Below are positions 1-64,000 of a stretch of 64,000 nt of DNA, piece by piece. The translations under genes and the position numbers were made by a program. Source of the stretch: an uncultured Bacteroidales bacterium (GTDB lineage: Bacteria; Bacteroidota; Bacteroidia; Bacteroidales; VadinHA17); assembly GCA_963730615.1 (NCBI GenBank), contig CAVSSR010000006.1, forward strand, positions 196,251 through 260,250, written 5' to 3'. The notes under the pieces were generated by a model. The model was not told where the DNA came from. It ran no database searches and worked only from the letters and a program-made list of their open reading frames with translations. Every line of letters begins with the position of its first letter. Position 1 is the stretch's first letter.

Positions 1-488
1 ACTTCAAAATCAACGGATTTCTCAAGGATGCTCAGCAACAGCGGCATGCCAAGAGCCCCTATCCCGAAGAACACTCCGAGCAGGCTCAGGTCAGCACCCT
101 TGCCTGTGGTGCTTATGTCAGCGACGACAGCATTGGTGGCTCCGTTGATCGCTCCGCCACCCAGTCCTATCATCAGTACAGAGATTACAAGGAGTCCTGT
201 TGTACCTGTAAAAGCCAGTCCCTCAAAACCGGCAAACATCAGCAGGGAAGAAATGACAAGAAGTGGTTTGTATCCGTACCTGTCGCATACCGGCCCGAAG
301 AGGAGTGACCCTCCGATTATTCCCAGGGGCATTATTGAGAAGAGCGTTCCGGCACCGACGGCATCAAGAGAGTGTTTGATCATCAGGTCAGGCAGCACGG
401 AACCCAGGGTAAGGAGTCCAATGCCAAAGAGCAGCATGCCAAGACATGCAGACCAGAAGACCTGTTTACGGTTGTATAGCCTGGTCAT
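1..488 (-). CDS. MFS transporter, N-terminal part (gene continues off the left edge)
   Basis: Minus-strand translation from the ATG at 488 gives MTRLYNRKQVFWSACLGMLLFGIGLLTLGSV...GPVCDRYGYKP...GLGGGAINGATNAVVADI. This shows consecutive hydrophobic helices and an MFS-type D-R-x-G-x-K loop. The ATG overlaps the TGA of the upstream ROK gene (ATGA at 485-488). The listed + ORF 28..630 is its antisense shadow. Confidence 0.7.
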   Translation of the reverse strand, partial: MTRLYNRKQVFWSACLGMLLFGIGLLTLGSVLPDLMIKHSLDAVGAGTLFSIMPLGIIGGSLLFGPVCDRYGYKPLLVISSLLMFAGFEGLAFTGTTGLLVISVLMIGLGGGAINGATNAVVADISTTGKGADLSLLGVFFGIGALGMPLLLSILEKSVDFE

Positions 489-1453
489 TTGTTCTGTTTC
501 AGATCGTCAAGAAATTTCTTTGCGAGGAAACCGGCGCCATATACGCCGGCATCACCTGCCAGAGAAGAAACTTCGAAGCTCACCTGCTTTATGCTTATCG
601 GCTGCGCCCATTTCTCTGCTTCCCGCTTAATGTCAGGAATAAGCTCTGTCGCCGGCCCGAATACGCCTCCGCCGAAGATGATCTTTTCAGGATTGAACAG
701 GCTGACAAGATTGGCTGCAGCCATGCCCCAGTATTCAACTGCCTGCTGTATTATTTCAGTGGCGACAGAATCGCCGTTATGGTAAGCAGAGAAGACGTCC
801 TGTGTAGTTACTTTCCCGGCATTGTCAGCCCTTAACTCACCATCATATGAAATATGTTTCATGAGGTACTCGGCAGCCTGCCTGGCAATGCCCTCGCCTG
901 ATGCATAATATTCAAAGCAGCCGCAGATGGCATACCTGCTTTTGAAAGGCCTGCTCAGCGCCATCCATCCTATGGCACCTGCAATGCTGTCTGCTCCGCG
1001 GAGTATCTCCCCGTTGACTAAAATACCGGCGCCTATGCCTGTGCCCACAGCCAGGAAGATCACATCCCTGCACCCCCGGGCATTGCCTTTCCAGACCTCA
1101 CCTGATATATAGCATGACCTGTCGTTTACGATCACAACGGGCAGTTGCTCAGCAACGGTCCTGATTTCTTTCATGAGAGGGTAGTCATCCCATCCCGGAA
1201 TATTGGGAGCCCACACTGTTCCTTTTTCCTGGCGGCTTATACCCGGAACGGATATGCCGATCGCTTCCACCGGATCATTGTTACTGCCGGCTTGCGCCAG
1301 CATCAGAGCTGCGGTGACAGTAACAAGGTTACCAACCTCTGTTCCCCTGCGGTTACCGATGGCAAGGGTTTCCTTTGCACTTATGTTGCCGGAGTTGTCA
1401 AACAGCGCAAAGGCAATTTTTGTTCCACCAATGTCAATTCCTAAAAGTGCCAT
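485..1453 (-). CDS. ROK family sugar kinase (N-acetylglucosamine/glucose kinase-like)
   Basis: 322-aa intact ORF. It has an N-terminal ATP-binding motif LGIDIGGTKIAF, the ROK signature region LAVGTGIGAGILVNG, and a Cys-containing region ICGCFEYYASGEG. It lies between nagA and an MFS gene with only 4-nt spacing or overlap. Confidence 0.85.
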   Translation of the reverse strand: MALLGIDIGGTKIAFALFDNSGNISAKETLAIGNRRGTEVGNLVTVTAALMLAQAGSNNDPVEAIGISVPGISRQEKGTVWAPNIPGWDDYPLMKEIRTVAEQLPVVIVNDRSCYISGEVWKGNARGCRDVIFLAVGTGIGAGILVNGEILRGADSIAGAIGWMALSRPFKSRYAICGCFEYYASGEGIARQAAEYLMKHISYDGELRADNAGKVTTQDVFSAYHNGDSVATEIIQQAVEYWGMAAANLVSLFNPEKIIFGGGVFGPATELIPDIKREAEKWAQPISIKQVSFEVSSLAGDAGVYGAGFLAKKFLDDLKQNK

Positions 1454-1457
1454 GATA

Positions 1458-2570
1458 TCAGTTTATTATTGTCATTTTTTCATTATAAAACATCCCTTTC
1501 AGTTCTTGATCCTTGTCCATCACAATGAGATCAGCCCTGGCTCCTGGAGAAATGACACCGCGGTCAGTTGCCTTTATCAATTGTGCAGGGTAGAGGGAGG
1601 CCATCCTTAACGCCTCTTCAGTATTGATGCCCGCATGAGTGATGCAATTTTTTACAGCTGCATGCATTGTAAGCTTTGAGCCCGAAAGCGTGCCGTCAGG
1701 CAAAGTATAGCGATCATTTTGTCTGACATGCTGATAAGCACCATGATCATTTTCTTCAACGGCATCCGAGATCAGGAAGAGCCTCTCCTTCATTATTTTC
1801 TTGGCCATTGTCAGCACGGAAAAGTCCACATGAATGCCATCGGCGATGATGCTTGCACGCGCTTTATCGGAGTTGAAGACCGCACCGGGGAGACCGGGGT
1901 CACGGTGATGCAGCGGCGACATGGCATTAAAGAGATGCGTTGTAGTCTCAATGCCATGGGCGAACCCATCTGAGGCCTCCGTGAAGGTGGCGTTGCTGTG
2001 CCCGGCGGCAACGGTCACCCCATTGTCCCTGAGGATACTGATAATCTCAGGTGTGCATACCTCAGGAGCAACGGTCATCATCTTAATGAGGCCGTCAGCC
2101 TCTTTCAGGAGGGTGGTTATCCCGGATACAGTCGGGCGCCTGATGAGCTCTTTGACATGAGCGCCTCTCTTTGCGATACTTATGTATGGACCTTCGAGAT
2201 GCAGCCCCAGAATTGCGGGGTGAGGATTCTCCCTGACGGTTTTGAATGCACTGCTTATGACTTCATCGGTGTTTGTCGGAAGAGCCAGCAGGAAGCCGGT
2301 AGTGCCACTGCTGAGGATAGCGGCAGTGATGGCTTCCAGGGCCTCGGGTGATGTATTGGACGAAAAGAGATATCCACCGCCGCCAGCAATCTGAAGATCG
2401 ATATGTCCTGGCGCAACCAGAAAGCCCATGCAGTCAATAGTTTTTACATCGGGAGGCAATGATAAAAAATCAGAAAATCCCGTGACCCTGCCTCCTGAAA
2501 TAAGGAGTGCCTTGTCACTTATCATCTCACTTCCGGTGAAGAAAGTTGCATTTATTAAAGCTATGTGCAT
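1458..2570 (-). CDS. nagA: N-acetylglucosamine-6-phosphate deacetylase
   Basis: 370-aa intact ORF with NagA/amidohydrolase motifs: GHIDLQI, HLEGPYIS, AAGHSNAT, THLFNAMS and IADGIHVD. Confidence 0.9.
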   Translation of the reverse strand: MHIALINATFFTGSEMISDKALLISGGRVTGFSDFLSLPPDVKTIDCMGFLVAPGHIDLQIAGGGGYLFSSNTSPEALEAITAAILSSGTTGFLLALPTNTDEVISSAFKTVRENPHPAILGLHLEGPYISIAKRGAHVKELIRRPTVSGITTLLKEADGLIKMMTVAPEVCTPEIISILRDNGVTVAAGHSNATFTEASDGFAHGIETTTHLFNAMSPLHHRDPGLPGAVFNSDKARASIIADGIHVDFSVLTMAKKIMKERLFLISDAVEENDHGAYQHVRQNDRYTLPDGTLSGSKLTMHAAVKNCITHAGINTEEALRMASLYPAQLIKATDRGVISPGARADLIVMDKDQELKGMFYNEKMTIIN

Positions 2571-2690
2571 CGTGTTTTGTTGCTTCTGAAAAAATATTCA
2601 ACCGCCCTCCAAAGATATAATTTTCCCGTCGTGATAATTTTGTGTAAATTGTAATCTCTTTTAACAATATCAGGTATAAATAAACTCACC

Positions 2691-3905
2691 ATGGGAAACA
2701 GCAAGCGCAGGGAATTCCTTAAGAAGAGTGTTCTCGGGATCACAGGAGCAACACTTCTGCAGGGAAATGCCAGATCAACAGAATCCCCGGATGTCAGGCA
2801 GGGAAAGATTGCTGAACTTCCTTCCCGGGTGCTCGGCAGGACAGGCATCAGGGCACCTCTGATCAGCCTTGGTGCCGGGGGTGCCTATGACCCTAATTTT
2901 GTCCGGGCTGCCTATGATGCCGGCATCAAACTTTTCTTTTCCGCAACATATTATGGTGAAGGGAACAATGAAAAAATGGTTGGCGAAGGCCTGAAGGGTC
3001 TTCCCAGGGATTCTTTCGTTGTCGGAACGGCGGTTCCGGCTGACGGGTTTGACAACAGGCAGGGGAATTTCAGTTCCGGGTTTGATCCGGATGCCTACAT
3101 CAGGAAAGCTGAAGCATGCCTTACGCGGTTCGGCCTTGATTATGTTGACTTCTTTTTGTTTCCGTTTGCCGGTAAGCGCGAATCACTTTTGCATGAACCG
3201 TTGCTTAAAGCTCTTTCAAAACTTAAGGCAGAGGGGAAGACGCGCTTTCTCGGAGCAGCAACGCACAACAACTGTGAGGATGCCCTGCGGCTGGCTGCAG
3301 ACAGCGGAATATATGACATAGTAATGACCGCATATAACTTCACCACAGAAAACAAGGAGAAAATGAATGAGGCGTTGGCCTATGCTGCCGGTAAGGGAAT
3401 TGGCATTCTTGCTATGAAAACTACTGCCGGCGGGTTCCGCGACAAAAACCGCACTCAGCCGGTGAATACCAATGCGGCATTAAAGTGGGTTCTGCAAAAT
3501 GAAAATATTTCAACCATTGTTTCAGGGATGAGCTCTGTGGAGCAGATGAAGAAGAACCTGACAATGATCAGCGATCTCAGGATGACCCCGGATGAACTGA
3601 AAGACCTTGAGCTGGCAGTATCAGGTCCTGAACCGGGTCTTTACTGTCACCAGTGTCGCCGTTGCGTGCCGCAGTGCCCTTACAACCTCGAGATACCGGC
3701 TGCCATGCGAAGCTATATGTATGCCTATGGCTACCGGAATACCAGGCTGGCAAAAGCAAACCTCGAAGATGCCGGTTTTGACGGAAGCTGCTGTGAGAGT
3801 TGTTCATCATGCAGTGTGAAATGCACAGCAGGATTTGATATCAAAGAAAAAATCCGGGATATCTCCCGCCTGAGAGAAGTCCCGGATGAGTTTCTGTCAG
3901 CCTGA
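2691..3905 (+). CDS. Tat-signal aldo/keto reductase with C-terminal Cys-rich (4Fe-4S-type) domain
   Basis: 404 aa. The N-terminus KRREFLKKSVLGITGATLL is a twin-arginine signal. The body is AKR-like (GLDYVDFFLF, AMKTTAGG). The C-terminus has CHQCRRCVPQCP and CCESCSSCSVKC cluster motifs. It is divergent from nagA. Confidence 0.75.
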   Translation: MGNSKRREFLKKSVLGITGATLLQGNARSTESPDVRQGKIAELPSRVLGRTGIRAPLISLGAGGAYDPNFVRAAYDAGIKLFFSATYYGEGNNEKMVGEGLKGLPRDSFVVGTAVPADGFDNRQGNFSSGFDPDAYIRKAEACLTRFGLDYVDFFLFPFAGKRESLLHEPLLKALSKLKAEGKTRFLGAATHNNCEDALRLAADSGIYDIVMTAYNFTTENKEKMNEALAYAAGKGIGILAMKTTAGGFRDKNRTQPVNTNAALKWVLQNENISTIVSGMSSVEQMKKNLTMISDLRMTPDELKDLELAVSGPEPGLYCHQCRRCVPQCPYNLEIPAAMRSYMYAYGYRNTRLAKANLEDAGFDGSCCESCSSCSVKCTAGFDIKEKIRDISRLREVPDEFLSA

Positions 3906-3923
3906 CAGTGTCTCAGGAGCAAC

Positions 3924-5489
3924 TCAGTTGACTGTTTCTTTTCTTGTCAGATAAAGATCATGGAAGTCAAAGCTGAAATCTGTCAGCGGGGAGATGGCTT
4001 CCATCGTTATCGAAGATGGCTTACCGTCTTTATCAAGTGCGAAAACCACAAATGCGTCGGCGTCGAGGGTTCTGTCATCCCATTTGACTATGTAAGTATT
4101 TCCCGTGTAAAAGATCATCTCCCCTCGAAGCTTCGGAGACCGCACTGAATTGAACCTGAGCTTTCCTTTAACCGATGAGATGACTATGTCACCAAACCAA
4201 TCGTCGGTGTAGGTCCCGGTGTAAAGAGCCGGGTCAGTGCACTGGGTTCCCTTCTTCTGCTGTTCCCCGACCTTTGCCCATATTTCATCAGTGACCTTTT
4301 TTGCATCAGACTGGTTCTTCAGAACCCGTTCGTGCAGTTCTTTGACCCTGTCGACGCCCTTAATTCCGAAGTAACTGTCCTTGATGGTGTTGGTAATTGC
4401 GGTAAAGGCAGCGCCTTCCTGCTGGTTGGTGAATACGATTATTCCAAGTTTTAGCTCTGGGATAAGAGTCACCTGGGTCACTATACCCATCAGCCCTCCG
4501 GTGTGGGAGGCTTGCAGGTAACCGCTTACATCTGACAATCCCCATCCGAGGCCATAACCTGAGAAATGTGTGTTATAGGTTGTGCGGCCTCTGACAGGTA
4601 TTATTGTTTGCGGGGTCCACATCTCATTATGCACTTCCTCGGAGAAGATCTGTTTCTCAAGGTCTTTTCCGTATTTGCCATTGTTCATCTGCATGATGAC
4701 CCATTTGCTCATGTCAGCCACGCTGCTGAATATTCCACCGGCGGGATTATGCACATCGCTTTCATGTTTTGCGACAACCTGCAGGACACCGTTGACAGGC
4801 ACATGAGCATCAATTATATTTGTCCTGTCCTTAAGCCTGTTGATCGATGCGGCTGACTTGGTCATGCCAAGCGGCTGCATGATTCTCTCCTCAATGAATT
4901 CTTCCCAGGTGGTCCCGGACACTCTTTCAACAACAACTCCGGCGACAATGTAAAGGAGATTATCATAATCGTATTTCGTTCTGAACGATGATGTCTGTTT
5001 GAGATAACGGAGGTTATTTATGATATCCTGTCTTGTAAATGATGCTGAATCGGGCCACATCATCAGGTCGCCGGCACCGAGGCCAAGTCCGCTCCGGTGG
5101 GTGAGGAGATCCTTGATGTTGAAATCCTCGGTCACATAAGAATTATAAAGTCTGAATTCGGGAATAATGTCTATGACCTTCGTGTTCCAGGTCAGTTTCC
5201 CTTCATCGACAAGGATGCCCAGGGCTGCTGTGGTGAAGGCTTTGGAATTGGATGCAATTGCAAACAGGGTGTTTTCATCCGTCTTCTTTCCGGTGGCTAT
5301 TGAGCTGACACCGTAGCCTTTCAGGTGGATCACCTTATCGTCTTTCACTACCGCTACGGCAATTCCCGGTACATTAAAGACCTTCATTGTCAGGTTCACC
5401 AGACTGTCTATCTGTGGTGATGTAATTGGCTGGGAATAAGCTGAAATGACCAGCAGCAGCACCAGTGTCGTCGAGATAATTTTCTTCAT
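3924..5489 (-). CDS. secreted serine hydrolase, class C beta-lactamase/PBP family
   Basis: ORF 3924..5519; the likely start is MKKIISTTLVLLLVISAYSQ at 5489 (signal peptide). It has an SxxK active-site motif (ASNSKAF), a YDY/YxN-like region and an HTGG region, plus a C-terminal lipocalin-like extension. Confidence 0.8.
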   Translation of the reverse strand: MKKIISTTLVLLLVISAYSQPITSPQIDSLVNLTMKVFNVPGIAVAVVKDDKVIHLKGYGVSSIATGKKTDENTLFAIASNSKAFTTAALGILVDEGKLTWNTKVIDIIPEFRLYNSYVTEDFNIKDLLTHRSGLGLGAGDLMMWPDSASFTRQDIINNLRYLKQTSSFRTKYDYDNLLYIVAGVVVERVSGTTWEEFIEERIMQPLGMTKSAASINRLKDRTNIIDAHVPVNGVLQVVAKHESDVHNPAGGIFSSVADMSKWVIMQMNNGKYGKDLEKQIFSEEVHNEMWTPQTIIPVRGRTTYNTHFSGYGLGWGLSDVSGYLQASHTGGLMGIVTQVTLIPELKLGIIVFTNQQEGAAFTAITNTIKDSYFGIKGVDRVKELHERVLKNQSDAKKVTDEIWAKVGEQQKKGTQCTDPALYTGTYTDDWFGDIVISSVKGKLRFNSVRSPKLRGEMIFYTGNTYIVKWDDRTLDADAFVVFALDKDGKPSSITMEAISPLTDFSFDFHDLYLTRKETVN

Positions 5490-5499
5490 GATTTCAGAT

Positions 5500-6366
5500 T
5501 TAAAGATTAAATACTGCAATAAGCACGATCATCACCAGAATGGAGAAAGAATTTATCAGGATAAAGGCATGTCTCGACCTTTTCTCGGTTTCGGGAAGGC
5601 TTATGATCTGCCGGAACAACAGAATAAATACAATGTTAAGAACCAGGAGCAACACACCTGCAATCGCAGGCAGGGGCATGAATATGCCGGCAAGTATCCA
5701 TAGCGCCAGTGATGAAACGATGATCCAGATGAATACCAGGCGTTTTATCTTTTCGCCATCCATTGTGCTGTACAGGGTTTTAATGCCGGCTTTTTCATAT
5801 TCACTGCCGTATCTGACCAGCAGCAGCCAGAAGTGGGGCATCTGCCAGAGAAACATGAAGAGGGCGAAGAGCATGATTACAGTATCGGTCACGGCTCCTC
5901 CCGCGGCTGTATATCCTATAACAGGAGGGATGGCTCCCACAAGTGCCCCGGGCACAATGGCAAGCGTGGTCCGTTTCTTTAGTCCTGTATAGATTACATT
6001 ATAGAGGAGCACATTCACCAGGCCAAGGAAGAATGGCATCCGGCCACTGAAACCAAGAAGGATGCTGCCGGAGACAAGCAGTATAACCGCGACAGCAATG
6101 GCAGCGGGCGGGGTCATGCGACCCGAGGGCAGAGGCCTGCCTGCAGTCCTGGGCATAAGGGCATCACTGTCTCTCTCAGTGTATTGGTTGAGAGCCGAAG
6201 CACCTGATGACAGTAGAAAGACACCTGCTGCCACCGCTGTCAGACCACTGTCAGCTCCTCCCGAAGAAATGAGGAAACCTGTCACTGATGAGAACGCAAC
6301 GGCCAGCGAGAGCTTCCATTTTGTGAGCTCTGCAACCATGGCTGCAGATGACCTGTTATCTGGCAT
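5500..6366 (-). CDS. cyoE: protoheme IX farnesyltransferase (heme O synthase)
   Basis: 288 aa, polytopic UbiA-family protein. It has the prenyltransferase motif NQYTERDSDALMPRTAGRPLPSG. It is the last gene of the cox cluster. Confidence 0.85.
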   Translation of the reverse strand: MPDNRSSAAMVAELTKWKLSLAVAFSSVTGFLISSGGADSGLTAVAAGVFLLSSGASALNQYTERDSDALMPRTAGRPLPSGRMTPPAAIAVAVILLVSGSILLGFSGRMPFFLGLVNVLLYNVIYTGLKKRTTLAIVPGALVGAIPPVIGYTAAGGAVTDTVIMLFALFMFLWQMPHFWLLLVRYGSEYEKAGIKTLYSTMDGEKIKRLVFIWIIVSSLALWILAGIFMPLPAIAGVLLLVLNIVFILLFRQIISLPETEKRSRHAFILINSFSILVMIVLIAVFNL

Positions 6367-7285
6367 CCTGGCTGAGTGTCTTCAGATATCCGGTGATGAC
6401 AGCTATGTCAGCCTCTGTGAGTAATGCCTTGTATGATTGCATCAGGTTCTTTGGAAATCCGGCAACTATGTCATCATTGGGATTGTAGATCGAGTTGGTG
6501 ATGTACGCATCATCAGCCGTTACTGTTGTTTCTGTATTTCCCGAAACAACCGAACGCTGTGAGCCGTACAAGCCCGCGAAGGACGGACCGACAAGCTTCG
6601 TGGCGTCAAGCGAGTGACATGCCAGGCATCCTGTATTCCTGAGCAGCTTCAGTCCTTCAGGCTCAGGTACATATGCTGCTGCTGCAAGCTCTTTATACCA
6701 CCTGTCAAATTCCTCCTGTTCCACAATACGGGTCTTCGATGTCATGGCTGAATGCAACAGCCCGCAATACTCTGTACAAAGGATCTCATAATTACCGATA
6801 TAATTTGGAGTGAACCACAGGTAATTGTCATACCCGGGAATTGCATCCTCCTTGACTCTGAATGCCGGAATAAACAGGCTGTGATTGACATCTTCCGACA
6901 CCAGCTCGAGCTTTACCGGTTTGTTGATGGGCAGCACCAGTTCCTTCGACTTCAGGCTGTCGCCGTAAATGAATTCCCACTCCCACATGCGTCCGATGGC
7001 CTTTATGACCATTGCATCAGCCGGCACCCTGCGCATCGGTGCAAAGGCTTTCAATCCCACCCAGAACATTAACATCACCAGTGCCAGGGGAACCGCAGTC
7101 CATAAGATTTCAAGTTTCATGTTGCTCGAGAACTGTTTTGCTTCTTTCCCCTTTTTCCGGGAAAAATGAATAACAGTGTAGATCATAAAGGCAGTTATCC
7201 CTATAATGAAAATGAAGGCTATAATAAAGATGAACAGGAATGCCTTGTCTACTCCTTCTGCCAGATTTGATGCCCCTGTAAACAT
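6356..7285 (-). CDS. coxB: cytochrome c oxidase subunit II with fused C-terminal cytochrome c (caa3-type)
   Basis: 309 aa with two N-terminal TM helices. The CuA centre motif is HSLFIP...CTEYCGLLHSAM. The C-terminal domain has the heme-c motif CLACHS. Confidence 0.85.
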   Translation of the reverse strand: MFTGASNLAEGVDKAFLFIFIIAFIFIIGITAFMIYTVIHFSRKKGKEAKQFSSNMKLEILWTAVPLALVMLMFWVGLKAFAPMRRVPADAMVIKAIGRMWEWEFIYGDSLKSKELVLPINKPVKLELVSEDVNHSLFIPAFRVKEDAIPGYDNYLWFTPNYIGNYEILCTEYCGLLHSAMTSKTRIVEQEEFDRWYKELAAAAYVPEPEGLKLLRNTGCLACHSLDATKLVGPSFAGLYGSQRSVVSGNTETTVTADDAYITNSIYNPNDDIVAGFPKNLMQSYKALLTEADIAVITGYLKTLSQDAR

Positions 7286-7296
7286 AATTATCCTTT

Positions 7297-7581
7297 TTAT
7301 CTGAAGTAATAATCAACGAATGTAATGATTACAACCAGTGCAAACAGCACGAAGACTCCTGTTACTGCCAGCCTGAGGAACATGTTCTCAAACTTGAGAT
7401 GCATAAACTGGGTAAGCACTATTGCAACCTTTGTGCAGGCAATTACAAGTGCCAGGACAACTGTAAAAGGTCCGAGGTGAAATCCTGTTGCCAGGACTGA
7501 GATAGTGGTAAGAACCAGCAGAATGGCCAGCACAACCGCCAGAGATGAAAATGATGAAATATGTTTTTCTTCTTGCTTCAT
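7297..7581 (-). CDS. cytochrome c oxidase subunit IV family small membrane protein
   Basis: 94 aa with 3 TM helices. It has the conserved KVAIVLTQFMHLK motif of prokaryotic CoxIV/CyoD-type subunits and lies between coxIII and coxII. Confidence 0.7.
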   Translation of the reverse strand: MKQEEKHISSFSSLAVVLAILLVLTTISVLATGFHLGPFTVVLALVIACTKVAIVLTQFMHLKFENMFLRLAVTGVFVLFALVVIITFVDYYFR

Positions 7582-7588
7582 AGCTATC

Positions 7589-8203
7589 TCAGGTTATCAG
7601 GTAAAGGAGAGGAAACAGGAAAATCCATATCAGGTCTACAAGGTGCCAGTAAAGGGCGCTGTTCTCAAGCATCAGGAAACTGGTGCTGTTAACCTTGCGC
7701 GCCCGCACCCTCACCACGTTAATAGACAGCAGCACCATACCTATGATCACGTGCAGTGCATGGAGGCCGGTCATCATGTAGTAAAGGCCGAAGAACAGGA
7801 GCTCGCCGTGTGACATGTTCTTCAGAACCGGTGAACCCGGATAGATACCGTACTCAAACTTATGCGACCACTCAAAGTACTTATTTAACAAAAACAGAGC
7901 AGCCAGAAGAAGGGTTACAGTTAACAGGAACAGGGTAAGCCGCCTGTCACCTTTCTGCATTGCAGCCAGGGCCATTGCCACGGTCATACTGCTGACAAGC
8001 AGGAAGACAGTGTTCATGGTTCCTATGAAAGCGTTCAGCTCTCCGGCTCCGGCATGAAATTCAGCAGAGTACTTCGCCCTGAAAATGGCATATACAAGGA
8101 ACAGGCCCCCGAAAAGGAACAGCTCGGTGAACAGGAAAATCCACATTCCCAGTTTACCTGTCTCGCTGTCGATATGCTCCGTATGGGTTTGATGAACTGC
8201 CAT
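7589..8203 (-). CDS. coxC: cytochrome c oxidase subunit III
   Basis: 204 aa, 5-TM short form of subunit III. Recognisable stretches are [33 protein letters not shown] and the C-terminal HxVD motif. Confidence 0.85.
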
Positions 8204-8213
8204 GGATAATCTT

Positions 8214-9832
8214 CTATTTGGTTTCTTCCTTTTTACCGAAAAAATATGGCCTCGAGGTTATCTCAGGTATCTCTTCAAAGTTCTCATGGGGCGGGGGTGA
8301 TGGTATCGTCCATTCCAGTGTGACACCGTGCCAGGGATTGGCAGGAGCGATAGCTCCCCGCCGCCTGGCAACCAGAAGGTTACAGACCATGAGAATCAGT
8401 CCGGCAAACAGTATGAAAGCTCCGATCGTTGAAAGGAAGTGTCCTGTATGGAACTGAGGCAGGTAATCATATGCGCGTCTCGGCATTCCCTGTATCCCGA
8501 TGATAAAGAGCGGGAAATAGAGAAGGTTGAACCCGACGAAGTTAAATCCCCATGCAATGTTTGCAACCTTGTTATTGTACATCCTTCCGAACATCTTGGG
8601 GAACCAGTAGTGTATTGCAGCGAAGAAGGAGAAGCCCATGCCTCCGAATATGATGTAGTGAAAGTGGGCTACCACAAACGCAGTGTCGTGGGTCTGAATA
8701 TTGGTTGCCAGGGATCCCAGAACCAGTCCTGTGAAACCACCTATCATAAAAAGAAAAATAAATGAAATGGCGTACAGCAGGGGAGGCTTAAGATCTATTG
8801 ATCCTCCGTACATTGTTGATATCCAGTTAAATACTTTTACAGCACTGGGTATTGCCACAATGAATGTAAGGAACGAGAAGAACCACCTGGCAGTATAGCT
8901 CATGCCTGCTGTAAACATGTGGTGTCCCCATACGAAGTACCCGACAAAGGCAATGGCAAGGCTGGAAATTACAATGGCTCCGTAGCCGAACACAGGTTTC
9001 TGGCTGAAGGTGGGGAATATCTCAGTGACGACACCCATGGCAGGCAATATCATAATGTATACCGCAGGGTGCGAATATATCCAGAAAAGATGCTGGAACA
9101 GCACCGGGTCACCTCCGAGAGCAGGATCGAAGAAACCGATATTCAGCACTCTCTCTGCTATTACCATCAGAAGGGTTATCCCTATTATCGGGGTGGCAAG
9201 AACCTGTATCCATGCCGTGGCATAGAGGGCCCATGGAAAGAGAGGCATCCTCATCCATTTCATTCCGGGTGCACGCATCCGGTGAATGGTGACAATAAAG
9301 TTAAGACCGGTAAGAATGGAGGAAAAGCCCAGAATGAAAGCGGCAGTGAGAGCCCAGATGACACTTGTTGACGACTCCACGCTGTAAGGAACATAGAAGG
9401 TCCAGCCTGTATCAGGCGGCCCGTTTCCCATGAACTGTGAAAGCAACTCCCAGAAGGGCACCTATGATATAAAGGTACCACGAGAACAGATTCAGTTTGG
9501 GAAAAGCCACGTCTTTTGCCCCGATGAGTATAGGCAGGAAAAAGTTGCCGAAAACGGTCGCCAGACCCGGAATGACGATCACAAATATCATGATGATCCC
9601 GTGAATGGTGAAGAGACCGTTGTATGTCTGCGGTCCCATGATAGTGCGGCCCGGAGCTATAAGCTCTATGCGCATCAGCAACTCCGAGGAAGGCAGCAAC
9701 AAAAAAGAAGACGATGACGGCATAGAGGTACATCAGCCCGATCCGCTTGTGATCAGTGGTCAGCAGCCATGACCATATTCCCTTGTGCCTGCCCTGGTAT
9801 TCCAGGTAGCTTACCTGTGTTTCACTTCCCAT
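8214..9832 (-). CDS. coxA: cytochrome c oxidase subunit I (reading frame broken twice in this sequence)
   Basis: Three overlapping frames together make one CoxI. The N-terminus runs from 9832 ([16 protein letters not shown]). The middle piece is in the frame of ORF 9412..9723 ([11 protein letters not shown]...[21 protein letters not shown]). The rest is ORF 8214..9461 ([38 protein letters not shown]). The shifts are near 9690 and 9440. Confidence 0.9.
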
Positions 9833-9844
9833 ACTTGCCTCTTT

Positions 9845-10627
9845 TTATTTTTTCCTCCGTCTGATCAGCAGAAATGCCAGTATCACCACAGCCAGGAAAA
9901 TGGTTATTACCCCTACTATCCTTGTGACCTGCAGAGTATATGTTTTGCTGGCAGGATTATATCCGAAACAATATTCCAGGATCTTGTTGGATGTTGGCCG
10001 GGCTATCCCTTTCTGTGCCTCGATGATTGCCATCTTAACATCAAAGGGAAGATAGGTGATGCCGTAGAGGTACCGTGTTATCTTTCCGGCAGGACTGAGT
10101 ATCGTTATCACTGCAGGATGAGCAAAGTCCAGTCCCTGAGGTTTGTACTTAAACCCGACTGCTTCAGTTATGGCGCTGATGTTCTCCTGTTCCCCGGTAA
10201 GGTAGATCCAGTCTTTCTGGTGCTCCTTGCTGATGCGCTGCACAAAATTCACTTTCTTTTCCCTGGCTTTCTCAGGGGTGTCGCTTGTGTTGAAGCTGAT
10301 GGTTATGATCTTGTAATCATCCCCGATACTCATGTCCATTTTGCTCACCACATCGGCAACACCGTCCATCAGGGGACTGCAAATGTTCGGACAGTCAAAA
10401 TAGACCAGACACAGTATTACCGGTTTGTCAATCAGCTCTCTCAGAGTGACCTTTTCGTTTTCCTCATTGTAAAACCAGAGGTCCAGCGGGATGGTGTCAC
10501 CGAGGTGTTCAACAACACCTATTTCCACATCCTTAAACTTATAGTCCGCTTTCTTTATATCCTGTGCGGTAATAACCGGCAGGATAAAAAGCAACAGGGT
10601 TGCTGCAACCAGATGTCTTGTTTTCAT
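9845..10627 (-). CDS. SCO1/SenC family copper chaperone (thioredoxin fold)
   Basis: 260 aa with an N-terminal signal/anchor, a CxxxC copper motif (CPNIC), a conserved downstream His (FAHP) and a C-terminal TM helix. Its ATG overlaps the TGA of the upstream gene (ATGA at 10624-10627). Confidence 0.85.
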   Translation of the reverse strand: MKTRHLVAATLLLFILPVITAQDIKKADYKFKDVEIGVVEHLGDTIPLDLWFYNEENEKVTLRELIDKPVILCLVYFDCPNICSPLMDGVADVVSKMDMSIGDDYKIITISFNTSDTPEKAREKKVNFVQRISKEHQKDWIYLTGEQENISAITEAVGFKYKPQGLDFAHPAVITILSPAGKITRYLYGITYLPFDVKMAIIEAQKGIARPTSNKILEYCFGYNPASKTYTLQVTRIVGVITIFLAVVILAFLLIRRRKK

Positions 10628-11973
10628 TTTTTCGTTATTTGTTTTTCATCGTCTGAATACATGCCTGCTATCATCAGTGATCCGCCCATCAGCGAGATAT
10701 CCTTAAGCAGGGCGATAAGAACCATTGGTCTGTCGGTCCCGTGAATGAGATGAGGGATATGGATTGTAAGAATAAACATGAGCAAAAGCCCTGCAAGGAT
10801 CAGCGTTGACAGCTTGACAAACTTTCTTTGTGATGATACTTATGCTCACTGCAATGAGTATCATCCCCGTCAGAATTATTGTATATCCTCCAAAAGGAAT
10901 GAATGAGGTCAGCATTCCAACGTAGTAATCCATCATCAGGAAGTGGTTGATCCCGAATATCGCAAATGGCAGGGCGAAGAGGATCCTGCCGACAGGAGTT
11001 AAGTTTTTCATATTTCTGCTTGTTTTTGATTTGTCTCCGGTTCCTGTGGGGTCATGGAGTTTACCTCTGAGTGCACTGCCAATAGTATATATATCACGCA
11101 GTTTCATCATCACCAGGAAAATAAATCCCCATACGGCAAGAACACCCAGCGTATAGGTAAGGATGATCCAGACAGGGGCTTTTCTGACATTGTTCCACAT
11201 GGCTCTTTGTGCCACCAGGCTGACAGGAACGGTTATTACACCTGCTTTAATGACGGTATCTTTTGAAACGGCACCAAATACCTCCTCATCAGTAAATTTT
11301 GCACTGATTCTGACGTTGCCGGCTGTATCACCCGGCAAGTCAACCGGGATCATGAAGACTGCATTGCCTTTGCTGTCGGTTACCTTCTCCTCATCAACAG
11401 GCAGCATGCCGAAATACCGGCCGGCAAGAAGTCTCACGCCGGCCCCGGTGACAGGGACTGTCTTCTCTTCATCGGCCGCCATGGCCATGACGGTCAGAGC
11501 GTGTTCCGCGGCGTTATAAGCTATCTTCATGCTTATCACTGCTCCGGGATAAGCTGATGAGGTGATGACCTGCATGACTTGCTGAACATAGCTTTTATTA
11601 AAACTTCTGATATATGAGACTGTCTTCCAGATATCATCAGTTGTGAGAACACTCCGGAATGAAGGCATCTGTCCTCTTCCCGTCAGTAACTTTATAGAAG
11701 ATCTCTCCGTCGCTGTTTCTCTGGATCTTATCAGTGGCAGGGTCACCGGGCGACGGGAACCAGGGCGAGGAAGTTTCCTTTCCCCGGGTTGCCATGACAT
11801 GACATGCAGTTGACGGTATAGAGTTTCTCACCCTCCTTTCTTGTCTCGTCGGAGAAAGGGAAAGTACTCAGCCTGCCTCTTTTCTCTTCCGGTACGATCC
11901 ACTCCTGGCCCCTTGTAAAGGAAGGGAACAGGATCAGGCACCAGATGACCGCAATGACGCTCTTCATATTCAC
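10624..11973 (-). CDS. monoheme cytochrome c fused to a periplasmic beta-rich region and a DoxX-like membrane domain (about 3 frameshifts)
   Basis: Signal peptide plus CMSCH heme motif are in ORF 11743..11973. The cyt c domain continues in frames 11637..11831 (PGDPATDKIQRNSDGEIFYKVTDG) and 10703..11800 (GQMPSFRSVLTTDDIWKTVSYIRSF). A TM helix follows, then the DoxX-type GRILFALPFAIFGINHF. After a shift near 10795 the C-terminus reads ...LILAGLLLMFILTIHIPHL...LKDISLMGGSLMIAG. Confidence 0.65.
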
Positions 11974-11979
11974 GTGTTG

Positions 11980-13329
11980 TTACTGGTTTTCGATGTTAAT
12001 GGATTTTTTATTGCTCTCTTCAGCCATCTCCCAGATAGGTATCACCGGAAACAGCTTTGAAAGAACGGTTATGATGATCAGTACAAGCAGTATTGAGGCC
12101 ATGGTTACAGCCGACTCAATAAGGGTTGGTTTATAAACAATCCATTCAGGCGGAACATACTGTATCGGCAGGTTCGGATGAGCCTGCGGAGGGATAACGA
12201 TGATAAGCCTCTTGAGCCATGAGGCGGCAAGCACGATCAGGGATATGATGAGCATTGGCAACGGTCTGCGCATTTTTTTGAACAGCAGCAGGATAATGGG
12301 AACTATCAATCCGAGGATCTGGATACCCCAGAAAAGCGGAGCAAAGTGTCCGGTGAACAGTTCGCGGAGATGGATTGCATCAGCGGTCTTCAGCTTGTAC
12401 CCGGGCACAAGGAACTCGTTCAGGTTAAAATAGAGATATACTATTGACACGAGTACCAGCACCCTGCCGATCTTTTCGAAATGCTCTTCCGTAAGGTACT
12501 TCTCGAGCCTGTAATTTACCCTGAAGAAATACATGGCAATGATCACTGCCGCCGTCCCTGATACAAAAGCGCCAGAAATGAAGTAGGGCCCGAAGATCGT
12601 GCTGTCCCAGCCTGTCCTGGGCGTAACGGCAAAGAGCCATGATGTCACAGTGTGAATGGCAAAGGCCGTCGGGATGATGAGTATCAGAAGTATCCGTACA
12701 GCCTGTTTCATTATTTTGTACTGTGCCTCATGGTGCTCCCACCTGAATGAAAGAATCTCATATGCTTTCACAAGGAATGCAGGTCTTCCTTCCATCCTGC
12801 TCCTTGAAATGGCAAGGTCGGGTATGAGCGGAAAGAACCATAGCAGCAGGCTCAGGACAAAATATGTAGTCACAACGGTCACATCCCATAGAATGGGAGA
12901 CTGTACACGTCCGAACATAAACACATAGGGCAGTCTGTCAGGACGACCCATGTCAGATATGATCACCAGCCCGGCTACGGCGGCAAAGGCAATGGCAATT
13001 ATTTCGGCAATACGTGAAATCGGTTTGACCCACTGGTAGCCAATCATTCCGAGGACTGAGCTGATCAGCATACCCACAAGGCTGGTCGCCACAAAGAAGA
13101 CGAAGTTGGCGATGTACATTCCCCAGCTTGTGAAGTCACGCAGTCCGGTAACCCCAAGCCCCTTCCTCAGCTGAATTGTATAAGCCAGGAGGCACAGGGC
13201 CAGAAGGGTGAGAAGAAATCCCATCCAGAGTATAAAACCCTTGTTTATTCTTACATTTCTTAATACATCCGCAGCAATGGAATCAATTTTCCTCTGTTCT
13301 TCAGGAGTGTTGAAACGGGTTTCCTCCAT
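11980..13329 (-). CDS. NrfD/PsrC-family polytopic quinol-interacting membrane subunit (ActC-like)
   Basis: 449-aa intact ORF with about 10 TM helices. It sits immediately downstream of a Tat-exported 4Fe-4S protein, which is the NrfCD/PsrBC/ActBC gene-pair arrangement. Confidence 0.75.
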   Translation of the reverse strand: MEETRFNTPEEQRKIDSIAADVLRNVRINKGFILWMGFLLTLLALCLLAYTIQLRKGLGVTGLRDFTSWGMYIANFVFFVATSLVGMLISSVLGMIGYQWVKPISRIAEIIAIAFAAVAGLVIISDMGRPDRLPYVFMFGRVQSPILWDVTVVTTYFVLSLLLWFFPLIPDLAISRSRMEGRPAFLVKAYEILSFRWEHHEAQYKIMKQAVRILLILIIPTAFAIHTVTSWLFAVTPRTGWDSTIFGPYFISGAFVSGTAAVIIAMYFFRVNYRLEKYLTEEHFEKIGRVLVLVSIVYLYFNLNEFLVPGYKLKTADAIHLRELFTGHFAPLFWGIQILGLIVPIILLLFKKMRRPLPMLIISLIVLAASWLKRLIIVIPPQAHPNLPIQYVPPEWIVYKPTLIESAVTMASILLVLIIITVLSKLFPVIPIWEMAEESNKKSINIENQ

Positions 13330-13341
13330 AATGTTGCCTGT

Positions 13342-14320
13342 TTAGATCGTTTCTTCCTTATATTCTTTACTCTCACCCTTTTCAAAGTCGAACAGCCTGT
13401 TCTTGGGAGGCAGGTAATATATCCTCGGTTTTGTTCCAAGCTCGGGCATGAGCCTGTATGCCCCGTTCTTTTCCAGCAGTTCGCTCAGCCGTACCGTTTC
13501 TTTGGTAGTTCCGTTGGTGACGGCATCTTCGTTCTCATCACCGAAGTAATACACTCCGTTGGGGCAGGCTGTGACACAGTAGGGGAGTATTCCTTCGCGC
13601 AGCCTGTCGGCACTGAAGAGGCACTTGGTGACTGTTCCCTTCTTATGTGGCACGTTCAGCTCCACATCATACTCCAGGTCTTTGTCAGCCTCTGCCATCG
13701 AGGGTTCCTGCCAGTGAAAGATCCTGGCCGAGTAGGGGCAGGCAGCGATGCAAAACCGGCACCCGATGCAGCGTTCATTGTCGATAAGCACAATGCCGTC
13801 CTGCCTCTTGAAGGTGGCATCAACAGGACAGACAGAGACACATGGCGGATTGTCGCAGTGCTGGCATTGTTTGGGCATGAAATAGGTTGGCGTATTTGAC
13901 AGATTCCTGCATGACCAGCGTGTTGAGGTGGTACTCATAAGGGCGCAGGTGATGTGCATGCTGGCACGCCTCAACACATTTCCTCGCATTTCTGCATCTT
14001 GAAAGATCGATCACCATGACCCACTTTCTGCCGCTGATACCCTCACGGCCCCGGCCCTGCAGCATCTTCAGATCAGGCTTGAAATCCTTCATCTGCTCAA
14101 CGGGTATCTCAACAAGCCGGTTGTCCTCGGTAAGAACCCTGACCATGCCTTCCCGGTGCTTCCCTTTTTCAAAACGGTGACCGGAGTATACGGCTGCAGC
14201 ACCTGTGACTGTCACTGCTCCGGCAATGGTGACCTTACGGATAAAATCGCGTCTCGACGTTTCGATTACCTTATCCAGGTCAGGCTTTCCATCATCCTTC
14301 TCCTGCTTCTCTTTCGACAT
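13342..14320 (-). CDS. Tat-exported 4Fe-4S ferredoxin-type subunit (NrfC/HybA/ActB2-like; one frameshift)
   Basis: ORF 13820..14320 carries the Tat signal SRRDFIRKVTIAGAV and the first cluster motif CRNARKCVEAC. ORF 13342..13989 continues with CQHCDNPPCVSVCP, CIGCRFCIAACP and CVTACP. The frames switch near 13900. Confidence 0.8.
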
Positions 14321-14341
14321 AATGGATTAATTGAGGTGGAA

Positions 14342-14708
14342 CTAAAGTGTGGTATATTTCAGATCAGTCGGCAACTTCGTCTCTGCAGGAGAAACCTTCA
14401 GAGCAGTATAACCCGCACCGTCAACAACCTCTTTTATTTTAAGCAGTGTCAACTTTGCCGGGCTCATACTCGATGACAGCATTTCCCTTCAGGTATGAAG
14501 CTGTAACTGATATTATTCCTGGCACCTTGCCGAGATTTGTCTGAATTGTATTTTCGCATCCGGTGCAGGTCATTCCTCCGATTGACAATTCAATGGTTGT
14601 GGTTGCTGCAGGCGCAGCCTTGACTTCCTTTGTTTTCCCGCCGCCGCACGAAGAAACGAGCAGCAACAAACCAAGGAGGAAACCTGCTGTTAATTTTGAA
14701 CTGGTCAT
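14342..14708 (-). CDS. heavy-metal-associated (HMA) domain lipoprotein, copper chaperone-like (one frameshift)
   Basis: Lipoprotein signal LLLVSSCGG and metal-binding motif GMTCTGCE are in ORF 14439..14708. After a shift near 14445 the HMA fold is completed in another frame (LLKIKEVVDGAGYTALKV), with a stop at 14342. It is the first gene of the respiratory operon. Confidence 0.7.
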
Positions 14709-14966
14709 AATTCAGGTATTTAGGTTAGTTATCTAATCAATCAATCAGGCTCCATAAATGTATAAAATTTTATTTCACCTTGGGAAATATCTCAAATTTC
14801 AGTAAAAAGTATTCAGGTTGTTCAGGTATCCGGGGACAGAAGAAGCATCACAATTGTCTCCTTCTTCATTAAATCTTCATAATTACAGAATATTTTCGCC
14901 TGGTATGTTGCAAGCAGGCATCAGTATCTGAAACCTTCTTTCTTTAAATAAGTCCGTTTTATTGAT

Positions 14967-15005
14967 GAAGACTGCCGGGCCCCCAAGCCGGCAGTCTTCT
15001 TTTTC
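14967..15005. terminator. perfect 12-bp GC-rich hairpin with flanking T/A runs (bidirectional terminator candidate)
   Basis: GAAGACTGCCGG (14967-14978) pairs with CCGGCAGTCTTC (14988-14999). TTTTT follows on the + strand. The hairpin lies 13 nt downstream of the prolyl oligopeptidase stop (15013). Confidence 0.6.
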
Positions 15006-15012
15006 AGGACTT

Positions 15013-17117
15013 TTACTTGTTAATCAGCTTCTTATTAAGGTAGCAATACATCAGGGCCCATATGTCAGCCTCCTGTGCATTGGTGGAAGCAGCCCCGTGA
15101 CCACCCTCAATTGTCTCATGATAGTAAACCGGGTGACCCATGCCAATCATCTTCGCTGCCATCTTCCGTGCATGGCCCGGGTGCACCCTGTCATCCTTGG
15201 TTGAGGTAATGAAGAGCGGCTCGGGATATCTGGTTTTTTTGTTCACATTCTGATACGGGGAGAACTTGCTGATGTATGCCCAGTCCTCAGGATTATCAGG
15301 ATTACCGTACTCATCCATCCAGCTGGCACCGGCAAGCATGTGAGAGTAGCGTTTCATATCGAGCAGAGGCGCACCTATTACCACTGCATTATAAAGATCA
15401 GGTCTCTGTGTCAGTGCCACACCGGCGAGCAGCCCTCCGTTACTCCATCCGAAAGCACCCAGGTACTCCGGGGAGGTTATCTTTTTACTTATAATATCTT
15501 CAGCAACGGCAAAGAAATCGTCATATGCATTCTGACGTTTTTCCTTAAGTGCTGCATGGTGCCATGCAGGACCAAATTCACCTCCGCCACGGATGTTGGC
15601 GATGACATAAACACCCCCCTGCGCAAGCCAGCCAATGCCGGTTACTGAACTATATACCGGCTGTTCAGGAATATTGAATCCGCCATAACCATATATCAGT
15701 GTCGGATTTTTGCCATCATAGACCATATCTTTCGGGTGAACAATAAAATATGGAATTGCAGTCCCGTCTTTTGAAATTGCCTCATATTGATTTACTTCCA
15801 TCCCTGATGCATCAAAATATGTCCTTCTGTTTCTTAAGCGCGTGATTTTGTTGCCATCACCGTAATACAAAGTTGAGGGTGTCAACGGATTACTGAAAGA
15901 GAAGAAGTAGTCATCAGTCTGATCATCTGAACTGACAAGTGAGACCGTTCCGAATTCAGGTACAGGAACAGCATTCTCCACCCATTTTCCACCTTCGGAG
16001 CGAAAAATCTTCAGTTTGCCCTGCACATTTTCCATTGTGGAAACCACTACAAAATCTTTTGCTGATAAAACCGAGACAAAGCTGGTCCGTTCTTCAGGCT
16101 GATAGATTGTTCTTACCAGAAATTTTGCCGGCAAGAAAACCGGGAAGATCATAAGCTGACAAGTGATCCGGATTTGTATGTTTCATTCTCTATACTCCAG
16201 TCCGACTGAAGATAAAGAAGCACATCGTCTCCGTGCATACCGTAAAAATTTGCGTCTGCCGGAACCTCAATTCTTCGAAGGCCTTCAGACTGTAAAGAGG
16301 AAAGGCTCAGTCTCATAGAATCCTTTTCTTAAATCCAGCGAAGGCATACTGTTTGCCTCTGACGTTCATGCTACTGACAAAAATTCCCATTGTGGCGGTG
16401 TCTGTTGTAAGCAGTGTTTCTGCTCCGGCAGGATCAGCACCTCTTTTCCAAAGTTTTACTATTGAAGGATATCCTGATGTGGTCATTGTTCCGGGACCGT
16501 AATTTGTCGCTACGAGAATATTGTTCTCATCAATCCATGCCGGCGCTGCCCTTGCTCTCGCTGACCGTGAAACCGCCGGTCACAAATGTTTTTGTTGAAG
16601 CATCGAATTCCCTTATCACACTTTCGTCCTTCCCGCCGTCGGAGAGGTTTAGCAGGCAGAGGTTATACTCCGGACCAAGCCAGGTGGCTCCGCCAAACAC
16701 CCATTTCCTGTTTTCCTCTGCTGAAAGCTTGTCGAGGTCAAGAACTACCTCCCAGTCATTTTTCCCATTCAGAAAATCTTCTTTTGACATCCTCCTCCAT
16801 ATACCGCGTTCGTTCTTTTCGTCCTGCCACAGATTATAAACATTATTACCGACCATATCAGGATAGATCACCCTTTCCTTGTCATTAAACACCGTCAGGA
16901 ACTTGTCTCTCAGTTCAGTGAAGAGAGGCAGGCTGGTGAAGGCTTCATCCGAGATCTTGTTCTGTGCTCTTGCCCAGTCGAGAGCCTTTTCTCCCTCAAT
17001 CTCCTCAAGCCAGAGATAAGGATCGGCACTCTCTGAAGAATTGTTTTTTTCTCCTCCGCAACCTGTCAGGGAGAGCAGCAAGGTTATCATAGCAGTAAGC
17101 GTAAGTAGTTTTTTCAT
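15013..17117 (-). CDS. prolyl oligopeptidase (peptidase S9A), lipoprotein (frame broken at least twice between 16152 and 16530)
   Basis: The N-terminal piece is 16530..17117 (signal LLLSLTGCGG, beta-propeller start). The C-terminal catalytic piece is 15013..16152 (GWSNGG nucleophile elbow, DDRV, GGHG). The 16152-16530 gap translates as the propeller in shifting frames. Confidence 0.85.
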
Positions 17118-17837
17118 TTTCTGTTTGTTTGAATTATTATTTTCAGTGTAGCAGCTATAATCATCAATTCTCCGGTTATGAAGAGGAACCAGTTATATGT
17201 ATCAGGTACATAATTTGTTATCATATTAATCAACTGCTCCCTGGTGCCGGAGGAGTTTTCTGATGCAAGTACGCCGCTGTCAATGGTCAGTTTCATATAA
17301 TCAACCATAAAGGTGAATAGGATTATTGCCGCACCTGCGGCGATCAGTATCCAGTCAAGCGGTCGTGAATCAACTGTAAAACCTTTTTCCTGTTTTCCGA
17401 TTATCAATACTGCCATCACGATCATCGTCACGGAACATATTACCGGAGCAAGAACAGGACTAAGCCATGATACAGGGTATCAGGAAAAGCAGATCCCAGG
17501 TGAGGAGGGAGGCCGGCCAGCCTATGAGAAGCTTCAGGGCGACATAATAAAAGATGTCCCATACTCCGAATGCAAACAGAAAATACATTAGCCTCTGGAG
17601 ATTGTTTCTGCCTGCAATGATGCCCACAGCCGCCAGCATGATCAGTGTGGTGATCTCCCTGATCCATTCAATGCTGACCAGCTCCGGTGGCATCATCTTC
17701 AGCGGAAAATCAAATCCCTGAGGATAGTACAATTCCCGGAGGTAAATGACAACAATGCCTTCCAGGAAGCCCATTGCCACGGCGAAAACGGCCAGCCAGA
17801 CAAACCTGGACCGGTAACTTAAATCAAAGTTTTTCAC
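17114..17837 (-). CDS. polytopic membrane protein of unknown function (one frameshift near 17465)
   Basis: ORFs 17460..17837 and 17114..17431 are both hydrophobic. They join as ...LLFLIPV-WLSPVLAPVICSVTMIVMAVLII when shifted by 1 nt. The stop overlaps the oligopeptidase ATG (ATGA at 17114-17117). Confidence 0.45.
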
Positions 17838-17860
17838 GACAGAAATTATGTGCCGTTAAA

Positions 17861-18620
17861 TTACAAAATATATGGAAAAATGGCTTTTCGCTCCTGAGGA
17901 TAATCGGCAAAACGGCTCTTGTACCACTTGTGATGCGAAAGTGCGCGCGGCACCAGGTTGCAGAAGGTCCAGATGAAAAAGGAAAACGCAGGAAGAGACC
18001 AGCATAGGATTGCGTATCCGCCCCATTCAATTATCTCTCCGAAGAAAGTTGGGACATGATACCTTTTCGAAGTATCCTCCGCGCGGTATCTGATAGTCAC
18101 CGTTTCTTTTCTTCCTCAGGTGGATCAGCTTCTCATCGGAAGATATGTTTATTGCCATTCCTGTGATGAAGATAATCAGCCCGGCAATGAAGCGCGGATC
18201 TCTCAGCCAGCCGTTGTGAAATGTGTATGAAGTGAACCTGCATAATAACCCAGGAAGCCGGCATTCATTAAATTGAAGAAGACGGCCATGAGTGCTATCA
18301 CCAGCGGCATCTGCTTGCCTCTGACCCGTATCCGCCACGGAAAGATCACCGCCCTGTTGATGTAGTGAGCGACGTATAAGGAGGCAATGATCCAGACTGT
18401 CACTGTTTTCTCAGCTGTTCCGGTAAATATAAAAGACAAGAAATACTATCAGGGCCGGGACTTCCATAATAAACCATCCGATCCTGTCGGGGATGGTCAC
18501 TCCCCATTTTTTATTCGAGTGCCTGCCGTAGGGGGCGGTCACGAACATAAGAACGAGGAAAATTATCAGGGCAATGACTGTCCAGAGCCAGACTAACAGG
18601 TCAAATGTCGGTTTATCCAT
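17861..18620 (-). pseudogene. 3-oxo-5-alpha-steroid 4-dehydrogenase (steroid 5-alpha-reductase/DUF1295-like) family membrane protein, split into 4 frames
   Basis: Four overlapping ORFs (18411..18620, 18203..18439, 18027..18338, 17861..18100) read consecutively as one SRD5A-like protein. Recognisable stretches are ...APYGRH..., YINRAVIFPWR, GDYQIPRGGYFEKVSCPNF and FGEIIEWGGYAI...HHKWYKSRFADYP. Confidence 0.75.
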
Positions 18621-19596
18621 CAGATGTATTTGTTTTCTTTAAACCAGTTTATTGTATCTGCCATGGTCTCTTCAAATGGACGGGGATTGAAGCCAAGAGC
18701 CTTCTGCTGCCTTCTACTGTGAGATATTCCTGTGGCTGTGCTTTAGTGTCTCAAGCGACATTGCAGTGTACAAGGGAATACTCTCGTAATCGTTGCATGG
18801 AGATTCAGGAATATTGCACCAAGGGAGGCAATCTGACACCGGCAGACAGAGCCATGGGGCTTTATGACCTCCCAGTTTTTCAATTGTAGCAGCCATTGTT
18901 TTCAGGCTTTACCAGTTCCAGCCAAGTAAATAACACTCCCCGGGTACGCCGAGTTCAATAGCATTTATTGCAGCAAGCAAACATCCCTGACATCCACCCA
19001 GTTATATCCACCGGGTAGAAGGCTTGGGTTCTGTCCTTTGATAAAATCTGATGATTGCATTGCCAAGCAGAGAGGGTTTAAAATCATTGGGTCCTATGAT
19101 TGCTGTCGGATTTAGGACTACAACTTCAAGCTCGTGGTGATGATGCTTCAATCATTATCTTCTGACCCATGGCTTTGGAACATTCATAAGATACCCCGCT
19201 GCCAGGGCAAGACTACGTGTTTCATCCAGTTCGATGTCAAGAGGCTCATGGTTAAATGCATGTATTGAACTGAAATGAATTATTCTTCTGACACCTTCAG
19301 CTTTTGCTGCCTGAATGAGATTGGCACAACTGTCAACATTTATCAGATGGCAATTTTTATCGTTCTTTCGGATGCTTATGTAGCTGCGAGATGAAATACT
19401 ATTTCACAGCCGCTGAACATAGCTTTCTGAGATCAGCCTCACTGTTATTTCACCGTTCACAAATTCGAGACCAAGATCCTCAATGCCCTTTTTTACTATT
19501 GTGTATCAGGGCTTTAACTTCATGACCCCGTTCAATTAGCATTCTGCACAGGTTTGCGCCCACATGTCCTGAAGCGCCGGTAACAGCTATTTTCAT
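18620..19596 (-). pseudogene. NAD-dependent epimerase/dehydratase (extended SDR, cinnamoyl-CoA/dihydroflavonol reductase-like), at least 6 frameshifts
   Basis: Minus strand from the ATG at 19596 gives MKIAVTGASGHVGANLCRMLIERGHEVKALI (Rossmann GxxGxxG). Recognisable segments follow in alternating frames (CEIVFHLAA, NVDSCANLIQAAKAEGVRRIIHFSS). No ORF of 60 aa or more survives between 18896 and 19596. The first break is at a T6 run (19489-19494). Confidence 0.75.
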
Positions 19597-19871
19597 TTTA
19601 AATCATAAAAAGACTGTCAAATATAAGCCTTTATTCATACGGGAGATGAGCGACTTTACTGCATAATATCACATACCGGTTCTGACCGCCCGTTTTAAGG
19701 GCTGATTTTGAAAAGGATCTTATTACATAATTGTGACATAATGGAAGTGCCGCTTTCCGTACTTTTCAACATTCAGTCAACCAAAACATGACAGCTAAAA
19801 TATTTCGTTATATTGGTCTCTGTATTTATTTTATAAACCCCGGATAAATTAAATATTTATTTTATTTAAAA

Positions 19872-21104
19872 ATGTTACAGAAATACTCACTTGAAAAGAA
19901 CAAGATTAAAGTCTTGTTGCTCGAAGGAATTCATAAAAGTGCTGTTGACTTCTTTACGGCCAACGGATACACAAATATAGAAATCCATTCCGGCTCACTT
20001 GATGATGCTGCCCTGAAAGCCAAAATTAGAGACGTAAATATTATTGGGATCCGCTCGCGTACTGAGATTACTGCAGATGTATTAAGCAGGGCTGAAAAGC
20101 TCTTTGCAATAGGATGTTTCAGCATTGGAACCAACCAGGTTGACGGTCGCGCAGCGCGGCTCAGGGGCATCCCGGTTTTTAATGCTCCTTTTTCCAATAC
20201 CCGTTCTGTAGCTGAACTGGTTATCGCCGAGTGCATCCTCCTGATGCGGAACATTCCGGTAAAGAATGCTGCTGCCCACAGGGGGCAGTGGCTGAAATCA
20301 GCCAGTAATTCATTCGAAGTCCGCGGCAAGAACCTCGGTATAATAGGTTATGGTCATATAGGATCACAGGTATCGATAATGGCAGAGGCCCTGGGCATGA
20401 ATGTCTATTATTACGATATCGCGAAGAAGCTCAGCCTGGGAAAGGCTGTCGCCTGCTCAACTCTTGAGGAGCTGCTGTCCGTCGCTCACCTTGTGACCCT
20501 GCACGTGCCCGAAACTTCGCTTACTCGCAACATGATAAGTGAAAAGGAACTTGGCATGATGAGGAAAGGATCGTGTCTCATAAATGCTTCGAGGGGTTCG
20601 GTTGTCAGCATACCTGCCCTGGTGTCCGCCCTGGAAGCTGAACATATTCTGGGAGCAGCTCTTGACGTCTTCCCGGATGAACCGGCATCGAGCGGAGATC
20701 CGTTTATTTCGGACCTGCGGAAGTTTGATAATGTCATCCTCTCACCTCATGTGGGAGGCAGCACCACCGAGGCCCAGGAGAACATCGGAACTGAAGTGGC
20801 CGAAAAGCTTGTGAGGTACAGCGATACAGGCGATACAATAGGCGCTACGAACTTTGTACAGATTTCCTTGCAGCCTAATAAAAACGCACAACGGTTTCTT
20901 CATATTCACAGGAATGAACCCGGGGTGCTGAAAGAGGTGAACTACGTCTTTACCTCTAAAGGCATAAACATTGCCGCCGAATATCTTCAGACTGATGCTG
21001 AAATAGGATATGTGATAATTGATACGGAGAGTACTCTTGACAGCAGCATCATCAGGGAGCTGAGGTCAATTGAGGGAACAATTCGGGTCAGGATGCTGTA
21101 TTGA
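19872..21104 (+). CDS. serA: D-3-phosphoglycerate dehydrogenase with C-terminal ACT domain
   Basis: 410-aa intact ORF. It has 2-hydroxyacid dehydrogenase motifs GIIGYGHIGSQV (NAD binding), SRG and the catalytic SPHVGGST. A C-terminal ~80-aa regulatory domain (RFLHIHRNEPGVL) is present. Confidence 0.9.
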   Translation: MLQKYSLEKNKIKVLLLEGIHKSAVDFFTANGYTNIEIHSGSLDDAALKAKIRDVNIIGIRSRTEITADVLSRAEKLFAIGCFSIGTNQVDGRAARLRGIPVFNAPFSNTRSVAELVIAECILLMRNIPVKNAAAHRGQWLKSASNSFEVRGKNLGIIGYGHIGSQVSIMAEALGMNVYYYDIAKKLSLGKAVACSTLEELLSVAHLVTLHVPETSLTRNMISEKELGMMRKGSCLINASRGSVVSIPALVSALEAEHILGAALDVFPDEPASSGDPFISDLRKFDNVILSPHVGGSTTEAQENIGTEVAEKLVRYSDTGDTIGATNFVQISLQPNKNAQRFLHIHRNEPGVLKEVNYVFTSKGINIAAEYLQTDAEIGYVIIDTESTLDSSIIRELRSIEGTIRVRMLY

Positions 21105-21139
21105 TACCTGATTATCCGGCCTGTTTGTTTGCAAATCAA

Positions 21140-21847
21140 TCAATTCAGGGCAATACCGACTATTAGTCCAATCCATGGTTTATTATTGTAAATCCATGAA
21201 TTTCTGTCCGGACTCATAAGATAATCAAATCCGCCGGCAATTCCGAAACTCGCAAAATCAGTCTCCAGAAAACCTGCCAGACCAAATTCAATAATCATTC
21301 CGTTATACTCATCGGTTACAATGTTATTTGTCGAGAATGGTCCAATCAGAGTTGCTCCTGTACCAGCGAATATACCAAAATCATAACCGCGATGAATGAT
21401 CCCATCCTTCTGTTTACCCATCGGATCCAATTCCTTCCTTATCCGGAAATTATCAGTTCTCCAGCCAGCATATAAGGCAGCATTGAAATCTGTAATCATT
21501 TGAGCAGGGTGATCATCTACAGGCAGACGATACTTTAATAGTACAGCGGTAAGATCAATGTCAAGGCTTTTTCTTCTAAAAGTCATCGGAAAATGGTATA
21601 GGCTGTCGACGACAGGGAAAGAAACAGACATCATTGCGCTATCATCCAATCCGTTTTCAGTTATCCTGTAAGCGTTGATTTCTTCATCGCCAACATCTAA
21701 ATATACTTTTTCAACTTCATTCTTTCCTGAGATCAGTTCATAGTAATCGCTGTAAAAACCGTGCCTTGAGGCCTTATCTATTACACTGCATGAAGTAAGC
21801 CATACCAGACCCGCTGCAATAATAATCTGTCTTTTTCCCAGGATCAT
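21140..21847 (-). CDS. hypothetical lipoprotein
   Basis: 235-aa intact ORF with a lipobox (WLTSCS). I recognise no further motif. Confidence 0.45.
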   Translation of the reverse strand: MILGKRQIIIAAGLVWLTSCSVIDKASRHGFYSDYYELISGKNEVEKVYLDVGDEEINAYRITENGLDDSAMMSVSFPVVDSLYHFPMTFRRKSLDIDLTAVLLKYRLPVDDHPAQMITDFNAALYAGWRTDNFRIRKELDPMGKQKDGIIHRGYDFGIFAGTGATLIGPFSTNNIVTDEYNGMIIEFGLAGFLETDFASFGIAGGFDYLMSPDRNSWIYNNKPWIGLIVGIALN

Positions 21848-21904
21848 CTCACAAAATTATTAATTAATAGATAATTCAAAGAGATTTCTGTTTCACGATA
21901 CAGT

Positions 21905-22822
21905 TCAGTTTGATGTTACTGAGGCGAAGGTTCTTTTAATTCCCTTGTTGTATTTTACTGACGGATAACCGAATATAACAAACAAGCCTTCCCTGCTGGC
22001 ATATTTAATTCCGTATTTTTCCCTGAATCTGCGTGCCTTTTTGCCATACTGGATCATAGGATGGATCGCCCCGAGCATGCATGTTCCAAGTCCCATGGAT
22101 TCACCTGCTATCATTGCGTATGTTGCTGCTACAACCGGATCAGCCGGGTCAGTATATGGAGATCCGTAGAAGTACATTACCAGCGGAGCGTCATAGGTTA
22201 CAACATTCTCACCCTTTTTCATCCTTGAAATATAAATATCAAAACATGGCTTCACGAAGTCTCTGAACATTTCATCATTGGATTTGCCCCAGAAAGGACG
22301 CATCAGGGCCATGAACCAGTCAGACACAAACCATCTAATGGTTTCAAGGAATTCGCAGAAGTCTTTTACGAATGCCCTGTTCTTTTCCCTGCTGTCAAGA
22401 ACAAGGACATTAACATCAGAAGGAGGAAGGCCCATCGGGGCAGTAACTGCAGCTTTCAGTATCTGTTCAATTTTGTTACCTTCAACAGGTCTGCCGTCAA
22501 ATTCACGGATGCTTCTTCTTCTCCGGAGCAATGCAAGCATCTGGTCAAAGTCTGCTGCCTTGTCCTGTGGCGGAAGGTCAAACAGATCCGACGGAGACAT
22601 TGTTCTTCCGTGTATTTCAATTGCCCCTTCAGGGCATACTGCCATGCAGTGCCCGCACGCAATGCATCCGAAGACCGCTTTATCGCTGGTTTTTGCTTTG
22701 CCGTCTTCGATGACCAGTCCAAAGTCTGAGCAGACATCAACGCACAGGCCGCAGCCAGTGCATAATTCTTCGATTATTCTGATTTCAGCCTTTTCTTTTG
22801 CGCGGGAAGTCGGTATTGCCAT
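21905..22822 (-). CDS. nitroreductase-family protein with N-terminal 2x[4Fe-4S] ferredoxin domain
   Basis: 305 aa with two CxxCxxCxxxCP motifs (CTGCGLCVDVC, CIACGHCMAVCP). These are followed by the nitroreductase N-terminal signature RRRRSIREF. Confidence 0.75.
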   Translation of the reverse strand: MAIPTSRAKEKAEIRIIEELCTGCGLCVDVCSDFGLVIEDGKAKTSDKAVFGCIACGHCMAVCPEGAIEIHGRTMSPSDLFDLPPQDKAADFDQMLALLRRRRSIREFDGRPVEGNKIEQILKAAVTAPMGLPPSDVNVLVLDSREKNRAFVKDFCEFLETIRWFVSDWFMALMRPFWGKSNDEMFRDFVKPCFDIYISRMKKGENVVTYDAPLVMYFYGSPYTDPADPVVAATYAMIAGESMGLGTCMLGAIHPMIQYGKKARRFREKYGIKYASREGLFVIFGYPSVKYNKGIKRTFASVTSN

Positions 22823-22834
22823 TTTTCACTCAAG

Positions 22835-23384
22835 TTATATAATGAAAGGTATAAATCTTTTTGTCATCTTCATGTAATCCCTGTATCTGTCTCCGAAATA
22901 TTCAATACACTCCTTTTCGTCCCCGGTTGCAGTAAACCATAGAAGGATCGAGGAGAGCAAGGCCACAAAAGTCATGATGACTGTCGGGTTCTTAAAGTAT
23001 ATACCCCAGGTAAGAAACATTAAAGAGGAATAAAGCGGATGTCTTATATACTTAAAGATACCGGAAGTTACAAGCTCTGTGGTCCTCTCAAATTTGAAGA
23101 GTTTTTCATCTACCCTTACAACTCCGGGTTTACGGGCTCTTCTGAGAAGCAAGGCACCTGCGATAATCATGTAAACAGAAATCGCAAGCAGTAGCCACGA
23201 AATAACCTGTTTTAGCCGACAACGGCTCAACAAACCAGAATTTGTAGTTTGCCACGAAGAGTGCAATGATGCACTCCCAGCTGAAGAAACGTGGGAAGCC
23301 GTGGCTTTTTATATCAAAAAGGGACCGTTTTGAGAGGTAAATGACAGGCAGGCTAAGTGCAATAAACAGAATTACTTTATCCAT
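22835..23384 (-). CDS. isoprenylcysteine carboxyl methyltransferase (ICMT)/phospholipid methyltransferase family membrane protein (one frameshift near 23220)
   Basis: ORFs 23130..23384 (N-terminal TM helices) and 22835..23266 combine into one protein. The motifs are LVTSGIFKYIRHPLYSS and ...DEKECIEYFGDRYRDYMKMT. Confidence 0.7.
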
Positions 23385-23441
23385 TTCAGTTCTTTATCAA
23401 ATCTGTAGGTTGAACCTTTTACGGTGTTCATGGAAATACTA

Positions 23442-25744
23442 TTATCCGCACAGATCATTGCCAGTGGTGCGCCGGAAAGAGAGGTGACAACGACTTCCTT
23501 CAAAGCTCCTTTCTTCCCAGAAAATGTCAACCTCAAAATTGCCTCTCGCTTTCAATCCTGTTACTGACCCTTCCGGCCATGCATCGGGCAGGGCAGGCAG
23601 TATGTTCACCACGCCGTTTTGGCTCTGCAGCAGCATCTCTGCGATGCCTGCCGTACCGCCGAAATTTCCGTCAATCTGAAACGGAGGATGGTTGTCAAAG
23701 AGATTTGGCAGTGTTGATTTTTCGAGCAGCAGCCTGAGGTGTTTATAACATTCATTTCCGTCCTGCAGGCGTGCATAATGGTTGATGATCCATGCCCTGC
23801 TCCAGCCGGTATGTCCGCCGCCGTTTCCAAGCCGGTGCTCAAGCGTTTTACGTGCAGCGGCATAGAGATCAGGTGTATCCGGCGTGATCTGTGTGCCCGG
23901 GTGCAGCCCGAAGAGATGCGACATGTGCCTGTGTCCGGGCTCAGCCTCCTCATATTCCTTTATCCACTCCATTATTGTACCGTTGGAAGCAATCCTGACC
24001 GGAGGGAGCTTGTCCAGGGTCTGCTGAAGGCTGTCCGCCCAGCCGGCGTCAGTGTTGAGTATATGAGCAGCTTTCTGACAGTTTGTGAGAACCTCCCGTA
24101 TGATCTGGTTATCCATTGTCGGGGCATAGGTCAGCTTGAATTCTTTACCGGAGACCGGATCGATATAACTGTTTTCCGGAGAGTAGGTAGGAGCGGTGAC
24201 CAAGATACCCTTCCTTATCTTCAATACAGGAAAGTCGTGATAAAGTCGGCTGCTCCCTTCATGACGGGGTATGCTCTTTCACGCAAGGATAGGCGGTGTC
24301 ACATGTAAATTCATAGTGTTCCCACAGCGGAAGAGTCATCCATGCTCCTCCAAGGGGAAACATGCCCCAGTACACACCGTCGATCACGGCCGTCTTGCCG
24401 AAGACATCTGTCGTATGATGCATTGTCCACCCCTTCGCACCGTACATCTCACGGGCAGTGACACTTCCCGGAACAGTAAGCTCCTCCATGAAAGTGATCA
24501 CGGGGTCGACGGTCTCGCTGAGATTGCATACCTCAGCGGGCCAGTAATTCATCTGCAGGTTAATGTTGACATGGTAGTCAGAGCCCCATGGTGCCTGGTA
24601 ATCCTTGTTCCAGATACCCTGCAGATTTGCGGGGAGCTGTGCTGGCCCCGCGTGATGATCCCATAAGAAGATAACGTCCGTACTGAAAATAGGTGGCTAT
24701 CAGCCCTGGGTCATCGGCGCCCGCCTGAAACCTCCTGAGACGCTCGTCGGTGGGGATGGAATCAGCTTCCCTGTCATCACCGATTTTCAGGTTGACCCTG
24801 TTGAACATTGCGGAGTGTTCCTCAATATGACTTTTCTTCAGACGTTCAAACGATTTCCATGAGGCGGTGCTTATGACATCAGTGCATTTCCTGCGGGGGT
24901 CTATTGTCCTGTCGAAATTCAGGCTGTCGATATTATAATCCGTAGCTGCATTGAAAAACATTACCAGCTCAGTACCTCCACGGTATATCAGCGATTTACT
25001 GTCATGTGTCAGCTTTCCGTCATACGCCGTGGGAAGGAGGGAGGCAAAGAACTTCATGTGTGCTCCACCCGGCCCCAGTTCAGGATCATCAGTGTCAACA
25101 ATCTGTCCCTCCATATCAATGCGGCCTTCCTTAACATTGACAACCGCATCCTGGTCACGCACCATGGAGATGGACATATCCAGGCCTCCTTTCTTCTTTG
25201 ACTTCATCAAAATAACCATCACATTGTCAGCGGCTGATGAATAGACCTCATATTCAATTTTATTCCCGTCCCTTTTAAAACTGACTTTTGCTATACCGGT
25301 CTCAAGATCCAGCTCCCTGCGGTAGTTTGTGATCTTTCCGGCGGTATCGGTAAAATGAAAGTAAATATCACCCACCGTCTGATACGACCTTAGCTTTATG
25401 GGTATGCCGGCAACATACTTCTCCGAAAGTGCAAAGGCCTCAGGTATCCTGCCTTCAAGAATAAGCCTCCTGATTTCCGGCATGTGTGCGAGGGCCCCGG
25501 GATTGTTGTTCGGGATATTCATCCCGCCCCAGAGGGACTCTTCATTGACCTGCAGTCTCTCAACAACAGGATTCCCGAACAGCATTCCCCCGAGCCTGCC
25601 GTTACCGACAGGAAGAGCTTCGGTCCATTCTGCGGCAGGGGTTTGGTACCACATTACATATTTTCTGTGCTGTAAATGGCCGGAGCCACAACCTGACAAC
25701 AGTAAAAAGGTTAAAATAAGCGGAATAAGAGGTTTTTTATTCAT
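23442..25744 (-). pseudogene. glycoside hydrolase family 95 (alpha-L-fucosidase-like), lipoprotein, at least 4 frameshifts
   Basis: There are three pieces. 24578..25744 has signal LLLSGCGS, WYQTPAAEWTEALPVGNGRLGGM and NEESLW. 24259..24552 has NINLQMNYWPAEVCNL. 23442..24224 has YSPENSY and [17 protein letters not shown]. The shift near 24646-24649 lies in a C4 run; further shifts are near 24290, 24235 and 24200. Confidence 0.85.
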
Positions 25745-27710
25745 TTTCAGGTTTAATGTTTTCTGACGGATCAAATCTCATGACAAATCCACCGTTAGGT
25801 CTGAGGGTGACAGTTGTTGATTTTTCACTTTCCAGAGTCACTTTCTTAAGGTCAAATGATCTGGGCGTATCATCTTCAGTCACAAGAATGCCATTGGCAT
25901 TGTCAATGAATGGAAACTTCATTTGCAGTTCCATGGGTCCATTGCCCGCATTGATGCCTGCAATGTACCACACGTCACCGGTACGCCTTGCAATCACAAC
26001 GAACTTTCCGGGGTAACCGTCAATGAACCTTGTTTCATCCCAGGCGACAGGTATTGCACCCATGATTTCCTTTATATATTCCGGCATCATGGCCATTCCA
26101 CCAGGGGTCTCGGCATAGTGCTGCACACCGGACAGGAAAAGGACGGCCATGGCCAACTCAGCCCCGTTACCTGTGACCCTTTCGAAATTGTCATATGTGG
26201 TAAAGCACACAGGAGTGAAATCCATCGGGTCAAAGGCATTGCGTATGAACGCGGCAGTGGTTGCTTTTGACGGCACCTTATCAGCACTCTCCTGATCAAA
26301 TGTCGCATATTCGAGGCCGCGTATCGCTTCCATCGATACAAGGTTTGGCCAGGTGCGTTGCAGTCCTCTGGGAAGGGTCGAGCCGTGGCAGTTAACAACA
26401 AGGTGATGCCTATGTGCGTCCGCAAGTATTTCCTGGTAATAGTCCATCATTGACTGTCCGTCGCCTCCGAAGAAATCGACCTTGATGCCTTTGATGCCAA
26501 GCTGCTCAAGCCTGGAGAATTCGGCCTCCCTGCTCTCATGTGTCAGTAACTTGTTTTTGGGATGGTAGGGCACTGTATTCCAGTCGCCGGCTGAGTTGTA
26601 CCAGACTATCAGGCTGACATTCTTCCCGGCTGCCATGCGCGACAGTTCAGCCAGCTTATCCCAACCGATGGTAGTGTCCCAGTTGACATCGACAAGACAG
26701 TATTCCCACCCCATCTCCGATGCATAGTCGATAAATTCCTTCTGCACCTCGTAATTCACCGAAAGATCTTTCATCAGTGCCCAGCTCCAGGAAGCCCTCC
26801 CCGGCAATACATAGGAGAAGTCGCCCGGTTCAGAAGGTTTGGCCAGGTCAGTACCAAGTGTTGATTCAACAATCACCCCCGGGGAACTGCCCATGGTTAT
26901 AATCCGCCACGGTGTGGTCCAGGGCAGGGTCGACTGCGGATATACTGCACCGCCCGTGAAACCTTCCGTAGCTTCAGGAAAAGCTATGACCATCTCACCG
27001 GATCCCTCACCCTTGTTCAGATGGCTGCCGCAATAGTTCCTGTCAGGCCAGCTTTCTGTCAAATTTATCCAGCAGTTTTTCGTGTGAAACAACGCGGGAA
27101 ACACCCAGCCATTAATACCGGGCCTGATACTGTCAAGCGGAACATCTTCAATATAATGTTCCTCATATGACGGGTTACATTGATTCCAGCCCGACTTTGA
27201 TGCTGCACGCGGCTGGATCCAGCCTGTGGTTCCGGCGACAAAATTGAAACCTGTCTTTTCAGAAGTTATTTTTTTAAGATCATCAGAGTTTCCGGGAAAA
27301 GAGTAGCAAAATGCTACACCGTCATCTGACACCTGGAAAATCACATCCATTTGCCCGCCGGAGGCGTTGGAAAGGTGGAAGACACGCCTGTTGGCTGTAT
27401 AATGCACTTCTCTCTTCTTACCGTATAGCAAAGAGTAATCATCCCGAATCGTCTGGATTTCAGATGCTGAGTCAAGAACCAGTCCGGCAGAGTAATCGCC
27501 ATCATCCCTTATTATTCCGAGCGATGAGCTTTCAATTACCGGCAACTCATTTAAGAATACAGAATAAGCGGCTTTCCCCTCGCTGCTGACAATCATGCTT
27601 ACTCTGATATTGCCGCCGGGACTCTCCAGGTTCATCCTGTCTTCATGGTTGCATGAAATAAGCAAAGGCAGAATGCCTGCTACCGCAAGGAAATGTTTAT
27701 AGGTTTTCAT
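25737..27710 (-). CDS. glycoside hydrolase family 97 (alpha-glucosidase/alpha-galactosidase, SusB-like)
   Basis: Intact ORF 25737..27743; the likely start is MKTYKHFLAVAGILPLLISCNH at 27710. GH97-type motifs are GWEYCLVDVNWD, IKGIKVDFFGGD and HGSTLPRGLQRTWPNLVSMEAIRGLEY. Confidence 0.85.
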   Translation of the reverse strand: MKTYKHFLAVAGILPLLISCNHEDRMNLESPGGNIRVSMIVSSEGKAAYSVFLNELPVIESSSLGIIRDDGDYSAGLVLDSASEIQTIRDDYSLLYGKKREVHYTANRRVFHLSNASGGQMDVIFQVSDDGVAFCYSFPGNSDDLKKITSEKTGFNFVAGTTGWIQPRAASKSGWNQCNPSYEEHYIEDVPLDSIRPGINGWVFPALFHTKNCWINLTESWPDRNYCGSHLNKGEGSGEMVIAFPEATEGFTGGAVYPQSTLPWTTPWRIITMGSSPGVIVESTLGTDLAKPSEPGDFSYVLPGRASWSWALMKDLSVNYEVQKEFIDYASEMGWEYCLVDVNWDTTIGWDKLAELSRMAAGKNVSLIVWYNSAGDWNTVPYHPKNKLLTHESREAEFSRLEQLGIKGIKVDFFGGDGQSMMDYYQEILADAHRHHLVVNCHGSTLPRGLQRTWPNLVSMEAIRGLEYATFDQESADKVPSKATTAAFIRNAFDPMDFTPVCFTTYDNFERVTGNGAELAMAVLFLSGVQHYAETPGGMAMMPEYIKEIMGAIPVAWDETRFIDGYPGKFVVIARRTGDVWYIAGINAGNGPMELQMKFPFIDNANGILVTEDDTPRSFDLKKVTLESEKSTTVTLRPNGGFVMRFDPSENIKPENE

Positions 27711-27816
27711 GCTGCTACGGTCTATTTTGAGCCGGCAGTACAACTAATTCCAGTATCACCGGCTTTTTGTTCAAATATTAATTGCAAATATAACTTTACA
27801 TTACCTGCGGTCAGGG

Positions 27817-29322
27817 CTATTCAACGCCCGAGTTGCTGACGAAAGCTATTTTTTTACTGTCAGGCGACCAGCTTGGAACGTTGATTGTCCCCTGTCCGCC
27901 ATAGAGATAGGCTATGACCCGCGGTGTCCCGCCGCCAACCGGCATCATTCTGATATACACATGTTTATAAAACGGATGATCATCGGCTTTTACCTCCGGA
28001 GGGAAGGATAGCAACACGATCAGCTTACCGTCAGGCGAGATATGCGGGAACCAGTCATTATATTCATCAAAGGTCAGCTGCTCCTGCTGCGACCCGTCAG
28101 TCTTCATCCTCCAGATCTGCATGGTTCCGGTTCTTGCTGAGTTGAAGTATATATGTTTTCCGTCCGGTGAATATTCCGGACCGTCATCCAGTCCCGGAGC
28201 ATCCGTCAGTCTCATCTCTTTCTTATTCCTGACAGAGATCTTATAAATATCAAAATTGTTATTGCGGTCGGCGGTGTAGGTCAGGTACTTCCCGTCGGGT
28301 GACCATCCGTGAAGATAGGAGGGGCTCAGCTTTGTAATTCTTTTCGGTGTGCCGCCACCAACCGGCAAAGTAAAGATGACTGAATTGTTTCCCTCATCGG
28401 CAACATGATGACTGATACCCAGCATCTTCCCGTCAAATGAGAGAACATGGTCATTGTTATTGCTGGTGGCGAAACCGCTGTTTATCACTTCAGGTTCACC
28501 TTTGTCAAGGTCGAATTTGTAAAGCAGGCCGCCGCTGTTGTAGATAAGATATTTGCCGTCTGCAGACCAGTTGGGTGCCTGTATCGATACCGGCGACTGG
28601 TAGATGACCTTCCTCATGCCTGTCTCAACATCCATGACCTCCAGGTTGCTGCCGAGAAAATCCCTGTAAGGCACAAAGTCGTCCTTTGCCGGCCTGGTGA
28701 TCCGCACATTGTTGAATACCGCTTTTTCAACCACATTATTGTCGTGAGAGCAGATGAACAGCCCGGCATAAATTTCACCGGTCATTGTATCATCGGTGAT
28801 CATGACAGTGTCAAAAGTTTCCCCCGTCACAGCACATGAGAAGATGAACCTGTTGCCTTTGCGTTCAAGCTGTATCACGTCGGGTGAAACAACCCCCGAC
28901 TTCCGTTCGGACATCTCGGCTCCTGGCGAGAGACGGTACTGCAGGGATGTGAGTCCGTCTCCGTGCACTGTTCCGCTGATGTGCGCCGAGCCCGGATCAG
29001 TACTCTGACGAATCATCCAGCCGGCCTTACGATGCATGTGACTTCCTTCCCCGAGGAACTGCACTGTGGCGCTCAGGATAAAATCTCCTTTGAGCTTCTT
29101 CCAGGCAAAATGAAACTGGTCTCCGGTGAACCAGATGTTTTCACCGGATCCTGAAAGAGTATATTCCTGGTCTGCGGGATTAAAGATCAGGTCTCCCTGC
29201 AGTTTGCACGCTCCTACATCAGAGTGTCCGTCAAAGATACTTTTTGAATAGTCCTGCCCGGAGACAGGGTCTGATATTAATGCTGTTACCGCCATACAGA
29301 TAATGAATAATTTTCCAACCAT
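27817..29322 (-). CDS. secreted TolB-like PD40/WD40 beta-propeller protein with N-terminal beta-sandwich domain
   Basis: 501-aa intact ORF with a signal peptide. It has repeated PD40 motifs (WSADGKYLIYNS, WSPDGKYLTYTADR, YSPDGKHIYFNS, ISPDGKLIVLLS, WSPDSKKIAFVS). Confidence 0.7.
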   Translation of the reverse strand: MVGKLFIICMAVTALISDPVSGQDYSKSIFDGHSDVGACKLQGDLIFNPADQEYTLSGSGENIWFTGDQFHFAWKKLKGDFILSATVQFLGEGSHMHRKAGWMIRQSTDPGSAHISGTVHGDGLTSLQYRLSPGAEMSERKSGVVSPDVIQLERKGNRFIFSCAVTGETFDTVMITDDTMTGEIYAGLFICSHDNNVVEKAVFNNVRITRPAKDDFVPYRDFLGSNLEVMDVETGMRKVIYQSPVSIQAPNWSADGKYLIYNSGGLLYKFDLDKGEPEVINSGFATSNNNDHVLSFDGKMLGISHHVADEGNNSVIFTLPVGGGTPKRITKLSPSYLHGWSPDGKYLTYTADRNNNFDIYKISVRNKKEMRLTDAPGLDDGPEYSPDGKHIYFNSARTGTMQIWRMKTDGSQQEQLTFDEYNDWFPHISPDGKLIVLLSFPPEVKADDHPFYKHVYIRMMPVGGGTPRVIAYLYGGQGTINVPSWSPDSKKIAFVSNSGVE

Positions 29323-29446
29323 TTGTCCAAAATTATATTGTTAACTCAACTCAGGTATAAAGCGATTGTTTCTGTGCATCCGGCAGTGAAAAAGCCGGAT
29401 GTGACCATACCGGTATCACAAATCCCTTTTCCAAATTCTTAAGTTG

Positions 29447-30256
29447 CTATAAATATATATCCTTCCGTTTATAAAACCGGTACGACAAAATAGTCAAAAT
29501 CAGCGACAGGCCGATAAAATAAATCAGGTTCCTGAACTCCAGCCTGTATTCCGGATTTACCGTATCAAGGTTGACAAATTTGAACGGACTTATGTACCCT
29601 ATCTTTGAAAGACTTTCAGCGATTTTTGAGAGCGTATAAACAAAATAGAGGACCAGCACCAACCCTATGCCTAATGTGGTTATCGGCCTGGACCTTTTAA
29701 CCAGGGTCGACATGAACAAACCAGCTGCACCGAAGAAAAGATTAAGCAACAGGGTGTAAAGTGTGAGGATCAGAAAGGCGTTGACACTGAATGGTTCCGT
29801 TTTAACTATTGTCATGCTTATAAAACCTGCAGCTGCCGTAACGATATTAAGTAAAACCACATTCAGAAAAACAACTGCCGCCTTGCCGGCAAAGAGCTCG
29901 CTGCGCGTCAGAGGCCATGAAAGCAGGTATTCTGCGGTCTTGTTGTACTCTTCTTTAAGCAAAATATTGGAAGAGAGTACTATTGCATAGATACTGCCAA
30001 GCACCATCATGTATATCACATTATTGGCGGAATAGAAACCCAATACAGAAAACAGATCATCAATTTCTGAAATACCCTTGAACTGCAATGCCCCTTTGGG
30101 CAGAATGCTCATCATCGCCAGTATCTTGGAATTGTTCTCCAGAAAAGTCCCGTAAACCGACATTGTCAAAGATATCAGGACTGTAATGACTATCGTCCAC
30201 ACCAGCAGGCTGACGGCATTATATTTTAATTCTCTTATAAAAAGGTTTTTGTTCAT
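29447..30256 (-). CDS. ABC-2 type transporter permease
   Basis: 269 aa with 6 predicted TM helices. It lies directly downstream (15 nt) of an ABC ATPase. Confidence 0.7.
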   Translation of the reverse strand: MNKNLFIRELKYNAVSLLVWTIVITVLISLTMSVYGTFLENNSKILAMMSILPKGALQFKGISEIDDLFSVLGFYSANNVIYMMVLGSIYAIVLSSNILLKEEYNKTAEYLLSWPLTRSELFAGKAAVVFLNVVLLNIVTAAAGFISMTIVKTEPFSVNAFLILTLYTLLLNLFFGAAGLFMSTLVKRSRPITTLGIGLVLVLYFVYTLSKIAESLSKIGYISPFKFVNLDTVNPEYRLEFRNLIYFIGLSLILTILSYRFYKRKDIYL

Positions 30257-30271
30257 CTGACAAATCCGGAC

Positions 30272-31159
30272 TTAATTGTAGTAATGCATGAATATCTCTT
30301 CAAGGGATGGCTCCTCGATTGTCAGGTCGGTTATTTTTCTGCCTGTGAGTTTTAAAACAAGCCCATTGATATCGCCTGAGTACATAAATTGCAGAGTTTT
30401 GCCGGAAATCACAGGAGTACCCTCAATACCATCAAGTCCGGCAATCTCATTGTCGGCCCGATCGGTAAATTCGATATAAATTTTCTTCAGCTGTCTCTTC
30501 CTCAGTGTTTCAATATCCTCTACTTTGATTATCCTCCCTTCCTTGATGATGGCTACACGTTTGCATAATAATTGCACTTCACTCAGGGTATGCGAAGAAA
30601 AAAATATTGTCATTCCCTTGCGGTTCTCAGACCTGAGCAGCTCAAAGAACCTTGCCTGCATCAGCGGGTCGAGACCCATGGTCGCCTCATCAAGGATAAG
30701 AAGCCGCGGGTTGTGAAGGAGGCTCTGGATAATGGAAACCTTCTTGCGGTTTCCCATCGACAGATCCGAAATCTTTCTTTTCCGGTCCAGTTCAAATAAT
30801 TCCGACAGCTCGGCTATGCGGTCCGCACCGTTCACGGTCCTGTAAAACCCAAGGCAATAGCCGAGAAATTCATCTACATCCATTGATGAATACAGATTAG
30901 CATCAGAGGGAACATAGCCGGTGCTTAACCTGATCTTTTTTGAATCCCTGACTGCATCCATGCCCATGATTTTGGCCTCTCCGCCGGTGGGGAAGATGAG
31001 GTTCAGCAATACCCTGATAGTGGTGGATTTGCCCGCTCCGTTAGGGCCGATGAATCCGAATATATCACCTTCCTCCACTTCAAGACTGACATGTTCAATC
31101 CCTCTGGCCTTACCATAGCTTTTTGTCAGATCCCTGATATCAATAATTGATGTATTCAT
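30272..31159 (-). CDS. ABC transporter ATP-binding protein
   Basis: 295 aa with Walker A GPNGAGKST, signature LSMGNRKK, Walker B LLILDEAT and H-loop SSHTL. Confidence 0.9.
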   Translation of the reverse strand: MNTSIIDIRDLTKSYGKARGIEHVSLEVEEGDIFGFIGPNGAGKSTTIRVLLNLIFPTGGEAKIMGMDAVRDSKKIRLSTGYVPSDANLYSSMDVDEFLGYCLGFYRTVNGADRIAELSELFELDRKRKISDLSMGNRKKVSIIQSLLHNPRLLILDEATMGLDPLMQARFFELLRSENRKGMTIFFSSHTLSEVQLLCKRVAIIKEGRIIKVEDIETLRKRQLKKIYIEFTDRADNEIAGLDGIEGTPVISGKTLQFMYSGDINGLVLKLTGRKITDLTIEEPSLEEIFMHYYN

Positions 31160-31206
31160 TGGAGAATCTTATTTGCATATTTTCTGTTTCAGGAATATGT
31201 ACTCAA

Positions 31207-31989
31207 TTATGCTTTGATCTTTCTTTTATGGATCAGGGAAAGTTCCTCATATGACCTGGAACAACCGTAGACCAGGTAACCCTTTTCGGAAAGTTTCCTG
31301 ATTGCCTCTCTGGATCTTGGTTCGGCCTCTTCAAAATTACGGTCATGAAACTCCACCAGGATCTGATCAACGGTAACCGGCGATGCCAGGATAGTATCGA
31401 TAACATCATATTCGGATCCTTCAATGTCCATTTTAAGTACATCAATATGACTGTGATTGAGTTCCCCGGTGATGTCTGCAAATGTCTTCATCATTACTTT
31501 GACTGACTTTCCGGCATCGACCTCCTTATGCTTAACCAGGCTTCCGGAAACAGCCCTGGGATTGACAGGAAGAAAGAAGTCAGCCTGGCCGGTCGCTGAA
31601 GCACTTATTCCGTAAGGGTGAAAATGAAATCCATCAGGCAACTTTTGATTGCCTATCCAGTCGATTGACACGGGAGTGGGATCGAAAGCGAACACCGAAA
31701 CTCCGTGTTTCCTTATACACCTTAGATCAAAGGAGATGTCCCTTCCGGTTCCGAATGAATAGATGACTGATGACTTGTCAAGAAGTGAAGGAATGATATA
31801 AAAGCCGCCGTAACTTGTTCCATACCACTTGCACTTAACCTTAACAGCAGGTTGCAGATGGCTGAAGAGTGCCGGGTCTGTCATCCGGCTTATCCTGCTC
31901 TTCCTACGGCGTGATAAATATTCAAGCCACAGATTCCCTGCCTTTTCCCTGGCAGATGTGATGATGGAGTTCGCCATTGCAGGATTCAT
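31207..31989 (-). CDS. FkbM family methyltransferase
   Basis: ORF 31207..32040; the probable start is MNPAMANS at 31989, overlapping the upstream TGA (ATGA at 31986-31989). FkbM-type motifs are [18 protein letters not shown] and [16 protein letters not shown]. Confidence 0.7.
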
Positions 31990-32567
31990 ACCAGGTCGCA
32001 GGCTTCCGGAGGCATCCAGTGAGCATCCCTGCCTTCCCATTTGATATTGCAGCCAATGGGATTGGTCTTTGTTACTGAAACCGGTTTCCCTGACGTCAGC
32101 TCACCGAGCACGGTATCAAGATTGTTGACTGTCATCCTTGTTACATCACGGGGCGAATCAACTCCTCTGCCAGTGTATACAAGCACCCTTTCTTTATTGA
32201 AGACAAAGAAATGCGGTGTCTTCAGTGCTCCGTATGCCTTGGCCAGAGACTGGTCAGCATCATAAAGGTATTTCCAGGGGAACTTGTGTTTTTCCATCCG
32301 TGCCACCATATTCGGGAAGCTGTCCTCCTCATAAGTGTGTTCACTGTTTGAGTTTATGCCGACAAAGACCACTCCTGCAGACCGGTATTTTTCTGCAGTG
32401 GCACGTGTCACTTCATCCGAGCCGATGACGTAAGGACAATGGTTGCAGGTAAAAAACAGCACCAGGTAAGGATACTCATCAAAATCGGACAGTCCGTACT
32501 CCGGTCCTTCAGTGGAAGGAAGCCTGAAATCAATAACCTTCTGTCCGGGTTCAAGTGTGTAGCTCAT
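31986..32567 (-). CDS. thioredoxin-fold protein (AhpC/TSA-redoxin family)
   Basis: 193-aa intact ORF with a CxxC-type motif in the redoxin context ([13 protein letters not shown]). Confidence 0.75.
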
Positions 32568-32750
32568 TGCTGAAATTTTAATCTGTTCATAACAATAAAC
32601 AATCGACGATGACTTTTGTCAGGCAGGGTGCCTCGTTTTACGGATACCAAATTAATCTTTTCGGCTCAAAGCCCTTCCGAATTCTTTAATAATAGTCACG
32701 CAAAGTTTAATAACTTTATGCATTAAGTCCAATTCATAAAGAGTACATCC

Positions 32751-34614
32751 ATGAATACAAACCGCCCTTTGAAGTTAACCTGCTTTTTCCATCTCATCAG
32801 TGTTTTAATGCTCTGTTTCGCTCTCACCGTGCCGGCTGCCAGTCAGCCATCCGGCGGACCGTACGGGCCGGTCAGGCAATCGTGGCCTCTTCCAGTGACT
32901 TCCGGGAAGATATATTATGTTTCCCCTGACGGGAACAGGGAGTCAACAGGTGAGAGCCTTATCCGTTCCTACTACAATTGAGGCAGCCATTGAAAGGGTA
33001 AAAACCGGTGATGTTATCGTTATGCGGGGCGGAACATACCGCACAGGAGATCTGATCCTTAATCAGGGAATAACCATCCAGCCTTACCTGGATGAACAAC
33101 CTGTCATTAAAGGTTCGTATATAGCCGCAGGGTGGAAGGATCTTGGTAACGGTCTCTGGACCACAAAATGGGACAGGCTGTTTCCATCAGCACCTGCCGA
33201 CTGGTGGCAACGCGACAGAAACGGAAAAGAGACACCACTGCACAGGTTCAATGACGATATGGTATTCATTGACGGCAGGCTCCTGCAGGCTGCAGGCTAC
33301 GAAGGGGAGGTCGATGAAACATCCTTTTATATAGATTATTTATCAGGACTGGTATATATCGGAATTAACCCGGCAAATCATCTCGTGGAAATTACTGCAT
33401 TCAATGTAGGACTCCACCGGATTACCGGGGAATGTCACGGCATGGCTGCAGATCATCTCGGTCCTGTAATCAGGGGCATTACATTCACACAGTATGCCTA
33501 CAGGGCGATCGAAGTGGACGGGAAGGATCCGGAAGGCATTTCTCCCGAAAGCGATCATGGAAAAGATGTCGTCGGCACAACGCTTGAACATTGCACCATC
33601 ACGTTCTGCTCGCGGGTGGCAGCATACCTGCGGGGCGACAGGCTGACCATCAGGAGCTGCAAGGTCAGTGATACGAGCACCGAGGGAATCTATATCCTGA
33701 GTTCTTCTGACGTGCTGCTTGAAAAGAATATCTTCACGCGTAACAACATCGAACATATTACAGGATACTATCCTGCCGCGGTGAAGATATTCAACCAGTG
33801 CTACAGGGTGACATGCCGCGATAACCTGATCACCGGCCTGCCATTCTCAAACGGCATCTGGTATGATGTGGGCAATGTTGATGGTGTTTTCATAAACAAC
33901 CGGGTGGAAGGTGTGGGAGATATAAACAGGAAAATATCCGATCTGCAGACATGGCCCAGTGAGAGCGGTTTCTTTTTTGAGATATCAAAGGGAGCCATAT
34001 GTGCAGGCAACGTATTTGTGAACTGCGAACTTGGTGTACATATCCTGAACAGCTGTGATGTCAGGATGTACCAGAATACATTTATCAACAGCACGGCCTG
34101 CGTCAGCCGCAGCGAGAGAAGCGCCGTGGGCGATCACTTCGGATGGCATCCGGCCACCGGTCCCGGTGTGGATGAGCGTGACGGCCATGTCTTCGTCAAT
34201 AACCTGATGACCGGCGATGACGGGTTTAACAGGCCGCTGCTGTTTGTATGGCAGCGTAAGATGCTTTGCGACAGACTCAAAGAGCCTCAGTTCGCTCAGA
34301 TTGACCATAACGTATATGTGCAAAACCCCTCCGGCAGGACCATGCCGCTGATCCTCTGGAGCCCGGCTGCAAATGATAAATGCATGGCAGCTTTTGATTC
34401 ACCTGCTGAACTGAATAAGCTTCACCCGCAGTTTTCTGCACACAGCTTGTTTTTTGCCGGGGGAAGCGTATACAAAAGCCGCGAGCTCGGTAACTACCAG
34501 ATACTTCCTTCATTCCCCGGGATAAAGGCAGCATCTCCTTTACCGGCAGATATCAGCTCACTTCTCGGCAGGCCAAAAAAAGGCTTGCCCTATATCGGAG
34601 CTTATCCCCTGTAA
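32751..34614 (+). CDS. secreted right-handed parallel beta-helix repeat protein (pectate-lyase-fold; one frameshift near 32940)
   Basis: The signal peptide and N-terminus are in ORF 32751..32981 (...IYYVSPDGN). The body is in ORF 32917..34614, with successive beta-helix turns (ITFCSRVAAYLRGDRLTIRSCKVSD, GIYILSSSDVLLEKNIF, NGIWYDVGNVDGVFINN). Confidence 0.6.
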
Positions 34615-34645
34615 AAAAAAGACCCTGAGGCAATGCCACAGGGTC
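34613..34645 (-). terminator. rho-independent terminator between convergent genes
   Basis: GACCCTG (34621-27) pairs with CAGGGTC (34639-45) around an 11-nt loop. An A8 run precedes it on the + strand, which is T8 after the hairpin on the - strand. It lies between the beta-helix gene stop (34614) and the serine hydrolase stop (34693). Confidence 0.65.
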
Positions 34646-34692
34646 ACAGGTTGACTGAACAGGAAAGCTTATTAAAAGCCTGGTAAAGACTA

Positions 34693-35833
34693 TTATTCCA
34701 GCCAGTTATTCTTTTCGAGGAGGGCAATGCCTTCCATGATTATCTTATTCAAATCGTCAGGCGGCCGGTTAAAAAGACCGATAAACAGAATATCCTTTTC
34801 AGGAATAACGATGTAGAATGCCCTGAAGCCTCCCTGGTCACCGTTGTGATAAATCAGGTTAACCCCTGTTTTATTCTCTTCGTCAAGAAATTGTTTTTCT
34901 CCTATAAACCAGCTGTAACCGATAAACGGATCGCTGGCACCTGCCCAGTTTTCAGGCCTGAAAACTGTACGTGATTCATCAGTAAGCTCCTTGCCGAGGA
35001 AGATATTCTGCTCCAGGGCTTTTTCATATTGGGCAAGCTCTGTGACAGAGCTCCACACCCCTCCGTTGCCTGCAGCCGCGAAAGTCGGGTACTCACCGTA
35101 ATCGGATTCAATATACCTGCCATCCTTCAGCTCATATCCGTGCGCAACACCTTCCTGAGGGTAAGGCCCGTCGGTTATCTTGCTGTTGACCATTCCGGAT
35201 GGCAGAAAGATGCTGTCTGTAATGAATTTCTGCCATTGCTGACCTGTCACTTTTTCAATGATAAGCGCCAGTCCGTTATATGCCGGGTTGGAGTATTCAA
35301 ATCTTTCTCCGGGCTCAAAATTCAGAGCTGTCGGCCTGCTTTACCGGCGCAAAGTTTTCCTCATCCTTTGCGCTCAGGAAGAAATCAAAATTATTATCCA
35401 CATCTCTGTTGTCAGGCAGGCCGGAAGTGTGTGACAGCAAATGCTTTATTTTTACTTTATCTGCAATATCCCGGTTTTTGAAATCGTCGAAATACATCGA
35501 AATACTGTCGTCAAGTGACAGTTTCCCGTTTTCTTTCAGGATCAGTATGCCGTTGGAGACAAATGTCTTCGATACAGAACCCAGGTTGAACAGGGTGTTG
35601 CCGGTGATCTTTTCCTTTGTGTCAAGATCAGCCAGCCCGTAACTGCGCAGGAATACCGTCACATGTCCCTTTTTGACCAGCACGGAACCTCCCGGTTCGT
35701 CAGCATTGAATTCTTTTACAAGTAATGAATCCAGTTCCCGTGCGAGATTATCTGCGGATTTATATGAGTTGCATGCAGTCATAAAAAGGGATAAAAGAAG
35801 GATTCCTCCGGTATTAATCTTTGACTTACTCAT
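34693..35833 (-). CDS. serine hydrolase, beta-lactamase family lipoprotein (frameshift between 35250 and 35330)
   Basis: The N-terminal piece runs from MSKSKINTGGILLLSLFMTACNS at 35833, with the SxxK motif (GSVSKTF). The C-terminal piece is 34693..35250 (AAAGNGGVWSS, YHNGDQGGF). Confidence 0.8.
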
Positions 35834-35834
35834 T

Positions 35835-37501
35835 TTAATAACCTGTACTGTCAAATACTTTCCTTCCGCCGACCCATGTCTGGAGCACTTTTGTATCCCT
35901 GATCTTAACAGGATCAATTGCTGTGATGTCATCACCCAGCACTACAAAATCAGCCAGTTTGCCGGGTTCGAGCGTTCCCTTGATCTTCTCCTCGAAGGAG
36001 GCATAGGCGGCATTTTTAGTATAAGCTGTCAGCGCCTGTTCAACTGTGATCTTCTGCTCCGGCACCCAGCCTTCCGGGTTCTTGTCATCGAGAGTCCTGC
36101 GGGTGACGGCAGCGTAGATACCCTCCATGGGTGTTGCCGGGGCTACAGGCCAGTCGCTGCCGAAAGCAACGACAGCTCCTGCATCAAATAACGACTTAAA
36201 CACATACATCGATTTAACCCGTTCAGGGCCGATCAGAGGTTCAGCCCACCTGCCGTCATCGATGGCGTGGTAAGGCTGCATGCATGCAATGACGTTCAGC
36301 TTTGCAAATCTTTCAATATCACCCGGGGGCAATGTGCTGTGCATGCTCAATCCTGAACCTCCGGTCTCTCTCACCGTTTTCATTCTCCACCTGCTCATAG
36401 ATGCCTAGCATTATATTGATCGCACGGTCGCCTATTGCGTGGATCCCGACCTGCAGTCCGGCCTTGTCAGCATTTGATATCCATGTATACAGATCCTCCC
36501 TGGTATTGACCAGGAGGCCGGAATCAGTTATCAGATCAGTGTACGGTTCAAGAAATGCAGCAGTGTGGGAGCCCAGTGAACCGTCAATAAAGCCCTTGAG
36601 TCCGCCGGTCCTTATCCAGTTATCACCTTTTCCGTCACGCTCAACCTGTTTCTGCAGCTTCTCCCATCGGCTGATCGTCTCCATGATATATACCCGGGTG
36701 ATGAGGTTTCCGTCGTTTCTGACTTTCTCAATTGCATCTGCATAGCTGGCGGCATCAACGGCATGAACGGATGTCACGCCGTTTGACGCAAAATAATTCA
36801 TTGCTGCCCGCAATGCTTTGTCAACCTGCTCATCCGATGCAGATGGTATCTTGCCGAAAATGTAATCCATCGCATTGTCCTTGAAAATCCCTGTCAGCTC
36901 ACCGGCTTCATTGCGCACAATGGTTCCGCCACTGACATCCTTCACCTTCCTGTCAATACCGGCCTGCTTCAAAGCGAGGGAGTTTGCCAGAGCCATATGT
37001 CCGTCGAGCCTCTCGACAAAGACAGGATTGTCAGGCGTGACAGAATCGATCCAGCTTCTTTCAGGCAGTGTTTCCCATCCCTTGCCGTCCCATTCACCGC
37101 CGGTGATCCATGTCCCGGGTTTAACGGAAGCGGCAAAGTCAGCCAGCCTTTTTATGAACTCCTCAGGTGTTGAGGCATCCCTGAGCTGCACTGAAGAAAG
37201 ATTTAACCCTCCCTGCAGAAAGTGTAAATGAGAATCTATAATGCCGGGGATGACAAATTTTCCTTCCAGATCGGTAACGACGGTAGTTTTCACTTTTAAG
37301 TTTCATGATATCCCGGTTACTCCCCACCGCAATGATTGTGTCACCTGAGATGGCCATGGCTTCCGCCAGGGGCTGGCTTTCATTGCCGGTCCAGATTTTT
37401 GCATTTGTTATTATCATATCTGACGACTGATTATTGTTCTGACATGAGATCACACTGAACAGCAGTGCAACCGTAACGAGGTATTTGTGGAATTTTTTCA
37501 T
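35835..37501 (-). CDS. amidohydrolase family metallo-hydrolase (YtcJ-like; 2 frameshifts)
   Basis: There are three pieces. 37163..37501 has the signal peptide and NAKIWTG. 36319..37293 has [13 protein letters not shown] and [13 protein letters not shown]. 35835..36398 has [11 protein letters not shown] and FGSDWPVAP. The shifts are near 37290 and 36370. Confidence 0.8.
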
Positions 37502-37551
37502 GTGAGTTAGCCTGTATTAATTGGAGATTTTTTCTTTTTTCTCAGTTGTAA

Positions 37552-38349
37552 TCACTCGTTCAGCAGCTTCAGGGTTACCAGGTAAGCACAGTGATCTGAT
37601 GCAATGGAATCGCATATAACCTTTGTCTCAACGGTTTCCCATCTCTCTGCGGGGAAATGCATGACATAGTCGATCTTTATCCTCGGAGCATCAGACGGAA
37701 ATGTGGGTTCAGGATTGATTTTATCATAAGAGGCTGACCATATCTCTTCGAGGATTTTGATCGGGTTGCTGCCTGGCTGAGCATTCAGGTCACCCGCCAG
37801 GATAGCAGGGTAGGGGCCCGAAGCAAACTCTTCATTGACCTTCTCAGCCTGTGCTATCCTGTCAGTTTCAGGATTAAGATGATCGAAGTGGGTTCCGACA
37901 AATGATATTGTATCTCCTGACGGCAGTACCACAACTGCTTCAAGTGCAGTCCTTGGTTCATTTCCAGGGGTATAAGGCAGGGGAACATTCCTGGTTGTTA
38001 TAAAACTGTATTTCGATAAAATTCCTTCGCCGTACTCTCCGCCGTCATAGTACATCGCCCTTCCGAACAAAGGCGCCATATGTGTTCTTATCCCCAGCTC
38101 TGTTGCCAGGTCAATATGCCCGGATCTGTTTGTATTTAAATCAACTTCCTGCAGTGCCACAAGATCAGGATCAGCATCGTTGATCACTCTGGCTATGGCA
38201 TCGAGGTTATAATCACCCCGGGTAGTAGCGCCGTGATAAATATTAAATGACAGTATTTTTACTGTAAAATGATTGTCACTCAGGTCCTGCGCCTGGCATG
38301 CCTGTGCAGCCAGAAGTACCGTCAGGAGAAGTGCGATTTTGATTTTCAT
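37552..38349 (-). CDS. endonuclease/exonuclease/phosphatase (EEP) family protein, secreted
   Basis: ORF 37552..38409; the likely start is MKIKIALLLTVLLAAQA at 38349. EEP motifs are ILSFNIYHG, LVALQEVD, GTHFDH and SDHCAY. Confidence 0.85.
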   Translation of the reverse strand: MKIKIALLLTVLLAAQACQAQDLSDNHFTVKILSFNIYHGATTRGDYNLDAIARVINDADPDLVALQEVDLNTNRSGHIDLATELGIRTHMAPLFGRAMYYDGGEYGEGILSKYSFITTRNVPLPYTPGNEPRTALEAVVVLPSGDTISFVGTHFDHLNPETDRIAQAEKVNEEFASGPYPAILAGDLNAQPGSNPIKILEEIWSASYDKINPEPTFPSDAPRIKIDYVMHFPAERWETVETKVICDSIASDHCAYLVTLKLLNE

Positions 38350-38740
38350 TTGCAGCAGTGCCGGATTGTTATTTAGGTTGTGCAGCTCCAGCCTGTTAAT
38401 GTTCAGCAATAGTTACACAGTTGGGACAGGCGATCCCATCAGAGTAAAATTGTTGTTCATGTTTTTAAAATTAAGAAAGTTTCTATCAGACAAAGTGCCT
38501 TCACTGTCTACACGGTCAAGAAAAGTCAAATCGATGACAGACCGGCATTGGTAGTCGAATTGTTCCGACCACAGTATGCTGTTCAGCACGTTGACTGAAT
38601 TGAACAGGCATAAGTCACATTGTCTGACAGCATGAAAAGCTGTATTATCATTTCATGTTTTAATGGAGCTAAGAGCTTGCGGAAATTAATGCCACAGGCA
38701 GATATTGAGGTCTAGCCAGTCATAAAGTGGTCAGGATTGG

Positions 38741-39232
38741 TCAGCCAGTCATAAATGTCAGATGCTCTCTCGATTTATTCTCAACATAGAAATCTCCGGT
38801 CTGCCTGATGAGAACATACCTGTACCTGTTGTGTCCGGGTTCATATATGTATCCAACATATGAAAGCGAGCCGAAATCACACATCTGATGTTCCGGAGTC
38901 GACAGTTTCCCTTCCCGGGCATTTATAAGTTTGTCCGAGTATTTCAGCATTTCAGTCTTGCTGACCGCACATGATTTCTCTCCGAGCTGAGCCAGATTCT
39001 CTTCCATGTCAGCCTCACTTATATAGCCCTCACTGTCGGGAAAATTCCACTCAGCAGGAAGGTTGAATTCCCTTACAACTCCGGCAGCATCAATAATTGA
39101 TCCGGAATGCTGATATCCCCAGGCGTAGTTAATATACTGAATCTCGAATATTGCTGTCCGATCGTTCTCAGTCATTATTCTCACACGCACTGAGAAAAAA
39201 AAGCAGAAAAAGTATGGTTAGTGTGCGTATCA
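38741..39232 (-). CDS. hypothetical lipoprotein (probable frameshift just after the lipobox)
   Basis: ORF 38741..39190. Upstream, ATG at 39232 gives MIRTLTILFLLFFLSACENN, which is out of frame by 1 nt with the ORF body. I recognise no domain. Confidence 0.4.
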
Positions 39233-39357
39233 TAGGTTTTGGAGGTGTGGCTGATGTCATATGCGGTACAAAATCAAATAAAATGGCACAAATAACATGC
39301 CAGACAACCGGACTGGGTGCTCTTTAAACCATCCCGCCTGCCAGTACACACTTTTGA

Positions 39358-39723
39358 TCATTGGATCAGCAGTCTCCCCACAGCCTCTTCAACTGAATTT
39401 ACAAAATTGACTGTCCTGCCACGGTTGCTCTCCCTGATAAAATCTCTCAGGCTTTTGCTTTTGATGTCTGTGAAGTCTCCGATAATTGCCAGCCTCACCC
39501 GGTAATTTGAGAACTTCTGAAGGATTTCCCCGGCCAGCCCGGTTTTGAGATCGAAGAAGTCACGGTGCAGACTCTTTTCGTGAACGATTAATCTGTTGCA
39601 GTCATGATATCCTGCTTCCGCAAGGATGTCCAGCATATCACCGGCACTCGTTATTAAGTCAGATTCGGGTTCTAATTCAGCTATTTTAAAGTTCCCGGAT
39701 GCTGTGTGATACTTTATCATCAA
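39358..39723 (-). CDS. DUF4180-like small protein
   Basis: 121-aa intact ORF. From memory its sequence pattern (DCNRLIVHEKSLHRDFFDLKTGLAGEILQKFSNYRVRLAIIGDF) resembles the DUF4180 family. This is not verified by search. Confidence 0.55.
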   Translation of the reverse strand: MMIKYHTASGNFKIAELEPESDLITSAGDMLDILAEAGYHDCNRLIVHEKSLHRDFFDLKTGLAGEILQKFSNYRVRLAIIGDFTDIKSKSLRDFIRESNRGRTVNFVNSVEEAVGRLLIQ

Positions 39724-39731
39724 TGTTGTAC

Positions 39732-40762
39732 CTATTTCAGCGATTTGCTTATTCCGACATAGTATAAATCAAATCCGCCCTTTCCTCCGGGCCGGTTCGA
39801 GGAAAAGATCATCAGATCATTAAGGAAATTATTGAGGAAATGATTCCTCGTCCATTTCGGCTATTACAGGCCTGTACTCATCGTATTCCGTATTTATTGC
39901 ATCTCCGAAATTTACAGGGGCAGACCATTGGTTATTGACATACTTTGAATACCAGAGGTCAAAGCCGCCAAATCCGCCTGCCCTGTCTGAAGCGAATACC
40001 ATGATATCACCCCTGATATAGGGACACTTGTCATCACTTCCTGTGCTTAATGCCTCTACTTTCTCAATGACCACACCCGTGGATTGATTTATTAATTTAT
40101 CCGGGTTGCCGGTGGCTTTATAAATGTCAAAATTGTCACCCCTGTCTGATGTAAAATAAAGGACTTCGGACCTGGTCTGATTGTCATAGAAAATTGTCGG
40201 ATACGCATCATCAGACCCGGAATTTATTTCAGAAAGCTCAGCAGGTTCACCTGATATTACATATTCATCATCCTCCACTTTCAGATCAGCCCAGTAAATG
40301 TCAAGACTTCCTCCCTTGTCAGAGGCATAAAAGAAACGTTTCTGAGCATCTGTGAGCTGTGTCGGATCAAAAAAACCATTTGCCGGATCATACACCAGGC
40401 AAGGACCAAGTTCATTGCCTGCTGAGTTAATTGAATCAATAAGTTCCCATTCCCTGAAATCAGCATGCATTTCGAATTCTCCGGAAATAAGAGCTGAGTA
40501 AGCCATGCAGTCGTAACAGATAAAATCAAAATCGCCTGCGATTTTTCTGTTCGTTGAAAAAATAAGTGTGAAATATTTTTCGGACCAGTCATAATCCAGG
40601 TCCGAATTATAATCATCGTGTGAAGAATTGACTGCCTTGAAATTCTGGGGCGTAACAGGTATAAGGCCTTTGTCAAAATTCAGCCTGTGTGTGTCGTAGC
40701 AGGAAGTCAGTATTATTGGAAATACCAGTGATTAGTGATCGTAAAGCTTTTATTCTATTCAT
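39732..40762 (-). CDS. PD40/TolB-like repeat lipoprotein (2 frameshifts)
   Basis: ATG at 40762 gives MNRIKALRS. After a shift near 40730 the frame reads LVFPIILTSCYDTH (lipobox). The frame is then open through ORF 39829..40506 (SSHDDYNSDL, YFTSDRGDNFDIY, FASDRAGGFGGFDLWY). After a shift near 39835 a last repeat MIFSSNRPGGKGGFDLYYV ends at 39732. Confidence 0.65.
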
Positions 40763-40774
40763 GGTCGGGACGGT

Positions 40775-41466
40775 TTAAAGCATGATAGTTAAGCCGATGT
40801 TTATATTCTGAAAACTGACAGGCAGGTTGAAATGCTGTTCGAAACTGGTTTCATCACTGAATGCGGGAGTGGTGGAAAACCGGCTGTAAGAGAGGTTGAT
40901 TCCATACTTTTCTGAAAAGTAATAGTTAAGCTGCGCTTTTATGCCGGCGGATGCGGCATGCGGAATTATCCTTACTGACGCTGTTAATCACCCCTGTCTC
41001 ATCATCGGTGACAACCAGATCAGGATGATGACACAGTGCAAATCCGATCATCGGAACAAACAAAACTTCAAAGTCACTTCCTATCGGTATCTTGAATACT
41101 AACCCGAAGGATGTATTGAGGAACTGGTAAGCACCTGCTTCCGTCTTTATCCCATCCGTTCTGTTTAATGCAAGGTAGTATTCATTTGTGTATGCACTTT
41201 CATTGAAACCAAAAGCTGCATATCCGATACTGGCATTTAAAGCAAAATATTTACCGGTATAGCGGTAATAGTTCAGTTCGATGTTTCCTCCGGCAGTTGC
41301 AAAGCCTGCATCGTAATCAAAGGTTGTTTCTGCAAATTCGTTTGTGGGTATTGAAACCCCCAGGTGTCCGCTGAAAACATTCTTTTTGTTCTCATTCTGG
41401 GCATGCAGGTTATATCCCGAAAGTGAGAAGCAAAACGCATGGCAAAAGCTTAATTACCAGTCTCAT
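40775..41466 (-). CDS. outer-membrane beta-barrel protein (porin-family-like; 2 frameshifts)
   Basis: No listed ORF covers this stretch. The minus strand from ATG 41466 reads MRLVIKLLPCVLLLTF. In shifted frames it reads HAQNENKKNVFSGHLGVSIPTNEF...NIELNYYRYTGKYFALNASIGYAAFGF...GIKAQLNYYFSEKYGINLSYSRF...NINIGLTIML. This is an alternating beta-strand pattern with an aromatic-rich C-terminus. Confidence 0.45.
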
Positions 41467-41540
41467 GATTCAACAGGTTAACTTAAGTAAAGGTATTTGT
41501 TATTCTGAATAATGACCGTCAGGGGAACAGGCATCTGTTA

Positions 41541-42593
41541 TCATTTTTTATCAATGTCCTTAAAATAGTTTTTTATAAGCTTGCCGAATACCTTGTCCTT
41601 TTTCCGTTTCTCTGCAATTGTAGATTCGTAATGGGCTTTTTCCCTCTGTAACTTAATGTAGTTTTCATACGAGTCTTTATCGATTTCTCCATTATTGACA
41701 GCTGCAATAACATTACAGCCAATTTCATTTGTATGAGTACAGTCTTTAAATCTGCACTTCTGAGAAAGACTTACAATTAAGTCGAATGTAATTTCCAATC
41801 CGTTTGCTGAATCTGCAATGCCCAGTTCTTTCATTCCCGGCGTGTCAATAATGATGCCTCCATTTTCCAGAACGAACAATTCACGGTGGTCAGTGACATG
41901 TCTGCCCTTATTGGTGCTAAGACTTATTTGTCCGGTTTTTAAGATGTTCTTTTTTAACAGGTTATTTATGAGGGTCGATTTACCAACTCCTGAGGAGCCA
42001 ATTACGCAATATGTCTTACCCTTTTGTATAAAATCCAGTACCTGGTCAAGCCCCTGAAGGGTCATGTTACTAAGCAGAATATACTTTATTCTGCTGTCTC
42101 TTTTTTCGAGGCTGCTTATGGCATCCTGTACTTCTTCTTCGGTGGACAGATCAATCTTGCTGATTACCAGAACCGGTTCAATATTGGCTGAATAGCATAT
42201 TGTCAGGTATCGTTCAAGCCTGTTGATGCTGAAATTATTGTTTATTGCCTGAACAATGAAAGCCGCATCAATATTGGTGGAAATGATCTGAGTTTCACCA
42301 GGTTTACCGACAGCCAGTCTTTCGAGTATTGATTTTCTGGGAAGTATTTCATGAATGATTGCCTGATCTGAATCATATACTGTCATTGTAACCCAGTCGC
42401 CTACAGCAGGAAAGTCAGTCCGTGAGCTGGCGGAGAATCTCAGGTTACCGGTAATCTCTGCCTCATATTCTTTATCGCCATCTGAGACGACATATCTTTC
42501 ACGGTGCTCCTGAGTTACCCTGCCGACAGAAAAGTCTGAGAGATTATTTTCTTCCAGGTACGCAGATGAGATCGGCAGTAAAGCCAAGGTCAT
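41541..42593 (-). CDS. rsgA: ribosome small subunit-dependent GTPase A
   Basis: 350-aa intact ORF with an OB-fold N-terminus and a circularly permuted GTPase (ISKIDL then GSSGVGKSTLIN, DTPG). The C-terminal zinc knuckle is CRFKDCTHTNEIGC. Confidence 0.9.
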   Translation of the reverse strand: MTLALLPISSAYLEENNLSDFSVGRVTQEHRERYVVSDGDKEYEAEITGNLRFSASSRTDFPAVGDWVTMTVYDSDQAIIHEILPRKSILERLAVGKPGETQIISTNIDAAFIVQAINNNFSINRLERYLTICYSANIEPVLVISKIDLSTEEEVQDAISSLEKRDSRIKYILLSNMTLQGLDQVLDFIQKGKTYCVIGSSGVGKSTLINNLLKKNILKTGQISLSTNKGRHVTDHRELFVLENGGIIIDTPGMKELGIADSANGLEITFDLIVSLSQKCRFKDCTHTNEIGCNVIAAVNNGEIDKDSYENYIKLQREKAHYESTIAEKRKKDKVFGKLIKNYFKDIDKK

Positions 42594-42626
42594 TGATGTT
42601 CATTTCCGGGATTTATGTTTCCACTG

Positions 42627-43632
42627 TCAATAGTCGTCCTTATTGAATGGCGAGAACGACGATGCCCCCGGGGGTTGAACCTCAAAGATAAGTGCGACAT
42701 GAAGCCGTGGCCCCTGGAAATAATCAATCGTGACCTGGTGAATACCCTCAGAAAGATATATGCTGCCCTCCGCGGCTGAGGTCCGGTGCTGCCCGTCATT
42801 GTTTATAACGATTTTGTTGTCGATGATCAGCCTTGAGCCGTCATCGCTGGTGAGTTTGAATGAGTAATTACCCTCCTGCGACTGCTCTTATCCTGATCTC
42901 TCCGGTATAGCGGATGGCAAACCATTCAAAACGACTGGTTACGTTTGGAAATCCCTAGTCAAATGGCTCTTTCCGGTATGTTCAGGATTTTGGTATAAAT
43001 CTGCTCCGACTGAAGTCAGCGAGGAAAAGTCCGGTAGTTGTGATGTTCCTTCCGGAAGGTAATAGATATCGCCAGTGAATGCATTCTGGATCCATCTGTT
43101 GTTTCCGAAGACTTCCTGTTCTTCAGTCTGAGCTTCGGCAACCGGTTCGTATGACATATGAGCAATAAGCATATTGCAGGTCAGGTGTTTTGTTATAGGC
43201 TCCGCCACCTCAGCAAAAACAGTATAGTTTTTGTTTCTTTCAACCGGTACGTTCCAGTCGATCGAAGCAGCTACTGTTCCAGGGAGATTATCGGTAAGGG
43301 GTATGCTCTTCTGAAAATATATAGCTGATCCATCCATGATGGTGAGCCTTATTTTCACATTCTGACAGTCTTCCGGGGCGTGATTGTATACTGATGTCGT
43401 GATGTTAATTTTCCCCGGATCCGTAATGTCCGGTTCGAATTCAATAACCGGCTGAAGGGCTGACCAGGCCGACCTCCAGACTGAATAAACTGCGAAAACA
43501 GCCTCAATAATTCCTTCTGCAGGAGATAAAAACAAGTATTGTGAATTTTCTCTGGTCCTGCCGGCCACTTTGGATGCAAACCTCCATACCTGTTCTGACT
43601 GTATGCCTGCGGCATTACCACTGAATTCATAG
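42627..43632 (-). CDS. CARDB-like plus PA14 domain region (at least 2 frameshifts; possibly the C-terminal part of the upstream gene)
   Basis: ORF 42939..43568 has an Ig/CARDB-like segment (INITTSVYNHAPEDCQNVKIRLTI). Downstream, in shifting frames, it reads FEWFAIRYTGEI...YSFKLTSDDGSRLIIDNKIVINNDGQHR...GIHQVTIDYFQGP, which is PA14/GLEYA-type. The stop is at 42627. The listed ORF 42590..42799 is a shadow frame. Confidence 0.55.
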
Positions 43633-44604
43633 TCAGGAAGTGCCGTTCACCCATAAATTATCATATTGGCCGGTGCCGGAAAATACCGGATTAAGAAGGC
43701 CACCTTTTTCAAGCCATGCAATATGAGCATTTGCTTCAAAAGTGACATGACTTGATTGTGCAGCTGACAAAGTACTACCGTTCCAGTACCATGGATCGAA
43801 CCAGTCAACAGGGTTAACACCATCTTCCATTAATATCGCATTTTCCCTGGCACTTTTGAATTCCGCATAAGCTCTGGTGAAATCCTTGTCGAGTCCATAA
43901 CCCCGGTACTGCTCCTTGTTCTCCTGAGAAGACGGAAGGAGGAAGGAAGGCGTCAGGTTGCAGAGAAACAGAGGCCCGGAATCATCCCCGCTAAGTACGC
44001 ACGGTCCGGGTTCGAGCTTAGGGTTCTCATCAAAATATGGGACGCCATTGACATGATAAGGCACGGTCATATCAGCCACAAAATGGGCTGACCAGGCCAT
44101 TCCCTTCAAAGCCCTTTCCCTGTCAAAAGTCGTTTGCAGGGTGGCCAGTGCAAAATCAAAATAATGATTACTGGCTGCTCTCGGTGCATAACCTGAAAAG
44201 GTCCTGGGATTGTACCAGTGCCATGAATACGGGGTTGATCCATCTGCATCCGGTCCTGGCCCGTAAGTATACGTACCAAACGAGGCGGTAGTACCGACAT
44301 CTACCCCTTCATACAGGAGAATATCATCAACATTCAGAAATGAATTATCACCAAGATACATTAATCTTGCTCTGCTCATTACCGGATCCCTCAGGAGCAG
44401 ACCATAGGCAGCTCTGATAATATCCTGATGAGTATCAGTAACTTTCGCAAACCTGGCTATACCCCTGAAAGCTCCCCATGAGTATACATCCTTGCCCAGC
44501 GGGCCTATGAACAGGATCTGTAAAACAAGGATCAGAACAATGATCTTAAATCTTTTTCCGGCCAGCGGACGGAAGGGCTTTGGTTCAAGGGTACTGTTTT
44601 TCAT
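43633..44604 (-). CDS. zinc-dependent phospholipase C / S1-P1 nuclease-fold family protein (putative)
   Basis: 323 aa with an N-terminal anchor. The mature N-terminus SWGAFRGI...THQDI and the later WSAHFVADMTVPYH resemble the Trp/His/Asp zinc ligand pattern of the PLC-Zn family. This is from memory, not searched. Confidence 0.45.
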   Translation of the reverse strand: MKNSTLEPKPFRPLAGKRFKIIVLILVLQILFIGPLGKDVYSWGAFRGIARFAKVTDTHQDIIRAAYGLLLRDPVMSRARLMYLGDNSFLNVDDILLYEGVDVGTTASFGTYTYGPGPDADGSTPYSWHWYNPRTFSGYAPRAASNHYFDFALATLQTTFDRERALKGMAWSAHFVADMTVPYHVNGVPYFDENPKLEPGPCVLSGDDSGPLFLCNLTPSFLLPSSQENKEQYRGYGLDKDFTRAYAEFKSARENAILMEDGVNPVDWFDPWYWNGSTLSAAQSSHVTFEANAHIAWLEKGGLLNPVFSGTGQYDNLWVNGTS

Positions 44605-44697
44605 GGATTCCCTTTTTATTTTTCAATCACAATATCATATTTGTCAAGCAATCCGGCTATTCCCGGAAGTGCGAATTATGCTATTCAGTTATTATTC

Positions 44698-45051
44698 TTA
44701 CGTATTTCCTCCAGCCTGGCTTTGTGCGTCGCGGTCTATCGCAAAGTGCCTTTTTAGTTTATCACAAGCATAATCGTCGCAATAAGCACAATTTATTGCT
44801 TTTTTCGCGATTGCGCATTTTCTGATCTCACAGTCATTGCAGCCTGTAAACAGCCTACCTTCATTTACTTTGCAACCATCACAGTCTGTAATAATCCAGG
44901 GTTTTGGAGTTGTTTTATAAATTTGGGCCAGTTGCTCCGCTATTTCAATTCTCATATTAGCCTTGACCGAATCATCTTTCTCAAGTGTCGCAAGGTGAAT
45001 TGGGCAGCTTTCACAAGCCAGGCCGCAGTAAGCTATGATCGTGTTCGTCAT
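44698..45051 (-). CDS. DUF3795-like Cys-rich small protein
   Basis: 117-aa intact ORF. It has CGLACESCPIH, CDGCK, CNDCEIRKC and CAYCDDYAC motifs typical of DUF3795. Confidence 0.65.
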   Translation of the reverse strand: MTNTIIAYCGLACESCPIHLATLEKDDSVKANMRIEIAEQLAQIYKTTPKPWIITDCDGCKVNEGRLFTGCNDCEIRKCAIAKKAINCAYCDDYACDKLKRHFAIDRDAQSQAGGNT

Positions 45052-45059
45052 ACTCCCGG

Positions 45060-45446
45060 TTATTGTGTTCGAAATAACATCAGTATTTTAGGCAGAAACA
45101 CAACTAGTCCTATTACGAGGGCGGTTATTGAGCTGATTAAGACTCCGGCCGCAGCAAGATCTTTCACTTCTTTTATCGGGTTTTGCTTTTCGGGAGATAC
45201 AAAATCAGATAGTTTTTCAATTGACGTATTTATGGCTTCTGAAGTAAAAACCAGTCCGATTGCAATGGAAACGGCCACCCATTCAGAAGCGGAAATCTTT
45301 AAAACTATACCGGCAATAATTACCAGAAGGGCCGCAGCTAAATGTATCCAGGCATTGTGTTCGTTTGCAAACATGATCCTGATGCCATTGAAAGCAAATT
45401 TAAAGCTCTTGAGTCTGTCACCGATTTTAAACTTCTTTTTATTCAT
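45060..45446 (-). CDS. dgkA: diacylglycerol/undecaprenol kinase (DgkA family)
   Basis: ORF 45060..45512; the likely start is MNKKKF at 45446. It has 3 TM helices and the DgkA motifs NEHNAWIH, SEAINTSIE and KDLAAAGVL. Confidence 0.8.
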   Translation of the reverse strand: MNKKKFKIGDRLKSFKFAFNGIRIMFANEHNAWIHLAAALLVIIAGIVLKISASEWVAVSIAIGLVFTSEAINTSIEKLSDFVSPEKQNPIKEVKDLAAAGVLISSITALVIGLVVFLPKILMLFRTQ

Positions 45447-45460
45447 TGCACCTGTATGAT

Positions 45461-46656
45461 TTACTCTTTCCCAAGAATTGATCTGGCAGCATAATGTCCC
45501 ATCGAAAAACAACCCTGAAGCAGAAAACCTCCGGTAGGTGCATCCCAGTCGAGCATTTCGCCAATAGCGTATATCCAGGGGTATTTTTTCAATGAAAAGT
45601 CATCATTTACTTCCTTCAGGTCGATTCCGCCAATAGTTGAAATGGCTTCTTCCACCGGTCTCAGCGAGTCAACGGGGATAGCCAGTTTTTTAATGCTGCT
45701 GATGAACCCGGGAAGCGACAGAAAACTGTCCCTGCAGGTAAAGGCTTTTATTATGGCCATCTGAACGGTGTTTAAATTGAATAACTGACCATATTCATTT
45801 GTCCTGACATTTTTCCCTTTGGTTTTCTGCAGAAGTTGTTCCTCGGTATTTAATGGTTTAAAATCGACATATAATATGCACAGGTATATTTTTATTAAGC
45901 ATATTACGTATGGCTGGCACCAACTGGATAAACGGCGTTGCCTTCCATCCCGTAGTCAGTAATTACCACCTCACCCTTCACTTCGATATCATTCACAGAA
46001 AGCTGTATATTCTTGACAGGTTTTCCGGCATGATATTGCCTGACAGCCTCCGGCCAGTTAATGTTAATGCCACAATTGGACGATTGAAAAGGGTTGGTCT
46101 CAATACCCATGGATTCGAAAATAGTCCGCCATGATCCGTTTGAACCCGTTTTAGGCCATGAGGCTCCTCCCAAAGCAAAAAGGATGTAATCTGCTTCAAG
46201 CGTTATCTCCTGTTCCTGATTTTTAAATGTAACATGCCTGTTATTGTCAAACCCAACCAGTTCATGATCCGGATGAAACTGAACTCCCTGGTTCAATAAC
46301 TTCGCTCTTATTTTGTCCAGGACATCAATTGGCCTGATGCCTTTCTCCGGGAAGACCCTGCCACTGGAACCGACAAAGGTGGAGATACCCATCGAAGAAA
46401 GCCATTGCCGGAGAGCTGAGGTGTCGAAATCAGATAATGCTTTGTTCATAAACCCGGCAGGTGAATATTTACCGGTTAATTCCTCACCCTGCAAATTATT
46501 GGTCAGGTTAAAACCGCCCTTTCCGGCCAGCAGAAATTTTTGCCCGACGTTTTTTTCCTTGTCGAATAAAGATACATTGTGAGCGGAACTGAGTATATCT
46601 GCAGCCATTAAACCTGCAGGCCCGCCACCAACAATGATGATTTGTTTTATTCCCAT
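45461..46656 (-). CDS. NAD(P)/FAD-dependent oxidoreductase, HI0933/BaiN-like flavoprotein (frameshifted between 45760 and 45905)
   Basis: The N-terminal piece is 45904..46656 (dinucleotide fold IIVGGGPAGLMAA, LAGKGGFNLTN). The C-terminal piece is 45461..45760 (GEMLDWDAPTGGFLLQGCFSMGHYAA). Confidence 0.7.
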
Positions 46657-46757
46657 CAGAAATTTTAAGGATGCGGTAAGTTAAAAAACTGTTACGGATA
46701 ATGGAAGCCTGAAAAAATATTGATCAGACTATACTGACCTGTTATGTGCCGTATTTT

Positions 46758-47456
46758 TTAATAGATTTTAAACTCTACGTATAAGTTTTGTACAGCCATA
46801 ATGTTTCCTATATTGACAGTAATTGAACTCTTATCAAGTGCCTGTTCAGTGACTTCAAACATCACAGCATTACGTTCAGGTTGAGCATCACTTTTTGATA
46901 TTTCAAAATTGCTTATTTGTGTAATAATTTTGCTTTTCTCCGGGAGTTGTGAAAGAATCTGATCTGCCAGTTTATTTGCGTTTTCCAGAGCTTTCAATGA
47001 TGCAACTCCATTAATGCTGTCCATCTTACTATGGCTATATGACAATGAACCTATTGTCAGCTTTTCATTGCTTAGAAGATTTGAATATAATTCATCCAGG
47101 ATTTTCAGGTCACGTACTTTAACACGTGTCGTGGTCGAAGCTCTGTAACCGTTGAACACTTGAGAATTATTTGTCCAGATATAATCCTTGCTCAGATTGA
47201 CATTGGTTGTTAATATGTCTTCTTTCTTAATTCCGAAACTGGTCAGATCATCCTTAAGTCTCGAAGTGATGTCAATTAAGCAGGCTTTGGCTTGCCTGAT
47301 ATTCATATCTATGCAATTTGCATCTAATATTATGCTTGCTTCATCAGGCGCTATTTCGACAATACCGCTGGTCTTGAGAAGGAGTGTTTTGTAATCATTC
47401 CCGGGAGTGCAGCTGATAAACAGAACAACGAACAGAATTAGAGATAGACTTTTCAT
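46758..47456 (-). CDS. SIMPL/DUF541 domain lipoprotein
   Basis: 232-aa intact ORF with the lipobox VLFISCT. The SIMPL-like pattern is NGYRASTTTRVKVRDL plus the C-terminal ITVNIGNIMAVQNLYVEFKI. Confidence 0.65.
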   Translation of the reverse strand: MKSLSLILFVVLFISCTPGNDYKTLLLKTSGIVEIAPDEASIILDANCIDMNIRQAKACLIDITSRLKDDLTSFGIKKEDILTTNVNLSKDYIWTNNSQVFNGYRASTTTRVKVRDLKILDELYSNLLSNEKLTIGSLSYSHSKMDSINGVASLKALENANKLADQILSQLPEKSKIITQISNFEISKSDAQPERNAVMFEVTEQALDKSSITVNIGNIMAVQNLYVEFKIY

Positions 47457-47487
47457 ATTTTTAATTTTTTTTGGGATATCGGTTAAA

Positions 47488-47895
47488 TTACCTGGCCCTC
47501 ATTTTGTTTCCTTTTGGATCATGAGTAAGTTCTGCCAGTCCAAGTTTTTCCATTAATGGGGGAATATACATTCCGAACCGTCCCCGAAGTCCTTTTTTAA
47601 GTCCATACCATCCACCGACCGGGTTTTTTTCAGAACGACCCCACGCTTCGACAGTCCCGTCTTTTGCAGGTTTCTGTTCATCAGCACTGCCAAGCTCCAT
47701 CCAGTCTCCATGTTTTTTAAGCATCGCATGAAGATCAGAAAGACATCGGTAATCATAGTATAAAATCGTCTTTCCGACAGTACATACCAGCACTTCTTTG
47801 TTGTCTTTGACATCTTTGTGCATCGTGAAGTCAGATGTAAGGGGAGGAGTTTTAAGTGTCCAGGGATTTTCTTTTGTGCCTTGTTGTGTTGTCAT
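47488..47895 (-). CDS. hypothetical soluble protein
   Basis: 135-aa intact ORF. I can name no motif. It lies 31 nt upstream of the SIMPL gene. Confidence 0.4.
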   Translation of the reverse strand: MTTQQGTKENPWTLKTPPLTSDFTMHKDVKDNKEVLVCTVGKTILYYDYRCLSDLHAMLKKHGDWMELGSADEQKPAKDGTVEAWGRSEKNPVGGWYGLKKGLRGRFGMYIPPLMEKLGLAELTHDPKGNKMRAR

Positions 47896-48050
47896 CGGTT
47901 TGGATTTAATTCATCAGGATGTGTATAGGTAACATGTCAAAGAATTAATTTGTTTAACGTCATTTGTTATTAAATAATATGACATTTACTTATTGATCTG
48001 GAATATCGCGATTTGGCTAAAACCAGGCTGATAAAAATCAAAGTCCGCAC

Positions 48051-48631
48051 TCAGACCCTTAGCGAGCCGCGGAAGCCCCTGACGGCATAGTAAGATTCTG
48101 CACCATTGTGATACACGAAGACATGGTCATAGCGGCGATCAGCAAAGAGGGCGCCGCCGAGTTTTCTGATATCAGCAGGGTGTTTTCACCCAGCTCGACG
48201 TTTTCGTATCGAAATTTCCAAGCTTCTGCAACTCCCGGTATTGTTCTTCCGTTAAAAGCTCAATGCCCATGGCAGCTGCCATATCGATAGCGTTATCTTT
48301 TGGTTTAAATTCTTTTCTGGCACTCCAGTCCTTCACGGTCGTAACATAAACTTCTGCGGCCTTTGGGACTTTCCGCTGAACAATCATAAAAAATGTATTC
48401 GCCCGTCTTTTTATCAAGACCGACAACATCCGGTTCACCGCCTGTTCGTTCCATTTCATTGAGTGACCACAGTTTTTCTCCTCCGGCTGGTGATTCCAGC
48501 TTTGCCTGTACTTTTGCCCATTCAAGACCCTTATGGCGGTTCATGTTTTTCTCAAAACGGGCTTTCAATGCTCTGAGCAGTTCTTCACGTTGTTCCGGTG
48601 ACAGCTTCTTTTTTGTTTCGACGTTTGACAT
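48051..48631 (-). CDS. DUF4256-like protein (2 frameshifts)
   Basis: Frames 48305..48631 (MSNVETKKKLSPEQREELL...GGEPDVVG), 48172..48525 (...AMGIELLTEEQYRELQKLGNFDTKTSSWVKTP) and a third frame (ADIRKLGGALFADRRYDHVFVYHNGAESYYAVRGFRGSLRV, stop at 48051) join into one ~190-aa protein. Confidence 0.55.
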
Positions 48632-48744
48632 AATCCTGATTTTAAGGAAACAAGTGGTGCTTTTCTATTCAACAAAGAAACTGGCCCTGTGTTCATAATA
48701 TTGAAACTCAATTTTGTGCGGGAAACCGATACTTAATGCTAATG

Positions 48745-48808
48745 CCCGGTGGTGCCGGGGATCCTGCATGTTTGATTCGGCCACTGCGGTGTCAGGGTCA
48801 CGCAGGAT
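48745..48808 (-). repeat. hairpin repeat related to the array elements, abutting the YdeI-like gene stop
   Basis: The 16-nt CCCGGTGGTGCCGGGG (48745-60) is identical to 62888-62903. It is followed by the inverted repeat ATCCTGCATG (48761-70) / CACGCAGGAT (48799-808). There are no clear AAC/GTT boxes. Confidence 0.3.
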
Positions 48809-49366
48809 TTAAATCACCCTTTGTTGTTTTGCGGATGCCATGATGGTTTTATTTAACCTTGAGAGTTGAGTCGTTTCCTGTTTTGCACTCATTATCCAAT
48901 GGATGATTGCTTTTTGATATGAAGGAGCCTGGTTTTTGAAAAATTCCCAAGCATGTTTATTTCCTTTGAAAATGGTTTCAAAAATATCGCTCAGTTTTGA
49001 AGTTTCTTTCTCAAAGCTGTAAACTCCGGAATTTCCAATTTTCCTTTCATTAAATATTTTAAGACCAGCTTGTTTCATGAGTTTCTTATTCTTGAGCTCC
49101 TCTACCTTTTTGATGTTGATGTTGCTCCATATACTGGTAGGTTTCCGGGGAGTGAAACGAATAGAGTATCTTTCATTATCAATTGACTTTCGGATTCCAT
49201 CTATCCAGCCAAAGCAGAGAGCTTCATCAACAGACTGTGACCAGGTCATAGAGGGTTTCCCGCTACCTACTTTATAATAGCCCACCAACAATTCAGTTTC
49301 TTTTTTGTGGTTTTTCTCCAACCACTTTCTGAATTCTTTTTGATCCTGAAAGAAAATAGGAGTCAT
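48809..49366 (-). CDS. YdeI/OmpD-associated (bacteriocin-protection-type) family protein
   Basis: 185-aa intact ORF. The motifs are FRKWLEKNH, ALCFGWIDG and the C-terminal KQETTQLSRLNKTI, typical of the YdeI family. Confidence 0.65.
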   Translation of the reverse strand: MTPIFFQDQKEFRKWLEKNHKKETELLVGYYKVGSGKPSMTWSQSVDEALCFGWIDGIRKSIDNERYSIRFTPRKPTSIWSNINIKKVEELKNKKLMKQAGLKIFNERKIGNSGVYSFEKETSKLSDIFETIFKGNKHAWEFFKNQAPSYQKAIIHWIMSAKQETTQLSRLNKTIMASAKQQRVI

Positions 49367-49376
49367 CAGGTTGTAA

Positions 49377-49655
49377 TTATACCCGGTGTTTCCAATTCCA
49401 CCATTTCAATAATTCCGGATCGTGTTTATCATTCTGGGCATAATAGACGGCACAACGAAATGTGTATAAAACACATGGGTCAATTATCTGCTTGTTCTCG
49501 TTACACAAATCATTGTACAATGCTTGTGGATCCTGACCTATTAAATCATGAACATGATGAATGCCAATAAGATGCAGATCTTCTGCAATACTCTTGCCTA
49601 TCCCCGGAATAGATAACAGGTTGTCACAGTTTTTATCTTTCTTGATTACTTTCAT
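49377..49655 (-). CDS. helix-hairpin-helix domain protein (Cdd1/pathogenicity-locus-like)
   Basis: 92-aa intact ORF with the HhH motif LLSIPGIGKSIAEDL. It lies 10 nt upstream of the YdeI-like gene. Confidence 0.55.
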   Translation of the reverse strand: MKVIKKDKNCDNLLSIPGIGKSIAEDLHLIGIHHVHDLIGQDPQALYNDLCNENKQIIDPCVLYTFRCAVYYAQNDKHDPELLKWWNWKHRV

Positions 49656-49766
49656 AATATGAACTGCATATTTGTGTATTGTTTAGTACTTTATCTGACG
49701 GCTCTGCGGTAAAATTTAGCACACAAGCTTATTAATTGTTCCGCCCCCGTCAGGCGTTTGCTAGCT

Positions 49767-50150
49767 TTACTTCCGGGGCATCCATAAGGCGCCGTTTTCC
49801 CTTACCTCTTTTACCCGAAAAGCGGCAATCTTCCGAATAAGCGTTTTGGGAAGAGGCTTGCTATAAGGGAATTGTATCGTGTCTTTGCCGGTTTTATAAT
49901 CTGTTAATTCCTTTTCGAAAGGCTGTAGGGAAGAGTGTGTTGGCATAAAATTAAGATGCGATTTGAAAGCGGAATATGAGAACAGGATTCGCTTTTCTTC
50001 AAATACCGGAGATCCCCATTTCAATGATTTTGTTGCATCCGGGGCGACTTCCTTCAGGATATCGCGTAATTCCCTGAGTTTTTCCCTCGCTTCTCTTTGG
50101 CGCAGCATTTATATATTCCTCAATTGTTTTTGGTCTGGGCTTTTCCATGG
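49767..50150 (-). CDS. DUF1801 (YdhG-like) domain protein (one frameshift near 50100)
   Basis: ATG at 50150 gives MEKPRPKTIEEYINAAPK. After a 1-nt shift it continues in ORF 49767..50108 (EAREKLRELRDILKEVAPDATKSLKWGSPVF...FPYSKPLP). Confidence 0.65.
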
Positions 50151-50306
50151 TTGATATCTGAGATGCATTTAATTATTAACAAGGTTCCCGAAAATGTTTT
50201 ATCATTTTGCGTGGTTTCGATTGACACCAAACACTGGATTTTCCCGGACGGGTGTTGTTAGTACTACCGTCTGCACGAAAACAACAATTAAGTGACCAAC
50301 CGACTC

Positions 50307-50504
50307 TTATATTAGCTTGCTCCCCGCTTCTGACATTGTGCAGTTGGCAGTGGCTTTAATTATCATTGTCTCAACCTTCACCTTGTAAGTCTCACCTAAA
50401 TGGTTAACAAGGTCATTAATTAAATGTTTTTGGCTTAGCACCAGAGCGCTCCTCAGCACCATGTTGAGGCAGTGCCCTGTAATGACTTCTGCCATGCGCT
50501 GCAT
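50307..50504 (-). CDS. 65-aa ORF in frame with the preceding membrane protein (separated by one TGA and 3 codons)
   Basis: This ORF is in the same frame as 50514..50948. It could be a C-terminal soluble domain cut off by a nonsense change, or a separate small gene. Confidence 0.3.
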   Translation of the reverse strand: MQRMAEVITGHCLNMVLRSALVLSQKHLINDLVNHLGETYKVKVETMIIKATANCTMSEAGSKLI

Positions 50505-50513
50505 CCCTTTTAT

Positions 50514-50948
50514 TCAACTCTTTAAGAACAAATTTCTGAAATACCTGATACTTGAAAGAAACAGTGCAAACCCGATGCTTAAATAAATTAAAGAAAGATA
50601 TTGCTTTTGTATGGAAGAGTGACGTAAGGTTATTCCCATGGTAACCATTATAATAATAATGATATAGCTTTTCCATGAAATAAAAGAGAAAACACATGGT
50701 TTCCCCGGTAATCGTGAAATACGTCCCAGGTTTTTATCTACAATTTTCAGGAACCCGAAATGATGAATGATTAATGCTGCAATAACTCCGGGAACACCAA
50801 ATAACCATCGATTTCCATCATAATCGTACAACCAGTGAACGGCCATTATAATCAGCATGATTCCCACACAACACCACATTGCTCCGGCAAATGCAAGCAA
50901 AACCTTTTTGGGAACTGCCGGTTTAAATCTCTTTTCAAAATCAGTCAC
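50514..50948 (-). CDS. 4-TM membrane protein of unknown function
   Basis: 144-aa ORF with four hydrophobic helices. It ends at TGA 50514-50516, which is in frame with the next ORF. Confidence 0.45.
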   Translation of the reverse strand: MTDFEKRFKPAVPKKVLLAFAGAMWCCVGIMLIIMAVHWLYDYDGNRWLFGVPGVIAALIIHHFGFLKIVDKNLGRISRLPGKPCVFSFISWKSYIIIIIMVTMGITLRHSSIQKQYLSLIYLSIGFALFLSSIRYFRNLFLKS

Positions 50949-51007
50949 CTTGTTTTTCTATTTTGTATTTACTCATTATTTTGATGGCATCGACGACTTT
51001 GCATAAA

Positions 51008-51071
51008 TGCTAAACCTGTCTCCGGCATGATTTACAATTACATCAATAAACCGGGATCTTTTATGGTTGTG
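51008..51071 (-). repeat. weak short attC-like site after the VIT transporter gene
   Basis: GCTAAAC (51008-14) ... GTTGTGT (51065-71). Pairing is limited to only 4+4 bp (AACC/GGTT, CCGG/CCGG). Confidence 0.25.
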
Positions 51072-51085
51072 TTGTGCGTAGATTT

Positions 51086-51793
51086 TTATCCAACGTTTAC
51101 GTGAAACAATAATCCGACAAGCGCAGTCAGGCCCATGGCGACAGTACCCCAGAAGGTAATTCTGATAATTGCTTTGGCTACACTTGAGCCTCCCGTTTTG
51201 GCAGCCAATGCGCCTAGTATAATAAGGAAGAAAATAGCAAAACCATAAAGATAATATTCGATGCCTTTTAACGGCAGAAAGAGAGCAACTGCAAGAGGAA
51301 GAATTCCACCGGCCGAAAATGCTGAACCTGAAGCAAGCGCTGCTTGTATTGGTTTGGCCTTACTTATTTCATTTATCCCCAGTTCATCTCTGATGTGTGC
51401 TGCCAATGCATCGGTTTCAGATAATTCTTTCGCAACTGCTAATGCTGTTTCTTTTTTAAGTCCTCTTTTTTCATAAATTTCCGCCAATCGCTGCAGTTCA
51501 ATTTTGGGCATTTCATCTAACTCTTGCTTTTCACGTTCAATATCAGCCTTTTCCACATCTGTCTGAGAACTTACAGAAACGTATTCACCTGCTGCCATTG
51601 ACAAAGCACCAGCCACCAGTCCGGCGATTGTTGCCAACACGATGGGTTCCCTTATATTACTTGCCGCAGCAATACCTATCGCCAGGCTGGATGTTGATAG
51701 AATTCCGTCATTTGCACCAAGAACTGCGGCTCTCAGCCAATTGCTTTTGTGGATGAAATGAATGTCTGAATTGTTGTCTGTTTTGGTCTTCAT
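51086..51793 (-). CDS. VIT1/CCC1 family iron/manganese transporter
   Basis: 235-aa intact ORF. It has the motif NWLRAAVLGANDGILSTSSLAIG and a central acidic helix (EREKQELDEMP), with 5 TM helices. Confidence 0.85.
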   Translation of the reverse strand: MKTKTDNNSDIHFIHKSNWLRAAVLGANDGILSTSSLAIGIAAASNIREPIVLATIAGLVAGALSMAAGEYVSVSSQTDVEKADIEREKQELDEMPKIELQRLAEIYEKRGLKKETALAVAKELSETDALAAHIRDELGINEISKAKPIQAALASGSAFSAGGILPLAVALFLPLKGIEYYLYGFAIFFLIILGALAAKTGGSSVAKAIIRITFWGTVAMGLTALVGLLFHVNVG

Positions 51794-51856
51794 CTTGAAA
51801 AGTTAAATGTATTGTATAATCCTGACTAAAGGTAACATTGTTATTAACAGAGATAA

Positions 51857-52195
51857 TTAAAAACAATCTCGAAAAAGTATGTCACTTTCCGTGCCAGCAG
51901 TTATAATTTTCTCACGACCTGCCAATCGGACACACACTGATACAAAGCCCGCAAATACGTTCTTCAACGTTGAGTTTTGCTTTGCCAGCTCTCTGCATTT
52001 TTCTCTGCATTTGAAAGCATCGAAGAATTCATCTCTGTGAATGGCGACATTCCACTTTAATCCCGTAGCTGCATTGGCAGGACATTTTAATACGCATATA
52101 TTACAGTTACCGCACTTACTTTTTTCCACTGGGTTTACATTACAGCCGGGATCCTGTTTTGGAACAAGATGATTCTCAACTATGTTTCTTACCAT
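51857..52195 (-). CDS. 4Fe-4S-motif protein fragment (resembles the C-terminal part of an epoxyqueuosine-reductase/RDH-like protein)
   Basis: 112 aa carrying CGNCNICVLKCP. There is no recognisable N-terminal domain. The repeat element upstream is truncated at the same side. Confidence 0.4.
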   Translation of the reverse strand: MVRNIVENHLVPKQDPGCNVNPVEKSKCGNCNICVLKCPANAATGLKWNVAIHRDEFFDAFKCREKCRELAKQNSTLKNVFAGFVSVCVRLAGREKIITAGTESDILFRDCF

Positions 52196-52221
52196 CCAGA
52201 ATGTTTTTAATAGCTGCTTCT

Positions 52222-52452
52222 CCCGAACGAAGTGAAAGTAGGGGTGTTCCTGAACTGGTTTTACGATGCAGGATTAGACTGTTATTACTTATTTCTCGGG
52301 AAGGCAAAAACCCCCGACAAGTCGGGGCAGGCTGTGACACCATGTGCAAGCCCCCTCGTAAGCGTGGCAGCTTATGCCCCGTTAATAATTCCCCATTTTA
52401 GCATAAGTGTGATCCTGATGGAGAAGGCAATGACATAACCGGCCAGTTAGAT
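52222..52452 (-). repeat. attC-like element truncated at its distal (GTT-box) end, after the GyrI-like gene
   Basis: It is collinear with the interior and stop-proximal arm of 61321-61635 and 62739-62983 (CGAACG-AGTGAA-G--GGGGTGTT, GCAGGATTA, GGCAAAAAC, hairpin CCCCGAC-AA-GTCGGGG at 52312-27, GAAGGCAATGAC-TA-CCG). It ends with GTTAGAT at 52446-52, which is ATCTAAC on the coding strand. The arm carrying CTAACG..CCGGCGGTAT is absent. Confidence 0.45.
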
Positions 52453-52459
52453 GCTGGTG

Positions 52460-52942
52460 TTAAATTTTAGATTGAATTGGAATCCAAATCTCTTCTTCAG
52501 AATCAAGATCATCAGGCTTATACTTTTCCCCTAATATCTCGAAATGAGGCCTACTGTCCAATAAATAGCCGGAATTAGGTATCCATGTTCCAAAAATAAA
52601 TTGAAATGTCCCGGCAGCTGCTGTTGGCAAACCTTTGTAAGGGAAAATAGCATAAAGGCCACCAGGAAGATTTAATGTCAGGAAATCATCTGGAACACTA
52701 TTAAAGTCAGCAACTTCAACAGCAGCCCATTTCTCAAAAGTCACCGTTGGATCAATACTGTCGAAGAAGCCTGACGGATAAATTTGTAAAGAATATAGAT
52801 CTGTATTGACGACATTGTGTATCACTTTTCTCAAAGGCATGAAGCTCCTCCAAAGCTCAAAAGTTTTATCATTGGAGAAGGTCATGGTCATACGTTTGCC
52901 AACCAGTTTCTTTGCAATTAATGTTTCTATACGCGGTACCAT
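52460..52942 (-). CDS. GyrI-like (AraC effector-binding/SOUL-fold) small-molecule binding protein
   Basis: 160-aa intact ORF. The pattern is IETLIAKKLVGKRMTM...LWRSFMP...GGLYAIFPYKG...FEILGEKY...EIWIPI. Confidence 0.75.
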   Translation of the reverse strand: MVPRIETLIAKKLVGKRMTMTFSNDKTFELWRSFMPLRKVIHNVVNTDLYSLQIYPSGFFDSIDPTVTFEKWAAVEVADFNSVPDDFLTLNLPGGLYAIFPYKGLPTAAAGTFQFIFGTWIPNSGYLLDSRPHFEILGEKYKPDDLDSEEEIWIPIQSKI

Positions 52943-53000
52943 TATTTTGTTTCCTGCTTCACAAGATAGACATTATGTGTTGGCATGCAAACGCTTGCAG

Positions 53001-53138
53001 CTGACAGCCCGGCAATAAAGGGAGATTGTGTTATACGATGCAAGCACCGGTCAGAGTTCTGGTACTTTAGCCAGGAAACTATTAAGGTGAAAGGAGGGTA
53101 TGCAGTGTCCCTACGAGCAGAGCAAGACAGGGGCGCAC
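53001..53138 (-). repeat. partial or degenerate repeat between the lipoprotein and GyrI-like cassettes
   Basis: CTGACAGCCCGGCAATAAAGGGAGATTGTGTTATACGATGCAAGCACCGG...CTGGTACTTTAGCCAGG is collinear with the left half of 55923-56149. I found no convincing partner arm. Confidence 0.3.
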
Positions 53139-53645
53139 CTATTGCAGTGAGTCAAATCTGCTTTTTAAAGCAATAGATAAATCAATTTTTGTATAGACTA
53201 TTTCTTTAGAATCCTTGCAGTATACTAAAGCATTAGATCCTATCCATTGTTCATATGGATCTGTTTTAATGGTTGCAAAATAAGTCCATTCTCCTTTGTT
53301 TTGGTTATCCTGATTAAGAAATTGTCCACATATTAAATATGTTTTTTCCTCATTGGGTTTTGTTAGATATTTAAATTCAACATTACGAAAACCTAAAGGA
53401 ACTGGTGGTTGATGGTCATGAAAATCTTTGGCAGCCGCATCAAGTAATAAATGAACTATAGAATCTTGTGAAGTATTTTGCGTTTCAACTGGGCTTATAC
53501 TGTCAGAGCTGCCTTTGGATGAATTAATGTTATTCTTTGACCTGGAATTACATGAGGTCAGGAATAATGAAAAAATCAGAATAGAAATAGATAATAGAAT
53601 TTTCTGCAGGTCAAATGTTTGTCTCAATTTCGATTGTTTTTTCAT
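53139..53645 (-). CDS. hypothetical lipoprotein
   Basis: 168-aa intact ORF with the lipobox LFLTSCNS followed by a Ser/Asn-rich linker. Confidence 0.45.
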   Translation of the reverse strand: MKKQSKLRQTFDLQKILLSISILIFSLFLTSCNSRSKNNINSSKGSSDSISPVETQNTSQDSIVHLLLDAAAKDFHDHQPPVPLGFRNVEFKYLTKPNEEKTYLICGQFLNQDNQNKGEWTYFATIKTDPYEQWIGSNALVYCKDSKEIVYTKIDLSIALKSRFDSLQ

Positions 53646-53750
53646 TTTACTTGATAAAAAATATTGCCTACTCTCTACAGTTTTCGGCTTCCCTGCTTTT
53701 ATTCTGCGGGTCTCTTACAGACTCATGGAACTCTGTCCGGGATTGAAGTA

Positions 53751-53817
53751 TAATGGTCCGTTAATAGAAGAAGGTTGTGTTACCCGGCTACAGTACAGGG
53801 CAGGATCCTGGTACTTA
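53751..53817 (-). repeat. partial repeat (arm homologous to the 55923 element) overlapping the DHFR-like gene stop
   Basis: GGTCCGTTAATAGAAGAAGGTTGTGTTACCCGGC (53755-88) is collinear with GGCCCGGCAATATGAAGAGGTTGTTACCCGAC (55930-61). The boxes are degenerate. Confidence 0.3.
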
Positions 53818-54408
53818 AGACCCAATAGTACCTGTCTTGACTTTTCCAGCCCGCTTGTAATTGGCAATAAAAACTCCTGTTGGCGAAACCAAACTCTCTG
53901 TCAATGCAAACGCTGCCGGAATCGCACCATTGTTAAACAACTTTTTTCCTTTACCAAGAGTCAGCGGAAAGATTTTGAGCCAGAGTTCGTCCACTAAATC
54001 ATTTTTAAGCAGCAGTTGGATAAGCTCACCGCTGCCGTGAACCTGAATGTCAGAACCTTTTGACTTTTTGAGCTTTTGGATATCTGCCAGGTTTTTAAGG
54101 AAAACTGAGTTCTTCCAATCTGACTTTTTAATGGTCCTGGACATGACGTATTTTGTTACATCATTGATACCTGGCCATACACTTTCATGCTCTGGCCAGT
54201 AACTGGCAAAAATCTCAAATGTTTTTCTGCCCAGAAGAAGGTCTGCAGGTTTCATCTGTTTTTCCATGACTTTACCAGCAACATCGTCAAAATAAGGCGT
54301 AACCCAACCGCCATATTTGAAACCGCCTGATGTATCTTCCTCTGGTCCACCAGGTGCTTGCATGACTCCATCCAATGTAATAAATGATAAAACAATTATT
54401 TTTCTCAT
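53815..54408 (-). CDS. dihydrofolate reductase-like (RibD C-terminal domain) family protein
   Basis: 197-aa intact ORF. The motifs are MRKIIVLSFITLDGVMQAPGGPEED, LLGRKTFE and IQVHGSGELIQLLL. Confidence 0.8.
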   Translation of the reverse strand: MRKIIVLSFITLDGVMQAPGGPEEDTSGGFKYGGWVTPYFDDVAGKVMEKQMKPADLLLGRKTFEIFASYWPEHESVWPGINDVTKYVMSRTIKKSDWKNSVFLKNLADIQKLKKSKGSDIQVHGSGELIQLLLKNDLVDELWLKIFPLTLGKGKKLFNNGAIPAAFALTESLVSPTGVFIANYKRAGKVKTGTIGS

Positions 54409-54543
54409 ATTATTTCACTTCCTCTTGATTCTACAACAAACTTCTTCAAGATTGGTTTTGTTACGACACAAATTTCTCTAGCAAAGATCTGGCAAAGGCA
54501 ACCGGGAATCGAGCACAATTTTTGCCTTACGAAGCAATATGAA

Positions 54544-54629
54544 ATCTAACCCCGATCCAAGAAGGATGGAGCGAAGCAACCGGCTACAAGTCGGCTGAAG
54601 TGTGTTGTCAGGAGGGGACCGGGTTTAAA
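54544..54629 (-). repeat. short attC-like palindrome (86 bp) between the cupin and DHFR-like cassettes
   Basis: ATCTAAC (54544-50) ... GTTTAAA (54623-29). TAACCCCGATCC pairs with GGACCGGGTTTA at 10 of 12 positions. Confidence 0.45.
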
Positions 54630-54642
54630 GTTACGCCTCAGA

Positions 54643-54987
54643 TTACTGTTGATTGAATATATCGACTGAGATTTCCACTGCTGTTGTCGTTCCCCTGTTC
54701 TCAAGCCAGTGTGTGGTGTTCTTATCCTCTGGCCAGCCCACTCCTGGCCCATACTCCTTAGCCACTCCATTTCGGTGGTCAGTTATCGTTCCTTGCAGAA
54801 TGTAGACAACGCCCGGCCTGTCTATATGGTTATGAATCGGGCCGATGACGCCTCCAGGTTCGAGAGTCACCAAACGCATACGAAGCAGGCGCCCTGCCAT
54901 GCCCTCTATTTCAGGGCCAAGGTCAATCGCTGCAAGATGCTTTACCGTAACACCTTTCGTCTCAGGTGCCGCTTGTTCAATACTCAT
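54643..54987 (-). CDS. cupin domain protein
   Basis: 114-aa intact ORF with cupin motifs GPIHNHIDRPGVVYILQG and GWPEDKNTTHWLEN. Confidence 0.75.
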   Translation of the reverse strand: MSIEQAAPETKGVTVKHLAAIDLGPEIEGMAGRLLRMRLVTLEPGGVIGPIHNHIDRPGVVYILQGTITDHRNGVAKEYGPGVGWPEDKNTTHWLENRGTTTAVEISVDIFNQQ

Positions 54988-55145
54988 GGCAATCTCCTTT
55001 CTTTTGTTTATTATTTATTTTATGCATACCAATTTTGCAGTTTTTCTTTTGATGACCACTACCTGGCTGAAATGAAATAGCAGAAAAGAAGATAATGTTA
55101 CTCTAAATAGGGTAGAAATTTTCCTGTTGTTGCGAAATTATAAAA

Positions 55146-55300
55146 GTTAAAGTGTGGCGGTATGTGTAGTTGCCGTCCGCTTCGGTCTTGCATGCGTTTT
55201 TGCAGTGTCACGGTGAGGGCAGGAATTCGGTTTCACGGTAATTTATCCAGATAGCCTGCAAAAACCATGACAAACAACTTACCCATATTGTCAGTTTTAG
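55146..55300 (-). repeat. attC-like element (about 155 bp, degenerate distal box) between the VOC and cupin cassettes
   Basis: The left arm GTGGCGGTATGTGTAGTTGCC is collinear with the 62739 and 61321 elements. The right arm AAAAACCATGACAAACAACTTACCCATATTGTCAGTTTTAG is collinear with 57300 and 55923 but lacks their central hairpin. GTTTTAG is at 55294-55300. Confidence 0.5.
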
Positions 55301-55311
55301 CGTTTTGTTGT

Positions 55312-55764
55312 TTATTTCAAATATTCTTCAATCACAATCTTTTTCTGTCCCATCATTACTTTAAATGAGTTTGGTCGATTCATTAGCTCATCTAGATTTT
55401 TGGGTAACACTTGCCACCGAAGTCCATATTTATCTATGCACCAACCGCATTGAGATTCTTCACCATCCTGAGTAAAATAGTTCCAGTATTTATCAATTTC
55501 ATTTTGATCCTCACAATTAATCATAAATGATATTGCGTCATTCAATGGATGATGTTCTTCAGCAGTACTCATAAGAGAATATTTTTGCCCAAAAATATTT
55601 ACCACACACATTTCTGTTATTCCACTGGGTGTCTCCCCTAGAGGTATTATCTGTCCATGCTGAAAGTCTTTGCCAAAAATGTTTTTGTAATATTCAATTA
55701 TTTTTGAAATATTACCTCCGTCTTCACAAAACCAAAGGTTTGGAACTATTTTGTTCTGTAACAT
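55312..55764 (-). CDS. VOC/glyoxalase-fold protein (PhnB / 3-demethylubiquinone-9 3-methyltransferase-domain type)
   Basis: 150-aa intact ORF. The motifs are IVPNLWF, EIDKYWNYF, CGWCIDKYGLRWQV and the C-terminal KIVIEEYLK. Confidence 0.75.
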   Translation of the reverse strand: MLQNKIVPNLWFCEDGGNISKIIEYYKNIFGKDFQHGQIIPLGETPSGITEMCVVNIFGQKYSLMSTAEEHHPLNDAISFMINCEDQNEIDKYWNYFTQDGEESQCGWCIDKYGLRWQVLPKNLDELMNRPNSFKVMMGQKKIVIEEYLK

Positions 55765-55922
55765 ATTTTCAAATACTAAGGTTGTCTAATTACTATATCT
55801 TTTTGTCTATCCATCGTTATAACATATATAAGTTAGATTTTGTTCTAATATCGACTAATTGTCACTTTTTTAAATCGTTTCCTTACGTATTTAACTGATT
55901 GTCAAATCAGATGATCAATGAA

Positions 55923-56149
55923 CGCTAACGGCCCGGCAATATGAAGAGGTTGTTACCCGACGCAAGCACATGGCATAGTCCTGGTTCTTTGGCCACAAAG
56001 CTGTCACGGTGCAGGATTTATTTTGCGGGCAGGTGCGGGCGTTCGGTTGCAAGTTTCAGCAGGACTTGTCATGGGAGCAGGGTTTTATAAAAACCATGAC
56101 AACTTGTCCCGCAAGGCGGGAAACAACTTACCCAAATAGTCCGTTTTAT
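55923..56149 (-). repeat. attC-like element (227 bp) between the TIM-barrel and VOC cassettes
   Basis: CGCTAAC (55923-29) ... GTTTTAT (56143-49). GAGGTTGTTACCCG pairs with CGGGAAACAACTT. The right arm is nearly identical to that of 57300-57474, including the hairpin at 56108-20. Confidence 0.55.
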
Positions 56150-56191
56150 GCCAATGTGCGGATTCTAATTTGATATATTGTCCTGATTGAA

Positions 56192-57274
56192 TTATTTAGC
56201 TATGAAACAGGGGATTACATCTTCTGTGAAATATGGCTCCTGACATACCCAGAACATATAATTTACTTTTAAAAAATCTTTAGCAAAAGCATGGAGTACC
56301 GGCACAATGTTATTCCGATTTATTACAACATCGTTGTTTCCTGTTTCTTCAATGTAGTTGCCATCCTGAACTGCAATCCCAAGAGGTACTGAAAATTTCC
56401 CTTCATGCATCATTGCCAATGCATGATTTAGCTGTTCCTTTTTTCTAATCAGTAAATCAGGCGCACCCAGGCCAACCCCAATTTCCTGTCCGTATTGATA
56501 AATAGAATGCAAATACTCTTTATCGCTGGTCCGAAGCCATCCCCCGGGGACAAAGTTGGCGTACTGCATTGTAACTGACCGTGGGAATGCTTTCTTAAGA
56601 GCGAGCATGTTGATCTTCAAGCTTTCAGTATAGCTCTCCTGCGTGAAAGTAGAATCAATTTTACTTATATCTTCTATTGCGGTTTCCTGTAAATTTATTC
56701 CTTCCACTTTCCCGTCAAATTCTTTTCCCAGAGCTTTCATCAGCAGTGCGAATCGCTCCTGTACTTTCGGGTTCCATCTTTTTGCCACCCACCCGGAAAT
56801 TTCTCCATTGCCATTAAATTGCGGAACTGCACCCTTATCGTATTCATCGGTTAGAAGATATCCAGGTAATCCAACATATTTGGGGCTAAATGATGCATCC
56901 TGCAATTGGATGAACAATTTTTTGCCATGAGATAAAAGGTATTTATAATCCTCCTGGATAATAGAAAAATCATATTTCCCTTTTTCAGGTTCAAGCTGTT
57001 TCCAGGAATACATTATCTGAGCGCCCACAAATCTTGGAATATTCAAGAACGGATGGTCTTGTATAAGTTCCCTGTCCCGGGCAAAATAGACAAAATGTTT
57101 AATGCTGTCAGGTTCCAGAGGACAAGCAGCACTCAAATATTTCTTATATGCATTAGCGTACCGTTCGGAGTATTTTTCATTTTGCCCTGGCATAGTGAGT
57201 GAAATGAGAAGCCCGAAAAGTACTAACGTTGATATTTTCTTATTTCTATCCATAATGTTTTTGAAGGTAATCAT
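56192..57274 (-). CDS. secreted TIM-barrel glycosidase-like protein (function uncertain)
   Basis: 360-aa intact ORF with a signal peptide. YSWKQLEPEKGKYDFS is the classic N-terminal motif of GH42/GH35-type barrels. I cannot place the rest. Confidence 0.4.
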   Translation of the reverse strand: MITFKNIMDRNKKISTLVLFGLLISLTMPGQNEKYSERYANAYKKYLSAACPLEPDSIKHFVYFARDRELIQDHPFLNIPRFVGAQIMYSWKQLEPEKGKYDFSIIQEDYKYLLSHGKKLFIQLQDASFSPKYVGLPGYLLTDEYDKGAVPQFNGNGEISGWVAKRWNPKVQERFALLMKALGKEFDGKVEGINLQETAIEDISKIDSTFTQESYTESLKINMLALKKAFPRSVTMQYANFVPGGWLRTSDKEYLHSIYQYGQEIGVGLGAPDLLIRKKEQLNHALAMMHEGKFSVPLGIAVQDGNYIEETGNNDVVINRNNIVPVLHAFAKDFLKVNYMFWVCQEPYFTEDVIPCFIAK

Positions 57275-57299
57275 TTTTCAGGACGAGAGAGAGCATTTG

Positions 57300-57474
57300 G
57301 CATAACGGTCCGGCGGTACGGGTCAGTTGCCTTGTATTGGGGTGGTATGCGTTTTTGCAGGCAAACTGCGATGCACAAATGTGCTTTTCTTTACTAAGTT
57401 ATCGCGTTGGTAAAAACCATGACAACTTGTCCCGCAAGGCGGGAAACAACTTACCCATATTGTCCGTGTTAGTT
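57300..57474 (-). repeat. attC-like element (175 bp) between the PNPOx and TIM-barrel cassettes
   Basis: GCATAAC (57300-06) ... GTTAGTT (57468-74). TACGGGTCAGTTG pairs with CAACTTACCCATA. A central hairpin CCCGC-AAG-GCGGG lies at 57431-43. Confidence 0.6.
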
Positions 57475-57492
57475 GCTGCGTTTATTAATTTT

Positions 57493-58024
57493 TTAAAATG
57501 AGATGGTTGGCGCTTTGAAAGTATTAGGATCATTATTTAGTCCATGTTTATAGTTTATGATCTCAATGGATTTGGGAATGATTTTAATAAGTACAAATTT
57601 ATCTTGCCAGCCTTGTATGCCATTCCAATAGTCTCGTTTCATTTTAATAAGTAATTCCCTATTGTCTATAACTGATGCATGATCCGTTTATATTGACATA
57701 TCCTTTTGCAGTAAGATGGTTTGCGAAATAAACACAGACTTTTGGATTGTTTGTAATTTCTCTGACTTTACGACTTGTTCTTGAAGTAGCAAACCAGATA
57801 ACAAAGTCATCCTTAACAGGAAAAGGATTTATCGTACGAATTTGGGGTTGTCCTAAGGAGTCTATGGTGACAAGTCCACAATAGGTTGTTTCATTAATTA
57901 TTTCGTGAGCAGCAAGAAAAATGGTATCTCTATTTACAGAGGATTGTCCATTCAATTCAGAATAACAGGAACTGGATGTTGAAACAAGGACAGAGAGCAC
58001 GAATAAGACAAATAGGTTTTTCAT
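57493..58024 (-). CDS. pyridoxamine 5'-phosphate oxidase-like (general stress protein 26 type) FMN-binding split-barrel protein (one frameshift near 57670)
   Basis: ORF 57659..58024 has a signal-like N-terminus plus CGLVTIDSLGQPQIRTINPF...VIWFATSRTSRKVREITNNPKVCVYF. The C-terminus is in another frame (MKRDYWNGIQGWQDKFVLIKIIPKSIEIINY), with a stop at 57493. Confidence 0.65.
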
Positions 58025-58134
58025 AGAGGTTGATTTAAATAATGAATTATCTTTTATATGATCCCCAGGAAAGGATTTACCCTATAAAAAATGATATTTT
58101 ATTCAAGTCAGTAGTCCCGGTTGTTGCACATGGC

Positions 58135-58262
58135 AACTAACTTCCGCCGGTATGCGCAGTTGCCGCTTCTGTGTGATTACTTGTTGTGTTATCCGAAAGG
58201 TAGCTAAATGAACAGCATTAGCAACTCCACGGCCCGGCAATTGCGTATACCGGCTGTTGTGG
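58135..58262 (-). repeat. attC-like imperfect palindrome (128 bp) between the TPM and PNPOx cassettes
   Basis: AACTAAC (58135-41) ... GTTGTGG (58256-62). Positions 58146-58165 pair with 58235-58254 over 20 positions, with two G-T mismatches. Confidence 0.7.
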
Positions 58263-58275
58263 GCAGTGCTTTTTT

Positions 58276-58752
58276 TTACTTCCATTCTTTAATACATTCA
58301 TCCATACCAACCTTTATGCCGTCGAAGTACTTTTCTTCCCTGAATAGAGGTATCATGCAAGAATTTACGATTTTCTTACAAATTTCATCTTTGAAAGTTT
58401 TATCAGGTCCATATCCGGTTGACAATGCTGTTTCACTCAAATTTTTACTGACAAATATAACTAAGCCATTATCTTTCCCCTCTTTGCCCACTTCATGTAT
58501 ACTTCCAAAATCAGCAGCATATTGTATCGCTGTCTCAAACTCACCAATATCTTTTGAAGTTACAATCATAATCTCATTTGTCGATTTTTTTTCATAGTCT
58601 GAAATAATGGAGTTTAGATATCTCTCCTGGCTTTTGGTTAATATTTCCTCATAATCGTAAATCCACGAGATTTTTTTGTTGACTTCATTATTCTGTCCGC
58701 ATGAAAATGCGATTGCTGCAAATAAAGACACTAATACAATATTCAATTTCAT
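58276..58752 (-). CDS. TPM (YgcG/TLP18.3-type) domain lipoprotein
   Basis: ORF 58276..58845; the likely start is MKLNIVLVSLFAAIAFSCGQ at 58752. The pattern is DYEEILTKSQERYLNSIISDYEKKSTNEIMIVT...DNGLVIFVS...GYG. Confidence 0.7.
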   Translation of the reverse strand: MKLNIVLVSLFAAIAFSCGQNNEVNKKISWIYDYEEILTKSQERYLNSIISDYEKKSTNEIMIVTSKDIGEFETAIQYAADFGSIHEVGKEGKDNGLVIFVSKNLSETALSTGYGPDKTFKDEICKKIVNSCMIPLFREEKYFDGIKVGMDECIKEWK

Positions 58753-58780
58753 ATTTTTTAATTTTAGATAGTTTCTTTTT

Positions 58781-58860
58781 GCCACACGGCGCTTTACAGT
58801 CTCCTTTAGCCAGAAAGTTCTCGTGGCACAGAAAAGCAATGACATATACCGATGTTGAAC
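58781..58860 (-). repeat. half attC-like element (stop-proximal arm only) after the GH78 gene
   Basis: 58797-58860 is collinear with 62919-62983 (CTTTAG-CA-AAAGTTCTCG-GGCACAGAA--CAATGAC-TATACCGA...GTT). It ends with GTTGAAC (58854-60), which is GTTCAAC on the coding strand. I found no partner arm. Confidence 0.4.
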
Positions 58861-58883
58861 GGTGTGTTATTTTTTTAGTTTAT

Positions 58884-61262
58884 TTAATCAATCTTATTTG
58901 TTCCGCCTTGCAAGTGTCTTTGCTCTCCATTCCAGATGAAAACTCCGTCTAAGTTAATTGGTAAAGTAATTTCACCACTAAGATGATCCTTATCTTTTTG
59001 TAATTTAATGTGAATAGAACCAAGCTTATGCGGCATTGTTGCATCAATATTTTTCAAACTTCCAAGATTAGGCTCTATCCTTATAGATTTAAAGCCCGGT
59101 GAGTCAGATTTAATACCACTTACTAATGATAAGAAGTAATAAACTGGCGAAGCACTCCAGGCGTGACAATCAGAACGTGCAGGACCTGGAATTTCTGCAA
59201 AAGTGGTCAAACCTGCATCTAACATTTGTTTCCAGGGAATTAGTGATTCGGTAAATTGGTTAGCCTGCCCAACTTTTTCAAGTGCTTCGAATAAATAAAA
59301 TTTGAAATATAATGTACATTGTGCCAACTCTTTGTCATTGAGAAGCTTATTAATTATTTTGGTTTTATCGGCTGTTTCAGGAAATGTATTGGTTAAAACA
59401 GCTAAAACGTTGGCATGTTGACTGAAAGTACTCCTTTCGGGGGAATCGGCAATTAATCCTCTGTTAGAATCGTAACATCTTTGATAAACTGATTTTTTAA
59501 TTTTATCCGCCAGATTTCTATACTCGACAGCAATGTCATGCATCCTGTATGCTTCGAAGACCTCTGATGCTTTTTCCAAAGTGTAAACATACTGTAAACT
59601 TAGTATAGAGGAATTGCCATTCTGCGCAGCCGGCGGGCCACCGTTTTCCCACCCTTTTGAATCAATCCAGTCTACAAAATTCCACCATTCAACAGGACCT
59701 AACATACCAGTTGAGTCAATATGGTTTCCAAACCAATTGAGTGTTTCCTGCATACCGGGAATCATTGATTTAATAAAAATAGAATCGCTGTTCAGCATCC
59801 AATAATCATAAATCATTGTAACCCAGACTAATGAAAAGGTCGGAATAATTTGGACCTGATTACATGGGAATCTGCTTTGTGTTATACCAATAGGTAATTG
59901 TGAAGCATGCAAAGCAGATATTGCATTTTTGGTCAATCTGGAATCTCCGGAAACATAGGTTGAAACCAATGCCTGAATTCTCGCATCACCAATATATTGA
60001 AGTTGTTCGTAATATGGGCAATCAAAAAAAGTTTCATTTGCACATAAGCGCTGTGTCCGCCAGCCAACCTTCCAAATATCGTCAAAAAGAGAATTGTCGC
60101 AAGTAAATGATGCCTTCTCTTCCAAAGGGTATGCAGTAAAAATGCTGAAAACATCGTTAACTGCAAGTGGCTCTTCTTTTGTTTCTATTTCCAGTTCAAC
60201 ATATCTGAAAGTACGCCAGAATAGTGGTTGGAATATACGATTATTACCTCCGTCACAAATAATAACATCAGAGGTACCTAGTATCTGTTTGTCTTCAATA
60301 TCATTCCGGTTGCCTTTGTTTCCAACACTGTCAAATAAACTCTCAGCATAAGTAAGTTTTATTAAGCTGTTTCTTCCTTTTGAAAAATTAATAACAGGAT
60401 AGGCAGTTGTCAGCACGCTTTGGTCAATAAGTATTTTTATTTTACTGTTTGGCGAGATTATGACCGGATTAGTACCTTTCAGGAATTCTTCAGTAATTAT
60501 GTTTGCGTTGGAACGACGAATTCTGGAAAATCGTTGTACTTTTTCTTCCATTAAAGGTATTTCTCTTTGTGAAAGTAAATGCAATGAAGTGTTTCCATAT
60601 TCTCCCATACAACCAACAGGTTTACCAGTTTCAACTTCCTGAGCATGCTTCCAGCCAGATGTATTGAAATCCTTATCCATCCAGTTCCATGGATGTTTTT
60701 CACAATCAAACTCCTCGCCGGCCCCCGCAACATAGTATTGATTCATAATTACGGGAATGGGTTTATATGCCGTGTCTTTCATGACAACCCAGCTTGTATC
60801 TGAATTAAGAATATTTTCATCCTTCGTATTTCCCTGGATCATAAATCCTGTTTGCCCTGAAATCTGGGCTAAAGGACGATATTCGGCAAAATTCCATACA
60901 ATAGAAGATATAATATTCCTGCCAGAATGAAGATATGGGGAAATGTCAATACTTTCAAAATTCCATTTTAACAGATAACTTCTGGCAGGGCCATTACAAA
61001 CGTATTCACCATTTATATATAGCTTATACCGATTGTCTGCCGACACATGAATAATAAATTTGTCAGGTTTTGTATTAATTGAAATTTCTTTTCTGAATAA
61101 ATAAACTCCATATTCCGAATTTGTTTTATCAGGATAAGAAATCCATTTTGCAGTCCAGGGTCTGCAAAGCAATTCGGGATTAATTTCTGTTACTTGCTGA
61201 GCAAAAAGCTTTGTGCTAACCAAAAACAGAACTATCAGAAGTGGTTTAAAACAACGTTTCAT
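58884..61262 (-). CDS. glycoside hydrolase family 78-like (alpha-L-rhamnosidase-type six-hairpin glycosidase), secreted
   Basis: Intact ORF 58884..61292; the likely start is MKRCFKPLLIVLFLVSTKLFAQQ at 61262. It has a rhamnosidase N-domain pattern (YKLYINGEYVCNGPARS...DISPYLHSGRNIIS) and a C-terminal catalytic-domain pattern (DCHAWSASPVYYFLSLVSGIKSDSPGFKSIRIEPNLGSL). Confidence 0.65.
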   Translation of the reverse strand: MKRCFKPLLIVLFLVSTKLFAQQVTEINPELLCRPWTAKWISYPDKTNSEYGVYLFRKEISINTKPDKFIIHVSADNRYKLYINGEYVCNGPARSYLLKWNFESIDISPYLHSGRNIISSIVWNFAEYRPLAQISGQTGFMIQGNTKDENILNSDTSWVVMKDTAYKPIPVIMNQYYVAGAGEEFDCEKHPWNWMDKDFNTSGWKHAQEVETGKPVGCMGEYGNTSLHLLSQREIPLMEEKVQRFSRIRRSNANIITEEFLKGTNPVIISPNSKIKILIDQSVLTTAYPVINFSKGRNSLIKLTYAESLFDSVGNKGNRNDIEDKQILGTSDVIICDGGNNRIFQPLFWRTFRYVELEIETKEEPLAVNDVFSIFTAYPLEEKASFTCDNSLFDDIWKVGWRTQRLCANETFFDCPYYEQLQYIGDARIQALVSTYVSGDSRLTKNAISALHASQLPIGITQSRFPCNQVQIIPTFSLVWVTMIYDYWMLNSDSIFIKSMIPGMQETLNWFGNHIDSTGMLGPVEWWNFVDWIDSKGWENGGPPAAQNGNSSILSLQYVYTLEKASEVFEAYRMHDIAVEYRNLADKIKKSVYQRCYDSNRGLIADSPERSTFSQHANVLAVLTNTFPETADKTKIINKLLNDKELAQCTLYFKFYLFEALEKVGQANQFTESLIPWKQMLDAGLTTFAEIPGPARSDCHAWSASPVYYFLSLVSGIKSDSPGFKSIRIEPNLGSLKNIDATMPHKLGSIHIKLQKDKDHLSGEITLPINLDGVFIWNGEQRHLQGGTNKID

Positions 61263-61320
61263 ATTGTATTGTTTGTTAGTTAAATAATTCATTGTTTGTA
61301 TTTACATGCCGTACAACGGC

Positions 61321-61635
61321 CCGGCGGTATGGGTCAGTTGCCGCAGCATCGCGGTGGCACGCCTGCCCCGCATCGAACGCAGTGAAGGTCGGGGTGTTTT
61401 TGCACGCGTGGTGCGGTGAAGGATTATGCAGTTAGTAGTTTATTTTCGCGTTGGTAAAAACCGTGACACCAGGAGGGAGTGCCCCGCGGGAGCGGGGCCG
61501 GCCGGCTGGTTTTTGCCCGGCGGCTTTAGCCGCTAAGCCGGGCCGATAAAGCACCAACTGGTTTTTGGTGTTCCGGTCTGGCGGATCGGCGCGCAAAAAC
61601 CAGTCGCGGCAATTGCATATACCGACCTGTTAGGG
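61321..61635 (-). repeat. attC-like element, expanded form (315 bp), between the hemerythrin and GH78 cassettes
   Basis: GTACAAC (61321-27) ... GTTAGGG (61629-35). The left arm GGCGGTATGGGTCAGTTGCCGC pairs with the right arm GCGGCAATTGCATATACCGACC. The interior is collinear with element 62739-62983 plus an extra GC-rich nested-hairpin block. Confidence 0.6.
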
Positions 61636-61759
61636 GTAGTGATGTATTCTTTCACACTTATCATTCATCAGCAATCTTACCATCAGATTTATTATTATGC
61701 CAGCCAAACCAGCTATTGGGATAAAAAAAGTTTGTCGCCGAACGCTAGCTGGGAATGCT

Positions 61760-62395
61760 TTACTCCAGCGTTGGAATACGCCTTATCAACTCGGCCCAGT
61801 CATTGCCGATTGCCTTTTGAATAAGCAATTTTGCTTGATCGAATGCCGGAGGAGGCATCAGCATTTGCCAAATAAGGGTCATGTTCTCACGGTCATTGTG
61901 GTCAATCAAGGGATATAACCAGGCAACAAGCTCCGGAAAGCGTTCCTGTGGTATTTGATTTGCCATGATACCGACTGCCTTACCCTGATCAGCCATGGAT
62001 ACGCGTTCTCTCATTAAACGATACAAATGTGCATCTTCCTTTCCTAAGTGTATATCGAGATGGAACTTGAATGCTGCTGTTGCGCGTGCCGTTGCCAATA
62101 CATCATTTGCAGAAACTGCGGTATTCAGGGCATTGAATGCAGCATCCAGACCACGGTGATCTCTCTCATATGCCTCTGCGACCAAGGGCGCAACGATTTC
62201 AACCGTCGGGAAGACGGACAATTCCTCGCCATGAGCATGCCAGGCAAGCACTTCATTAAAGAAGCGGAAGCGCTCTATTGTCGGTATGAATTCATTATTC
62301 CCGCGTGCAGATTCGAGTGCTGCTAAGTCAATCCGGGTCATGTCGAGTCGGAAAGCATTGTGAAATGCCATAATTGCATCAAGTGGTTCTGCCAT
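61760..62395 (-). CDS. hemerythrin (HHE cation-binding) domain protein
   Basis: 211-aa intact ORF with two hemerythrin-like half-sites: AFHNAFRLDM...WHAHGEEL and FKFHLDIHLGKEDAHLY. Confidence 0.75.
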   Translation of the reverse strand: MAEPLDAIMAFHNAFRLDMTRIDLAALESARGNNEFIPTIERFRFFNEVLAWHAHGEELSVFPTVEIVAPLVAEAYERDHRGLDAAFNALNTAVSANDVLATARATAAFKFHLDIHLGKEDAHLYRLMRERVSMADQGKAVGIMANQIPQERFPELVAWLYPLIDHNDRENMTLIWQMLMPPPAFDQAKLLIQKAIGNDWAELIRRIPTLE

Positions 62396-62548
62396 TTTAT
62401 GATCTCCTTTTACTTTAAATTTATATTAATATTTATGATAGATTGATCTTGTAAAGATATACAAGGGAGTTGTTTCGGTTTTTATCAAAGTTATTATCAC
62501 CTCTTTCGACTTTCTTATTTTTTCCTACCCGCTTACCAAAAGCTTTGC

Positions 62549-62564
62549 TGACGTGAATACGTCA
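62549..62564. promoter_or_regulatory. perfect 6-4-6 palindrome TGACGT-GAAT-ACGTCA in the 343-nt ORF-free leader of the hemerythrin gene (candidate operator)
   Basis: The palindrome is read directly from the sequence and lies about 155-170 nt upstream of the hemerythrin ATG (62395). No cognate regulator is identified. Confidence 0.25.
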
Positions 62565-62738
62565 TAAGTGTAACAGCATAGCACTGTAATTCTGGCAAAG
62601 CCTTCAATGAATTTGTTAATCCTTTTATTCTAAAGCGTTTGATCCTTTATAGGCTCTCTATCTTTTAATAATCTTCCGTTAAAGACCTCGTAATCCGACA
62701 AAATAATAAGCGTACATTGCCGATTCTTATATCATTAC

Positions 62739-62983
62739 CCCTAACGTTCCGGCGGTATGTGCATGTTGCCGCAGCATCGCGGTGGCACGTGTTTTTGCAC
62801 TCGTGGTGCGGTGCAGGATTATGATGTTGTCTGTCTATTCTCGCGTTGACAAAAACCGTGACACCAGGAGGGAGTTCCCCGGTGGTGCCGGGGGCAGCCT
62901 GTGACGCCAGCCACAATACGGTCCTCTTTAGTCATAAAGTTCTCGCGGCACAGAAGGCAATGACCTATACCGACCTGTTAGGC
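62739..62983 (-). repeat. attC-like element (245 bp) between higA and the hemerythrin cassette
   Basis: CCCTAAC (62739-45) ... GTTAGGC (62977-83). The higA stop codon lies inside the box. The arms CCGGCGGTAT / ATACCGACC and TTGCC / GGCAA pair. A central hairpin CCCCGG-TGGTG-CCGGGG lies at 62887-62904. Confidence 0.6.
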
Positions 62984-63277
62984 TGCGTGTTGTTTTGCTT
63001 TCTTAATGCTCTTAAACTCGTCCTTTTTGGTCTTCTTTTCTTCTTCTATATCGTAATCATTCTGAAGTCCGAGCCAGAATTTTGCAGAATTACCAAAATA
63101 GTAACTGAGCCTGAGTGCAGTATCAGCGGTTATTCTTCTTGCACCCTTTATTATCTCAGAAGTTCTTGTCTGAGGAATTCCAATGTCCTTTGATAATCTA
63201 TAAGCAGAAATACTCATAGGCTTCAGGAATTCTTCAAGTAGTACTTCTCCGGGGTGTATGTTTTGTAAAGTTTCCAT
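62978..63277 (-). CDS. higA: HigA-family antitoxin (XRE helix-turn-helix)
   Basis: 99-aa intact ORF. IHPGEVLLEEFLKPMSISAYRLSKDIGIPQTRTSEIIKGARRITADTALRLSYYFGNSAKFWLGLQNDYD is the canonical HigA/VapI pattern. Its TAA lies inside the GCCTAAC box of the next repeat. Confidence 0.85.
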   Translation of the reverse strand: METLQNIHPGEVLLEEFLKPMSISAYRLSKDIGIPQTRTSEIIKGARRITADTALRLSYYFGNSAKFWLGLQNDYDIEEEKKTKKDEFKSIKKAKQHAA

Positions 63278-63282
63278 GTCTC

Positions 63283-63567
63283 TTATTTATGATAGTCAAT
63301 AATTGTAACCTCACTTGCTAGTCCATCATCCCAATTAAATGTTATTCTCCATTGGTCATTAATGCGAATGCTATAAAGGTTATTCATTTTACCGCTCAAC
63401 TTCTCTAACTTATTGGAAGGAGGGACTCTGAGATCATTAAGGTTTTGAGAGTTATTTAACATTCTTAGTTTTCTCCTGCCAATCATTTGGACCTCTGGAG
63501 GCATGTTTTTTACTCGTTCGCCATGCCATATTTTCTCTGTCCCTTTTGACCCAAATGAAGTAATCAT
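63283..63567 (-). CDS. higB: HigB-type toxin (RelE/ParE superfamily, plasmid maintenance system killer)
   Basis: 94-aa intact ORF, placed toxin-first 5 nt upstream of higA. The motifs are IGRRKLRMLNNSQNLNDLRVPPSNKLEKLSG and YSIRINDQWRITF. Confidence 0.85.
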   Translation of the reverse strand: MITSFGSKGTEKIWHGERVKNMPPEVQMIGRRKLRMLNNSQNLNDLRVPPSNKLEKLSGKMNNLYSIRINDQWRITFNWDDGLASEVTIIDYHK

Positions 63568-63642
63568 ATTACGTCTAGCGTTACTAACGGCAAAAGTAAG
63601 TATTTATTATCTAATATGCAAGCGATTTTAGTTTGACATGCA

Positions 63643-63770
63643 GCCTAACGGCTGCGTGTATGAAACGTTTGGCATTTCGAAGCACTTTCCTATCAGCTAC
63701 AACTACTTTAAATGAGCTATACCGCTTGATAAAGCACTGACTGCCAAATGTTTTATACACGATGTTGTGT
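63643..63770 (-). repeat. attC-like imperfect palindrome (128 bp) upstream of the higBA cassette
   Basis: On the plus strand GCCTAAC (63643-49) ... GTTGTGT (63764-70). On the coding strand these are ACACAAC ... GTTAGGC. Positions 63655-63674 pair with 63742-63761 over 20 consecutive positions, with only two G-T mismatches. There is an asymmetric internal loop between the box and the stem. Confidence 0.7.
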
Positions 63771-64000
63771 CGTCGTGCATTTTTTTAATCCATGTCAATA
63801 CTTTCCTTTAATACAACCGTTTTGTTCAATCGCTGTTTTACCAACTTTATATTAGAACATAAAAATATAGCCGGTGTTATTCATAAAATTTACGAATGAC
63901 TCTAACGACTAATCAATAGGTTTAATGAAATTCATCAACTCTCTGTCGTGGTTATATACAATTCTGCATTCATTATCAAAATACATTGTAGCACCGTTTT

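Follow-up and report, generated by a model that had tools for sequence, protein, structure and literature searches.

A very large cassette array in an uncultured Bacteroidales bacterium, and the Xer-like recombinase linked to related arrays

A cassette array at the right end of the window

The window, a 64,000-nucleotide stretch of DNA from an uncultured Bacteroidales bacterium, ends on its right in part of a very large chromosomal mobile gene-cassette array. Between 52.2 and 63.8 kb, small genes are separated by eight sites that carry both end boxes (one of them doubtful) and four that are halved or eroded. Each site begins, after a stop codon, with a box ending in AAC (R'') and finishes with a box beginning in GTT (R'). 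All twelve outer boxes quoted in an earlier sequence-only reading of this DNA are present on the minus strand where it placed them. As it had also noticed, the genes point one way (100% of those in the array region are on the minus strand), and the cassette ORFs are more AT-rich (38.6% GC) than both the sites (52.3%) and the left 38 kb (47.6%). From the right edge to the housekeeping gene rsgA, the features are as follows; the x/7 matches given are those of R'' unless otherwise stated.

63771-64000, minus: tail of a further cassette, off the window edge (partial ORF ending at 63909; sequence reading)
63643-63770, minus: attC-like site 1, 128 nt, R'' ACACAAC, R' GTTAGGC (profile and sequence); uninterrupted 20-bp stem on the bottom strand, z = -3.6
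63283-63567, minus: higB (Pfam HigB-like_toxin, 1.5e-20)
62978-63277, minus: higA (HTH_26, 22.5 bits, just over the 22-bit cut-off)
62739-62983, minus: attC-like site 2, 245 nt, the family prototype, R'' GCCTAAC, R' GTTAGGG (nhmmer, 240-270 bits); 7/7 against the upstream R', 6/7 against its own
61760-62395, minus: hemerythrin-domain ORF (Pfam PF01814)
61311-61635, minus: attC-like site 3, 325 nt, with a longer inner module, R'' CCCTAAC, R' GTTGTAC (profile and sequence); 7/7 against the upstream R', 3/7 against its own; long variant also at L031:14329-14624
58884-61292, minus: GH78 alpha-L-rhamnosidase-like ORF, 802 aa (Pfam Bac_rhamnosid6H, 8e-30)
58781-58860, minus: attC-like site 4, 5' half only (R''/L''), without the 3' half (nhmmer, profile positions 7-83 only; sequence reading); R'' GTTCAAC, 6/7 against the upstream R'
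58276-58752, minus: TPM-domain ORF (Pfam TPM_phosphatase, 4e-27), joined to the preceding cassette by truncated site 4
58135-58262, minus: attC-like site 5, 128 nt, R'' CCACAAC, R' GTTAGTT (profile and sequence); 20-bp stem on the bottom strand, z = -4.25
57500-58024, minus: PNPOx-like ORF with an in-frame stop in the assembly (Pfam PNPOx_N)
57300-57474, minus: attC-like site 6, 175 nt, R'' AACTAAC, R' GTTATGC (profile and sequence); 7/7 against the upstream R'
56192-57274, minus: 360-aa ORF with a weak glycoside-hydrolase-like match and an N-terminal signal-like segment
55923-56151, minus: attC-like site 7, 229 nt, R'' GCATAAA (the C of AAC altered), R' GTTAGCG (profile and sequence); 6/7 against the upstream R'
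55312-55764, minus: 3-dmu-9_3-mt (VOC-like) ORF (Pfam PF06983, 1.5e-22)
55144-55302, minus: attC-like site 8, R'' CGCTAAA, R' degenerate (profile and sequence); 6/7 against the upstream R'
54643-54987, minus: Cupin_2 ORF (domain match)
54544-54629, minus: doubtful 86-nt site, TTTAAAC ... GTTAGAT (sequence); GTTAGAT is 7/7 complementary to ATCTAAC at 52452-52446
53815-54408, minus: RibD_C (DHFR-like) ORF (domain match)
53748-53820, minus: eroded attC-like 3' half (3'-half profile, E = 0.021)
53139-53645, minus: lipoprotein-like ORF, no family match (sequence)
52998-53130, minus: eroded attC-like site, R' GTCAGCT (profile, E = 0.0026)
52460-52942, minus: Cass2/GyrI-like ORF, "integron-associated effector binding protein" (Pfam PF14526, 8e-17)
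52220-52452, minus: attC-like site 12, R'' ATCTAAC, without the 3' end (nhmmer profile positions 4-194, 64.6 bits; sequence reading)
42600-52219, minus: distal zone without recognisable sites; small co-oriented genes (Pfam) for a Fer4 fragment, VIT1, DUF1801, Cdd1, OmdA, DUF4256, DUF6855, SIMPL, HI0933-like, DAGK, DUF3795 and a PA14 protein
46729-46747, minus: attC 5'-end remnant, ACATAAC AGGTCAGTATAG, directly 3' of the SIMPL stop codon (sequence; weak profile match, E = 1.7)
41541-42593, minus: rsgA, the distal array boundary (Pfam RsgA_GTPase, 4e-48)

A cassette tail occupies the window edge, and the array continues rightward. When the 64-kb window was searched with profiles built from the sites, every significant match fell at 52.2-63.8 kb and on the minus strand, with none in the left 46 kb. 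The repeat family described in the sequence-only reading is real, but its claim that every gap from 51.0 kb onward shares one layout was too broad. The sites at 58860 and 52452 are partial, those at ~53.8 and ~53.1 kb survive as eroded 3' halves, the site at 55.1 kb has a degenerate R', the doubtful site at 54629-54544 has no family-profile match and folds no better than shuffles (z ~0), and 51.0-52.2 kb contains no recognisable site. With 4 of the 12 sites truncated or eroded, this stretch of the array may be largely inactive.

The two hig genes form one toxin-antitoxin cassette (62978-63567; cassette start TTAGGC at 63648). It shares 93.5% nucleotide identity with a cassette that lies among other neighbours in another MAG (L013/L023). 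Likewise, the PNPOx-like ORF shares 85% nucleotide identity with an intact gene in a close relative (L122:399-997), at a different array position. Cassette-like genes run leftward to ~42.6 kb, the start of RsgA, and two of those in the distal zone, SIMPL and Cdd1, occur in L011, L022, L031 and L123 as bona fide cassettes flanked by attC sites. In the close relative, whose rsgA orthologue is 96% identical and sits at the same position, the distal zone is partly syntenic with cassette-sized insertions or deletions, and the SIMPL, Cdd1 and PNPOx cassettes occupy different array positions.

The site family and its junctions

The same repeat family fills arrays of tens of kilobases in other Bacteroidales MAGs. 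We found 160 copies in 27 sources, the window included, spaced 0.5-1.5 kb apart in one orientation per locus, with the box consensus nSCTAAC/GTTAGSn. The longest ORF lies in sense in 97 of 100 cassettes, and its stop codon is mostly 1-20 nt from the box end. Most members are ~245 nt long, well over usual attC lengths, which does not support the sequence-only reading as it stood.

The junctions follow a rule. Among 114 cassettes at 30 loci (29 related loci and the window), R'' is perfectly complementary to R' of the upstream site in 104, compared to only 9 in which it is perfectly complementary to its own R', the chance level (random expectation 8.8%). The window's own cassettes match the upstream R' at 7/7 positions in three cases and at 6/7 in three more. 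Judged from sequence, this rule is the signature of integron crossover between G and TT.

The sites also have a conserved fold. Paired cells amount to 97.8%, compared to 93% in shuffles and 37-52% with the partners slid, and compensatory changes occur at 11 pairs, including all 9 pairs of helix 2. The sequence-only reading had proposed folding both strands, and the bottom strand proved more stable in 81/81 sites. No clear extrahelical bases appear in the L stem of the site folds.

Recombinase and insertion site in related arrays

Arrays of relatives have a 404-aa tyrosine recombinase encoded upstream, co-oriented with the cassettes. This linkage recurs in four related genomic settings with six gene copies, and three of the settings share synteny. 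By its sequence, the enzyme is a Xer-like member of the Xer/IntI clade and not an IntI. It scores 198 bits against the 265-bit NCBIfam integron-integrase cut-off. At its N terminus it has an alpha/beta domain in addition, and nothing in it corresponds to the ~42 residues making up the IntI-specific additional domain, which is held necessary for IntI activity. Because that domain is missing, it is the linkage in four settings that suggests catalysis on the folded sites.

A conserved attI-like site adjoins the recombinase. Its motif, ...TACCTTTAGTACACATATAAACAAG followed across the crossover point by TTA, lies just downstream of the gene in L004, L029, L031 and L041; R'' of the first cassette matches it at 7/7 positions in L029, L031 and L041 and at 6/7 in L004. 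The insertion site is 70-170 nt from the recombinase in L004, L029 and L041. In strains of one species whose recombinase is identical, the sequences part immediately after the G of GTT, and the first cassettes that follow differ.

The window's 64 kb hold neither the attI motif nor a recombinase. On the close relative's contig, the recombinase (488.9 kb), the sites (490-526 kb) and rsgA (551.7 kb) all lie on one strand. Since the recombinase is found there ~61 kb upstream of the same rsgA, it is plausible from synteny that the recombinase and attI of the window's genome lie to the right of 64000. The sequence-only reading had predicted intI and attI on that side; the position agrees with the layout in the relative, but the relatives' enzyme falls below the integron-integrase cut-off and lacks the IntI domain.

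Interpretation and likeness to known systems

We consider it likely, with a probability of roughly 80%, that the window contains 12 to 21 kb from the distal end of a sedentary, integron-like chromosomal cassette array served by a Xer-like recombinase. A cassette would consist of TTNNNN, usually one sense ORF, NNNNAAC, the folded site and a final G. The tyrosine recombinase would excise cassettes as circles and insert them, cutting between G and TT of the second box, mainly at the fixed attI-like site just 3' of its own gene. Its substrate would probably be the folded bottom strand of the attC-like site, in which outer R and L stems are predicted to surround an asymmetric unpaired spacer, with three inner hairpins in the common 245-nt form. 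In the window's genome, this enzyme would be encoded tens of kilobases beyond 64000 and may still be active. The sites, intact near the window edge, become truncated and then disappear toward rsgA, so the distal part would be a fossil zone, made up of former cassettes that have become fixed.

Among described systems, rAID-1 (recombinase-associated acquired interbacterial defence) of gut Bacteroidales comes closest, and its hosts belong to the same order as the window's bacterium (Ross et al. 2019, bioRxiv 10.1101/471110; PMC12247911). These papers do not describe its recombination mechanism, and the published criterion for it is 44% identity to BF9343_RS08045. In Parabacteroides distasonis, 7 junctions of a rAID-type cluster (L124) conform to the junction rule seen here. 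The recombinase of that cluster likewise lacks the IntI insertion and shares 42% identity with the array recombinase across 279 aa. However, the L124 sites are ~57 nt long, whereas those of the window family are mostly ~245 nt with three inner hairpins, and crossover falls between A and TT rather than G and TT. The window family also forms arrays of tens of kilobases in environmental MAGs, compared to a reported >16 kb and up to 31 genes for rAID-1 in gut Bacteroidales. Unlike that of rAID-1, the window's cargo consists of general genes for enzymes, lipoproteins and a toxin-antitoxin pair, and no immunity genes were recognised in it.

Sedentary chromosomal integrons, such as the Vibrio cholerae superintegron, share with this array a large number of cassettes distal to the promoter, family-similar attC sites, RYYYAAC/GTTRRRY-type boxes, crossover between G and TT, a more stable bottom strand, toxin-antitoxin and Cass2 cassettes, and an attI that adjoins the integrase gene and is followed by varying first cassettes. 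The "inverted integrase" group (Treponema and others) additionally shares an integrase co-oriented with its cassettes. Both differ in the recombinase and in the sites, which here are about twice the usual attC length and have no clear extrahelical bases. The sequence-only reading had called this region an integron-type cassette array, and its AAC/GTT outer boxes, single-strand folds, promoter-distal, co-oriented, small ORFs of unrelated function (a higBA pair and a Cass2 protein among them) and the G-to-TT crossover signature at its junctions bear that out. Taken alone, the window fits the CALIN category of IntegronFinder (an attC cluster lacking an integron integrase), with at least two attC-like sites and no integrase, but synteny with the close relative indicates a recombinase and attI upstream on the same contig. 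The absence of an integrase is thus most likely a window-edge effect.

A recombination system that has ceased, leaving a CALIN-like fossil whose cassettes are now ordinary fixed chromosomal genes, would explain the truncated or eroded sites at 58.8, 55.1, 53.8, 53.1 and 52.4 kb, the lack of any below 52.2 kb, the window without a recombinase, and distal genes syntenic with the relative. We nevertheless regard it as unlikely. Full-length sites lie nearest the window edge, three cassettes have perfect 7/7 junctions, and the identity of the higBA cassette to its copy elsewhere implies recent exchange. Fixed synteny, which would have spoken against a mobile array, holds only for part of the distal zone; upstream of it, the cassettes differ from those of the relative.

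It is more doubtful still that this is a canonical integron, with a true IntI elsewhere in the genome or beyond 64000 and the Xer-like recombinase merely a syntenic neighbour. In favour of this, classical attC sites show the same box consensus and junction rule, integrons typically carry Cass2 and toxin-antitoxin cassettes, and reviews count Bacteroidota among integron-bearing phyla. IntegronFinder surveys, however, report almost no integrons in Bacteroidetes, no IntI-like gene occurs in ~0.3 Mb of array-bearing loci, and the insertion site directly follows the Xer-like recombinase in four settings. It is scarcely credible that the repeats are dispersed REP/MITE-type elements or form RNA structures between genes (terminators or stabilisers, for instance) with no role in mobility. 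The sites are indeed GC-rich, structured and intergenic, with sense-strand G.U pairs in one helix, but they keep a single orientation, and neither copies outside the arrays nor target-site duplications were found in the window and loci. Terminators and MITEs also cannot yield the junction rule or strain-variable cassettes at attI.

One inner helix of the sites relies on those sense-strand G.U pairs, which hints at an RNA-level role outside the integron-like model.

Conserved sites and the junctions of cassettes

Nearly all genes of the window to the right of 21 kb lie on the minus strand, and every cassette ORF of the array has this orientation, as the sequence-only reading had proposed. Reading that strand from 64000 to 50000, we found each of the outer boxes it had quoted in its place. 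Conservation extends beyond the AAC and GTT triplets. The 5' halves of the sites, which begin with the first outer box (R''), have the form nnCTAAC-AGGTCGGTATAnG..ATTGCC, and the 3' halves, which end with the second (R'), have the form GGCAAC....CATACCGCCGnnC-GTTAnnn. Profiles built from nine 5' and nine 3' halves matched only between 52.4 and 63.8 kb, on the minus strand throughout, with no significant match in the remainder of the window; a full-length site profile searched against the whole window gave the same distribution. The suggestion that all gaps share one layout holds for seven sites that retain both end boxes, while the others are halved, eroded or unsupported.

attC-like sites in the window
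63770-63643, minus strand: both end boxes, 128 nt
62983-62739, minus strand: both end boxes, 245 nt
61635-61311, minus strand: both end boxes, 325 nt
58262-58135, minus strand: both end boxes, 128 nt
57474-57300, minus strand: both end boxes, 175 nt
56151-55923, minus strand: both end boxes, 229 nt
55302-55144, minus strand: both end boxes, R' degenerate
starting at 58860, minus strand: 5' half alone preserved
starting at 52452, minus strand: site without its 3' end
near 53.8 and 53.1 kb, minus strand: eroded 3' halves

Because a third of these sites are damaged, the activity of the part of the array inside the window is uncertain. An 86-nt candidate site at 54629-54544 matched no profile and folded no better than shuffled sequences. 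At its end, GTTAGAT (54550-54544, after the cupin cassette) is complementary at 7/7 positions to ATCTAAC (52452-52446, after the Cass2 ORF), and this pair spans three ORFs whose own sites are eroded; it may mark a fused composite cassette or have arisen by chance. No Rfam family matches the attC-like sites. The earlier impression of AT-rich ORFs was accurate: the cassette ORFs have a GC content of 38.6%, compared to 52.3% in the sites and 47.6% in the left 38 kb, and the 51-64 kb region as a whole has 39.7%.

To follow the family beyond the window, we scanned one genome per species with a pattern of 20 specified bases from the 3' half of the site. Of the 30 stretches obtained, nearly all belong to MAGs of uncultured Bacteroidales, and none comes from the window's own genome. 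With a profile built on the 245-nt site, 160 copies were located across the window and 26 of the 30 loci, spaced 0.5-1.5 kb apart and in a single orientation per locus. The median length of the located sites is 243 nt (range 220-365; window sites, 128-325 nt), and their boxes follow the consensus nSCTAAC / GTTAGSn (155 and 162 boxes). Four loci, including L008 from a Cytophagales MAG and L026 from a Phycisphaerales MAG along with L021 and L024, match the 28-nt L'-R' pattern exactly and contain no 245-nt family site detectable by nhmmer; they may carry a shorter form of the site, match by chance or come from mis-binned contigs.

Dispersed repeats of the REP or MITE type would be expected in both orientations, outside cassettes and with target-site duplications. 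This is not how the family behaves in the window and the loci: its copies occur in arrays in every case, none are scattered, and the left 46 kb of the window has no match. The junctions between cassettes discriminate further. The crossover in integrons falls between the G and TT of the second box, so that a cassette starts with TTNNNN and carries a first box, NNNNAAC, whose sequence complements the second box of the site upstream of it. We compared the four variable bases of R'' in 114 cassettes from 30 loci. In 104 of them R'' showed perfect complementarity to the upstream R', and in 9 to the R' of its own site, the level of random pairs (8.8%); in discordant cassettes the upstream match was the better one in 98, compared to 3 for the reverse. 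Within the window, three cassettes (higBA, hemerythrin and PNPOx) match the upstream R' at 7/7 positions, and a further three match it at 6/7. Of 100 cassettes measuring at least 330 nt, 97 have their longest ORF in the sense direction; its stop codon lies mostly 1-20 nt from the end of R'', with ten cassettes using the TAA of CTAAC. No dispersed-repeat or terminator model predicts this arrangement of junctions and ORFs. The repeat observation is real and far beyond chance.

Some cassettes carry no ORF. These make up 22 of 122 cassettes (in L001, L002, L010 and other loci; for example L010:818-1097), measure about 280-310 nt and have conserved ends, TTAGGGCTAATAGCGGC ... GCCGCTACAATCCCTAAC, with G6/C6 tracts inside. 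Many copies of this family occur within a single array, and none of them matches Rfam.

Folding of the sites as single strands

An alignment of 81 distinct full-length sites gave a consensus structure with an outer stem formed by the inner boxes (L''/L'), a first hairpin, a short GC hairpin and a long stem, GGTGTCACGGTTTTTGC / GCAAAAAC..GCCACC. All nine pairs of the first hairpin show compensatory changes (one pair occurs as UA 39, CG 28 and GC 6 times). Standard pairs fill 97.8% of cells, compared to 93.0% in column shuffles, none of 500 of which reached the observed value; when the partners were slid, only 37-52% of cells paired. We also folded both strands with DNA parameters after restoring R' to its excised-circle form. 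The bottom strand was more stable in all 81 sites (mean -55.7 kcal/mol, compared to -49.0 kcal/mol for the top). Folding on both strands, as the sequence-only reading had called for, gave a consistent preference for the bottom strand.

The two short (128-nt) sites of the window form uninterrupted 20-bp stems on the bottom strand (z = -3.6 and -4.25), and their top strands carry A.C mismatches. An unpaired, asymmetric spacer of 6 nt versus 4 nt separates the R and L stems. The bottom-strand L stems of the folded sites are uninterrupted, with no clear extrahelical bases. In the 245-nt site, one inner helix relies on sense-strand G.U pairs that are conserved (columns 130-134 and 215-219 of alignment A1; about 62865-62780 in the window). 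On the bottom strand these pairs would be A.C mismatches, a hint that the helix has a further role in the transcript. Another short site, of about 115 nt, follows the first cassette after attI in a close relative (L004:2619-2732); it keeps the R and L boxes and the long GTCAC..TTTTTGC/GCAAAAA stem and lacks the first two hairpins, making the inner hairpins optional modules.

The recombinase and attI in related arrays

Using an IntI1 sequence purely as a tblastn probe, we identified a 404-aa tyrosine recombinase upstream of the array and co-oriented with it in L004 and in a second locus, L029. Its homologues are plentiful and are annotated solely as XerD or tyrosine recombinase. Genomic context added three further settings, namely L031, L033-L040 (one species from many metagenomes) and L041 (with unrelated flanks), and the array comes after the recombinase gene in all of them. 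A conserved attI-like motif, ...TACCTTTAGTACACATATAAACAAG\|TTA, lies 70-170 nt past the recombinase stop codon in L004, L029 and L041; it follows an intervening Exo_endo_phos gene in L031 and L033-L040. Complementarity between the TTNNNN after this motif and the R'' of the first cassette extends to 7/7 positions in L029, L031 and L041 and to 6/7 in L004.

The L033-L040 contigs encode an identical recombinase protein and are the same as far as the G of the motif, where they diverge into GTTATCT, GTTATGG, GTTACCG or GTTAGCG, each with different first cassettes. The strain-specific cassettes at this position encode DUF6933, DUF6567 followed by a LinB-like nucleotidyltransferase, Vsr, and a 212-aa ORF. 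Divergence directly after the G has the appearance of insertion at attI. The LinB-like gene (L034:13543-14313, Adenyl_transf/LinB-like_C), which one strain carries in second position after attI, likely confers lincosamide resistance. L031 contains one Tdi1 cassette.

Although these signatures are those of an integron, the recombinase itself departs from IntI. It has Phage_integrase and Phage_int_SAM_4 domains and scores 198 bits against the NCBIfam integron-integrase model TIGR02249, whose cut-off is 265; the match falls in two stretches, and the skipped middle of the profile is the location of the IntI insertion. Its best model, XerA/integron-integrase, was likewise below cut-off. Among solved structures, it aligns to archaeal XerA in one piece and to VchIntIA in two (138-303 with 12-177, and 330-401 with 246-317), a split that leaves about 42 residues of the IntI-specific domain (VchIntIA 177-246) without a counterpart. 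An AlphaFold model (mean pLDDT 73) places an 18-residue loop where that domain would sit and adds a confident N-terminal alpha/beta domain (residues 1-70) on a disordered linker. A fold search ranked XerA and VchIntIA about equally. Taken together, the domain, profile and structural results place the enzyme in the Xer/IntI clade and outside the definition of an integron integrase.

There is no integrase anywhere in the 64-kb window, and the attI motif is also absent from it. The closest relatives of the window's RsgA (96% and 94% identity), encoded by the housekeeping gene that bounds the array distally, are on contigs that also carry the arrays. On one of these, contig_1120 of MFD00905.bin.1.160, the recombinase (488,851-490,065), the family sites (490-526 kb) and rsgA (551,691) lie on one strand. 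The 10 kb before rsgA are likewise without family sites there, and this stretch is syntenic with 35.8-48.7 kb of the window at 82-96% nucleotide identity. The two arrays differ by cassette-sized indels, with the SIMPL, Cdd1 and PNPOx cassettes at different positions. This synteny predicts a recombinase and attI beyond position 64000, probably at a distance of tens of kb. The proposal of an integron-type array with its integrase off the right edge is upheld in its mechanism and, by extrapolation from the relative, in its placement. Its expectation of an IntI was probably wrong, as the relatives' enzyme is below the cut-off and lacks the IntI-specific domain. Separately, DUF4180 and Exo_endo_phos genes in the window (37552-39720, minus strand) are 58% and 62% identical to genes flanking the L031 recombinase; the gap between them holds a 144-aa ORF and no recombinase or remnant detectable by tblastn.

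Cargo and relation to rAID-1 clusters and integrons

Pfam assigned the cargo of the window to HigB with an HTH antitoxin, hemerythrin, an 802-aa GH78 rhamnosidase-like protein, TPM, a PNPOx-like protein, VIT1, a fragment of Fer4 and Cass2 ('integron-associated effector binding protein'). The remainder consists of a 360-aa protein, a 3-dmu-9_3-mt/VOC-like protein, a cupin, RibD_C and a lipoprotein without a family. Small co-oriented genes carry on leftward to rsgA (42593-41541) and encode DUF1801, Cdd1, OmdA, DUF4256, DUF6855, SIMPL, HI0933-like, DAGK, DUF3795 and PA14 proteins.

The array shares much with a conventional integron, including RYYYAAC / GTTRRRY-type boxes, G\|TT junctions, folded sites and attI in related loci. 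However, attC sites are usually about 57-141 nt long, and the median family site is longer, at 243 nt; the default upper limit of IntegronFinder for attC sites is probably 200 nt. The IntI-specific domain, thought to be necessary for integron recombination, is missing from the relatives' recombinase. Reviews list Bacteroidota among the phyla with integrons, and IntegronFinder 2.0 reported Salinibacter ruber as the only complete integron in Bacteroidetes proper.

[quoted passage not shown] These are defined by a 5' XerD-like recombinase that shares at least 44% identity with BF9343_RS08045, followed by at least two co-directional genes of no more than 41% GC; they contain repetitive intergenic sequences, and their biogenesis was stated to be unknown (Ross et al. 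2019, bioRxiv 10.1101/471110; PMC12247911). The window shares the co-directional genes, at a pooled 38.6% GC, and the repeated intergenic sequences. Its cargo differs: orphan immunity genes dominate the cargo of rAID-1, and Pfam recognized none in the window.

Searching plasmid proteins yielded mostly unrelated Xer-like genes and one informative record, a rAID-type cluster on Parabacteroides distasonis 'plasmid 2' (NZ_OY725747.1, 8719-15900), in which an integrase precedes Tdi1 and SMI1/KNR4 immunity genes. The sites between its genes measure about 57 nt, and its crossover is A\|TT. The 9-10 nt that follow A\|TT recur, at seven junctions, as a reverse complement ending in TAAC directly past the next ORF; three in-gene control copies of the hexamer and one intergenic copy at the array end have no such partner. 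An attI-like junction lies about 45 nt past the integrase stop codon. The recombinase shares 42% identity with the array recombinase across 279 aa and has no IntI insertion; the published 44% refers to BF9343_RS08045. The shared junction rule and the related recombinase imply one logic for the window array and rAID-type clusters.

We conclude that the window array is an environmental relative of rAID-1 with long sites, general cargo and integron-grade recombination signatures, and assign a probability of roughly 80% to its being a recombinase-driven cassette array of this type. For a broader claim we judge the odds to be even: that Bacteroidales possess a second integron lineage, with a Xer-like integrase that carries an N-terminal domain of its own, lacks the additional domain of IntI and acts at N\|TT to recombine folded attC-like sites, which range from 57 to more than 300 nt. 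It would unite environmental arrays of 40-60 kb and gut rAID-1 islands under one mechanism, largely missed by integron-finding software. Bacteroidales rank among the most abundant orders of bacteria. Surveys have recorded hardly any integrons in Bacteroidetes. Current integron searches may miss large pools of mobile genes, the LinB-like resistance cassette among them, that are carried by Bacteroidales of soil, sediment and digesters. The definition of an integron is also at stake, since integron-grade junctions, folded sites and a strain-variable attI occur here alongside a recombinase without the IntI-specific domain. For rAID-1, assembly would take a concrete and testable form as attI x attC recombination at N\|TT.

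Several genes of the window are split by frameshifts or stops (34.7-37.5 kb, 42616-44604, 45461-46656, 48038-48695 and 57500-58024). They encode beta-lactamase-like, amidohydrolase, PA14, HI0933-like, DUF4256 and PNPOx-like proteins, and their orthologues are intact in a close relative (L122). We considered that they might be decayed old cassettes and dropped this idea; genes outside the array are split as well, which favors indel errors in the long-read assembly, and they are probably such errors and not pseudogenes. Finally, a DUF805b RNA motif from Rfam matches 53665-53697 on the minus strand (36.2 bits against a gathering threshold of 35.6, E = 1.4e-6), within a cassette and upstream of the ORF for the lipoprotein without a family (53139-53645).
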